31,154 nucleotides of DNA from Actinomycetota bacterium. GTDB lineage: Bacteria > Actinomycetota > Acidimicrobiia > Acidimicrobiales > Ilumatobacteraceae. The translations under genes were made by a program, and so were the position numbers. The notes under the pieces were generated by a model. It was not told where the DNA came from. It saw only the letters and a list, made by a program, of their open reading frames with translations, and searched no databases. This document shows, piece after piece, positions 1 through 31,154 of this stretch. The stretch's first letter is position 1. Each line of letters opens with the position of its first letter. The DNA lies in NCBI GenBank assembly GCA_005801025.1, contig SYDZ01000040.1, positions 1 through 31,154 of the forward strand, read 5' to 3'.

Positions 1-350
1 ACGTCTTTGGTTTAAGTCGCTATGTCAATGAACGAGCAGGTCGCGAGATTATTCCCGTGTCGGTGCTCACAAAACCACCGTCCGCAGAATTGCGTCCCGA
101 TCAGCGTGATGATCAAAGCCTGCCGCCCTATGACATTCTTGATCCGATCCTGGATTTGTATGTTGAGCAAGATCGCACAGCTGCAGAGATCATTGAGTTG
201 GGTCACCCTGAAGACATCGTGCGACGCATAGCGCGTCTCGTTGATCTCAGTGAATACAAACGGCGTCAGGGCGCACCTGGGGTGCGCGTTTCTGAAAAGG
301 CATTCGGTAAAGATCGCCGGCTTCCCATTACGAATGGTTATCGCGGCTAA
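1..350 (+). CDS. nadE: NAD+ synthetase, C-terminal part (5' truncated by window)
   Basis: Frame open from position 3; KPPSAELRPDQRD..LPPYDILD and EYKRRQ..PG..AFGKDRRLPITN are NadE C-terminal motifs. Confidence 0.93.
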   Translation, partial: VFGLSRYVNERAGREIIPVSVLTKPPSAELRPDQRDDQSLPPYDILDPILDLYVEQDRTAAEIIELGHPEDIVRRIARLVDLSEYKRRQGAPGVRVSEKAFGKDRRLPITNGYRG

Positions 351-1552
351 AAAACCGACATTTTGGTTGTTCGGCTGTAAGCCATCATGCACAAGATTGT
401 GCATAAGGCCGAGCAGGCGCCAATGAACGCCGGAACATTGATACCGAATGAGTCATACGTGGCGGTGGCAATAACAGACATGCTGGCCCTACCTAAAGCG
501 CCACCAGCGAGCACGATACCCAGACCGCGAGCGGGCGAATGGGTGATTAGATTTGCTCCGAGGGGCAACAAACTGACAATCGCAAATTCGAATCCGAGCA
601 AGTAAACGCCCAACAAAATCAGCCCAGAAATCAGCTGGTTATGTCCGACCGTGAGAAACAAACCCGCTGGGACAATGAGTCCTGCGCCCAACATTGCGCT
701 ACGTTCTTTACCCCAGAGGTCAGTGCGACGAGCACTGGTGATTGATGCAAAAAGTTCGAAAGCCCCAAGTCCAAAGGCGACTGCAGTTATTGCTGCTTCA
801 GTGAAACCAAATTCGTCGTCAAGCCAAGAACCGAAGGTGACGAACATTGTTTGACTTGCAGCCATCAGAAAAAACATCGCCCCAACAATCCAAAAGCCCC
901 GCGCAGGCATCGGATATTTTTGCGTTTGTTGAATGCGTTGAGAACCTACGACATCATGTCCATCAAGACGCGTGGCGACCACCACCGCCATGAGCGCCAC
1001 ACTGAGCGCGCCGGCGGCGTACCCCCAACGCCACGATGTAGCCGAGGCCACAAGGCCCATCAATGTGACGCCGATGAGTAAACCAAGTGCCCATGATGTT
1101 TCGGTGAGACCGATGACCCGGCCACGTCGTTCGTAGTCCACATGGTCATTCACCCAAGCAGTGAGTCCCATATCAAAAATAAATTTGCAGATGCCGAGTA
1201 GCAAGATGCCGATCATGAAGACCCACAGCGATGGACTCGCGGCTGCTAAAGCGGTTGCTCCTGAAAGTCCGATCAGACCACCTGCCATGGCAGCGCGACG
1301 ATGGACGCGGTCTACATACGAGCCAAGAATGGGAGCAATGGCCATTGTGATCTCGGTGAACATCAGGGCTAAACCAAGACGCGACAAACTGATATTGAAG
1401 TCGTTTGAAATACTCGCTAAAAATGGAGGAGCGAAGCGAAAGCAACCATTCGTAGTCATTCGGGCAATGGTCAAAGTGCCGACGTGACGACGAGTCTCTA
1501 GGGAATAGGAATCGTCAAGAAAGCGATCAACGAGTCGCCGCTGAGTGCTCAT
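347..1552 (-). CDS. MFS transporter, substrate unknown
   Basis: 401 aa with about 12 hydrophobic segments by eye; MFS motif-A-like GSYVDRVHRR and ERRGRVIG loops. Confidence 0.85.
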   Translation of the reverse strand: MSTQRRLVDRFLDDSYSLETRRHVGTLTIARMTTNGCFRFAPPFLASISNDFNISLSRLGLALMFTEITMAIAPILGSYVDRVHRRAAMAGGLIGLSGATALAAASPSLWVFMIGILLLGICKFIFDMGLTAWVNDHVDYERRGRVIGLTETSWALGLLIGVTLMGLVASATSWRWGYAAGALSVALMAVVVATRLDGHDVVGSQRIQQTQKYPMPARGFWIVGAMFFLMAASQTMFVTFGSWLDDEFGFTEAAITAVAFGLGAFELFASITSARRTDLWGKERSAMLGAGLIVPAGLFLTVGHNQLISGLILLGVYLLGFEFAIVSLLPLGANLITHSPARGLGIVLAGGALGRASMSVIATATYDSFGINVPAFIGACSALCTILCMMAYSRTTKMSVF

Positions 1553-2169
1553 TCAACGGCGCCGTTGTCGCGCAGATCATCGGCGATGAGTTGAAGCGGA
1601 TAGAGCAATGAGCCGAGGTGCCATCCGCTGGATTCATTGTGCTCAAACCATGATCCCGACAAGTTGGGGAAGCGTTGATCCAGCCCGCCGAGATGGGCAC
1701 GCAATAATCGCAGCACTCCGCCGTGAGAAATCACCAAGATGCACTTGCCACGATTTTCTTCGGCGATCGCATGAAGCGCAGCGCTGACGCGCTGGTTGGT
1801 CGATTCTTCGGTTTCAAAATGCGGCGGGCGACGTCCACTTTCGAGGTAGCCAGGCCACTGCACGTGAATCTCGTCAGGGGTCAGACCCTGCCATTCACCA
1901 GCATCATTTTCTTGCCACCTGTTATCAACATGCACTGTTGGTACACCGAGTATCTGGGCGATTGTTTGGCCTGTGAGGTGTGCTCGCTCAAGGTTGCTAG
2001 TGATCACGAGATCAAAGGGAGGACATTGCGTGCCGAGTAAGCCTGCGGCGTCGGCGGCTTGCTGGATTCCAAGGATCGTGAGGGGCGGATTTGCTTGGCC
2101 TTGCCAACGCCCGAGAGCGTTCCATTCACTCTGTCCATGTCGCAGTACAAGTACACGGGTATTCGTCAT
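1549..2169 (-). CDS. Histidine phosphatase (phosphoglycerate mutase-like) family protein
   Basis: LRHGQSEWN (RHG motif) and ISHGG; start moved to the ATG at 2169 because the longer ORF runs antisense into the MoaD-like gene. Confidence 0.88.
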   Translation of the reverse strand: MTNTRVLVLRHGQSEWNALGRWQGQANPPLTILGIQQAADAAGLLGTQCPPFDLVITSNLERAHLTGQTIAQILGVPTVHVDNRWQENDAGEWQGLTPDEIHVQWPGYLESGRRPPHFETEESTNQRVSAALHAIAEENRGKCILVISHGGVLRLLRAHLGGLDQRFPNLSGSWFEHNESSGWHLGSLLYPLQLIADDLRDNGAVE

Positions 2170-2208
2170 CGCAACTTGTTGAGGCACGACCAATGAGGGT
2201 AGTGCGGG

Positions 2209-2214
2209 TACGCT
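2209..2214 (+). promoter_or_regulatory. -10 element TACGCT, leaderless-type, for the MoaD/ThiS gene
   Basis: TANNNT hexamer 7 nt before GTG 2222; no SD. Confidence 0.55.
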
Positions 2215-2221
2215 CTGACGA

Positions 2222-2464
2222 GTGGCAACTCTGCGTCTATTCGCCCGAGCCCGTGAAGTGGCCGGCACATCAAGCGATACTGTGGCAGGGTCAACGGTTG
2301 ACGAGGTCATCGCCGGCGCTGTCCAACGCTATGGACAGTCCTTTGCTGACTTAGTGCCGACGTGTCGAATTTGGTTAAACGGAGAATCGGTACCTGGTTT
2401 GACAGCCGTGGGCGACAATGATGAGGTAGCGGTACTGCCACCCGTCTCTGGAGGAAGTTCATGA
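2222..2464 (+). CDS. MoaD/ThiS-family ubiquitin-like protein ending GGSS
   Basis: 80 aa; LRLFA..RE start and DEVAVLPPVSGG followed by two extra Ser. Confidence 0.85.
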   Translation: MATLRLFARAREVAGTSSDTVAGSTVDEVIAGAVQRYGQSFADLVPTCRIWLNGESVPGLTAVGDNDEVAVLPPVSGGSS

Positions 2465-2964
2465 ATCAGACAGCGAATCCATCAGGCGATCCAGCCTCGT
2501 TGTCCCTGCCAGATCTCCGCGCCGAGCGCGATGCCTTGCGCCAGCAAGAAGATGCTGTCTCGTTCGTTCGTCGGCTAGCCCAAGGTCGTCTTGATTTAGT
2601 GACTGCCGTGAAGCGTCACAGGGCGGATGGAGGTGGATCTGTCTCAGTTGCTGAGATCGTGCGTTCTGGAGTGGGCCCTGCACCCAGTACTGGTTCAGCG
2701 CGTCCACCGCGTGACACCGAGGTCAGTGCCGATCATCCCTTGCTGGCTGAATTTGATGTGTTGTGCGACAGTTTGGGCTTTGACAATATGGCTGACCTTG
2801 ATGACTTGGGTCTGACCTCATTGGAAAATGGGATACAGGTTTTTGAGTCGGCGCAGTCTGAGTTGCGCCGCCAGTTATTTAATCGAATTGACGCTTTAAC
2901 GGCGGAATTGGTGCGTCGCTACCGCGATGGAGATGCCTCCGTGGACACTTTGTTACAAAACTGA
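2461..2964 (+). CDS. RsiG/AmfC-like anti-sigma factor homolog (putative c-di-GMP-binding)
   Basis: EDAVSFVRRLAQGRLD matches E-x3-S-x2-R-x3-Q-x3-D exactly; second degenerate copy ESAQSELRRQLFNRID; ends ELVRRYRDG..VD.LL. Confidence 0.75.
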   Translation: MNQTANPSGDPASLSLPDLRAERDALRQQEDAVSFVRRLAQGRLDLVTAVKRHRADGGGSVSVAEIVRSGVGPAPSTGSARPPRDTEVSADHPLLAEFDVLCDSLGFDNMADLDDLGLTSLENGIQVFESAQSELRRQLFNRIDALTAELVRRYRDGDASVDTLLQN

Positions 2965-3024
2965 CGCAGTTCTTGAAGGCTCGTTCAGTCAAAGGTTAAA
3001 GATCAGCGATAGTTTCCAAAGTTG

Positions 3025-4236
3025 ATGACGCGCGTAGCCATGCTCTCTTTGCACACCTCGCCTTTGGCTCAGCCAGGGGTTGGGGATTCGGGCGGGATGA
3101 ATGTGTACGTCCGCGAACTCGTTGCGGGTCTGGCCCACGCCGGCGTTGAAGTCACCACGTATACCCGTGAGTGGCGCGTTGGTTTGCCCCGAGAAATCTT
3201 GGTTGAGCCTAATCATCGAGTGATTCATATTCCTGCTGGTCAATTCGCTTTACCCAAAGAAGAACTTGAGTCTCTTGTTCCGACGTTCACCGATTTGGTA
3301 CTCGACGACATTCGCAGAAATCACCCAGTTGATGTTGTGCATGCAAATTATTGGTTATCAGGCTTATCTGGGCACGCGCTCAAACACGAATTAGATGTCC
3401 CACTGGTGACGACTTTTCATACCTTGGCTCGAGTCAAAGCCGAAGGTGGTGATCCCGAAACTGAACGTCGTGAAAGAGCCGAAGCCCAAATCATTGGTTG
3501 TGCTGATGCGATTTGTGTGAGTTGCGATGAAGAAGAAGATCAGTTTCGTCGTCTGTATGGCAACCCGCCAGGTGTTTTAGAAATCGTTGCGCCAGGTGTT
3601 GAACATGCCTTCTTCACACCTGGCGATAAGCGCGGTGCTCGTGCGGCACTCGCAATGGGTGACGGACCAGTGTTGTTATTCGTCGGACGTATTCAGCCCC
3701 TCAAGGGAGTTGATGTCGCCGTTCGCGCTTTAGCTGCTCTTGGTCGTCGCGATGCGCAGTTATACGTCGTTGGTGGAGCGAGTGGTTCGCACGGCGACAC
3801 AGAAGTGCTTCGCGTCCAAGCACTGATCGCTGAATTAGGTTTGACTCGCCAGGTGCACTTCATTGAAGCGCAAGCGCACCACATGTTGTCAACGTATTAC
3901 CGCGCCGCCGACGCTGTTTGGGTCCCGAGTCGTTCAGAAAGTTTTGGGCTTGTGGCCCTTGAAGCCGCTGCATGTGGCACTCCTGTCATTGCCAACGCTG
4001 TCGGTGGTTTGTTATCGCTTGTTGATCACGGCCGCACTGGCTATCTCGTTGCTGATCGTGATCCTGAAGTTTTCGCTAAATACACTGCAGAAATCCTTGA
4101 TCATCCTGCTCTCGCCACCGCGATGGGCATTGCGGCGGCTGACCGCGGTCGCCGTTATACATGGAGTTTTGCCGCAGCACGTTTACGTCGGGTGTACACA
4201 GATATCACCTCTCGCTCACTCGTGAACTGCTCGTGA
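3025..4236 (+). CDS. mshA: D-inositol-3-phosphate glycosyltransferase (mycothiol synthesis), GT4
   Basis: HTSPLAQPGVGDSGGMNVYV, VHANYWLSG, GRIQPLKG, SESFGLVALEA; followed by a YbjN gene as in other actinobacteria; alternative TTG start at 3022. Confidence 0.85.
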   Translation: MTRVAMLSLHTSPLAQPGVGDSGGMNVYVRELVAGLAHAGVEVTTYTREWRVGLPREILVEPNHRVIHIPAGQFALPKEELESLVPTFTDLVLDDIRRNHPVDVVHANYWLSGLSGHALKHELDVPLVTTFHTLARVKAEGGDPETERRERAEAQIIGCADAICVSCDEEEDQFRRLYGNPPGVLEIVAPGVEHAFFTPGDKRGARAALAMGDGPVLLFVGRIQPLKGVDVAVRALAALGRRDAQLYVVGGASGSHGDTEVLRVQALIAELGLTRQVHFIEAQAHHMLSTYYRAADAVWVPSRSESFGLVALEAAACGTPVIANAVGGLLSLVDHGRTGYLVADRDPEVFAKYTAEILDHPALATAMGIAAADRGRRYTWSFAAARLRRVYTDITSRSLVNCS

Positions 4237-4703
4237 GTGATCTCTTTGATGACGGTTCTTTGGCGATCTTTGAACGCCAAATTGATGAATGGTTAGCGAA
4301 ACTAAAATCTGTCAATGAAACAATCTTGGCCATTGATCATGGAGATCCTGATCCTGTATATCGCTCCCGTTGGTATGTACGCATGAAGGGTGAGACCAAG
4401 GACTACATCACCGTGTGGCTGACTCTCGGGCAGCGTACATTGCGTTATGAAACGTATGTTCTTCCCGCTCCCGAAGAGAACATCGCTGAATTCAATGAGA
4501 ACTTATTACGTCGCAATGACAAATTGATCGGAGCCCATTTTTCAGTGGGACTTGAAGACGCTGTGTACCTCCGTGGCGAGTTGCCAGTGATTGGATTGGT
4601 GGAGTCCGAAGTGGACCGTGTTGTTGGTTCGCTATATGCCTATGTTGAGCAGTGTTTTCGACCACTGCTGGCTATCGGCTTTGCCTCACGCTTTGCGAAC
4701 TAG
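4233..4703 (+). CDS. YbjN-domain protein (T3SS chaperone-like fold)
   Basis: GTG start overlapping the mshA stop (GTGA); RWYVRMKGE.K..ITVWLTLGQRTL; position after mshA. Confidence 0.7.
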   Translation: MSDLFDDGSLAIFERQIDEWLAKLKSVNETILAIDHGDPDPVYRSRWYVRMKGETKDYITVWLTLGQRTLRYETYVLPAPEENIAEFNENLLRRNDKLIGAHFSVGLEDAVYLRGELPVIGLVESEVDRVVGSLYAYVEQCFRPLLAIGFASRFAN

Positions 4704-4799
4704 TTAAATCTCTCGCCCTTTGTCGGCGAACGAGACCCACAGTGCAGTGGTCTTGCCGACTGTGATTGGGAAGTCGCATCGGCGAGGCCTCCACAGCGT

Positions 4800-4805
4800 T
4801 AGCGT
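4800..4805 (+). promoter_or_regulatory. -10 element TAGCGT, leaderless-type, for proC
   Basis: TANNNT 6 nt before ATG 4812. Confidence 0.55.
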
Positions 4806-4811
4806 GACAGT

Positions 4812-5615
4812 ATGGGTACTTCTGATTCGGCAATTTTGGCCATCGTCGGTGGCGGAAATATGGGAGCGGCACTGGCTGGCGGTTTGTTGTCATCAGGCTT
4901 CATCACCACTAACGATCTGATCATCGTTGAGGTCCTTGAGGCTCGTCGCCAACATTTGGCGCATCTTTTCCCAGGTGTCACAATTTCGGCCACGATCGGA
5001 CCATGTGGTTCAGCCGTCATCGCCGTGAAACCCCCAGATGTGCCAGCCGCCGCTCAGGCGTGCGTTGGGGCTGGAGCAATAAGGGTTTTGTCGATTGCTG
5101 CTGGAGTCACATTGAAAACCCTTGAGTCGGCGTGTGGTGCTGGAGTGGCAGTTGTCCGAGCGATGCCCAACACGCCTGCCCTTGTGGGACAGGGGGCTTC
5201 AGGAATTGCCGGCGGCACACATACCACCCAGGCCGATTTGGAGTGGGCACGAGCAGTTTTAGGGTCGGTGGGCATCGTCGTCACTGTGCCTGAGGCGCAA
5301 TTAGATGCTGTGACCGGACTCGTCGGCAGTGGTCCCGCATATCTCTTCTTGGTGGCTGAGGCTTTGATGGATGCTGGGGTCGCTGAAGGTTTGCCGCGTG
5401 ACACCGTTGATGTATTGATTCGTCAATTGTTCGTCGGATCTGCGGCTTTGCTGGCTCAGGGGCAGGATCCCAAGGATTTACGTGCCAGTGTGACGTCACC
5501 TGGGGGTACAACCGCGGCGGGGATTGCACTCCTTGAGGCACAAGCCATTCGGACTGCTTTTGCTGAGGCTGTTCGCGCCGCCACAGAGCGAAGTCGCCAA
5601 CTCGGTGGTCAGTAA
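4812..5615 (+). CDS. proC: Pyrroline-5-carboxylate reductase
   Basis: GGGNMG, SIAAGV, RAMPNTP, GSGPAY, VTSPGGTT. Confidence 0.96.
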   Translation: MGTSDSAILAIVGGGNMGAALAGGLLSSGFITTNDLIIVEVLEARRQHLAHLFPGVTISATIGPCGSAVIAVKPPDVPAAAQACVGAGAIRVLSIAAGVTLKTLESACGAGVAVVRAMPNTPALVGQGASGIAGGTHTTQADLEWARAVLGSVGIVVTVPEAQLDAVTGLVGSGPAYLFLVAEALMDAGVAEGLPRDTVDVLIRQLFVGSAALLAQGQDPKDLRASVTSPGGTTAAGIALLEAQAIRTAFAEAVRAATERSRQLGGQ

Positions 5616-5674
5616 CGCACTTTTAGTGTGTTTTACCCCGTTTTCGGGCAGATAATAAATTTCACTTTTTCACT

Positions 5675-5703
5675 TTCAAAGTTGGTGCGCCTGTGCCTAG
5701 GGT
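5675..5703 (+). promoter_or_regulatory. Housekeeping-sigma promoter (TTCAAA-N17-TAGGGT) upstream of the candidate RNA
   Basis: -35-like hexamer 5675-5680, 17-bp spacer, TANNNT 5698-5703, AT-rich tract upstream. Confidence 0.5.
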
Positions 5704-5708
5704 ATGTC

Positions 5709-5810
5709 ACAGGTCACATGACCGCTAGCTGAAGGTTGGCTAGGGACGCGCCCGCAAGGGCAGCGCCGATAGGGCTGGTGCCAGCGGGGGGTTGGTACCA
5801 GCCCCGTCGC
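5709..5810 (+). ncRNA. Candidate structured RNA with four consecutive hairpins, family not recognised
   Basis: Hairpins 5712-5723, 5725-5743, 5744-5767 (GCAA GNRA tetraloop) and 5772-5804 (12-bp stem, G-rich loop); G-U pairs and the GNRA loop favour the plus strand. Confidence 0.55.
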
Positions 5811-5857
5811 ATTTCTCGGGTCTGTTGTTGTTTGGTGACTTGAGTCAATTTCACTGC

Positions 5858-5863
5858 CACACT
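5858..5863 (+). promoter_or_regulatory. Possible -10 element CACACT, leaderless-type, for the SAM hydrolase gene
   Basis: CANNNT variant 7 nt before GTG 5871; no SD. Confidence 0.35.
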
Positions 5864-5870
5864 GTGAAGC

Positions 5871-6734
5871 GTGAGTCGTACCTATGAGACCGTGTCATTC
5901 ATTTCTGACTTTGGTTATGAGTCAGAACATGTGGGCGTCGTCAAAGCAGTACTCCGTGAGTCGGCTCCGCAAGTCGTTGTGATTGATCTCACGCATGGCA
6001 TTTCTCCGTTTGATGTTCGCAGCGCTTCGTTGTCGCTAGCGCGCGCTGTTCCGTATCTGACGCAAGGCATTGTGATTGCTGCGGTAGATCCAGGCGCGGG
6101 AACACGACGTCGTTTAGTGGCTGTCGAGGTTGCCGGTGGTGCTGGAATTTTTCTCGGTCCTGATAACGGTTTATTAGCACCTGGGGTGGCTTTAGTTGGT
6201 GGTGCTGAGCGCGCTGTCATTCTTGACAAAGAAGAACATCATCTTGTTGCTCCCGGATCAACGTTCGCAGCGCGTGATGTTTTTGCGCCGATCGCCGCCA
6301 TGTTGTGCAACGGTATTGATTTATACGAGGTTGGAACGCAAGTTGACCCCGCTGCATTGTTGCCAGGTATCGTGCCGATTCCACGTGATGAGAATGGCAC
6401 ACTTGAGTGTGAAGTTATTTGGGTTGACCGTTTCGGCAATTGTCAGTTAAATGTCAGCCTTGATGATTTAGAAACAGCGTGGAATACCAAAGTTGATCGT
6501 GTCCGCGTGGGCTTCGGTGAGAATATTCGCAATTTCGCAATTTCAACATCCTTTGCTGATCTCGGCCAAGGTGCAACTGGATTGGTGATTGATTCGTCAG
6601 GTCTGTTGTGTCTCGCCATTGATCGTTCATCAGCAGCGAAAGAGTTATCTTTGGGCGAAGGTGAGCAGGTTTCATTGCAGCCTGGTGCAACGGAGCCAGG
6701 GGCATCAACCCCGATTTCGTTGAGGAATAAGTAG
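5871..6734 (+). CDS. SAM-dependent chlorinase/fluorinase family (DUF62, SAM hydroxide adenosyltransferase-like)
   Basis: FISDFG, IDLTHGI.PFDV, AAVDPGAGT.RR, GPDNGLL, TFAARDVFAP, VDRFGN. Confidence 0.9.
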   Translation: MSRTYETVSFISDFGYESEHVGVVKAVLRESAPQVVVIDLTHGISPFDVRSASLSLARAVPYLTQGIVIAAVDPGAGTRRRLVAVEVAGGAGIFLGPDNGLLAPGVALVGGAERAVILDKEEHHLVAPGSTFAARDVFAPIAAMLCNGIDLYEVGTQVDPAALLPGIVPIPRDENGTLECEVIWVDRFGNCQLNVSLDDLETAWNTKVDRVRVGFGENIRNFAISTSFADLGQGATGLVIDSSGLLCLAIDRSSAAKELSLGEGEQVSLQPGATEPGASTPISLRNK

Positions 6735-6746
6735 CTTTTCGACAAC

Positions 6747-6752
6747 TAGGAT
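6747..6752 (+). promoter_or_regulatory. -10 element TAGGAT, leaderless-type, for the 27-aa ORF
   Basis: TANNNT 6 nt before ATG 6759. Confidence 0.5.
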
Positions 6753-6758
6753 AAACGC

Positions 6759-6842
6759 ATGCGACCAGCAACAACTTTGACCACAGTTCTTTTACTCGCA
6801 GGGATTCTTTTGGCTGGGGTTTTATCCCTCTTGCGTTTGTAA
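6759..6842 (+). CDS. Putative 27-aa single-pass membrane microprotein MRPATTLTTVLLLAGILLAGVLSLLRL
   Basis: Translated by hand (below the ORF-track size cutoff); ATG, uninterrupted hydrophobic helix, TAA 6840-6842, -10 hexamer at leaderless spacing. Confidence 0.6.
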   Translation: MRPATTLTTVLLLAGILLAGVLSLLRL

Positions 6843-7592
6843 GTCCACTAATTTTCGCCACGATCCATCTGCCCTTGCTGCGGAGACTAGAAAGCCGGCG
6901 AAGAGCACAACGATGCCGAGTAATAAGGTGATTGCGAAAGCGCGATCCTCACCGAGGCGACCAGCCAAAGTGCCACTCGCTGAAAGAATGATTGTCCCCG
7001 CAGCGATCAAAGTATTGCTGGTCACGTGACGACGTGTATTCGTGATCTGCCGTTGTGCTTGCCCAACAGCAGGGACGCGACCTCGTATCACTCTGACGAT
7101 TGACCACAAGGCGCCACCGATAATCAATGTTGCGGCTACGCCTGAGCCAACTGCGGCGAAGACTCGCGGAGCGACACCAAAAATTTCACTTCCCTGTGGC
7201 AATGCGCCGCCACCGACATCGGTACTGATCAATTGATCGCGTTTGGTGGGAGCTACCAGCATCACTCCCACGGCAGCACCAGATAATCCAATCAGCCAGG
7301 TCTTGACGATCTTGCCGACTTTTGTTCCGAACAAGAGATAGACCGTTCCAAGCGCCAGCCACGGCACATTGAGTATGGCTCCTGCTAAAAAGAAAACTCG
7401 AAATGAAGACAGGCTCCAACCGCGTGCCTCGGCCCACCATAAGGCCAGTGATCCCACAGCAAACAAGAGCAATGAAAAACTCCACGCTCCATCGTGAGGA
7501 CGGCGACGTTGCAACCAGCGATCAAAAGTCGAGATGCTGAAAGCCAGCGCTACGAGAGTGGCAGCGGCAGCGAGGGCGGCGTTCAACGTCAC
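6822..7592 (-). CDS. Uncharacterised polytopic membrane protein (about 6-7 TM)
   Basis: 256 aa with repeated hydrophobic helices; divergent from rex. Confidence 0.75.
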   Translation of the reverse strand: MTLNAALAAAATLVALAFSISTFDRWLQRRRPHDGAWSFSLLLFAVGSLALWWAEARGWSLSSFRVFFLAGAILNVPWLALGTVYLLFGTKVGKIVKTWLIGLSGAAVGVMLVAPTKRDQLISTDVGGGALPQGSEIFGVAPRVFAAVGSGVAATLIIGGALWSIVRVIRGRVPAVGQAQRQITNTRRHVTSNTLIAAGTIILSASGTLAGRLGEDRAFAITLLLGIVVLFAGFLVSAARADGSWRKLVDLQTQEG

Positions 7593-7598
7593 GATGCG

Positions 7599-7604
7599 AG
7601 GCTA
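7599..7604 (-). promoter_or_regulatory. -10 element TAGCCT, leaderless-type, for the polytopic membrane gene
   Basis: TANNNT 6 nt before GTG 7592 on the minus strand. Confidence 0.5.
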
Positions 7605-7697
7605 GAGCCACGACGGCCAAGTACCTGCGGTGACCGATGACCATTGGCGCGGGTCTGTGTCACGCTGTGGGACTTCTCGCTGACGGACGATCAGGCG

Positions 7698-7703
7698 TAA
7701 CTT
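7698..7703 (+). promoter_or_regulatory. -10 element TAACTT, leaderless-type, for rex
   Basis: TANNNT 6 nt before ATG 7710. Confidence 0.55.
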
Positions 7704-7709
7704 TTTTTC

Positions 7710-8393
7710 ATGGCAAATCGCTCCCGTCGTAAAATCGCAGAAGCCACGATTTCTCGGCTTCCGATGTATCTGCGGATTCTGCTGGAGTTAACAGAATCTG
7801 GGGTGGCTGGAGTGTCTTCGGAAAAAATCGCCGAAATGGGTGGGATTAACGCTGCCAAGGTCCGTAAAGATCTCAGTTACCTCGGCAGTTATGGGACTCG
7901 TGGGGTTGGGTACGAAGTTTCCTTCTTGATTTTTCAGATTCAACGAGAACTTGGGATTGACCATGAATGGCCAGTTGTCATCGTCGGCGCTGGCAATTTG
8001 GGTCAGGCCCTCATTGGCTCTGGCGGGTTTGGCCGACGGAGTTACCCAATCGTCGGGCTCGTGGACATCGACGAAGCCAAAGTTGGTTCGCTGATTGGCA
8101 GTCTGCGGGTGGGCCATATTGATGAGTTGCCTGCTCTCATTGCCTCACGGAAGGTGGCGATCGGCGTGGTGGCAGTTCCGGGCGAGGCCGCTCAGATGGT
8201 TGCCGATCGACTGATCTCTGCGGGGGTGACCAGTATTTTGAACTTCGCCCCGATTCCTGTGAGCGTTCCAGCGGGAATTACCGTTCGCCAAGTTGATTTG
8301 GCGTGTGAACTGCAGATCCTGAGTTTTCATGAGCAACACAAGAAAAAAGTTGTTCCATGGCCACAAGTTTTACCGAAGAGTGTCAGTGCATAG
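7710..8393 (+). CDS. rex: Redox-sensing transcriptional repressor Rex
   Basis: TISRLPMYLR, VRKDLSYLGSYGTRGVGY, VIVGAGNLG, ILNFAP; upstream of hemA as in actinobacteria. Confidence 0.96.
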   Translation: MANRSRRKIAEATISRLPMYLRILLELTESGVAGVSSEKIAEMGGINAAKVRKDLSYLGSYGTRGVGYEVSFLIFQIQRELGIDHEWPVVIVGAGNLGQALIGSGGFGRRSYPIVGLVDIDEAKVGSLIGSLRVGHIDELPALIASRKVAIGVVAVPGEAAQMVADRLISAGVTSILNFAPIPVSVPAGITVRQVDLACELQILSFHEQHKKKVVPWPQVLPKSVSA

Positions 8394-8415
8394 GTCCGAT
8401 AAAAGGTCTGAGAGA

Positions 8416-8421
8416 TAGGGT
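8416..8421 (+). promoter_or_regulatory. -10 element TAGGGT, leaderless-type, for hemA
   Basis: TANNNT 7 nt before GTG 8429. Confidence 0.5.
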
Positions 8422-8428
8422 TACTGTC

Positions 8429-9691
8429 GTGTCAATCGTCGTATTTGGGGTGAATCACCGAACTGGTCCTCTCTCTCTTCTGGAGCGGGTCACAATTGCT
8501 GACGACGCGATCGCCAAGACAGTTCACGGTTTGATGGCGCGACCCAACATTCGTGAAGTTGTCGTGCTGTCAACATGTAATCGCACCGAGGTGTACGCAG
8601 TTGCCGAGAAGTTTCACGGGGCCTACGGCGATCTGCGCGATTTCTTTTGCGACCTTGGCAACTTTTCCCCGGAAGAATTATCTCCGCATGTCTATAGCCA
8701 GCACGACGATGCTGCCATTAGTCATTTATTTGAAGTGGCTGCTGGGCTGGATTCGGCAGTCGTAGGCGAAAGCGAGATTCTTGGACAGGTGCGTTCGGCC
8801 TGGGAGCGTTCGCAACATGAAGGTGGATCGCTATCCACGCTGAATCTTTTGTTTAGACACGCCATTCAAACTGGAAAGCGGGCGCGTACTGAAACATCTA
8901 TCGGTCGCCATACTGCGAGTGTCAGTCAGGCTGCCGTCGATATGGCCCGCGAAAATCTCGGAACGGTTGAAGGGTTGACTGTCCTTGTCGTCGGGGCTGG
9001 CGACATGGGCGAGGGTGTCACGATTGCGATGGCTGATGCTGGTATCAGCCAAGTTCTTGTTACCAATCGAACCATCGCCAAAGCACAAGCCCTAGCTGAT
9101 CGAGTTTCTGGTTCAGTGACTGAGTTTTATCGGCTCGCCGAGACTCTGACGCAGGCAGATGTCGTTGTGACATGTACTGGTGCTGGCACAACAGTTATTG
9201 ACGTTGAGATGGTCTCAAAGGCAATGCAACAGCGCGCTTCGCGACCACTGTTCATCGTGGATATTGCCGTGCCGCGCGATGTTGAGTCCGATGTCGCGAC
9301 AATTGACGGCGTGACCTTACTTGATTTAGATAATTTGCGTGACTGGGCGGCACGCGGACAGGCATTGCGTGTTGCTGAAGCCCAAGCCGTACGAAAGATT
9401 GTTGCTGAAGAATTAGAGCGCTTCACTCTGGAGTTGACAGCGCGCCAGGCAGCGCCACTTGTGGCGCTGCTCCATGCTCGTGCTGAAGTGGTGCGCCTAG
9501 CCGAGATTGATCGTTTGCAGAAGAAGTTGTCCTCATTATCTGATGAACAACAACAAGCAGTAGATGCCTTGACCAAGGGCATCGTTGCTAAGTTGCTCCA
9601 CGACATGTCAGTGCGCCTCAAAGACGATGCAGGTACTCCGCGAGGAGAACGCAACTCGGCGGCCGTACGCGATCTCTTTGACTTGAGTTGA
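8429..9691 (+). CDS. hemA: Glutamyl-tRNA reductase
   Basis: GVNHRT, VLSTCNRTEVY, GESEILGQV, VGAGDMG, DIAVPRDV; GTG 8429 chosen as start. Confidence 0.96.
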   Translation: MSIVVFGVNHRTGPLSLLERVTIADDAIAKTVHGLMARPNIREVVVLSTCNRTEVYAVAEKFHGAYGDLRDFFCDLGNFSPEELSPHVYSQHDDAAISHLFEVAAGLDSAVVGESEILGQVRSAWERSQHEGGSLSTLNLLFRHAIQTGKRARTETSIGRHTASVSQAAVDMARENLGTVEGLTVLVVGAGDMGEGVTIAMADAGISQVLVTNRTIAKAQALADRVSGSVTEFYRLAETLTQADVVVTCTGAGTTVIDVEMVSKAMQQRASRPLFIVDIAVPRDVESDVATIDGVTLLDLDNLRDWAARGQALRVAEAQAVRKIVAEELERFTLELTARQAAPLVALLHARAEVVRLAEIDRLQKKLSSLSDEQQQAVDALTKGIVAKLLHDMSVRLKDDAGTPRGERNSAAVRDLFDLS

Positions 9692-9707
9692 CGGCGAGTC
9701 AGCGCTC

Positions 9708-10589
9708 ATGACGAGTGTTCGCATTGCCACTAGAGGTTCTGCTCAAGCCCGCACTCAAGCCACTGCCGTAGCCGATCTCTTACGTGCTCATCATCGTGGA
9801 CTGCACGTTGAATTTGTGTTCGTTGATACAACCGTGGATCAACGACAAGATGTGCCGCTGCACACTATTGGTGGGCAAGGCGTTTTTGTTAAAGAGGTGC
9901 AGGCCGCTGTTTTGGCAGGTCGAGCAGACATTGCTGTACATAGCGCCAAAGATCTTCCTTCCACTCCCGCTGATGGTTTAGTTATCGCTGCCTTTGGCGA
10001 GCGACGTGATCCGCGCGATGTCTTGGTAGGTCGTTCTTTGGCCGATTTAGGTCAAGGTGTGACAGTTGCGACCGGCTCTGTTCGTCGGCGCTCACAACTC
10101 ACGGCTATTCGTCCAGATCTGCATTTCGTTGAACTTCGTGGCAACATCCCAACTCGTCTAGAAAAGATTCCAGTTGATGGGTCGATTGTGATGGCCGCAG
10201 CGGCATTAGAAATTTTGGGTTGGAGCGATCGCGTCAGTGAATATATTGACGTGCAAGTCATGGTGCCTGCAGTTGGTCAGGGCTGCGTGGCTATCGAATG
10301 TCGTGAAGATGATCAACAGACGCACGATATTTTGCACGCCATTGATCATTCATTATCGCGTCGCGCTGTGGAACATGAGCGGGCATTTCTCGCTGAGTTG
10401 GGTTCGGGTTGTTCATTACCAGTCGGCGCTTATGACGATGGTTCAACAATGTTGGTATATCTGGCTTCTGATGATGCAGCGCAACATCACTTTGCCTCAA
10501 TCGCCACGGGGCACATCTCATCTCATGATGATTTACTTCTTGCTTCACGGTCGGCCGCTCGCACCGCACGAGATTCAGTCGCCGGTTGA
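9708..10589 (+). CDS. hemC: Porphobilinogen deaminase
   Basis: RIATRGS, IGGQGVFVKEV, VHSAKDLP, TGSVRRRSQL, LRGNIPTRL, GCSLPVG. Confidence 0.95.
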   Translation: MTSVRIATRGSAQARTQATAVADLLRAHHRGLHVEFVFVDTTVDQRQDVPLHTIGGQGVFVKEVQAAVLAGRADIAVHSAKDLPSTPADGLVIAAFGERRDPRDVLVGRSLADLGQGVTVATGSVRRRSQLTAIRPDLHFVELRGNIPTRLEKIPVDGSIVMAAAALEILGWSDRVSEYIDVQVMVPAVGQGCVAIECREDDQQTHDILHAIDHSLSRRAVEHERAFLAELGSGCSLPVGAYDDGSTMLVYLASDDAAQHHFASIATGHISSHDDLLLASRSAARTARDSVAG

Positions 10590-10599
10590 CATCAAAATC

Positions 10600-11343
10600 A
10601 TGGCCAATGACCTGTCGACCGCTGCGTTATCTGGACGGCGAATCATTGTCACGCGCTCAGCACAACGTGCTGGCGCTCTGAGCGAGATGTTTCGTGAGGC
10701 TGGAGCGGAGGTGATCGAGATTGCAGTGACGGACACAGTTGACCCTGCGGACGACGGTCAAGCACTTCGTGAGGCATGTCAAGCGATTGACCAATACGAC
10801 TGGGTCGTGGTCACTTCTCCTGAGGGTGCACGCCGTTTTCGTGAAGCCATGACTGCAGGATCTCGTGAACATCAATCCTGTAAAATTGCTGCTGTCGGAA
10901 CGGCAACTGCGCAAGCTGTTGGTGGTGCTGATCTCATTCCAGCCGTGCAAACCGGACGCTCGTTGGGAGAAATATTCCCGTTTGGGTCAGGGCGGGTTCT
11001 TGTGGCGGTAGCTGAGTCGGCGGGGGATGATTTTGAAATTGCGGCGCGCGCTCGGGGTTGGACTGTGGACCGAGTTGTGAGCTACAGAACCGTGCCGCTG
11101 ACTACTGCCACAGATCAAGAGGTGGAGATTCGCGGATGTGATGCCATCACTTTTGCGTCGGCTTCAGCGGCACGCGCTTGGGTCACGCTTTTCGGACGAT
11201 TGACTCCCGCAGTGGTCGTGGCGATGGGCCCGACGACCGCCGCGACACTGAGTGAATTGGGCATCGCTCCAGTCACAGTTGCCAGTGAACAATCTCTGCA
11301 GGGATTGGTTGGTGCCACTTCATTGGCCTTGGGGAGTCGTTGA
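10600..11343 (+). CDS. hemD: Uroporphyrinogen-III synthase
   Basis: IIVTRS, YDWVVVTSPEGA, AAVGTATA, YRT, FASASAA, MGPTTA; between hemC and hemB. Confidence 0.88.
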   Translation: MANDLSTAALSGRRIIVTRSAQRAGALSEMFREAGAEVIEIAVTDTVDPADDGQALREACQAIDQYDWVVVTSPEGARRFREAMTAGSREHQSCKIAAVGTATAQAVGGADLIPAVQTGRSLGEIFPFGSGRVLVAVAESAGDDFEIAARARGWTVDRVVSYRTVPLTTATDQEVEIRGCDAITFASASAARAWVTLFGRLTPAVVVAMGPTTAATLSELGIAPVTVASEQSLQGLVGATSLALGSR

Positions 11344-11357
11344 CTAAATATCGCCCG

Positions 11358-11363
11358 TAGGCT
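11358..11363 (+). promoter_or_regulatory. -10 element TAGGCT, leaderless-type, for hemB
   Basis: TANNNT 6 nt before ATG 11370. Confidence 0.55.
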
Positions 11364-11369
11364 GTGAGT

Positions 11370-12359
11370 ATGTCAGCACGTTTTCCCGCGTCGCGCCCTC
11401 GTCGCTTACGCCGCACTCAGGCTCTTCGTGATCTCGTGGCTGAAACTCGACTGAATGTCAACGATTTAGTTGCGCCACTGTTTGTCCGTGAAGGTATTGA
11501 TTCGCCGATACCGATTCTTTCTTTGCCTGGAGTTGTGCAACACACTCGAGTGAGTCTTCGACAGGAGGTCCGTGAACTCGCTGACCTCGGCGTCAAGTCA
11601 GTGATTCTGTTTGGTATTCCGGGTACGAAAGACGAGATTGGCTCGGGAGCCTTTGATCCCCGAGGCATTGTCCAACTAGCGCTATCTGATCTGCGTTCCG
11701 ATTTTGGTGATCAAGTTGTCCTGATGTCTGACTTATGCGTTGATGAATACACCAGTCACGGTCACTGTGGCATTCTTGATGGTCACGGTTCAGTAGACAA
11801 TGACGCAACTCTTGAGGTGTATGCCAAGGCCGCAATCGCCCAAGCTAATGCTGGCGCACATGTTGTTGCGCCAAGTGGAATGATGGACGGTCAGGTTGGT
11901 GTCATTCGTGCGGCTCTTGATTCCAACGGTCATAGCGAAGCATCAATTCTTGCCTACTCGGCAAAATATGCATCTGGTTTGTATGGACCGTTTCGGGAAG
12001 CTGTTGATGTGCAAATTATCGGTGGTGGCGATCGCAAGGGCTATCAACAGGATTGGCGCAATGCCCGTGAAGCTCTGACTGAAGTTGAAGCCGATATTGA
12101 ACAAGGTGCTGACATGGTGATGGTCAAACCTGCTTTGGCCTATCTTGATGTCATCGCTGCGGTGCGACAACTCGTCAATGTGCCCGTGGCGGCCTATCAC
12201 GTGAGTGGTGAATATTCAATGATCAAAGCAGCAGCAGCCAACGGCTGGATTGATCACGACATTGTGGCTACTGAACATTTAACGGCGATCAAACGTGCCG
12301 GCGCAGACATTATTCTCACGTACTTGGCGCGTTGGTACGGCGAATTAACGAACGGTTAA
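11370..12359 (+). CDS. hemB: Delta-aminolevulinic acid dehydratase
   Basis: RPRRLR, DLCVDEYTSHGHCG, APSGMMDG, YGPFREA, MVMVKPA, AYHVSGEY. Confidence 0.97.
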   Translation: MSARFPASRPRRLRRTQALRDLVAETRLNVNDLVAPLFVREGIDSPIPILSLPGVVQHTRVSLRQEVRELADLGVKSVILFGIPGTKDEIGSGAFDPRGIVQLALSDLRSDFGDQVVLMSDLCVDEYTSHGHCGILDGHGSVDNDATLEVYAKAAIAQANAGAHVVAPSGMMDGQVGVIRAALDSNGHSEASILAYSAKYASGLYGPFREAVDVQIIGGGDRKGYQQDWRNAREALTEVEADIEQGADMVMVKPALAYLDVIAAVRQLVNVPVAAYHVSGEYSMIKAAAANGWIDHDIVATEHLTAIKRAGADIILTYLARWYGELTNG

Positions 12360-12364
12360 AGCAC

Positions 12365-13732
12365 ATGAGTACAACTCAGCAGTCGTCCATTCCATTGTGT
12401 GATCCCGTAGCTTGTGTGGCTGCTGGTTGTGACCCCATTGTTTGTCAGGGTGCTGGCGTGCCATCAAACGTGACTTTATTTGAGCGCTCGGCACGTGTCA
12501 TTCCAGGTGGTGTGAACTCATCAATCCGCGCCTTCAAAGCCGTCGGTGGCTCACCGTATGTCGTGGCTCGAGGTAGCGGTGGCCATGTCTATGACGTGGA
12601 GGGTACGCGTTACATTGACCTCGTTCAAAGTTATGGTGCGGTCATTCTTGGTCACGCGCATCCAGCAATCACTGCGGCCTTGCGTGAAGCCGCGGTGGAT
12701 GGAACCTCCTTCGGTGCCCCGACACCGCGTGAAATGAAATTGGCTGAGGCGATGAGCGAACGTGTGCCATCGTGTGAGCGAGTGCGTTTTATGAACTCGG
12801 GTACCGAAGCCACCTCAACAGTGGTACGACTTGCTCGTGGGCTGACGGGTCGCGCAAAAATTATAATCTTTTCTGGGAACTTCCACGGCGCTACCGATGC
12901 TCTTCTTGCTGCAGGTGGTAGTGGTGTGGCAACCCTCGGTATTCCGGGCACAGCGGGTGTGCCACCTGAGGCCGTCGCCAACACCATCGTGGCTCCCTAC
13001 AACGTGATACCTGAAATTGATGAATCAGTAGCTGCTGTCATTGTCGAACCAGTTGCTGCCAATATGGGCGTGGTCGCCCCAGTGCCAGGTTTTCTTGAAG
13101 GTTTACGACGCGCGTGCGACAAGGTTGGCGCGTTATTGATATTCGATGAAGTGATCACTGGCTTTCGTCTCGGTCCTGATGGTGCTCAAGGTCGCTACTC
13201 GGTCAAGCCCGACCTGACGTGTTTCGGCAAGGTCATTGGTGGTGGCCTGCCAATCGGCGCAGTCGGCGGTCGTCAAGACATCATGGAAAATCTCACGCCC
13301 CTTGGAAAAGTTTTCCATGCTGGAACATTGGCTGGAAATCCGATGGCGACGGCGGCGGGATTGGCGGCCCTGAGTCAACTCACTCCTGATGTTTATCGTC
13401 TTCTTGAAACGCGTGCCACCCGCCTAGCGTCATTGATTACTGAGGCCACGTCGGCAGCAGGTTTACCAGTCACCACATCGCGTGTCGGCACACTCGTGGG
13501 AATTTTCCTTGGAGATGCTCTAGGGAGTGATCGCTTGCCAATCAATTTTGATGAAGCCAAGCGAACTGACGAAAAGTTATTTGCGCGCTTTTTTCACGCA
13601 CTGTTGGCGCGAGGTGTAGCAATGGCACCGGGGGCCTATGAGGCAATTTTTGTCGGCTTAGGTCATGATGATGTCGTGATGGATGACCTAGCAGAGCGTT
13701 TTCACCGAGCTGCACTCGCCGTCGCCCTCTGA
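12365..13732 (+). CDS. hemL: Glutamate-1-semialdehyde 2,1-aminomutase with Cys-rich N-terminal extension
   Basis: IPGGVNSSIRAF, FGAPT, FDEVITGFR, FGKVIGGGLP (PLP Lys), AGTLAGNP. Confidence 0.96.
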   Translation: MSTTQQSSIPLCDPVACVAAGCDPIVCQGAGVPSNVTLFERSARVIPGGVNSSIRAFKAVGGSPYVVARGSGGHVYDVEGTRYIDLVQSYGAVILGHAHPAITAALREAAVDGTSFGAPTPREMKLAEAMSERVPSCERVRFMNSGTEATSTVVRLARGLTGRAKIIIFSGNFHGATDALLAAGGSGVATLGIPGTAGVPPEAVANTIVAPYNVIPEIDESVAAVIVEPVAANMGVVAPVPGFLEGLRRACDKVGALLIFDEVITGFRLGPDGAQGRYSVKPDLTCFGKVIGGGLPIGAVGGRQDIMENLTPLGKVFHAGTLAGNPMATAAGLAALSQLTPDVYRLLETRATRLASLITEATSAAGLPVTTSRVGTLVGIFLGDALGSDRLPINFDEAKRTDEKLFARFFHALLARGVAMAPGAYEAIFVGLGHDDVVMDDLAERFHRAALAVAL

Positions 13733-13737
13733 CGCCC

Positions 13738-13743
13738 TACGCT
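13738..13743 (+). promoter_or_regulatory. -10 element TACGCT, leaderless-type, for the hypothetical gene at 13750
   Basis: TANNNT 6 nt before ATG 13750. Confidence 0.5.
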
Positions 13744-13749
13744 TCACCT

Positions 13750-14343
13750 ATGCGACAGTTTCTCTCCTGGCGATATTGGGCGACTCTGGCATCTTTATGT
13801 GCACTGACAATACTTTTATGGATGTGCCAAGGCTCAAGCGACTCCAATCAGGTTGTCGTGGAGGCAAATAACCGTCGCATTGATCTCATTGCGCAAACGT
13901 CAACCGTGCGCTCCGACCAAGCATGGTCAGTATCAAATGGAATATCAAATGGAGATGCAACTGCGGTGTTACTTGACGGCCGAGTGTTAACGATCGCTGA
14001 TGGGACAATGGGGGAATCAACTTGTTTATTCCCGGAGGCGCTCAACGCGTGCGTTATTTTGGCTGACACTTTGGGTGATGGCATCGTTTGGTTTTCGTTG
14101 GTTCCCGCTCCAGAAGTTGGCAGTAGCGAACTTGAGTTGGCCCCGATTGAAGAATTGCTTGACGGTGTTACGTATGCCCGACTCACCAATGGCTTGGAGG
14201 TTCCTCTACTTGACGTAGTTGTGCGTCGGTGTCAGGAGGAACTACCAAATCTCACGTCATTTGTTGCCAAATATGAGAAACGGCACGTGACGATCGTGGA
14301 TCTTTCTCAAGCACAAGTATCTGCTGTGCGTTGCAAGGGTTAA
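13750..14343 (+). CDS. Hypothetical membrane-anchored or exported protein
   Basis: 197 aa; N-terminal hydrophobic helix followed by a soluble domain with several Cys. Confidence 0.7.
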   Translation: MRQFLSWRYWATLASLCALTILLWMCQGSSDSNQVVVEANNRRIDLIAQTSTVRSDQAWSVSNGISNGDATAVLLDGRVLTIADGTMGESTCLFPEALNACVILADTLGDGIVWFSLVPAPEVGSSELELAPIEELLDGVTYARLTNGLEVPLLDVVVRRCQEELPNLTSFVAKYEKRHVTIVDLSQAQVSAVRCKG

Positions 14344-14355
14344 AGCAACGACGAA

Positions 14356-15603
14356 TTACGCATGAGGTGTGAGTCGTACAATTGCGGCTGCCGCTTTATA
14401 GGCCACTTCTGCTGGTCCGATTTCATCGGGACGCAACAAGTTGGCCATGATTCTCACAACCCATTCCATCAGAGTGCGACTGTGCATTCCGACTCGCGAA
14501 AGTTCGCGCATGATCACCGGTCGACCAATGATGCGGGTAAATAAACGCGCCACCTTGAAGTATTGACCGTACTCATCGTCAATCAACATTTGGTAGCGCT
14601 GTAATGCTGCTGGGTCGTTGTTACGAATAGCGTCGGTGAGCACCTCTGCAGCCATGCGCGCAGTTTCATAGGCGTAATCAATACCGTCCCCGTTGAAGGG
14701 GTTCACACTTCCTGCTGCATCACCAATGACAAGATACGTAGGTCCAGATTTTGGTCCAACCGAGCCACCCATCGGAATTCGCCGTGAGGTTGCCTTGATT
14801 GTGGGATGATCAGGGTCAATTTCCCAGCGGTCAGCCACCATGTGGGCATAGGCATCCAGCAGGTGGGTTGTGTTCACACTTTTGAAATCGCGAAATGTTG
14901 ATAACAGCCCAACGCCGATGTTCACAGTTCCATCACCGACGGGGAAGATCCAGCCATAACCAGGCATCTGGTTTCCGTTACGGTCTTTCACATCAAGTGC
15001 CGACTCAATCCAAGGTTCAGCGTGACGTGGAGTTTCCCAATAGGTGCGAATGGCGGTTCCGTATGGCCACTCTTTAGTTCGAAAGGTCCCGAGTGATCGC
15101 CCGAAGCGACTGTTGGCGCCGTCGGCGACAATCACATAGCGCGCCGTGATATTGAAAGGAATGTCAGAGTCTTTGCTTTGAATTGTCGCTCCGCGAACAA
15201 AACCCCTTTCCAGAACTGGAGCGAGGGCTTCGTGACCTTCAAGCAACGTTGCTCCCGCGGCGACCGCATGGCGCGCCACCATTGTGTCCAGTTCTCGGCG
15301 CCGCACGACATAGCCGTGTTGTGGATAGATCGGATGCGAGGGCCAGTGCAGTTCAATGGCCTTGCCGTGCGCAGTCGTGCGCAACCCGTCGTAACGATGG
15401 AACTGAGAGAGTTGATCGCCAAGACCCATATCGTTGATCTGCTTGACAGCTCGCGGGGTTAAACCGTCACCACATGTTTTTTCCCGCGGAAAAAGCTTTT
15501 TGTCGACGATGACAACATCGAGACCCTCTGTGGCCAACCAGTACGCGGCAGCCGCACCAGCGGGTCCAGCGCCAATGATCAGGACATCGTGGTGGGAAGT
15601 CAT
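14356..15603 (-). CDS. menJ: Geranylgeranyl reductase-family flavoprotein, MenJ-like menaquinone reductase
   Basis: GAGPAG, FPREKTCGDGLTPRAV, ADGANS, YGWIFP, GDAAG.VNPFNGDGI; near nuo, as in actinomycetes. Confidence 0.7.
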   Translation of the reverse strand: MTSHHDVLIIGAGPAGAAAAYWLATEGLDVVIVDKKLFPREKTCGDGLTPRAVKQINDMGLGDQLSQFHRYDGLRTTAHGKAIELHWPSHPIYPQHGYVVRRRELDTMVARHAVAAGATLLEGHEALAPVLERGFVRGATIQSKDSDIPFNITARYVIVADGANSRFGRSLGTFRTKEWPYGTAIRTYWETPRHAEPWIESALDVKDRNGNQMPGYGWIFPVGDGTVNIGVGLLSTFRDFKSVNTTHLLDAYAHMVADRWEIDPDHPTIKATSRRIPMGGSVGPKSGPTYLVIGDAAGSVNPFNGDGIDYAYETARMAAEVLTDAIRNNDPAALQRYQMLIDDEYGQYFKVARLFTRIIGRPVIMRELSRVGMHSRTLMEWVVRIMANLLRPDEIGPAEVAYKAAAAIVRLTPHA

Positions 15604-15707
15604 GGCAAGGAAGTGGTGGTCATAGCGCCTCAGCGCCTAGATGGGTTCGGGGTCGTGGGCGTTCTGTTGGTCACAGTCGAAGTCACATCGACTGGGTACT
15701 GGCCTTT

Positions 15708-16526
15708 TCAGCCAGCGACCATCACTTCTTGGTCGGCTGGGGTGCCAAGGCGGGGAGCGGTTCCGATACCCAATTCGGGGGACTCAAAGGTCAAAGTTCC
15801 AGATTCAAGGTCAAGAAAAATCTGGCTCTCTGGACTACACCACTTTTCGTACTCTTCGGCCCATTCTCCAGCGTCATCAGCACCTGAAATGTCATAACGA
15901 ATATGGCAGATGAGTCCTAAAATCTCTGCTTCGGTGAGCGCCCCACCGGCTTTTTCCCCTTGGGCGGGCATCACTCCACCGTTGTAAGACCGGGGATAGT
16001 GAGCCCCGCCCTCGCGATTCGGATCGCCGTAGGATGCGACTCCGGCGGCCTCGTAGGCCTCGGTTCCGGCATACACCCAATTCAACATGTCTTCAATATG
16101 AGGGAAAGTCTTCAACGACTCACCGTCTTTCAAGACTCGACCGGCACCACCTGCGCCGTCGGCACCGTGACAACTTGCGCAGGCACCGTAGTTCTCCATT
16201 CCGAGAGCAATCGGACCCTGTGCTTCGGCTTTTTGCGGCTCCAAGCCACGGACGTACATGAACAAGAAAATGGGCATCAAAGCAAGCGTGGCCATGGCCC
16301 AAGATGGGATGCGACCACGCGTCTTGGCGGCCGTGACATAGGCCGGATCGGGCTTCTTTGCGGGCTTTTGAGCCTCAGTTTCCACCAAAACTCGGGCGGT
16401 GGGTGTCGTTGCGCCAGTCGTCGCCGGAACTGCAGCGCCTGCAGAAACCTCTGTCGAAGAGGCATCCCCGCCAGCGGCCTTTCGGTCGCGGGATCGTTTT
16501 AAGAGGTGCTCGGGAATTTCGGTCAC
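15708..16526 (-). CDS. Membrane-anchored monoheme cytochrome c
   Basis: One TM helix, CASCH, distal VMPAQG Met; SD AAGGA before GTG. Confidence 0.85.
   Translation of the reverse strand: MTEIPEHLLKRSRDRKAAGGDASSTEVSAGAAVPATTGATTPTARVLVETEAQKPAKKPDPAYVTAAKTRGRIPSWAMATLALMPIFLFMYVRGLEPQKAEAQGPIALGMENYGACASCHGADGAGGAGRVLKDGESLKTFPHIEDMLNWVYAGTEAYEAAGVASYGDPNREGGAHYPRSYNGGVMPAQGEKAGGALTEAEILGLICHIRYDISGADDAGEWAEEYEKWCSPESQIFLDLESGTLTFESPELGIGTAPRLGTPADQEVMVAG
16494..16526 (-). repeat. MTEIPEHLLKR coding motif, copy 1
   Basis: Identical 11-aa N-terminus to the gene at 18661. Confidence 0.9.
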
Positions 16527-16628
16527 GGGCCAGTCCTTTCGGGCGTGGGGTACGACAATTTTTTGACAACGACCGAGTGGCTGTCGTCTTGAATAAGAAG
16601 ACTAGAGCGCGAGTGAGGCTATGACGGA

Positions 16629-16665
16629 ATTCCTAGCCTTTTCTGGGGCAAAAACTCCTAGGAAT
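16629..16665. repeat. Inverted repeat ATTCCTAG...CTAGGAAT in the divergent promoter region
   Basis: Perfect 8-bp arms at 16629-16636 and 16658-16665. Confidence 0.5.
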
Positions 16666-16680
16666 CTTGTCACTTAGGTA

Positions 16681-16698
16681 CCGTGAACTAACGCACAA
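16681..16698. promoter_or_regulatory. Possible Rex operator CCGTGAACTAACGCACAA
   Basis: 10 of 14 informative positions match TTGTGAA-N4-TTCACAA; lies between the divergent respiratory units. Confidence 0.35.
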
Positions 16699-16944
16699 CC
16701 CACCTCAGGGGTAGTCCACGGCGATAGACCTCAAGTAGTGAAAGATTCCGATTTTCAGCAATGCCGTCATAATTTTCTGTGTGCCCGAAATCTTTGTTTG
16801 TTCTTGTGAGTGAGTTGGGTCGCGCGAGGCTCTTGACGACTAAGGTTCTAGTCAGTTCTTCTAGAGATTTTTAATACAGCTAAGTCCACGAAACTCAAAC
16901 ATGTATCGACCTCGTTACAAGGCACGGAAGGGAATACCGGCTAG

Positions 16945-17421
16945 ATGCTGGCGATTGACATCCTGAAATGGCCAGGAATGAATCAGGCTTTCCTGTTCTC
17001 CTTGGCTTTGACAACAATTCTTGCGGGTCTTGTTTTTGTGTACGGCAAACGCCGTCCTATCGGTACTCCCATGTCATGGGGCGAGGCGATGTTTGGCTCT
17101 GTGTACGCATTTTTCCTGATGTTCTTGGCTTACGGAGTTGTGCCTCATCAATGGTTAGTCCATGTTCAAAATGAACTCGGTTGGCAATCCGACAAGCCAT
17201 TCCTCGGACCGGGATCAATCTTTAAATCCCAAGCAGCCGGTGGAAGTTTCCCGTTTGATATCAACTATCTGCAGATTGGTGATATCGCCGTCACTGGTAT
17301 TTATGGATTGTTTCTGGGCGCTCAGATTTACATGTGGACGTGGTGGCAAAAGCGTGGCGCAACAAAGTCCACCGAGGTTGAGCAATCTAGTTACGGTCGT
17401 CCTTTGGTGAAGAAGGCATAA
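16945..17421 (+). CDS. Uncharacterised membrane protein (about 3 TM), first gene of the respiratory operon
   Basis: 158 aa hydrophobic ORF; GGAAGG upstream; 4 nt from the ferredoxin gene. Confidence 0.75.
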   Translation: MLAIDILKWPGMNQAFLFSLALTTILAGLVFVYGKRRPIGTPMSWGEAMFGSVYAFFLMFLAYGVVPHQWLVHVQNELGWQSDKPFLGPGSIFKSQAAGGSFPFDINYLQIGDIAVTGIYGLFLGAQIYMWTWWQKRGATKSTEVEQSSYGRPLVKKA

Positions 17422-17425
17422 TCCC

Positions 17426-17839
17426 ATGACTCGCACTGACGCCAATCCGCCAATGATGCCGTACTCCGACCAGTATCAACTGGTTGAAGTTGACGCTGAT
17501 TATCTCACCAAGGCGGTGAAGCCCAAGCAATTCATTCATATCGACCAGTCGGAATGCATCATGTGCGAGGGTTGCGTTGATATCTGTCCGTGGAAGTGCA
17601 TCCACATGGTGACTCCCGATGCTGTGGCAGAAGCCACCAACACCGAGCTCCCTGGGCTTGACCCTAACGACCATGTTCTGTTCATTATTGATGATGATGT
17701 TTGTACGCGTTGTGCACTGTGCGTCGATCGGTGTCCGACCGGCGTCATCATTCTTGGCAAGGCTGGTGCGGCTCTCGCAACTGGCGACACTCACACACGT
17801 ACCGCTAATCACGGTTACGCATATGGAATGCGTTTCTAG
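17426..17839 (+). CDS. 2x[4Fe-4S] dicluster ferredoxin-like protein
   Basis: CIMCEGCVDICP and CTRCALCVDRCP; no signal peptide or TM. Confidence 0.92.
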   Translation: MTRTDANPPMMPYSDQYQLVEVDADYLTKAVKPKQFIHIDQSECIMCEGCVDICPWKCIHMVTPDAVAEATNTELPGLDPNDHVLFIIDDDVCTRCALCVDRCPTGVIILGKAGAALATGDTHTRTANHGYAYGMRF

Positions 17840-17850
17840 GAGAAAAACCC

Positions 17851-18633
17851 ATGGCAAAAGTCATTGACGATCCTCGTCCAACAGCAAAAGAGCGTCTGAA
17901 TCAGACGGTAGAGAATGTTCAAGGCAGTCAAGCCTGGAACTCAATCTTCCGTCCTGGTTCTATTTTCCGTAAGGGCTACACCGATAGCCCACGTAACCGC
18001 TCGTACGTCATCATGAACTCGGTGCTTTATCACTTGCATCCCGTGAAGGTCAAGCGTCATGCCGTCAAGGTGAGCTACACCTTGTGTTTGGGTGGACTCA
18101 GTTTCTTCCTCTTCATTCACTTAACGGTGACAGGCATTTTCTTGATGTTCTTCTACCGCCCTGAAGCCACGGCAGCGTGGAATGACATCAGTAGTTTGCA
18201 GACCTCGGTGGCCTTCGGATTACTTGTGCGAAATATGCATCGATGGGGAGCACACTTAATGGTGCTCTCGGTGTTCTTGCACATGGCCCGTGTTTTTTAT
18301 CATGGTGCGTACAAAGCTCCGCGTGAATTTAACTGGGTGATCGGTGTCGTCTTATTGACACTGACCTTGCTCCTTTCCTTCACAGGTTATTTGCTTCCAT
18401 GGGATCAGTTGTCAATGTGGGCGGTCGCCGTGGGTACCAACATGATGGGGTATACCCCAGTCTTTGGTTCTCAAGTGCGTTTTGTATTGCTCGGTGGTGT
18501 TGAGATCGGTTCTGAGACGTTGCTGCGATGGTATGTGCTGCATGTTCTCATGTTGCCTTTCGTCATCGTGATTTTCATGGCTATCCACTTCTGGCGTGTC
18601 CGCAAGGACGGTGGCATCTCAGGTCCGTTGTGA
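17851..18633 (+). CDS. petB: Cytochrome b N-terminal subunit (cytochrome b6-like)
   Basis: CLGG (heme-ci Cys), RNMHRWGAH..FLHMARV, GYLLPWDQ, LHV..AIHF; ends GISGPL like cytochrome b6. Confidence 0.9.
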   Translation: MAKVIDDPRPTAKERLNQTVENVQGSQAWNSIFRPGSIFRKGYTDSPRNRSYVIMNSVLYHLHPVKVKRHAVKVSYTLCLGGLSFFLFIHLTVTGIFLMFFYRPEATAAWNDISSLQTSVAFGLLVRNMHRWGAHLMVLSVFLHMARVFYHGAYKAPREFNWVIGVVLLTLTLLLSFTGYLLPWDQLSMWAVAVGTNMMGYTPVFGSQVRFVLLGGVEIGSETLLRWYVLHVLMLPFVIVIFMAIHFWRVRKDGGISGPL

Positions 18634-18660
18634 CCAGTGCCTGAAAGGAAATGACTCAAC

Positions 18661-18693
18661 ATGACTGAAATCCCCGAACACCTTTTGAAGCGA
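18661..18693 (+). repeat. MTEIPEHLLKR coding motif, copy 2 (degenerate copy 3 IPAHLLER at 18778-18801)
   Basis: Translation identical to copy 1. Confidence 0.9.
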
Positions 18694-19413
18694 GCGCAAG
18701 CCGCTCGCGATCAGGCCGCTGCGCAGGCTGGCGCGGCGTCCCCTAGTTCCAGTGATGCTTCAGCCGCAGATCCGCGCATTCCGGCTCATCTTCTTGAGCG
18801 CAGCAAAGCGGCGAAAGATAAAACTGGCGGAGCGCAAGTTGCTGTCGCCGAAAAGGTGGGTGCCCTTGTGGGTGCTGCTCCAGTCGCCGCAGGTCTGCCC
18901 ATCGGAGCGGGTCCAGGTGGTCATACTCAACGTTTGTTGACAGTCGTCAAGTCGGGCTCGATTCAAGATGTCAAAGCCACCCCAGTTGACAAAGTGCATA
19001 CGTGGCCTCACCTGCTGGCAGTTGAATTTGTGGCGGCCGTTGCTTGCACTGCGTTTTTGTTCTTCGTGGCAATCTTCGTCAATGCTCCCTTGTTGCAGTT
19101 GGCTAACCCCAACCAAACGCCCAACCCGTCAAAGGCTCCTTGGTACTTCTTGGGACTTCAAGAATTGTTGACGATGTTCCACCCGATGGTGGCTGGTGTG
19201 ACAATTCCTGGAGTGGCATTGTTTGCTTTAATTTTGGCTCCGTTCATTGACAAGAATCCGTCCAACAAACCTGAGGACCGCAAGTTTGCGACTTCGATCA
19301 TGACTATTCACCTGATGTTTTGGGCCGTGTTGGTCATCATCGGATCTTTCTTCCGTGGCCCTGGTTTCAACTTCGTCTTCCCTTGGCGGGACGGCCTGTT
19401 CTTCGAGTTGTGA
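18661..19413 (+). CDS. petD: Cytochrome b C-terminal subunit (subunit IV-like) with long N-terminal extension
   Basis: WPHLL, ANPNQTPNPSKAPWYFLGLQELL, PFIDKNP. Confidence 0.85.
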   Translation: MTEIPEHLLKRAQAARDQAAAQAGAASPSSSDASAADPRIPAHLLERSKAAKDKTGGAQVAVAEKVGALVGAAPVAAGLPIGAGPGGHTQRLLTVVKSGSIQDVKATPVDKVHTWPHLLAVEFVAAVACTAFLFFVAIFVNAPLLQLANPNQTPNPSKAPWYFLGLQELLTMFHPMVAGVTIPGVALFALILAPFIDKNPSNKPEDRKFATSIMTIHLMFWAVLVIIGSFFRGPGFNFVFPWRDGLFFEL

Positions 19414-19426
19414 GGATCACACTTTT

Positions 19427-20284
19427 ATGACACCGCTAGCAACAATCGTTTTAGTTATCCTCGCCCTAGTGGTGTTGGCTGCTGTCATGGTCATTACTTC
19501 AGCGCGACGCTCTGATGTACGCGGCGCAGGAGCCCTTGCGCGAGAAACTGTGAAGCGTGACAAGTCAATTAAGGCTGAAGCGGGAGATGCTCCTTCAGGA
19601 TCTGCGTATGAATCACAGGCAATCGCTACTCGCACCGCCGTTCTTGAAAAAGCTACTGAAGTCGCCCCAGTGGTCTGGCGAGCGCCAGATCAAGAGGCCG
19701 TTGATGTTTCCCGTCGCCAGTTTTTCAACCGTGCGTCAATCTTTTTGGTGCTCACGGGTACAGCGGCATTTGGCGCTTCGCTGATTGCCTTTTTGTGGCC
19801 TCGGGCTGGCGGCGGTTTCGGTTCCAAGGTGAATGTCGGTCGCCTTGATGACTTGATAGCGCAGATTCGCAGTGAACGCGGTTTTGTCTATAAGCCCGAG
19901 GCGCGCACTTGGCTGACCACTTACCCCGCTGATTCTCTCCCCAAGGCGCGGTTGTCGTACGGCAATCAGGGGCCAGTTTTAAACGGTATGGAAAATGGCC
20001 TTGTCGCGCTCTACCAGAAATGTCCCCACCTGGGTTGTCGAGTTCCTGAATGCAAGAGTTCGCAGTGGTTTGAATGCCCATGTCATGGATCGCAGTACGA
20101 CCGTGTTGGTGAGAAGAAGGCAGGTCCTGCGCCACGTGGTATGGATCGCTTTGGTATCAACGTGTCTAATGGAAACGTCATTGTTGACACGGGGACAATA
20201 TTTAATGGTCCTGCCATTGGTATCAACACGACTGGACAGGAAGCCGAAGGACCCCACTGCGTTTCCGGAGAGGCAAAGCACTGA
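19427..20284 (+). CDS. petC: Rieske [2Fe-2S] subunit
   Basis: CPHLGC and CPCHGSQY; internal SRRQFF Tat motif; ATG 19427 after GAGGA. Confidence 0.92.
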   Translation: MTPLATIVLVILALVVLAAVMVITSARRSDVRGAGALARETVKRDKSIKAEAGDAPSGSAYESQAIATRTAVLEKATEVAPVVWRAPDQEAVDVSRRQFFNRASIFLVLTGTAAFGASLIAFLWPRAGGGFGSKVNVGRLDDLIAQIRSERGFVYKPEARTWLTTYPADSLPKARLSYGNQGPVLNGMENGLVALYQKCPHLGCRVPECKSSQWFECPCHGSQYDRVGEKKAGPAPRGMDRFGINVSNGNVIVDTGTIFNGPAIGINTTGQEAEGPHCVSGEAKH

Positions 20285-20286
20285 TC

Positions 20287-21351
20287 ATGATTTCGCTCGT
20301 CACTTCTACTTTCGCCTCGCTCATAGCACTGTTTTTCGTCATCGGTTACGTCACCTATGCATTCTTCAATCGATCAGCGGGTCGCGCTGAGATTGGTTCA
20401 GAGATTGAACTTGCCGCTAACCGTAAAGAATATTTTGATGATGAAATTCTTGAGGGTAAGCGCCTGCAGAAAATGCAATTGCTCGGTGTCTTGATGCTGG
20501 CAACGATCACTATTGGATTACCTGCTTACTGGATTTTGGAACCGAGTCGTCAAGCCGGCGCAACAAGCGGTAAAGAAAATCGCTTTATTGAGTGGGGCTC
20601 AAACCTTTTTGCTCCAACTGCTGAGGGTGGATTCAACTGCGCTGGTTGTCATGGTGGAATGAAAGGCCCAGGTGGTGCCGCTCCGTACACAATCACTGAT
20701 TCTAAAACTGGTGAAGTGAAATCAGTGTTGTGGAAAGCCCCAGCAATTAACACCGTCTTTTATCGTTTTGATGAAAGTGAAGTTCGTTTCATCCTGCAAT
20801 ACGGCCGTCCGTTTTCGCCAATGTCCCCGTGGGGGATTGAGGGTGGTGGACCACTCAACGCCCAACAGATTGACACGTTATTGGCGTACCTCAAGAGCAT
20901 TCAGATTCCGCGTGAAGACTGCATCGTGGCTGACGCCAAGCCGTTGAACTGTGAAGGTGGACATTTGCCTCTGGTTGAGCAGGAAAAGGTCCAAGCCGCC
21001 GCCGAAAAGTCTGTCGCGGATGGTACCTACGGCTCAATTGGGGAAGCGCTTTTCAATCTCGAATTAGGATCAGGTGGTTTTAGTTGTGCTCGTTGCCATA
21101 CGCCTGGATGGAGTTGGGGAGAGCCTGGACAGACTGGTTCGGGCGCCTATGGCTGGAACCTCACCGGTGGAGCGACGAACAGTCACTTCGCGACTGAGCA
21201 AGAAATGATCAACTTCATCAAGGCTGGCTCAAAGTTCGGAGCGAAGTACGGTGTCCAAGGACAAGGTTCGGGTCGGATGCCTGGCTTTGGAGATTTATTA
21301 ACTGCTGAACAGATCCAACAGATCGTGAACTACGTGCGGAACGAATTATGA
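20287..21351 (+). CDS. Membrane-bound diheme cytochrome c
   Basis: CAGCH (20638-20652) and CARCH (21085-21099); distal Met in PMSPW and RMPGF; two N-terminal hydrophobic helices. Confidence 0.9.
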   Translation: MISLVTSTFASLIALFFVIGYVTYAFFNRSAGRAEIGSEIELAANRKEYFDDEILEGKRLQKMQLLGVLMLATITIGLPAYWILEPSRQAGATSGKENRFIEWGSNLFAPTAEGGFNCAGCHGGMKGPGGAAPYTITDSKTGEVKSVLWKAPAINTVFYRFDESEVRFILQYGRPFSPMSPWGIEGGGPLNAQQIDTLLAYLKSIQIPREDCIVADAKPLNCEGGHLPLVEQEKVQAAAEKSVADGTYGSIGEALFNLELGSGGFSCARCHTPGWSWGEPGQTGSGAYGWNLTGGATNSHFATEQEMINFIKAGSKFGAKYGVQGQGSGRMPGFGDLLTAEQIQQIVNYVRNEL

Positions 21352-22166
21352 GCACCATGTTAAGCATCGCTTGGGAACCCGAAATTCGCGGGCTTCTCAC
21401 GGTCATTATCGCCGTTGTTGCCTTATGTGGAAGTGTTTACCTGATCCTTGCAACCAACATGGGTGCTCGCTTAGGACTCTTAGTTGCGCTTGCGGGACTC
21501 AGCGGTTGGATGGTCATGATGGGTGTTATCTGGATGACCTACGGCATTGGTCTCAAAGGTAATGAGCCGTCATGGAAGCCGGCGCAACCCTTCACAGTCG
21601 TACGCGATGTAGCCCTGTTACCACAGGCCGAAGTGCTCGTTAACTCGGTGAAGATTCCTGAGGGGGCATCTCCAGTTGAGGCTGCTGCTGTCGGAGCGGA
21701 AGCTCTGCGAGAAGAAAATTGGAAGGTTCTCCCAATCGATGATAAGGGTCGTGGTCAGTCCATCGCGGCGGCAGACGAAATCATTCAAGTTGAAGCCGAG
21801 TTGTACGCCGGCGGGGAATACCAAGCAGTCGCGGTGTATGACCGCGGTGGTGAGCGTTATCCAAAGATCGGCGACAAAGTTGACTTCCTTGCCTTCTTTC
21901 ACAAACCGCATTACGCGATTGTGGAAATTGCCGCTCTTGTGCCACAGAGAGTCGAACCTGGTCGCGCTCCTGCACGGCCCGTTATTGACGAGAGTAAGTC
22001 TCACCAATATATTGTCATGATTCGCGACCTTGGCACCAAGCGTCAACCAGCGTTGCTGGTCACCTTTGGCTCTGGAATCATTTTCTTCATCTGTTGCTGG
22101 ATGTTGCATCGCCGTGATCGTACTTTGGCTGCCAATCTTGCCATGCCTGTTCCTGCGGTGGCCTAA
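21348..22166 (+). CDS. Uncharacterised membrane protein between cytochrome c and nuoA
   Basis: 272 aa with two N-terminal and one C-terminal hydrophobic helices; ATGA overlap with the cytochrome c gene. Confidence 0.75.
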   Translation: MSTMLSIAWEPEIRGLLTVIIAVVALCGSVYLILATNMGARLGLLVALAGLSGWMVMMGVIWMTYGIGLKGNEPSWKPAQPFTVVRDVALLPQAEVLVNSVKIPEGASPVEAAAVGAEALREENWKVLPIDDKGRGQSIAAADEIIQVEAELYAGGEYQAVAVYDRGGERYPKIGDKVDFLAFFHKPHYAIVEIAALVPQRVEPGRAPARPVIDESKSHQYIVMIRDLGTKRQPALLVTFGSGIIFFICCWMLHRRDRTLAANLAMPVPAVA

Positions 22167-22169
22167 CTG

Positions 22170-22634
22170 ATGGGGCAATATCTTCCCGTTGTAGCGCTCA
22201 CCATCCTTGCCGTTCTTTTTGGGGCGTTAAGTTTTGTGGCCTCAAAGTTGCTGGCTCCTCGCCGACCGTCATTGGCGAAAGATGCGCCTTACGAATGTGG
22301 CATTGTCCCCAGCCGCGAACCACCCGAGCGTTTTCCTGTCAGTTTCTACATCGTGGCGATGTTATTTATCATGTTCGACATTGAAATCATTTTCATTTAT
22401 CCGTACGCCGCCAACCGAGCCGAACTTGGTGCCTTTGCGTTTTGGGAGATGTTTGCATTTAGCGTTGTTTTCTTCTTGGCTTTCGTTTATGTCGTAGCCC
22501 GCGGAGCCCTTGACTGGGGTCCGTTGGCAAAGGCCCGCCGTTTAGTTGATGGTGTCTCGGCAACCCGCACGACGACGACGACAATTCGTCGAGTCGGACT
22601 AGATGGTCGTCTCGGCGACGATCAGGCAGCTTGA
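22170..22634 (+). CDS. nuoA: NADH-quinone oxidoreductase subunit A
   Basis: [25 protein letters not shown]. Confidence 0.95.
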
Positions 22635-22650
22635 GCGTTGGGGGACTGAC

Positions 22651-23250
22651 ATGGGTTTGGTGCGCAACGTTCTTGATGATGGACTCGGAGGCGTTGAGCA
22701 CAACTTCATCACCGGAAAAATTGAAGATTTAGTTAAGTGGTCGCGTAGCCGTTCAAGTTGGGGCGCAACTTTTGGTCTGGCTTGTTGCGCTATTGAAATG
22801 ATGGGAACTGGCGGCCCGCACTATGACATCGCCCGCTTCGGAATGGAAGTATTCCGCGCCTCGCCGCGTCAGGCAGACATCATCATTGTTGCGGGTCGTG
22901 TGAGTCAGAAGATGGCCCCAGTTCTGCGTCAGGTGTATGACCAAATGATGGAACCGAAGTGGGTGATCTCCATGGGTGTGTGTGCATCAAGTGGTGGGAT
23001 GTTTAATAACTACGCAATTCTTCAAGGTGTCGATCAAATCGTTCCTGTTGACGTTTACGCTCCTGGTTGTCCTCCGACACCTGAAACTTTGATTCATGCA
23101 ATCGAGACCTTGCATCAAAAGATTGAAGACGGAGAAATCATGCGTCGTCGCGCTAGCAGTGGAGCGGGTGCAAACATCCACATCACCGAGATTCCAGCGC
23201 AAACTGCACCAGTCTCTCTATCAATTGGCCGCACAGAGACCTGGTCATGA
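22651..23250 (+). CDS. nuoB: NADH-quinone oxidoreductase subunit B
   Basis: [31 protein letters not shown]; ATG 22651 after GGGGA. Confidence 0.96.
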
Positions 23251-23747
23251 GCGATCAAGAAGGAACTCCTGAAGCCCAACCGATGTTGCATGGTTGCCCA
23301 CTCACTGACTCACACGGGCAAGCGGTGGTGCACCCTTCGCGCGCACAGTACGTGGCGCTTCTGAAAAAATTATTAGATAGTGGCTACGCAATGTGTTGCG
23401 ATCTGACAGCGGTGGACTTTCTCACTCACCCCGGACGTTCATTACCCGACGGAATCGTTGCTGAACGATTTGAAATCGTTGTCAATCTCACAGCAATCGC
23501 TTCTCGTGATCGCATTCGTGTGCGTGTTCAGGTGCCTGAATCAGACACAACTATCGCATCAGTGTTTGACCTTTGGCCGGGGACAGAGGCGATGGAGCGC
23601 GAAGTTTTTGATATGTTCGGCATTTCCTTTGATGGCCATCCTGATCTGACGCGTATTTTGATGCCAGAAGACTGGGATGGTCATCCGCTGCGCAAGGATT
23701 ATGAAATTGGTCGTATCCCTGTTCAGTTCAAGGGGTCGCACTCATGA
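23247..23747 (+). CDS. nuoC: NADH-quinone oxidoreductase subunit C
   Basis: [35 protein letters not shown]. Confidence 0.96.
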
Positions 23748-25078
23748 CGTCTGGTCAAAATATTTTTAAGACCAACGAAGGGGCCCAGGAAATGCGTGCC
23801 CGCAGCGAAATCAGCGCCAAGGAAATTTTGCGTGAAGTTGGTTCGGTCCTACGCATGAGTGAAGCCGAAGTTGCCAATCTTGGGCAATCGTCGGGCGATT
23901 CTGACGAAGATCAAACGATGATCATCAACATGGGGCCTCAGCACCCCAGCACTCACGGAGTATTGCGTTTGATGTTGGAGTTGCAAGGTGAAACTGTTCT
24001 GCGTTGCAAGCCGATCATTGGCTACTTGCACACCGGGATGGAGAAAACTGGTGAAGACCTGACGTACATGCAAGGTGGCACCAATGTCACGCGCATGGAT
24101 TATTTGAGTCCATTAAATAATGAGCTTGTTTTCTCAATGGCTGTTGAAAAATTGCTTGGCATTGAAAACGATATTCCTGAGCGTGCCGTATGGATGCGAA
24201 TGCTCCTTTCAGAACTCAATCGCATGAGTAGCCATTTGTTGTTCTTGGCTACGAACGGTATGGATCTTGGCGCAGTGTCAATGATGTTGTATGGCTGGCG
24301 TGAACGTGAAGAGGTTTTGCGCTTCTTTCAAAAGGTGACTGGCTTGCGCATGAATCACAACTTCATTCGTCCTGGAGGTGTGGCAGCCGACCTGCCTGCG
24401 GGTTGGCGCAGCGATGTTCTTGAGATTCTTGAAATGTTGCCGGGTCGTCTGGCCGAATACGACATCTTGATGACCGATCAACCCATCTGGCGTGAGCGTC
24501 TGCAAGGTGTTGGCGTGATTACTGCAGATGAAGCTTTGGCCCTCGGAACGAGTGGACCGATTTTGCGCTCAACGGGTGTGGCGTGGGACCTGCGACGGGA
24601 TCAGCCGTATCTGCATTATGAGAAGATGGAGTTTGATGTCATCGTCGGTTCCTACGGCGACGCCTTTGATCGTTATGCAATCCGCATCAATGAAATTCGC
24701 GAGTCGATGCGCATCGTGTATCAGATTCTTGACAATATGCCCAAGGGTGACTACCGCATTCAGAATAAGAAAGTGACTCCACCGCCGCGAGCACGCATTG
24801 ACGAATCTATGGAAGCACTGATCCACCACTTCAAGATTTTCACCGAGGGATTCAAGGTTCCTGAGGGTGAGGTTTATGTGGCGATTGAAAGTCCGCGCGG
24901 AGAAATTGGTTGCTACATCGTCAGCGACGGTGGCTCCAAGCCATATCGCATTCATATGAGGGCCCCCAGTTTTGTCAATATCCAGGCTTTGCCACACATG
25001 ATGCGTGGTGGCTTAGTAGCCGATGCAGTCGCAGTGATTTCGTCCATTGACCCAGTTCTAGGAGAGGTTGATCGCTGA
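23744..25078 (+). CDS. nuoD: NADH-quinone oxidoreductase subunit D
   Basis: NMGPQHPSTHGVLRL, IGYLHTGMEK, RMDY, ESPRGE, DPVLGEVDR. Confidence 0.97.
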   Translation: MTSGQNIFKTNEGAQEMRARSEISAKEILREVGSVLRMSEAEVANLGQSSGDSDEDQTMIINMGPQHPSTHGVLRLMLELQGETVLRCKPIIGYLHTGMEKTGEDLTYMQGGTNVTRMDYLSPLNNELVFSMAVEKLLGIENDIPERAVWMRMLLSELNRMSSHLLFLATNGMDLGAVSMMLYGWREREEVLRFFQKVTGLRMNHNFIRPGGVAADLPAGWRSDVLEILEMLPGRLAEYDILMTDQPIWRERLQGVGVITADEALALGTSGPILRSTGVAWDLRRDQPYLHYEKMEFDVIVGSYGDAFDRYAIRINEIRESMRIVYQILDNMPKGDYRIQNKKVTPPPRARIDESMEALIHHFKIFTEGFKVPEGEVYVAIESPRGEIGCYIVSDGGSKPYRIHMRAPSFVNIQALPHMMRGGLVADAVAVISSIDPVLGEVDR

Positions 25079-25692
25079 TGTCGCGTTTATCTGAAGGCAA
25101 CATTCGTCTTGCCAAGGAGATCATTGGTCGCTATCCGCGTCCGCGTTCGGCGATGATCCCCTTATTGCACATGGCTCAGCAACAAGATGGCTACATCACC
25201 AATGATGCGATGGTGCATATTGGTGAACTTGTCGGTTCGACATCAGCCGAGGTCTACGGCACGGCGTCGTTCTACGAGATGTTCAAGTTTGAACCAGTTG
25301 GAAAATATCTGGTCAATATCTGCGGAACCTTGTCTTGTGCGCTGATGGGATCAGAGGAACTGATGCATTATGCCGAACACAAGCTGGGCGTCAAGATGGG
25401 CGGGACGACCGATGATGGCATGTTCACTCTTGAGCACGCAGAATGTCAGGCAGCTTGCACCGAGGCACCCTGCCTTCAAGTGAATTATCGTTACCGCTTC
25501 CGAGTGACGGCAGCCGATTTTGATTCACTGATTGATGATTTGTCCGCTGGTCGTCTCGTTGATGAGATCCCTGCGCACGGCACAGTGGCTCGGGTGGGCC
25601 AGCACATTCCGCGCGACCGTGGTGTCGGAGCGATACCCCCAGAGTCAGTAACCGAAGCCCCTGTTTGGTTGGATGGAAAGGCTGCGCTATGA
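25078..25692 (+). CDS. nuoE: NADH-quinone oxidoreductase subunit E
   Basis: CGTLSC and ECQAACTEAP [2Fe-2S] ligands; ASFYEMF. Confidence 0.95.
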   Translation: MSRLSEGNIRLAKEIIGRYPRPRSAMIPLLHMAQQQDGYITNDAMVHIGELVGSTSAEVYGTASFYEMFKFEPVGKYLVNICGTLSCALMGSEELMHYAEHKLGVKMGGTTDDGMFTLEHAECQAACTEAPCLQVNYRYRFRVTAADFDSLIDDLSAGRLVDEIPAHGTVARVGQHIPRDRGVGAIPPESVTEAPVWLDGKAAL

Positions 25693-27089
25693 CCGGTACC
25701 TACGCACACGCTCCAGGATTTATCGTCGGAGATCGCCCGAAAATTGTGACCTCACGATTTGAATACGAAGATTCATACACGTTGACGCGTTACTTGGCAA
25801 CTGATGGCTACCAGGGTCTGCGCGCCGCTCTCAGTCGCCCAGCCAATGAAGTGCACGACGAAGTACGGACCGCTACGGTGCTCGGGCGCGGCGGTGCAGG
25901 TTTCCCTGCTGGAACAAAATGGGGTCTCACTCCGCAAGGCGTCTACCCGCGTTATCTCGTTGTCAACGGCGATGAGAGTGAACCAGGAACTTATAAAGAT
26001 CGTCTGCTGATGGAGCGCGATCCACATCAATTGATTGAAGGCTGCCTGATCGCGTGTTACGCAGCAGGTTTATCGCAGTGTTTTTTGTATATCCGCGGCG
26101 AGATGGCCCTTGCTCAAGAGCGAGTCGCAGTTGCGTTGAATGATGCTTATGCAGCCGGCTATATCGGTAAAAATATTTTGGGCACACACTTTTCTGTTGA
26201 CATTGTTCTCCATTGGGGTGCAGGTGCTTATGTTGTTGGCGAAGAAACTGCACTGATTGAAAGTCTTGAGGGCAATCGTGGCATGCCACGATTGAAGCCT
26301 CCTTTCTTCCCTGCAGCAAATGGTCTGTACGGTCAACCAACGATTGTCAACAATGTTGAAACCTTGGCGAACTTGCCGTGGTTGATGTGCAATGGTGCCG
26401 AGGCCTACACGGCGATTGGAACTAAGACATCTCCAGGAACCCGTATGGTTGCTGTGAGTGGCCATGTCAAGCGACCCGGTGTTTATGAAATCGTCAATGG
26501 TGTCACTACATTTCGGGATTTGTTGTACAAAGAGGAATTCTGTGGCGGCATTCGCAATAACAATGAACTCAAGGCCTTCGTTCCTGGCGGTGGCTCGGCA
26601 CCTTGGTTCACACCAGATCAATTGGATCTTCCCTTTGAGGGCAGCCAGGTTGGTGCAGCAGGTTCAATGCTCGGTTCAGGAGCGATCATGGTGATGGATG
26701 AGACCACTGACATCCCAGCTGCTGCTTTGACACTTACTCGTTTTTACGCTCACTAATCTTGTGGCAAGTGCACGCCGTGTCGTGAGGGCGGAACTTGGCT
26801 TGAGCGCATTTTGAGTCGTGTCGTTGATGGCAAGGGAACGGCCGCCGATCTTGAGCAGTTAATTGAGGTTGGCACTTCAATTTGCCCTGGAGATTTCCCC
26901 CATGCCTCCAATGAGAAGTTGGGGCTAGCGGCGGTTCCTTTCCCATACAAGATGAACACCATTTGTTTCGTTGGACCATCGGCATATGCGCCTGTGAACT
27001 CGGCCCTGGTGCTGTTCCGCGAAGAGTTTGAAGCAAGAATTGTCAAACGACACACCATTCCTGTGACTGCTGTGGGAGCGGCGTTATGA
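25689..27089 (+). pseudogene. nuoF: NuoF interrupted by in-frame TAA at 26754-26756 (pseudogene or sequence error)
   Basis: GRGGAGFP, NGDESEPG, GAGAYVVGEET; reads FYAH*SCGKCTPCREG where HESCG is expected, then continues in frame to TGA 27089. Confidence 0.9.
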
Positions 27090-29455
27090 CCACCACCGAA
27101 CCGAATATCGAAGTGGAGATACCTCTTGACCCCAATGCGATCACGATGTCGATCAACGGCAAGTCGGTAGCGGCGCGTAAAGGTGAATTGATTATTGCTG
27201 CGGCCGATCGCAGTGGCGATTATATTCCACGTTTCTGTTATCACCCACGGATGAGTTCTGTTGGCATGTGTCGTCAATGTCTCGTTGAAGTGGAAGGCCC
27301 GCGCGGACCGATGATGGTGGTCAGTTGTATGACTTCGGTAGGTGAAGGTCAGATTGTTCGCACCGAAACTGAGCAAGTGAAACGGGCCCAAGAGGGAATC
27401 GTCGAGTTGCTCCTCGCCAATCATCCGCTCGACTGTCCGGTGTGTGACAAGGGGGGCGAATGCCCATTGCAAGATCAGGCCTTTAGTCATGGTCCAGGGG
27501 AAAGTCGTTTCATAGAAGAGAAGCGTCATTACGAAAAGCCCATTCCGATTAGCGATTTAGTGTTGCTGGATCGCGAGCGTTGCATCTTGTGCGATCGCTG
27601 CACTCGTTTTGCCGATGAAGTCGCTGGTGATGCATTGATCCAATTCACCTCGCGTGGGAATAACACGCAAATTCAGACATTCCCAGACGAGCCATTTAGT
27701 TCGTATTTCTCTGGCAACACAGTGCAGATTTGCCCCGTTGGGGCCCTGACTGCTCAGCCGTATCGCTTTAAGGCACGTCCTTGGGATCTCGCTAAGATCG
27801 AAAGCACTTGCACGACCTGTTCCGTTGGTTGTCGCATCACACTCGAATCGAGTCGCGATGAAATGTTGCGCTATCAAGGCGTGGACAGCGATCCGGTGAA
27901 TCATGGGTGGCTCTGCGACAAGGGTCGTTTCAACTTTGAGTCAATAAAGAGTAACCAACGCATTGAAAATCCAATGGTGCGGTCCGATGGAGATCTTGTT
28001 GCTACTTCGTGGAGCGTGGCTTTGTCTAGTGCAGCCAGTCTCATCGCCCAAGCGATCAAAGACGGGGGTCCACAAAGTGTGGCGATTCTCGGTGGTGCTC
28101 GCGGAACGAACGAAGACGCTTATGCGTGGGCACGTTTGGCGCAGTCCTTAGGTATCAGCAATGTTGACGCTCAATTTGATGATGGTCTTCCAACGTCGCT
28201 CTTTGGCTATGCCCAAGCAACGATTGATGAGGCTGCTCATGCCACGACAGTGTTATTGCTGTCTCCCGACCTCAAAGAAGAATTGCCGATTTTGTATGTG
28301 CGCTTACGTGATGCGTCAGAGAAGAAGCGCAGCAAACTCATTGAGTTTGTACCCAAGCAAACGGGACTCACGCGCTATGCCTGGAAGTCGGCCAGTTACG
28401 AACCAGGTCGTCAGGTGTCGGTGATCCAGCAGACGCTGACCGATCCTGCGGTAGCGGCTCAAATCGCTCAGGGCTCAGTTGTCGTCGTTGTCGGTCGGGC
28501 GAACTTGGCTGAAAACGATTCATTCACGATGGCTGCCCTTGATGCAGTGTTGGCCATCGCCCCATAGGCCACGGTCCTGCCAGTCGTACGTCGTGGCAAT
28601 ATCCGTGGAGCCGTTGAAACTGGATTGGTCATGGGGTCAACCAACTCAATTCTGCGATCGGCTATTGATGGCGAGATCAATTGCTTGGTTCTCGTTGGTG
28701 CTGATCCGATGAATGACGTTCCCGATTCACATCTTGTACGTCAAGCGCTGGCAGCGGTCCCGAAAATTATCGCCGTTGACACAACGATGTCACCTTCGTT
28801 GCAACGTTGTGAGGTCGTTCTACCTGCTGCCGCTTTTGGCGAGAAGGATGGCACCACAACCAACCTTGAAGGTCGCGTCACACAACTCAACCGCAAGGTC
28901 AACGCACGCGGTACAGCCCGTCCCGATTGGATGATTGCTGTAGAACTTGGCGAGTTATTAGGCCATGATTTGGGCTTGGGATCGGTGCAAGAAATTCATT
29001 CCCAACTAGCACGCAATGTGGCGAGTTTCGCTGATGTTTCGCGTGCCGCATTAGCTGTGAATCCCGATGGTGTGTTGCTCCGTCGTTCGATGACCCAGCC
29101 ACACAGTGCGACCGCCACGGAAGTTCCAGTTCACTCGGGTTTTGGATATCGATTAGTCGTCAGTCGCAAGTTGTATGACAATGGCACGAACGTCGCCCAG
29201 TCTCCGTCCTTGATGGGACTTGCCCCAAGTTCTGCATTACATATGCACCCGCTCGATTTCAGCAGTCTTGGAGTTGACGAAGGAACATCCATCAAAGTCT
29301 CAAATCACCGCACCTCAATCGTCATCCCAGTTGTGATGGACGAATCGATAGTACGTGGCACAGTGTGGGCGGCATGGGCACTGATTGGCGCGAATATCGG
29401 TGAACTCATTGATTCGTCACGTCTAGTCAATGATGTGAATGTGGAGACTCTGTGA
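27086..29455 (+). pseudogene. nuoG: NuoG interrupted by in-frame TAG at 28565-28567 (pseudogene or sequence error)
   Basis: CYHP..CRQC, HPLDCPVCDKGGECPLQD, CILCDRC, CPVGAL, CTTCSVGC; AIAP*ATVLPVVRRGN continues in frame into the 28625-29455 ORF. Confidence 0.9.
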
Positions 29456-30672
29456 TGGTCGGCAGTGCATCACTACTCGGACTTGATCCAATTTCTATCG
29501 GCAATCTGATGTGGGCGCCCTTGCTCATTATTTTGATGAAGGTCGTCGTTGTCTTTGGAGTCGGACTAGTAGCCACGATGTTGATGGTGTGGTTTGAGCG
29601 AAAAGCAATCGCCGGCATGAATAACCGCATTGGGCCCAATAAGGCTGGTCCCTGGGGCCTCTTGCAAACCCTCGCAGATGGCACAAAGTTGTTCTTCAAA
29701 GAAGATCTGCTTCCTGAACGCGCCGACCGTTTTGTTTTTAGATTGGCTCCGTTCTTGGCATTCGTTCCCGCCTTTTTGGTGTGGTCAATCATTCCTCTCG
29801 GTGGAGATTTCTCGAACGGTAAAGATGGTCTCGTGACTTGGTTTGGTCACACCACGCGAGTGCAGTTAGCCGATCCTCCCGTGGGCATTTTGCTGTTGTT
29901 GGCGCTCTCATCAATTGCGGTCTACGGCATCATGCTGGCGGGCTGGTCAAGCGGCTCAAAGTATCCGCTGTTGGGATCAGTTCGAGCTTCAGCGCAGATG
30001 GTTTCTTATGAAGCTGCTCTTGGTTTGAGCGTGGCTACCGTCATCTTGTTGGCTGGCACATTGTCAACTAGTGGAATCGTTGGTCACCAAGGGAACTTCG
30101 CGAATTGGCATGTCATCTCAACGGGTGTCATTCCATTCGTGATCTTCATGATCGCCGCCACTGCCGAGATGAACCGTCCACCCTTCGACTTAGTTGAGGC
30201 CGAGCAAGAACTCGTGGGTGGTTTCAATACTGAGTATTCCGGCATTCGCTTCGGGTTATTTTTCTTGGCCGAATTTATGAACACCATTACCATGAGTGGA
30301 ATCATTGTCACGCTGTTCTTCGGTGGGCCACAAGGACTCTTTGATATCCCCGGCATTCCTGGTGCGTGGGAAGGCACCCTATGGCTCATCGCCAAGATCG
30401 TGGTCTTCTTGTATATCTATGTGTGGATGCGTGCCACATTGCCTCGCTTCCGTTATGACCAGTTGATGAATCTCGGTTGGAAGATCTTGATTCCCGCTTC
30501 GCTGGGATGGTTCATGTTGATGGCCGTTCTGCGTCTTGCTCGGGATCAAGATTGGAATCGTGGTGTCGTGGTTACTGCTTGCATTGTTGTGCTATTACTT
30601 TGCGTGGGAATTTTGTCGTTAGCAAATCGTGTCAGTAAAGCCAACCGCGAACGTGAAGGAGCGATGTTCTGA
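29452..30672 (+). CDS. nuoH: NADH-quinone oxidoreductase subunit H
   Basis: [46 protein letters not shown]. Confidence 0.96.
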
Positions 30673-31130
30673 TGGGCTACCTCGGAGGATTTCTCGTCAC
30701 CCTGGCCCAGGTAGGTCGGCGCAATAAAGTCACCCTCGAATATTCCGGTGGTCGCGAGAACAAAAAGGGCAAGCCACAACGCGATGAAAAAGCTCCTAAG
30801 CCAGAACGCTTGCACGGCCGCCATGTTTTGAACCGTTACGAAGATGGTATGGAGAAATGCATTGGTTGCGAATTGTGCGCCGGTGTGTGCCCAGCCAAGT
30901 GCATCTATGTCCGTGGTGCCGATAATGATCCAGAAAATCCGACCTCACCAGGTGAGCGCTTCGGCTTTGTCTACGAGATCAACTACTTGCGCTGCATTCA
31001 CTGCGATCTCTGCGTTGAAGCCTGTCCAACGGAGGCAATCACAGAGTCGAAGTTGTTTGAGTTCTCATTTTTGAATCGTCAGGATGCGATCTACACAAAA
31101 ACTGAACTCGTTGTCGGTGATGATGGCTAG
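30672..31130 (+). CDS. nuoI: NADH-quinone oxidoreductase subunit I; the stop at 31128 may be premature
   Basis: [12 protein letters not shown] and [12 protein letters not shown]; after TAG the frame continues PLQLPWED to the window end. Confidence 0.93.
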
Positions 31131-31154
31131 CCACTGCAGTTGCCGTGGGAAGAC

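Follow-up and report, generated by a model that had tools for sequence, protein, structure and literature searches.

A predicted family-specific small RNA gene between proC and the SAM hydrolase gene of Ilumatobacteraceae

The DNA considered here, referred to throughout as the window, is the whole 31,154-nt stretch analysed, contig SYDZ01000040.1 of an actinobacterial assembly (GCA_005801025.1) assigned to the family Ilumatobacteraceae, and it raises the question of what occupies the gap between two of its genes, proC and the gene for a DUF62 protein. A first-pass annotation, made from the sequence alone, had given the length of this gap as 255 nt, which the coordinates of the open reading frames confirm (proC stop at 5615 and DUF62 start at 5871). 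It had placed in the gap a structured RNA with its own promoter that could be either a new trans-acting small RNA (sRNA) or a cis-acting sensor of SAM or of a related ligand, placed upstream of a SAM-cleaving enzyme. The two flanking genes are as follows.

4812..5615, plus strand: proC, encoding pyrroline-5-carboxylate reductase (open reading frame; Pfam P5CR_dimer, E 2.5e-36), the usual 5' neighbour
5871..6734, plus strand: DUF62 gene, encoding a SAM hydroxide adenosyltransferase, or SAM hydrolase (Pfam SAM_HAT_N, 8.4e-38; SAM_HAT_C, 5.1e-16), the usual 3' neighbour

The NCBIfam (R)-SAM hydrolase models also match the DUF62 protein, all of them with scores under the cut-off. Comparison of the region with the 4227 models of Rfam 15 gave no match over the whole window at the gathering score and none on either strand of positions 5560-5930 at E ≤ 10 with permissive filters, so the cmscan search that the first-pass annotation had proposed recovers no SAM/SAH or 6C family hit. 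Full-text literature searches, with subscription journals and supplements outside their scope, found neither a report of small, structured, or noncoding RNAs from Ilumatobacter or Acidimicrobiia nor one of a riboswitch preceding DUF62. Judged by these comparisons and by the distribution described below, the predicted RNA is an undescribed family that is kept across the Ilumatobacteraceae.

Within the genus of the window, blastn found matches in 32 of 36 genomes, at 76-93% identity and limited to window positions ~5693-5820, while none of 24 genomes from other families matched. The flanking intergenic DNA is not alignable among the genomes of the genus, and the neighbouring proteins are merely 59-76% identical in most of them, which means that conservation of the element exceeds that of the surrounding genes. 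Two covariance models were subsequently used, the first built from 30 sequences of the genus and the second from 40 diverse members. In the search with the first model, 148 of the 151 Ilumatobacteraceae genomes each had a single full-length match, covering all 61 genera sampled (147 of 150 without the unpublished genome G272), and in 101 of the 103 high-quality genomes. Second matches seen in some genomes correspond to the palindromic hairpin P4 read on the opposite strand. All 80 loci fetched after a scan of public records for the P4-loop pattern proved to be full-length members. Outside the family, where searches with the second model used strict filters and a blank means not found among the genomes searched, matches are at chance level, with a single one among 147 other genomes of the order (E 0.046) and a single one among 133 genomes of the class (E 0.009). 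Two weak hits outside the family were inspected and rejected: one (L035) consists of a tRNA with a terminator hairpin behind it, and the other (L037) resembles coding sequence. The Ilumatobacteraceae include the acIV lineage and are abundant in lakes, seas, and soils, and most of these actinobacteria have yet to be cultured; a record labelled acIV is among the P4-loop pattern matches.

The predicted RNA contains four hairpins in series.

5712..5723, plus strand: hairpin P1, GGUC-ACAU-GACC; compensatory changes in 2 of 4 pairs among 40 members and in 4 of 4 among 78
5725..5743, plus strand: hairpin P2, CTAGCTGA/TTGGCTAG; compensatory changes in 6 of 7 pairs among 40 members and in 7 of 7 among 78
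5747..5765, plus strand: hairpin P3, with a bulged A, a CGC base, a small internal loop, a CCC/GGG top, and a GCAA loop (mostly a GNRA loop among members)
5767..5809, plus strand: hairpin P4, a long stem of ~20 bp, with the G6 run at 5786-5791
5783..5793, plus strand: apical loop of P4, AGCGGGGGGUU in the window and (A/G)UCGGGGGGUU in nearly all relatives

All four of the tandem hairpins described in the first-pass annotation are present on the plus strand; the last of them, reported there as a 12-bp stem, is here the longer stem that spans 5767-5809. The collection of homologues and the covariation check that had also been suggested were carried out with two alignments, one of 40 members and one of 78 distinct members from the P4-loop pattern scan, and strong covariation was found. 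Both alignments were fitted to the covariance model, a bias in favour of structure that applies to all of the following values: 97.2% and 94.0% of cells, respectively, are paired, compared with 29-47% and 34-45% after sliding of the pairing partners; compensatory changes occur in 20 and 23 of the 34 pairs; and none of 500 shuffles of either alignment attained the observed covariation values.

P1 is paired in 95% of cells in the smaller alignment and 88% in the larger and is altered or absent in several genera. The sequence of P2 is variable, and the lengths of its loop and stem differ by non-multiples of three, which speaks against coding. P3 is paired in 100% of cells and shows covariation in its three topmost pairs, one such change being from CG to UA in 28 of 78 sequences; its loops among 80 members are GCAA in 19, GAAA in 8, and other or longer inserts in 53. 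In P4, no cell of the upper 13 pairs is unpaired in either the 40 or the 78 sequences, and one-sided changes in this part are all G-U (23 and 67 cells, respectively), with zero A-C. The conserved core of the RNA consists of GCGCCGA followed by P4. No variation of CGGGGGGUUG within the P4 loop is seen in the 40 members recovered solely by model search, its constancy in the 78-member alignment being a consequence of the search pattern. The variants flanking the loop among the 80 pattern-found members are AUC (53), GUC (25), and AGC (2, the type found in the window), and the first base of each pairs with a U across the loop. One genus (L034) is missing both P1 and P3, and its RNA seemingly comprises one hairpin plus P4.

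Measured against dinucleotide shuffles, the plus strand folds at -74.4 kcal/mol, compared with -61.5 ± 3.9 for the shuffles (z -3.3; 1 of 200 as good), and since the minus strand likewise outperforms its own shuffles (z -3.0), folding energy alone cannot identify the strand. The kinds of mismatch are more informative. G-U cells exceed A-C cells by ~5 to 1 (45:9 in the smaller alignment and 149:33 in the larger), which backs the earlier claim that the G-U pairs work only on the plus strand. This excess argues that the plus strand is the RNA, and a DNA palindrome fails to explain P4.

The region upstream of the hairpins holds the elements expected of a promoter, and together with P4 it delimits the predicted transcript.

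5650..5669, plus strand: A/T-rich block resembling an UP element (putative function), with GAAAAATTTCC-like blocks in the same place in most family members
5675..5680, plus strand: -35-like hexamer TTCAAA, read from the sequence
5698..5703, plus strand: -10 hexamer TAGGGT (TANNNT type), separated from TTCAAA by a 17-nt spacer
5710..5816, plus strand: predicted small RNA of ~105 nt with putative ends; covariance models R1 and R2 match 5704-5819

Both hexamers and the N17 spacer that the first-pass annotation had reported are present at the positions it gave. The end of a TANNNT hexamer lies no more than ~6 nt from the first position of the model in 36 of 40 diverse members, and in 2 of the remaining 4 the hexamer is displaced by a few bases. 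Most other genera have, across the -35 position, a conserved 15-mer (GTGACNCTTTTCTCA) located ~25 nt 5' of the -10. With at most one mismatch allowed, this 15-mer occurs once per genome, at the RNA promoter, in 4 of 5 genomes searched and was not found in the fifth. A predicted promoter at a fixed distance from the structure, as would characterize a stand-alone sRNA gene, is therefore present. A simple consensus scan listed neither this plus-strand promoter nor a terminator at P4, because TAGGGT fits TATAAT at just 3 of 6 positions and because the loop and T-run fall outside the rules of the scan. We place the start of the RNA ~7 nt past the -10 and its end after P4 and the T-run, and it is from these positions that the predicted length of ~105 nt and the interval ~5710-5816 follow. 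P4 probably doubles as an intrinsic terminator. In sets of 40 and 80 members, 21 and 45, respectively, have a T-run of at least three after P4 and 19 and 35 have none, with GUCGCGUCCGG taking its place in GC-rich genera, and termination at this point is uncertain in the roughly half of members that are missing the T-run. An upstream GTGAC block was considered as a pairing partner for P1 (GUCAC) and rejected, as the block stays constant where P1 changes, which indicates that it belongs to the promoter DNA and lies outside the fold.

Whether the RNA travels with proC or with DUF62 was a further question raised by the first-pass annotation, and the answer is that it is mostly linked to both yet is retained where either has moved away. 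proC lies upstream of the RNA in 30 of 30 loci of the genus and 31 of 33 loci of the family, and DUF62 lies downstream on the same strand in 30 of 30 and 29 of 33, respectively, often just 15-60 nt past the 3' end of the RNA model. The exceptions comprise 4 of 33 family loci with a CoA-transferase or acyl-CoA dehydrogenase gene 3' of the RNA and 2 of 33 with proC missing upstream. A CoA-transferase III gene follows the RNA in genus g174, where in one genome a VWA-domain gene also replaces proC, and an acyl-CoA dehydrogenase gene follows it in genus g161; proC is lacking from one locus. DUF62 lies on a separate contig from the RNA in all five genomes of these two genera, and a filter-free model search of the same five genomes found no RNA in front of the unlinked DUF62. 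In 4 of the 5, the unlinked DUF62 is located behind what we take, from a motif, to be the end of a dUTPase gene, and in 3 of those 4 loci the open reading frame that lies downstream in the window and Rex still follow. The persistence of the RNA in loci that have lost proC or DUF62 shows the independence expected of a stand-alone sRNA gene. Small hairpins with T-runs belonging to proC itself also occur directly after its stop codon.

The relation of the RNA to DUF62 depends largely on where the DUF62 mRNA begins, and the relevant element is immediately in front of the gene.

5858..5863, plus strand: CACACT, a putative -10-like hexamer of a leaderless-type DUF62 promoter, 7 nt before the GTG start codon

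Leaderless mRNAs with their own promoter are common in Actinobacteria. The first-pass annotation had noted a possible -10 belonging to the downstream gene, and 31 of 32 family loci do have a [T/C]ANNNT hexamer that precedes the start codon of DUF62 by 5-9 nt, as CACACT in the genus of the window and as TAGCGT-like sequences in most others. TAGCGT-like hexamers are also found at the equivalent position in several loci of sister families. A -10-like hexamer at this distance points to a leaderless mRNA that would begin behind the RNA element, and the element thus most likely lies outside the DUF62 mRNA. Together with the unlinking of RNA and DUF62 in two genera, this argues for a stand-alone sRNA gene rather than a SAM-sensing leader.

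RNA-library data are also available for the region in the form of assembled contigs, which may be DNA-derived and cannot show ends, strand, or level. Eight runs recorded as RNA share small parts of the window, and the contigs of four were aligned. One run (X1) contains a 2142-nt contig of a relative, with 57 differences, that spans proC, the RNA, and DUF62, as well as a 262-nt contig carrying the element of another relative. In a second run (X2), coverage extends over 5553-5813 in one contig and over 5871-6071 in another, with 5814-5870 uncovered, and the contigs of two further runs (X3 and X5) begin at 5880 and 5888. The break in X2, with 5814-5870 uncovered, one contig stopping at 5813, where P4 ends, and the other starting at 5871, the DUF62 start codon, fits the model, but the contigs come from one study and are not counted as evidence.

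Two readings would deny the element the status of an independent RNA gene. According to one of them, it is a cis-acting leader of the SAM hydrolase gene, a riboswitch or attenuator in which P4 is a terminator regulated in response to SAM or a related metabolite, as the first-pass annotation had entertained. The succession of promoter, structured RNA, terminator-like hairpin, and gene is the classical layout for such a leader, DUF62 follows on the same strand in nearly all loci at a distance that is often short, and one metatranscriptome contig, from a related strain, runs from proC through the RNA into DUF62. However, the best-conserved part is a terminator-like hairpin with its loop and not a ligand-binding junction, the structure has neither a closing helix nor a conserved core of several helices, P1 and P3 can be lost altogether, as in L034, and no Rfam riboswitch, SAM and SAH classes included, matches at E ≤ 10. 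The DUF62 mRNA should also start behind the element, given its -10-like hexamer, and the association itself is dispensable in both directions, as the RNA persists in front of CoA-transferase and acyl-CoA dehydrogenase genes and DUF62 persists without the RNA, including in 128 of 147 other genomes of the order. The proposal of a SAM sensor in cis is therefore not supported by our results, and we regard it as very unlikely. The other reading holds that there is no RNA gene at all and that the element is a passive terminator or insulator of proC or a DNA inverted-repeat operator of the DUF62 promoter. P4 is indeed a perfect inverted repeat ~25-60 bp upstream of the DUF62 -10, a usual place for an operator, and the better-than-shuffled folding of the minus strand also speaks for this reading. 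Yet the exclusively plus-strand G-U character of the one-sided changes in P4 (23 and 67 cells) is unexpected for a DNA palindrome, three further hairpins covary, a conserved promoter stands in front, proC has small hairpins and T-runs of its own after its stop, and the element persists in loci that lack proC or DUF62. Given these observations, we find this reading scarcely credible.

The explanation that we prefer, and hold with moderate confidence, is a stand-alone gene for a structured sRNA of ~105 nt that is specific to the Ilumatobacteraceae and whose best-guess action is in trans, through the G-rich loop of P4 and without Hfq. The new sRNA with its own promoter proposed by the first-pass annotation is thus upheld, by the lack of an Rfam match, the -10 found in 36 of 40 members, the separate -10 of DUF62, and retention of the RNA when unlinked. 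The existence, strand, structure, and autonomy of the predicted gene are supported by the data, whereas its partner and effect are conjectural. In this model, transcription would start ~7 nt past the conserved TANNNT -10 box, and the RNA would fold into the four tandem hairpins, of which P4 probably terminates transcription. P4 would also be the working part, as its apical loop (A/G)UCGGGGGGUU is invariant while the other hairpins vary or are lost. The RNA would then act in trans, free of Hfq, by offering this exposed loop to a C/U-rich partner; candidates are stretches of mRNA and other RNAs, among them the 16S rRNA end that carries the anti-Shine-Dalgarno sequence. Neither Hfq nor CsrA was found in 5 family genomes, which implies that pairing would be chaperone-independent or would rely on an unknown protein; a CsrB-like sponge was rejected, as no CsrA was found.

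Searches for a complementary partner were limited in extent and, covering complements next to start codons in the genome of the window and perfect 10-nt complements in 41 genomes, found no conserved target site. There are 159 C6 runs in the genome of the window, and the sole good complement of the loop that adjoins a start codon there, CAACCCCCC, precedes the ATG of a gene for an FmdB-like zinc-ribbon protein on another contig (C78). This candidate was rejected as chance, since among 30 family loci with this gene the C-run is present just in this genome and in one other of the same genus (GAACCCCC). Perfect 10-nt complements of the loop in the 41 genomes outnumber a reversed control, the codon make-up of which differs, and in 30 loci inspected they lie mostly inside long open frames, the element itself aside. 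A duplex scan of the window with a loop oligonucleotide gave nothing outstanding besides the element's own antisense. A 17-nt oligonucleotide comprising the loop and adjoining stem bases, which are normally paired in P4, gave -10.7 to -12.3 kcal/mol with a generic canonical anti-Shine-Dalgarno tail, as against -6.1 kcal/mol when a G-rich control was used and -20.7 kcal/mol with an ideal Shine-Dalgarno sequence, a result that we take as no more than a lead.

These results also bear on the possibility that P4 is recognized by a protein or by the 30S subunit, with the RNA serving as a decoy, scaffold, or cofactor and not by pairing with mRNA. The near invariance of both P4 arms as well as the loop across the family exceeds what a short pairing seed would need, the absence of a conserved complementary target from the searches points the same way, and the free loop oligonucleotide can pair with the canonical anti-Shine-Dalgarno tail at the energies given above. 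Those energies, however, ignore that part of the oligonucleotide is held in the stem, no candidate protein emerged, neither CsrA nor Hfq was found in the 5 genomes, and polymerase-binding RNAs of the 6S/Ms1 type are much longer rods with a central bubble. We consider a protein- or ribosome-binding RNA unlikely overall, but a good deal more credible than either of the readings that dispense with an independent RNA gene.

Comparison with sister families gives some indication of what occupies the same slot elsewhere. DUF62 occurs in most genomes of the order, 131 of 151 (a count that includes the unpublished genomes G078 and G179), and in 18 of 27 loci outside the family a 64-aa open reading frame lies directly upstream of it (17 of 26 without L205, which comes from G078). 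The encoded protein matches HTH_17 (E 2.1e-16) and an excisionase-family domain (2.8e-19), with a score under the cut-off of the BldC subfamily. In most of the remaining non-family loci, proC and DUF62 are separated by just 15-47 nt. The 64-aa HTH frame is missing from every one of the 34 family loci and 30 genus loci compared, and a search of 5 family genomes for the HTH protein gave only weak hits, to other HTH proteins. The promoter of the HTH gene has CTTTYC ~24-25 nt before its -10 and that of the RNA has CTTTTC at ~25 nt, a similarity suggestive of a promoter common to the two. Descent of the RNA from the HTH gene was considered and rejected, as a maximum-sensitivity nhmmer comparison of the RNA profile with loci of the sister families detected no similarity. 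It is conceivable, if highly doubtful, that a small DNA-binding regulator was displaced from its slot by the RNA, which may also have inherited its promoter and role; by such a route, the Shine-Dalgarno-like G-loop might bind the anti-Shine-Dalgarno of 30S subunits or C-rich leaders. If true, this would be a rare documented swap of a protein regulator for an RNA regulator.

Among known RNAs, 6C RNA (RF01066) is likewise a small multi-hairpin RNA of Actinobacteria, found in Hfq-less bacteria, and it provides the nearest model for a homopolymer loop acting as a pairing seed. Its hallmark is the presence of C-runs in two hairpin loops, whereas the Ilumatobacteraceae RNA has a single G-run, its C-run being on the minus strand alone, which is disfavoured by the G-U counts. 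The 6C model matched neither the window nor 5 family genomes, with a control that was weak in Corynebacterium. The SAM/SAH riboswitches (SAM-I/IV, SAM-II, SAM-VI, SAM/SAH, and SAH) share the layout of promoter, structure, and terminator-like hairpin before a SAM-metabolism gene, but they are built around a junction or pseudoknot core and not four serial hairpins with no closing helix, and none of their models matches even at E ≤ 10. They also reside within the 5' UTR of the gene they regulate, a location that the position of the DUF62 -10-like hexamer argues against for the RNA described here.

6S and Ms1 RNAs resemble the predicted RNA in being single-copy, widely conserved, and stand-alone. 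Both are long rods with a central bubble that bind RNA polymerase, Ms1 measuring ~300 nt, and 6S, with 187 model positions, is longer than the ~105-nt serial-hairpin RNA. The 6S model (RF00013) matched none of 5 family genomes, in a search whose control was weak, being positive in few reference genomes, and the niche of an RNA-polymerase-binding RNA could therefore be open. The synteny of Ms1 described in PMC9130861, HAD hydrolase/oxidoreductase, is unlike the proC/DUF62 setting, and Acidimicrobiia are not mentioned there. SRP RNA (RF00169) is of similar size, is also single-copy and near-universal in the family, and has a GNRA-capped hairpin. Its model gives no match at the locus of the RNA and instead matches another locus, with 68-73 bits, in 4 of 4 near-complete relatives; no SRP RNA was found in the genome of the window itself, which is 69% complete. 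In Streptomyces, scr5239 is reportedly a conserved, group-restricted sRNA with several stem-loops, its own terminator, and known targets; it is also an actinobacterial multi-hairpin sRNA, but it comes from a different taxon and has no sequence or model relation to the RNA described here.

The conservation of the predicted RNA in all 61 genera sampled, together with its unchanging loop, makes it likely that this single-copy RNA does something central in these cells. What is new is the family-specific RNA, its kind, the stand-alone bacterial small RNA, being well known, and the covariation support is sufficient for it to be entered as a new RNA family. The analysis also documents a leaderless-type DUF62 gene across the order and an RNA gene that stands in the place of a protein gene of sister families. 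For annotators, the predicted RNA provides a marker of the family, and for experimenters, it provides a defined object, with at least one cultured strain, Desertimonas flava (locus L118), carrying the RNA.

At the start of the SAM hydrolase gene DUF62 (window 5871-6734, plus strand), 31 of the 32 Ilumatobacteraceae loci have a hexamer resembling TAGCGT or CACACT, placed 5-9 nt 5' of the start codon. The comparison covered the family loci and those of the sister families of Acidimicrobiales, and DUF62 appears to be leaderless throughout the order. The features at this gene are as follows.

Window 5858-5873: hexamer and DUF62 start
L198:2374-2565, minus strand: excisionase-family HTH gene, example locus (17 further sister-family loci among L198-L225)

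Outside Ilumatobacteraceae, the gene directly 5' of DUF62 at 18 of 27 Acidimicrobiales loci encodes a 64-aa excisionase-family HTH protein, the leader of which carries a G-rich SD (GGAGRAGGGGUG). This adjacency is also kept at sister-family loci without a neighboring proC, and the HTH gene and DUF62 are therefore a conserved gene pair in these families. In the window, the Rex redox repressor gene (7710-8393) is located two genes 3' of DUF62, and it remains with DUF62 where the RNA is unlinked from DUF62.

On the other side of the RNA, the proC stop codon is immediately followed by a pair of small hairpins, both of which have a T-run behind them.

Within window 5619-5660: first hairpin 3' of proC, CGCAC-UUUUA-GUGUG, then UUUU
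Within window 5619-5660: second hairpin 3' of proC, CCCG-UUUU-CGGG, then a T-run

These are likely proC's own terminators, setting proC apart from the promoter of the RNA. Upstream of proC, a YbjN-like gene (window 4161-4703) is present across the whole family.

Full-length copies of this Ilumatobacteraceae RNA also occur in a number of public MAG records that bear the name Bifidobacterium or Ferrithrix in their titles (L088, L105, L115-L117, L124, L151, and L086). These titles are probably mislabels.

A separate observation concerns the FmdB-like zinc-ribbon gene.

C78:4637-4984, minus strand: FmdB-like zinc-ribbon gene, window's own genome
15-45 nt upstream of the gene, about half of loci L226-L255: CIRCE-like inverted repeat

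The repeat is absent 5' of the gene in the window's own genome and, as counted by eye, present at about half of the 30 family loci; it is of the TTAGCACTC-N9-GAGTGCTAA type, the type of the HrcA operator.

Follow-up and report, generated by a model that had tools for sequence, protein, structure and literature searches.

An undescribed peptide motif, a candidate docking tag, on a membrane-anchored cytochrome c and on subunit IV of a split b6-type complex III in Acidimicrobiia

The window analysed here is the whole stretch of 31,154 nucleotides from a freshwater Acidimicrobiia bacterium (contig SYDZ01000040.1). It contains a gene for a monoheme cytochrome c, divergent from a b6-type operon that encodes a 3-TM protein, a ferredoxin, cytochrome b6 and a PetD-like subunit IV (Table 1). 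The Pfam match of the cytochrome c is weak, and its homologs bear the name Ilumatobacteraceae; subunit IV has 8000 homologs. Subunit IV was assigned to the APWY clade of PetD proteins on the basis of its Cytochrom_B_C domain, a separate cytochrome b6 gene and the sequence NPSKAPWYF (the Qo region reads NPSKAPWYFLGLQ), and among split cytochrome b / Rieske complexes its host complex falls in the APWY clade. Kao and Hunte (2014, PMC4122944) placed the split cytochrome b from Ilumatobacter coccineum in the PEWY-cyt c or APWY clade and stated that no APWY complex had been characterised; a shared peptide is not mentioned in that paper, in which the term "N-terminal extension" has 0 occurrences. Gene order between the two motif-bearing genes described below is identical in other families.

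Table 1. Positions of the two motif-bearing genes, their parts and the neighbouring genes in the window
Feature	Position	Strand	Evidence
Membrane-anchored monoheme cytochrome c gene, 272 aa	15708..16526	-	ORF; Pfam Cytochrom_C, one CxxCH
Haem-binding CxxCH, cytochrome c residues 116-120	16167..16181	-	Sequence
Single membrane anchor helix, cytochrome c residues 73-92	16251..16310	-	Hydrophobic stretch
Low-complexity cytoplasmic linker, cytochrome c residues 19-72	16311..16472	-	Sequence; poorly conserved columns
Motif copy, cytochrome c residues 1-18 (MTEIPEHLLKRSRDRKAA)	16473..16526	-	Motif HMM 44.8 bits, E 3e-11 per genome
3-TM protein, context and candidate partner	16945-17421	+	ORF, Pfam
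2x[4Fe-4S] ferredoxin, context and candidate partner	17426-17839	+	ORF, Pfam
Cytochrome b6, ~70 aa N-terminal extension, candidate partner	17851-18633	+	ORF, Pfam
b6f-type subunit IV gene (PetD-like, APWY Qo motif), 250 aa	18661..19413	+	ORF; Pfam Cytochrom_B_C (PF00032) 5.6e-9
Motif copy 1, subunit IV residues 1-18 (MTEIPEHLLKRAQAARDQ)	18661..18714	+	Regular expression, motif HMM
Ala/Ser/Pro-rich linker between copies, subunit IV residues 19-36	18715..18768	+	Sequence
Motif copy 2, subunit IV residues 37-54 (DPRIPAHLLERSKAAKDK)	18769..18822	+	Motif HMM 38.2 bits
Second flexible linker, subunit IV residues 55-83	18823..18909	+	Ortholog alignment; AF2 pLDDT <50
Conserved cytoplasmic segment GPGGHTQRLLTVVKSGSIQDVKA..DKVH.WPHLL, subunit IV	18910..19017	+	Invariant columns, 13-ortholog alignment

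The translations of both ORFs confirmed the preliminary description, according to which two unrelated respiratory proteins begin with the same 11-mer, MTEIPEHLLKR: the N-terminus of the cytochrome c (GTG start) is MTEIPEHLLKRSRDRKAA and that of subunit IV (ATG start) is MTEIPEHLLKRAQAARDQ. Its further claim of a third copy also held, as the internal sequence DPRIPAHLLERSKAAKDK of subunit IV. Codons 2-11 of the two genes show six differences, all synonymous (ACC/ACT, ATT/ATC, GAG/GAA, CTC/CTT, TTA/TTG and AAA/AAG). The motif occupies the N-termini of both proteins in 37 genomes of more than 20 families, whose identical stretches mostly contain 3-8 synonymous codon differences (range 0-8). Selection thus acts on the peptide and not on the DNA, as had been proposed. 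A search of the 1.6-Mb assembly in six frames with a loose regular expression returned the three window sites and three matches in other frames, in which the remainder of the motif is absent. Since only the three sites of the window carry the full motif, its sharing cannot be attributed to chance.

Within the cytochrome c family the motif is the most conserved part of the protein, with 98% conservation of residues 1-12 versus 79% for the haem domain (114 cluster representatives). Each copy is followed, as had been noted, by a flexible Ala/Gly/Ser/Pro-rich stretch ahead of the first hydrophobic helix, which in subunit IV starts at residue 119 and is directly preceded by the conserved segment GPGGHTQRLLTVVKSGSIQDVKA..DKVH.WPHLL. 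The linker between the two copies of subunit IV varies among orthologs in length and sequence. By established topology, the single anchor helix places the c-type haem domain outside the cell, and the N-terminus of PetD is on the n-side. Both tails are therefore expected in the cytoplasm, in agreement with the location suggested earlier.

The core of the motif is [IV]-P-x-H-L-L-x-R-[SA]. Ile, Pro, His, Leu, Leu and one Arg are strictly conserved, while the remaining basic positions vary, and the residue 2 that follows an N-terminal Met is in all cases one of the small residues T, A, V, S and P. In AlphaFold2 models the helices begin directly after the Pro; those of subunit IV span residues 6-23 and 42-55 of a low-confidence model (mean pLDDT 50.8). 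The hydrophobic moment of the motif helix is 0.17-0.34 and its mean hydrophobicity -0.16 to -0.61 (Eisenberg scale), so it is too polar for membrane binding. The His, previously described as invariant, is present in ~96% of cases; it is replaced by Tyr in some cytochromes c (cases with Tyr are P0191, L038, L047 and L162) and by Leu, Ile, Ala, Val or Asp in many carriers of the Nfu_N type described below. Because it is replaceable in real carriers, ligation of metal or haem, formerly offered as a possible role, is improbable as the function under conservation. Within a genome, residues 2-3 of the two proteins vary together by lineage (TE/TE, AE/AE in two cases, VE/VE in three, VD/VD in one, and two mismatches), as would be expected for two ligands of one site. 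Copy 1 of subunit IV has drifted to IPEHLRKRAEEA in several families and the cytochrome c copy has not, which indicates that the two N-termini are not always equivalent. Lineage G036 has a single copy on each protein.

The motif was found in 31 of 31 relatives and in 213 of 301 sampled Acidimicrobiia genomes, versus 0 of ~278 genomes of other Actinomycetota classes. A profile search of the PDB revealed no motif in solved bc1, b6f or bcc chains; together with its absence from the other classes, this upholds the earlier statement that such complexes lack it. The five genomes checked from the four motif-less families encode a long QcrB-type cytochrome b instead, and no subunit IV was found in them with the query used; the link between motif and complex is a co-occurrence among related, non-independent genomes. 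No published description of the motif was found.

Respiratory subunits are not the only carriers. In Ilumatobacteraceae a small soluble protein bears the motif at its C-terminus; this protein was assigned the Nfu_N fold on the basis of Foldseek probability 1.0 to SAV1430 and to the N-domain of NFU1. Its presence tracks the motif family by family within the order, except in one family (f19, 2/3 vs 3/3); outside the order, the presence of Nfu_N-type proteins does not follow the motif. The L041/P0317 family also has a C-terminal copy. Thus the motif is N-terminal on the cytochrome c, N-terminal and internal on subunit IV, and C-terminal on these proteins, and in every position it adjoins a low-complexity linker. 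Carriers from metagenomes comprise TIR proteins, chagasin-like proteins, and membrane and soluble proteins of unknown type, and many of the foreign carriers have two copies. The TIR and chagasin-like proteins have no evident reason to meet a respiratory complex and would therefore fit a more general hub. The preliminary description held that occurrence on many non-respiratory proteins would mark a generic N-terminal signal. This objection applies in part, since such carriers do exist, although a complete Acidimicrobiia genome contains only 3-4 copies, which points to a specific tag.

Two groups of carriers come from parasites. One is a 107-aa ORF of a jumbo phage, from a 231-kb contig of IMG/VR that also gave PHROG hits. 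The others (P0330 and P0333) are genes of Candidatus Saccharibacteria on contigs of 38-39% GC, whose IF-2 shows 86% identity to that of a Candidatus Saccharibacteria MAG. This rare, hypervariable accessory gene is missing at the syntenic site in close relatives, and its two versions are 39% identical within flanks that are 95-96% identical. The motif was found in none of 301 sampled Saccharimonadia genomes. Another carrier, P0275, contains six to seven repeats of a ~32-residue unit, separated by Ala/Pro linkers, ahead of a membrane domain. Each unit consists of the motif helix, a Gly turn and a second helix, the last of which does not accompany the copies in the window.

Several known systems were compared with the motif. 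The C-terminal conserved peptide of FtsZ, a landing pad for SepF, FtsA and ZipA, likewise is a short docking handle that terminates a long disordered linker, and the two share the pattern acidic-[IV]-P-x-aromatic-L; we regard this likeness as an analogy. The motif has His or Tyr and not Phe, departs from the FtsZ consensus D-[IV]-P-x-F-[LM]-[RKQ], extends into a basic helix (L-x-R-[SA]-x-x-x-[RK]) and, unlike the FtsZ peptide, is carried by respiratory as well as other proteins, whether at a terminus or inside the chain. None of the carriers is FtsZ, the FtsZ proteins of relatives end in their own tail, D-V-P-[SD]-F-L-K, and the motif HMM did not report FtsZ in five genomes at E values up to 0.5. 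The tip of the SSB C-terminus and the beta-clamp-binding motif are similar in arrangement, as in each case one peptide on the flexible tails of unrelated proteins leads to one hub; their sequences differ from the motif, which is moreover restricted to one bacterial class. Mobile elements are known to copy such bacterial tail peptides. The N-terminus of PetD in chloroplast cytochrome b6f corresponds to the tail of the window protein in subunit, n-side location and exposure, and reportedly has a regulatory or docking role (PMC13287000). It is, however, a short tail that acts together with the STT7 kinase and is not shared with a cytochrome c; it shows no sequence similarity to the motif.

Other identities were rejected. 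A Tat signal peptide, defined by S/T-R-R-x-F-L-K ahead of a hydrophobic h-region and a cleavage site, does not fit, as RSRDRK or RSRERRAALG is followed by a ~55-residue acidic or Gly/Ser/Ala-rich linker without a hydrophobic region, and the motif is also internal and C-terminal. The polarity of the helix likewise speaks against an amphipathic membrane helix of the MinD/FtsA type, which would show a broad apolar face and a high hydrophobic moment, and a metal- or haem-binding peptide would have an invariant ligand residue. Similarity to ribbon-helix-helix (CopG-like) proteins, whose fold comprises a strand and helices A and B, was seen only for the P0275 repeat (CopG_antitoxin, E 0.032, 15.4 bits vs a cut-off of 28). 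The repeats of P0275 on their Ala/Pro linkers recall the swinging-arm mini-domains of the peripheral-subunit-binding domain of 2-oxoacid dehydrogenase E2, but no significant Pfam or PDB match was obtained: the Pfam E3_binding domain gave no match to P0275 at E values up to 0.1, and PDB profile searches with the repeat and the motif yielded only chance-level matches.

A conserved short core, disordered and variable flanks, unrelated carriers and varying positions are the features of a short linear docking motif, and our best reading is that of an undescribed, portable docking tag as a candidate function. The idea of docking to a shared partner had been put forward before, with ferredoxin, complex I or an assembly factor as possible partners, and the co-variation of residues 2-3 strengthens it. 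We lean, with reservations, towards a helix on a tether that docks at one site in the cytoplasm associated with the b6-type complex III. The helix, of ~14-18 residues, would be N-capped by Pro, comprise the core and then a basic, Ala-rich turn or two, and be held in the cytoplasm by disordered tethers; its recognition face is probably formed by Ile4, His7, Leu8, Leu9, Arg11 and Ser/Ala12. Both its binding to a protein and the choice of that protein are inferred. The target would be a single conserved site, present only in Acidimicrobiia with a split, ferredoxin-bearing b6-type complex III, and would most likely lie on the complex or a supercomplex, e.g. on the operon ferredoxin, the N-terminal extension of cytochrome b6 or an orphan membrane subunit. 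Docking would hold the separately encoded cytochrome c and subunit IV at one place and, in Ilumatobacteraceae, also recruit the small Nfu_N-fold protein, which is of the Fe-S trafficking type. The copies of the tag on the phage, Saccharibacteria and scattered TIR or inhibitor-domain proteins presumably serve to bring these proteins to that site as well. That the motif is the address tag of a cytoplasmic docking platform on this complex, copied by phage and epibiotic Saccharibacteria to direct proteins of their own to it within the host, is a tentative extension to which we give a low probability.

Alternatively, the helices could bind each other, an option also raised in the preliminary description, so that a small bundle joins the carriers and no further receptor is needed. 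Such a bundle would comprise one copy from the cytochrome c, two from subunit IV and one from the Nfu_N-type protein. The co-variation of residues 2-3, the few and fairly constant copies per genome and the two copies on many foreign carriers would suit this arrangement, but the hydrophobic face is very small (Ile4, Leu8, Leu9, Ala/Ser12) on a helix of low moment and negative hydrophobicity, a heptad pattern across at least three heptads is absent, a net charge of +1 to +3 would oppose association, and some lineages, such as G036, have one copy per protein only; we consider self-binding rather unlikely. A degradation or quality-control tag, by which an AAA+ protease or adaptor of the FtsH, ClpX or Mpa type removes unassembled subunits, seems less probable again. 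Bacterial degrons are indeed short terminal peptides that function at either end of a protein, and the cytoplasmic tails that bear the motif are accessible and longer than 20 residues. However, a degron would not usually occur twice on a core subunit of a constitutive complex, nor show 98% conservation and the co-variation; such proteases are universal, whereas the motif is limited to a single class and was not detected in the genomes sampled from families that lack the split b6 complex, and a self-destroying tag would be of little use to proteins of a phage or parasite.

The basic tail (KRSRDRK, RSKAAK) after the hydrophobic core, together with a terminal position on a flexible linker like that of MinD/FtsA targeting helices, could also suggest an amphipathic membrane-targeting helix or an arginine-rich motif that binds lipid head groups, rRNA or DNA. 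This proposal has little probability, given the polarity of the helix, the strict conservation of Ile, Pro, His, Leu, Leu and one Arg next to variable basic positions, two carriers that are already integral membrane proteins, and a restriction to split-complex genomes that one would not expect of a lipid or RNA ligand. Both a generic N-terminal signal, whether for initiation of translation, for targeting or for membrane insertion, and a His-based metal or haem site are largely refuted and very improbable. The first copy always starts at residue 1 and the small residue 2 permits removal of the initiator Met, but other copies are internal or C-terminal, some of them on soluble proteins; no common RNA structure was detected (z-scores -1.0 and +0.6), synonymous sites are free, and the copies are few. 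The conserved His that recommended a metal or haem site is replaced by six other residues.

In bacteria, replication and division are organised by short docking peptides carried on flexible tails; we know of none in respiratory chains, and to our knowledge little has been established about what holds membrane-anchored electron carriers close to their complexes. The docking tag proposed here, 10-18 residues long, provides a precise handle on the abundant but uncharacterised complex III of Acidimicrobiia from fresh and marine waters, which have a cultured relative in Ilumatobacter. The copies in a phage ORF and in a hypervariable Saccharibacteria gene suggest that parasites use the same site. 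If true, this would bear on host prediction for uncultured epibionts. The tag could then pair uncultured Saccharibacteria and phages with Acidimicrobiia hosts, and it would be a bacterial case of the host-motif mimicry known from eukaryotic viruses.

The window holds a plus-strand operon for a b6-type respiratory complex, whose last gene in the table below is followed by nuoA. Subunit IV, a PetD-like protein of b6f type, has APWY as its Qo-position residues. The split cytochrome b of Ilumatobacter was assigned to the PEWY-cyt c or APWY clade by Kao and Hunte (PMC4122944), according to whom none of the APWY complexes has been characterised so far; an N-terminal extension is nowhere mentioned in their text.

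Genes at the b6-type locus, and motif-bearing proteins from other sources
Feature	Position	Orientation or context	Remarks
Monoheme cytochrome c	15708-16526	divergent from the b6-type operon	membrane-anchored
3-TM protein	16945-17421	+	
2x[4Fe-4S] ferredoxin	17426-17839	+	
Cytochrome b6	17851-18633	+	
Subunit IV	18661-19413	+	
Rieske protein	19355-20284	+	
Diheme cytochrome c	20287-21351	+	
Membrane protein	21348-22166	+	upstream of nuoA
P0330/P0333 accessory gene	L061:337-1362; L067:10001-11008	between a 65-aa ORF (97% conserved) and a ROK-family gene	
P0258			two copies and a TIR domain (PF13676, 5e-16)
P0336			two copies and a chagasin-type inhibitor domain
P0242			four C-terminal copies
P0241, P0313, P0352			membrane proteins with the motif
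P0275			JGI metagenome protein, 618 aa; 6-7 tandem units of ~32 residues with Ala/Pro linkers, then a multi-helix membrane domain
Several soluble proteins			of unknown type; carry the motif

The cytochrome c begins with MTEIPEHLLKRSRDRKAA and subunit IV with MTEIPEHLLKRAQAARDQ; a second copy of the core ([IV]-P-x-H-L-L-x-R-[SA]) in subunit IV, DPRIPAHLLERSKAAKDK, occupies residues 37-54. When the entire 1.6-Mb assembly (69% complete) was scanned in six frames, these three copies were found together with three loose out-of-frame matches without the remaining motif. This confirms, far beyond chance, the shared N-terminal 11-mer and the further subunit IV copy of the preliminary description. Codons 2-11 of the two genes differ six times, always synonymously. 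The motif heads both proteins in 37 genomes, drawn from more than 20 families. Synonymous codon differences in their identical stretches mostly number 3-8 (range 0-8), which is evidence against a recent gene conversion. Such conversion was rejected on the example of genome G036, from another Acidimicrobiia family, where residues 1-16 are identical and 10 codons differ. An RNA- or DNA-level cause was also rejected, because synonymous sites differ and no unusual RNA folding was seen in the two 5′ regions (z -1.0 and +0.6).

Residues 2-3 co-vary between the two proteins of a genome (TE/TE, AE/AE twice, VE/VE three times, VD/VD once; two mismatches). Residue 2 is invariably small (T, A, V, S or P), and under the established rules a small residue at this position permits removal of the initiator Met. 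Copy 1 of subunit IV has drifted in several families and reads IPEHLRKRAEEA there; the canonical form is kept in copy 2 and in the cytochrome c. Subunit IV of G036 has a single copy. In this genome (region L154:715-6654) the motif-bearing cytochrome c gene lies directly downstream of a gene for a 665-aa haem-copper-oxidase-like protein with a C-terminal CxxCH, and adjoins ccsA/resB/resA-like genes opposite the b6 operon.

Judged by the names of homologs, the organism belongs to Ilumatobacteraceae, class Acidimicrobiia. In the cytochrome c family the peptide is the best conserved part. Homologs of only 53-58% identity still begin with MTEIPEHLLKRS, and conservation over 114 cluster representatives is 98% in residues 1-12, 79% in the haem domain and much lower in the tail after the motif. 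A motif profile of 18 columns matched all 31 sampled relatives and 213 of 301 genomes of the class. Every one of the 17 genomes matched in a phylum-wide draw belonged to Acidimicrobiia, and the ~278 genomes drawn from other classes of Actinomycetota gave no match. Within the same order, four families lacked profile matches (0/16, 0/2, 0/1 and 0/1 genomes). In the five genomes checked from these four subunit IV was not found with the window query; these encode instead a long cytochrome b (open frames of 522-722 aa) like the usual actinobacterial QcrB. On this evidence the motif travels with the split, ferredoxin-bearing b6-type complex.

Two other short conserved segments were noted in this operon. 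The cytoplasmic part of subunit IV contains, directly before the first membrane helix, a second near-invariant segment, GPGGHTQRLLTVVKSGSIQDVKA..DKVH.WPHLL (18910-19017), which is kept in 13 orthologs with identity down to 59%. To our knowledge, it has no counterpart in PetD. The 3-TM protein encoded first in the operon has a C-terminal tail, ...YGRPL(V/K)..., that is conserved between two distant lineages (17375-17421 in the window; L154:7100-7148) and may be another short terminal motif.

In genomes of the same genus and family, a soluble protein of ~150 residues ends, after an acidic Ala/Pro linker, in a fourth copy, DSRVPAHLIERSRAARAK. The body of this protein has a confident AF2 fold (mean pLDDT 77.5), with the linker disordered and the motif helical, and its top Foldseek matches were S. 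aureus SAV1430 and the human NFU1 N-domain (probability 1.0). A search for this Nfu_N-type protein gave 126 matches, including the unpublished genome G263, on which none of the present conclusions depends; the gene was not found in the window's own, incomplete assembly. Within the order its presence per family agrees with that of the motif except in one family, f19 (2/3 vs 3/3), and outside the order it does not follow the motif. The motif-bearing tail is found mainly in Ilumatobacteraceae, and open frames of other families measure ~105-140 aa. No respiratory genes were seen in the neighbourhood of the carrier gene.

Among 1.84 billion protein representatives, 448 matched the profile with E values of at most 0.001. 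BLAST comparison of the protein bodies of the best 150 of these distinguished 33 subunit IV proteins, three cytochromes c and two members of the small-protein family of L041, and many of the others were fragments or frameshifted pieces. Some apparent fusions in metagenome proteins were left uncounted as probable chimeras or frameshifted subunit IV fragments, for example P0254, which is joined to part of an aminotransferase, and several tails rich in Arg and Pro. The repeat unit of P0275 consists of the motif helix, a Gly turn and a second helix (IPEHLLRRSAEAKAKATG.SVEEVLAEL), which suggests a small two-helix domain in some lineages, with the short motif as its first helix. On a 1.2-kb contig of 68% GC, two copies are fused to a TIR_2 domain (L063:458-1192; 5.4e-16), and the product may be a defence-type protein with the tag.

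The one phage source is L152, a 231-kb IMG/VR jumbo-phage contig with PHROG matches to an HNH endonuclease, a phosphoesterase, a kinase and a PurZ-like enzyme, on which a 107-residue ORF (L152:6001-6324) begins with MTEIPEHLLVRAQKARDD. Directly downstream of it, a J-domain-like HPD segment is fused to a kinase-like domain (L152:6436-7530; PHROG kinase, 3.6e-33), followed by a gene for a phrog_2971 protein. Exact MTEIPEHLLKR had no match in IMG/VR, the shorter motif pattern again matched L152 only, and tblastn with the 54-residue module found nothing among INPHARED phages.

In the metagenome proteins P0330 and P0333, two N-terminal copies precede an uncharacterised body of ~280 residues. Their contigs (38-39% GC) also carry S1, IF-2, DUF5663, fmt, def and priA. 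On L067, the P0333 contig, IF-2 shares 86% identity with its counterpart in a Candidatus Saccharibacteria MAG; L061, the P0330 contig, is syntenic with L067. The codons of both genes are adapted to low GC, so the gene was not transferred recently. The two versions of the gene are 39% identical, within flanks of 95-96% identity. Neither gene nor motif was found in the five nearest genomes. Three relatives lack the accessory gene at the corresponding syntenic position, where its conserved neighbours are separated by ~0.5 kb. The motif was found in none of 301 sampled Saccharimonadia genomes, and P0330 had no usable match in the protein atlas. The gene is thus accessory and hypervariable but has retained the tag, a pattern to be expected of a host-interaction gene.

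The motif was unmatched in Pfam, its peptide strings were absent from the searched full texts, keyword searches gave nothing relevant, and PDB profile searches with the motif and the long repeat reached chance level only (PcrA EIPAHLLE, E 0.44; designed repeat proteins). By analogy, the C-terminal peptide of FtsZ comes nearest; in relatives it ends in D-V-P-[SD]-F-L-K on a disordered linker. Judged by sequence, the motif would be an analogue and not a member, because Phe is replaced by His or Tyr, a basic helix follows, and FtsZ is not reported by the motif profile.

In AF2 predictions the helix begins directly after Pro in every copy, the subunit IV model (13 sequences) being weak (mean pLDDT 50.8). 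The strictly conserved Ile4, Pro5, His7, Leu8, Leu9, Arg11 and Ser/Ala12 make up a single narrow face that is polar at its edge. A hydrophobic moment of 0.17-0.34 and a negative mean hydrophobicity make a lipid-seeking helix unlikely, and we consider binding of lipid or nucleic acid very improbable. The preliminary description had taken the His for an invariant, possibly metal- or haem-binding residue; its invariance does not hold, since in the Nfu_N-type protein this position is often Leu, Ile, Ala, Val or Asp. A complete Acidimicrobiia genome has only 3-4 copies, and a generic signal or metal site is barely credible. Self-association of the motif helices, proposed earlier as oligomerisation, is unlikely, and a role as a proteolysis tag decidedly so.

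The docking function proposed in the preliminary description remains plausible. Restriction of the motif to respiratory proteins does not hold, since Nfu_N-type, TIR, chagasin-type, phage and Saccharibacteria proteins also carry the motif. In the best-supported reading, which we consider on balance probable, the peptide is a tethered docking helix for one cytoplasmic site tied to the b6-type complex III; the helix would be common to the cytochrome c, subunit IV and, in Ilumatobacteraceae, the Nfu_N-type protein, and would have been copied by parasites.

Follow-up and report, generated by a model that had tools for sequence, protein, structure and literature searches.

A split, b6-type complex III with a conserved dicluster ferredoxin gene in Acidimicrobiia and other deep-branching Actinomycetota

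Cytochrome b6f and the b6c complexes of Bacillus and heliobacteria pair a four-helix b6 subunit carrying the haem-cn cysteine with a three-helix subunit IV, an arrangement also found in the complex described here. QcrCAB, the bcc complex of Mycobacterium and Corynebacterium, has a single QcrB of ~540 residues, and its genes typically run qcrC-qcrA-qcrB next to cta; like the present complex it includes a cytochrome c with two haems, the Rieske proteins of both carry additional hydrophobic segments at the N-terminus, and the hosts of both are menaquinone-using Gram-positive bacteria. Two Rieske/cytochrome b complexes of anammox bacteria, Kuste4569-4574 and Kustd1480-1485 (Kartal, 2013; Hauser et al., 2025, PMC12954380), likewise join a b6-like cytochrome b and a subunit IV to an iron-sulfur protein on the n side. 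That protein has been proposed to conduct electrons from haem bN/cn onward to an acceptor in the cytoplasm, and for b6f ferredoxin input at haem cn has been put forward (PMC5600118). That the anammox complexes bifurcate electrons to make NAD(P)H has so far only been proposed. A further group, the APWY clade, shares a split cytochrome b, the CxGG haem-ci motif and the Qo motif APWY. Kao and Hunte (2014, PMC4122944) place five split actinobacterial cytochromes b, including one from Ilumatobacter (Acidimicrobidae), in the APWY or PEWY-cyt c clade, and state that the APWY clade has no characterised member.

In the window, by which we mean the whole 31,154-nucleotide stretch of DNA, from a freshwater actinobacterium, that was analysed, sixteen genes follow one another on the + strand with intergenic gaps of at most 27 nt. 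Their order is memA (16945..17421), a gene for a 2x[4Fe-4S] dicluster protein (fdx, 17426..17839), cytochrome b6 (17851..18633), subunit IV (18661..19413), Rieske (19427..20284, starting at ATG 19427), a dihaem cytochrome c (20287..21351), memB (21348..22166) and nuoA-I. The gaps from memA through memB-nuoA are 4, 11, 27, 13, 2, -4 and 3 nt, and downstream as far as nuoI there are overlaps only, so that Pfam scans and computed spacing bear out the preliminary description of a one-strand operon, its genes overlapping or at most 27 nt apart, running from a membrane protein and the ferredoxin to nuoA-I. The complex I genes, with their Pfam families, are nuoA (22170-22634, Oxidored_q4), nuoB (22603-23250, Oxidored_q6), nuoC (23247-23747, Complex1_30kDa), nuoD (23744-25078, Complex1_49kDa), nuoE (25078-25692, 2Fe-2S_thioredx), nuoF (25665..27089, Complex1_51K and NADH_4Fe-4S), nuoG (27086..29455, Fer2_4, NADH-G_4Fe-4S_3 and Molybdopterin), nuoH (29452-30672, NADHdh) and nuoI (30672-31130, Fer4), the last ending 24 nt before the window does. 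The families of nuoF and nuoG are each spread over two ORFs, with an in-frame TAA at 26754-26756 in nuoF and an in-frame TAG at 28565-28567 in nuoG; the designation nuoA-I is therefore valid only if both stops are read through. Three relatives (G001, G008 and G010) carry GAA at the site of the nuoF stop. Divergent from the operon, on the - strand, lies a gene for a membrane-anchored monohaem cytochrome c (15708..16526) with one CxxCH motif (CASCH) and a weak match to Pfam Cytochrom_C. The N-terminus of this protein reads (V/M)TEIPEHLLKR, a peptide with which subunit IV begins as well, and locus L120 has a homologue at the equivalent position.

The cytochrome b6-type subunit, the four-helix part of cytochrome b, comprises 260 residues (PF00033 Cytochrome_B/b6, E 3e-46), including an N-terminal extension of ~45 residues. 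Its sequence contains four haem-b histidines, H130, H144, H231 and H246, which we take to align with His86, His100, His187 and His202 of cytochrome b6. Codon 79, TGT at 18085..18087, encodes the cysteine of a CLGG motif (YTLCLGG) where b6 has Cys35, the residue that binds haem ci/cn, and a haem cn is accordingly predicted; the CxGG haem-ci motif is as defined by Kao and Hunte (2014, PMC4122944). Among solved structures the best relatives are chloroplast and cyanobacterial b6 chains, which match end to end at 1e-47, with mycobacterial QcrB at 1e-24. The subunit IV-like protein (PF00032 Cytochrom_B_C), encoded 27 nt downstream, bears a cytoplasmic N-terminal extension of ~110 residues with two IPxHLLxR peptides, and its Qo motif, APWY (NPSKAPWYFLGLQE), is encoded at 19135-19146. 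A split cytochrome b that keeps the CLGG cysteine, and that is b6-like where typical actinomycetes have a long QcrB, had been proposed at the outset, and both points stand. The Rieske [2Fe-2S] protein (PF00355) has an N-terminal helix followed by RRQFF and a second hydrophobic segment, with cluster boxes CPHLGC and CPCHGSQY, and the membrane-anchored, QcrC-like dihaem cytochrome c (Pfam Cytochrom_C) contains CxxCH at residue 118 and again at residue 267.

Set beside these systems, the locus is distinct from each. Compared with b6f, it is without cytochrome f and has no recognised PetG/L/M/N genes; its Qo motif is APWY rather than the PEWY or PDWY of b6f/b6c; and its ferredoxin is a dedicated, operon-encoded protein, whereas that of b6f is the general photosynthetic ferredoxin. 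An actinobacterial bcc complex of the QcrCAB type is ruled out by the split cytochrome b, by the gene order b6-subunit IV-Rieske-c with no cta genes adjacent, and by the location of COX1 elsewhere. Unlike the anammox complexes, it lacks a GltD-like FAD/NAD(P) module and a multihaem cytochrome c, having two clusters and a dihaem c instead, and its hosts are aerobic heterotrophs with a single complex III. An anammox-type complex with an n-side NAD(P) oxidoreductase was likewise rejected, as the GltD-like FAD/NAD(P) subunit is absent and only Fer4 matches are found. The APWY motif of subunit IV points to membership of the APWY clade, which is possibly the same as Dibrova's subfamily G (PMC5600118). 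Indirectly, this placement is also favoured by the assignment of the Ilumatobacter protein to the APWY or PEWY-cyt c clade and by identities of 64% (b6) and 39% (subunit IV) with an APWY operon of another lineage. In the portions of PMC4122944 and PMC5600118 that bear on these proteins, neither a conserved dicluster ferredoxin gene, memA and memB in actinobacterial operons nor a complex of this kind as the sole complex III of whole classes is described.

The preliminary description had taken the locus for the window's best candidate for an undescribed system, and had called for a search for a separate, canonical qcrCAB. None was found: five Acidimicrobiia genomes that are 98-100% complete each contain exactly one cytochrome b, adjoining fdx, and the genome from which the window comes (69% complete) gives one PF00033 match. 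Being the only cytochrome b of complete relatives, it belongs to the lineage's ordinary, housekeeping complex III and not to an additional system. The module is also carried by the genome of a cultured strain, IMCC26256. COX1 lies more than 300 kb from the bc genes in the complete relatives, in keeping with the earlier remark that no oxidase gene is linked to them.

The ferredoxin is a cytoplasmic protein of 137 residues with two CxxCxxCxxxCP motifs; no signal peptide or RR motif was seen in its sequence. All eight cluster cysteines are invariant among 29 diverse homologues, and family-specific extensions flank the dicluster core. A match at E<=0.001 was obtained in each of 41 relatives, and orthologue-level matches (at least 65% identity) in 13 of 16 other families sampled in the order. 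Across the phylum, the family profile finds matches in 183 of 401 genomes, ~157 of them orthologue-level by a hand count that discounts weak matches at E~1e-13 to 1e-17, and the genomes with a ferredoxin orthologue agree, family by family, with those that have a close b6 orthologue. The series fdx-b6-subunit IV-Rieske-cytochrome c is colinear in all 16 loci fetched, from seven families, and even a 34%-identical ferredoxin homologue still has an ORF the size of memA on one side and a cytochrome b on the other. The position of the ferredoxin gene directly 5' of b6 is thus strictly conserved in Acidimicrobiia and in several other deep Actinomycetota families. Other genomes of the phylum contain long QcrB-type frames, and the ferredoxin was not found in those sampled in which long QcrB replaces b6, two families of the same order included; among the sampled genomes it co-occurs with the b6 type only. 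Identities against a same-order locus are 71% for the ferredoxin, 84% for b6, 65% for subunit IV and 54% for Rieske, falling at phylum level to 55%, 74%, 49% and 43%, and by this measure the ferredoxin's rate of change is as low as that of the core subunits.

When 1.84 billion representatives were searched exhaustively for relatives outside the ferredoxin family, the dicluster core found some of its best single-domain matches in the C-terminal domains of two GltD-like proteins, P0255 and P0264. The ferredoxin is 46% identical over 78 residues to the terminal domain of a GltD-like protein, with the same long inter-cluster loop. The P0255 gene lies immediately 5' of a Rieske gene; that of P0264 lies immediately 3' of a b6 fragment (64% identical to the window's b6) and an APWY subunit IV. 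The window's subunit IV is 39% identical to that of the anammox-type operon L123, which also has APWY. Both GltD-like proteins contain Fer4_20 and Pyr_redox_2 modules, where the window's protein matches Fer4 families only. Sequence comparison thus shows the ferredoxin to be a homologue of the dicluster domain found in the n-side oxidoreductase subunit that anammox-type Rieske/cytochrome b operons encode, and Hauser et al. (2025, PMC12954380) place the corresponding subunit at the n side in their models of the Kuenenia complexes. The window's ferredoxin is, by this comparison, a candidate n-side subunit of its complex. Its own structural model (pLDDT 65.5, moderate confidence) gave only weak matches, to generic complex-bound dicluster modules.

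The reading that we favour, and to which we give a somewhat better than even chance, is that of a sole complex III, a b6c-type menaquinol:cytochrome c oxidoreductase with the ferredoxin as an accessory electron port at its n face. To a core of split b6 with its haem-cn cysteine, APWY subunit IV, Rieske and dihaem cytochrome c, the operon adds three lineage-specific genes, memA, the 2x[4Fe-4S] protein and memB. The ferredoxin would dock on b6/subunit IV from the cytoplasmic (n) side, and through its two clusters electrons would pass between a redox partner in the cytoplasm and the low-potential chain at its haem bN/cn end. Electrons could flow either way, inward to prime or reduce the Qi site or through an outlet for low-potential electrons, and the ferredoxin would be accessory to an otherwise ordinary Q-cycle enzyme feeding a distant haem-copper oxidase. 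As for the two membrane proteins, Pfam scans found no family for either memA (158 residues) or memB (272 residues). Relatives of memA in the Atlas are hypothetical proteins of Actinomycetota only; its gene adjoins fdx in 76 of 76 close loci and lies directly 5' of b6 in the ferredoxin-less genome G204.

The ferredoxin-b6 linkage, the loss of which the preliminary description had named as refuting, survives across Acidimicrobiia and other deep families, and with it the ferredoxin half of that description's ferredoxin-coupled complex III in a I-III arrangement. The nuo half fares less well. A supercomplex in which ferredoxin and memB join complexes III and I for cyclic, reverse or bifurcating flow could draw on the 3-nt gap between memB and nuoA, with no terminator beyond chance (a terminator between the bc genes and nuoA having been named at the outset as refuting); on nuoA directly following memB in 54 of 54 close loci; and on freshwater metatranscriptome contigs that cover fdx and span both memA-fdx-b6 and memB-nuoA, these contigs not being proof of single transcripts, as the libraries may contain DNA. 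The linkage is nonetheless contiguous in one order only (in seven other families of it, ~13.5 kb separates fdx from nuoI on the same strand); in other orders of the class nuo is 7-8 kb from the bc genes or divergent, and in other classes, where fdx and memB are retained, it is not within 17 kb of the bc module. There, weak memB homologues still lie 3' of the cytochrome c gene (loci L107, L109, L113, L114 and L122) with nuo not adjacent, so that memB, the supposed bridge, travels with the bc genes rather than with nuo. Adjacency of respiratory complex genes is in any case weak evidence of contact, and haem-synthesis and prenyl-reductase-like genes make this region look like a general respiratory neighbourhood. 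With nuo adjacency not conserved beyond the class and memB staying with bc, nothing points to a I-III supercomplex, which we regard as very improbable. The uninterrupted run-on into nuoA-N is a habit of gene order that holds within the order and, in part, within the class, and it probably brings about co-expression of complexes III and I; the contiguity is no evidence of physical or mechanistic coupling.

Four genomes of family f72 bear on two other explanations. They keep memA-b6-subunit IV-Rieske-cytochrome c and the CLGG cysteine, and the ferredoxin orthologue is absent anywhere in them, one being a single-contig genome, 95% complete. Of 243 conserved positions, one (V96 of subunit IV) is altered with ferredoxin loss, and the conserved residues of b6 and Rieske carry no trace of it. 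With the operon intact in its absence, the complex works without the ferredoxin, which is accessory and dispensable in some lineages. If the ferredoxin were an assembly or maturation factor, delivering the reductant with which haem cn is covalently attached, or aiding cofactor insertion, and not a stable subunit, its confinement to CxGG-type b6 operons, its small size and its cytoplasmic location would follow, and none of the operon genes scanned was recognised as a known haem-cn maturation gene; the retention of the cysteine and operon in f72, conservation equal to that of the core subunits, and outside relatives that are electron-wire domains of an oxidoreductase subunit rather than maturation proteins make this unlikely. 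The same loss of the ferredoxin with the complex kept would suit an ordinary soluble ferredoxin of unrelated metabolism, merely co-transcribed with respiratory genes, as would its generic dicluster fold and a 51%-identical homologue, P0145, that does not adjoin a cytochrome b. Such a protein would hardly hold its place directly 5' of b6 from 100% down to ~34% identity and across classes, carry family-specific extensions around the dicluster core, and go unfound in the sampled long-QcrB genomes, two families of the same order among them, and we think this explanation decidedly doubtful.

The accessory-port reading thus retains our preference. What it describes, a b6f-like sole complex III with a dedicated iron-sulfur protein, is not known to have been studied, and the pairing is conserved across deep-branching actinobacteria. 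A more far-reaching version, which we consider unlikely, makes the ferredoxin the outlet of a bifurcating complex III, in which Rieske (CPCHGSQY) would oxidise menaquinol and the second electron would pass by way of the b haems and haem cn to the [4Fe-4S] clusters. If this were true, Rieske would be high-potential, menaquinol low-potential and the b haems very low-potential, and co-expressed complex I would be one possible sink or source. The complex would then be a minimal, flavin-free version of the anammox proposal and would provide aerobic actinobacteria with a respiratory source of ferredoxin-level reducing power.

Pfam scans, the ORF list and computed gaps bear out the preliminary description of this operon in every detail of gene content, strand, spacing and CLGG position. 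On the + strand, memA (16945-17421), a membrane protein without a Pfam family, is followed by the 137-aa 2x[4Fe-4S] protein, here called the ferredoxin (gene fdx, 17426-17839), cytochrome b6 (17851-18633), subunit IV (18661-19413), a Rieske protein (19427-20284), a dihaem cytochrome c (20287-21351) and a second membrane protein without a family, memB (21348-22166), after which come nuoA to nuoI. The spacings from memA through nuoA are 4, 11, 27, 13, 2, -4 and 3 nt, with only overlaps thereafter. All four haem-b histidines are present in b6, in which the cysteine of CLGG is codon 79 (18085-18087), and the Qo motif of subunit IV reads APWY. To the earlier gene list must be added one in-frame stop each in nuoF and nuoG of this 1.6 Mb, 69%-complete metagenome-assembled genome (MAG). 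The nuoF TAA (26754-26756) is a single G-to-T difference; because three same-genus genomes, one of them 94% identical over the stretch, read GAA here (HESCG), the stop is specific to this MAG and reflects either a very recent mutation or an error of base calling or assembly. The nuoG gene is split by an in-frame TAG (28565-28567) into ORFs at 27086-28567 and 28625-29455.

What is encoded here is a b6c-type complex III. Among solved structures, b6 of chloroplasts and cyanobacteria aligns with its cytochrome b over the full length (1e-47), the match to mycobacterial QcrB being far weaker (1e-24). A split cytochrome b has already been reported for Ilumatobacter in a survey that places split actinobacterial cytochromes b in either an "APWY clade" or a PEWY-cyt c clade, the former having the CxGG haem-ci motif and no characterised member (Kao and Hunte, 2014, PMC4122944). 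Because CLGG and APWY are both present, the core of the complex most likely belongs, as judged from its sequence, to this known but unstudied APWY clade. The window's genome contains one cytochrome b, and each of the 5/5 complete or nearly complete Acidimicrobiia genomes has exactly one, adjoining fdx. With a single cytochrome b per genome, the complex is thus the housekeeping complex III of the lineage and not an extra system. In complete relatives, hundreds of kilobases separate it from the haem-copper oxidase genes.

The robust part of the earlier proposal of a ferredoxin-coupled complex III is the linkage of ferredoxin to cytochrome b, which is conserved: fdx stands directly before b6, and the order fdx-b6-subunit IV-Rieske-cytochrome c is colinear, in 16/16 fetched loci from seven families, often with a weak memB homologue after the cytochrome c gene. 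A match to fdx at E<=0.001 is found in 41/41 relatives; of the 16 other families that were sampled in the order, 13 have orthologue-level matches (65-76% identity). Across the phylum, a profile built from diverse members matches 183 of 401 genomes, ~157 of them at orthologue level after weak matches (E~1e-13 to 1e-17) are discounted, and the families with fdx are the same as those with a close b6 orthologue; the contig scan for the locus covered the best 80 (closest) loci. Six unpublished genomes (G041, G088, G128, G160, G357 and G375) are included in the fdx-profile and b6-orthologue tallies, and no individual claim depends on them. By source label, the carriers include Acidimicrobiia, isolate IMCC26256, Nitriliruptorales/Nitriliruptoraceae and "Actinomycetota bacterium". 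Even a homologue of just 34% identity has a memA-sized ORF on one side and a cytochrome b gene on the other. The ferredoxin changes as slowly as the catalytic subunits, and all eight of its cluster cysteines are invariant. A C-terminal tail, GYxYG(M/V)R(F/W), sets the ferredoxin of the class Acidimicrobiia apart. No account of a ferredoxin gene in actinobacterial bc operons turned up in literature searches. The linkage is widespread and experimentally accessible; at least one carrier, strain IMCC26256, is cultured, and other cultured members of these lineages, such as Ilumatobacter, Acidimicrobium, Nitriliruptor and Euzebya, are expected to carry the module. A 51%-identical homologue (P0145; locus L022, 672-1085), with CGAGYGC inserted in its first cluster motif, does not adjoin cytochrome b, the gene after it encoding a protein of 511 aa with no relation to cytochrome b, and is possibly an orphan paralogue.

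The ferredoxin was not found in two families of the same order or in large-genome actinomycetes, which have a long QcrB-type cytochrome b. Because this long form (open frames of 534 and 611 aa in G213 and G265, genomes representing the two families of the window's order) occurs in place of the b6-type module, without ferredoxin, replacement of the whole module is suggested in these families. Four genomes of a further family, f72 (G204, G243, G269 and G217; loci L124-L127), retain memA-b6-subunit IV-Rieske-cytochrome c, with CLGG, and have no ferredoxin orthologue anywhere, one of the four being a single-contig, 95% complete genome. Here fdx is cleanly gone from between memA and b6 in three genera, while sister genera (L130, L131) keep it. 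Since these operons persist without it, the ferredoxin is accessory to the complex and, because CLGG is retained as well, is not required for retention of the haem-cn cysteine. These genera and their sisters form a natural knock-out set, a ready-made comparison. Between ferredoxin-bearing and the four ferredoxin-less operons, no conserved position of b6 or Rieske has changed with ferredoxin loss. Among 243 conserved positions of b6, subunit IV and Rieske, the sole one changed in all four ferredoxin-less genomes is V96 of subunit IV (window 18946), which lies in RLLTVVKSG, a stretch of the cytoplasmic N-terminal segment that immediately precedes the first helix; the surrounding segment is conserved as RVLGVVEG in subunit IV of an anammox-type operon. 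As a candidate docking residue for ferredoxin, V96 is a lead at best.

When 1.84 billion representative proteins were searched exhaustively for the dicluster core, two GltD-like proteins (P0255 and P0264), both with Fer4_20 and Pyr_redox_2, contributed through their C-terminal domains some of the best single-domain matches outside the family. One of these domains is 46% identical to the ferredoxin over 78 residues, and a long inter-cluster loop is common to both. The two GltD-like proteins are themselves encoded inside Rieske/cytochrome b operons, P0255 directly before a Rieske gene; P0264 comes immediately after a fragment of b6, which shares 64% identity with the window's b6, and an APWY subunit IV, with multihaem cytochromes following. 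This architecture is the same as that of anammox Kuste4569-4574 and Kustd1480-1485. For the anammox complexes, the proposal is that haem bN/cn passes electrons along a chain of Fe-S clusters to an n-side NAD(P) oxidoreductase (Hauser et al., 2025, PMC12954380). The actinobacterial ferredoxin resembles the membrane-proximal Fe-S module of this oxidoreductase, minus its flavin part. By sequence comparison, then, the ferredoxin is homologous to the n-side electron-wire domain.

A conserved and apparently co-expressed cytoplasmic dicluster protein accompanies this b6c-type complex. We infer that it would dock on the cytoplasmic face and there join the haem bN/cn end of the low-potential chain to a cytoplasmic partner. 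The Rieske box, CPCHGSQY, presumably indicates a high potential; with such a potential and menaquinone, a bifurcating outlet of the kind argued for in anammox would be conceivable thermodynamically, and we consider such an outlet quite unlikely here. Foldseek comparison of the ferredoxin's AlphaFold model with the PDB gave weak matches only (E >= 3e-3), to FwdF, NdhI and PsaC-type modules; the model is of moderate quality and the matches generic, informing on fold class only. Apparent ferredoxin-cytochrome b fusions (P0186, P0203) were discarded, their ferredoxin parts being truncated and looking like frameshift or assembly chimeras, as were putative memA-ferredoxin fusions (P0140, P0213, P0236), which are longer proteins without a second recognised domain. 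A short tag, IPxHLLxR(S), opens both a monohaem cytochrome c (15708-16526, -) and subunit IV (18661-19413, +) and is repeated inside the latter; it recurs in IMCC26256 and a same-order genome (L116 4243, 4438; L120 4475, 2145). A further order of the class and other classes, all of which still have the ferredoxin, lack the tag. Because the tag is limited to part of Acidimicrobiia and the ferredoxin is distributed much more widely, it was rejected as a general ferredoxin dock.

The nuo genes had also been taken as a sign of a possible I-III supercomplex. Contiguity with complex I does hold close to home, nuoA following memB directly in 54/54 closely related loci with enough sequence; seven more families of the order have fdx and nuoI on the same strand, ~13.5 kb apart. 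It loosens in other orders of the class, where nuo is 7-8 kb downstream or divergent upstream, and fails beyond the class, where no nuo was found within 17 kb and fdx and memB are still there. Because fdx and memB persist in classes without nuo nearby, memB is part of the bc module and not a I-III bridge, and nothing supports the supercomplex. A scan of 16300-31154 found promoter-like and terminator-like motifs at shuffle level (10 versus 10.3 expected; 19 versus 16.1). A sigma-70-like site (TTGACG-17-TATATT, 10/12) lies inside memB at 21985-22013, ~160 nt before nuoA, such sites being no commoner here than in shuffled sequence. Freshwater metatranscriptome contigs spanning memA-fdx-b6 and memB-nuoA are compatible with co-transcription, without proving it. 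Upstream lie hemA, hemC, hemB and hemL (within 8357-15603), a flavoprotein of 415 aa similar to geranylgeranyl reductase (14356-15603, -) and the monohaem cytochrome c, which makes this a neighborhood of general respiratory and cofactor genes. Other families have a ResA-like thioredoxin and hemL before memA (L124, L130).

The Acidimicrobiia and their deep-branching relatives in the Actinomycetota abound in lakes, oceans and soils, and the one complex III they have appears to be a haem-cn enzyme that comes with a dicluster protein of its own. In this it departs from b6f as well as from the actinobacterial bcc complex of the textbooks. There is a long-standing idea that haem cn serves as a port for ferredoxin-level electrons, in cyclic flow for b6f and in NAD(P)H generation for anammox. 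Were the ferredoxin a true n-side subunit, that idea could be tested in these organisms as a simple aerobic system.
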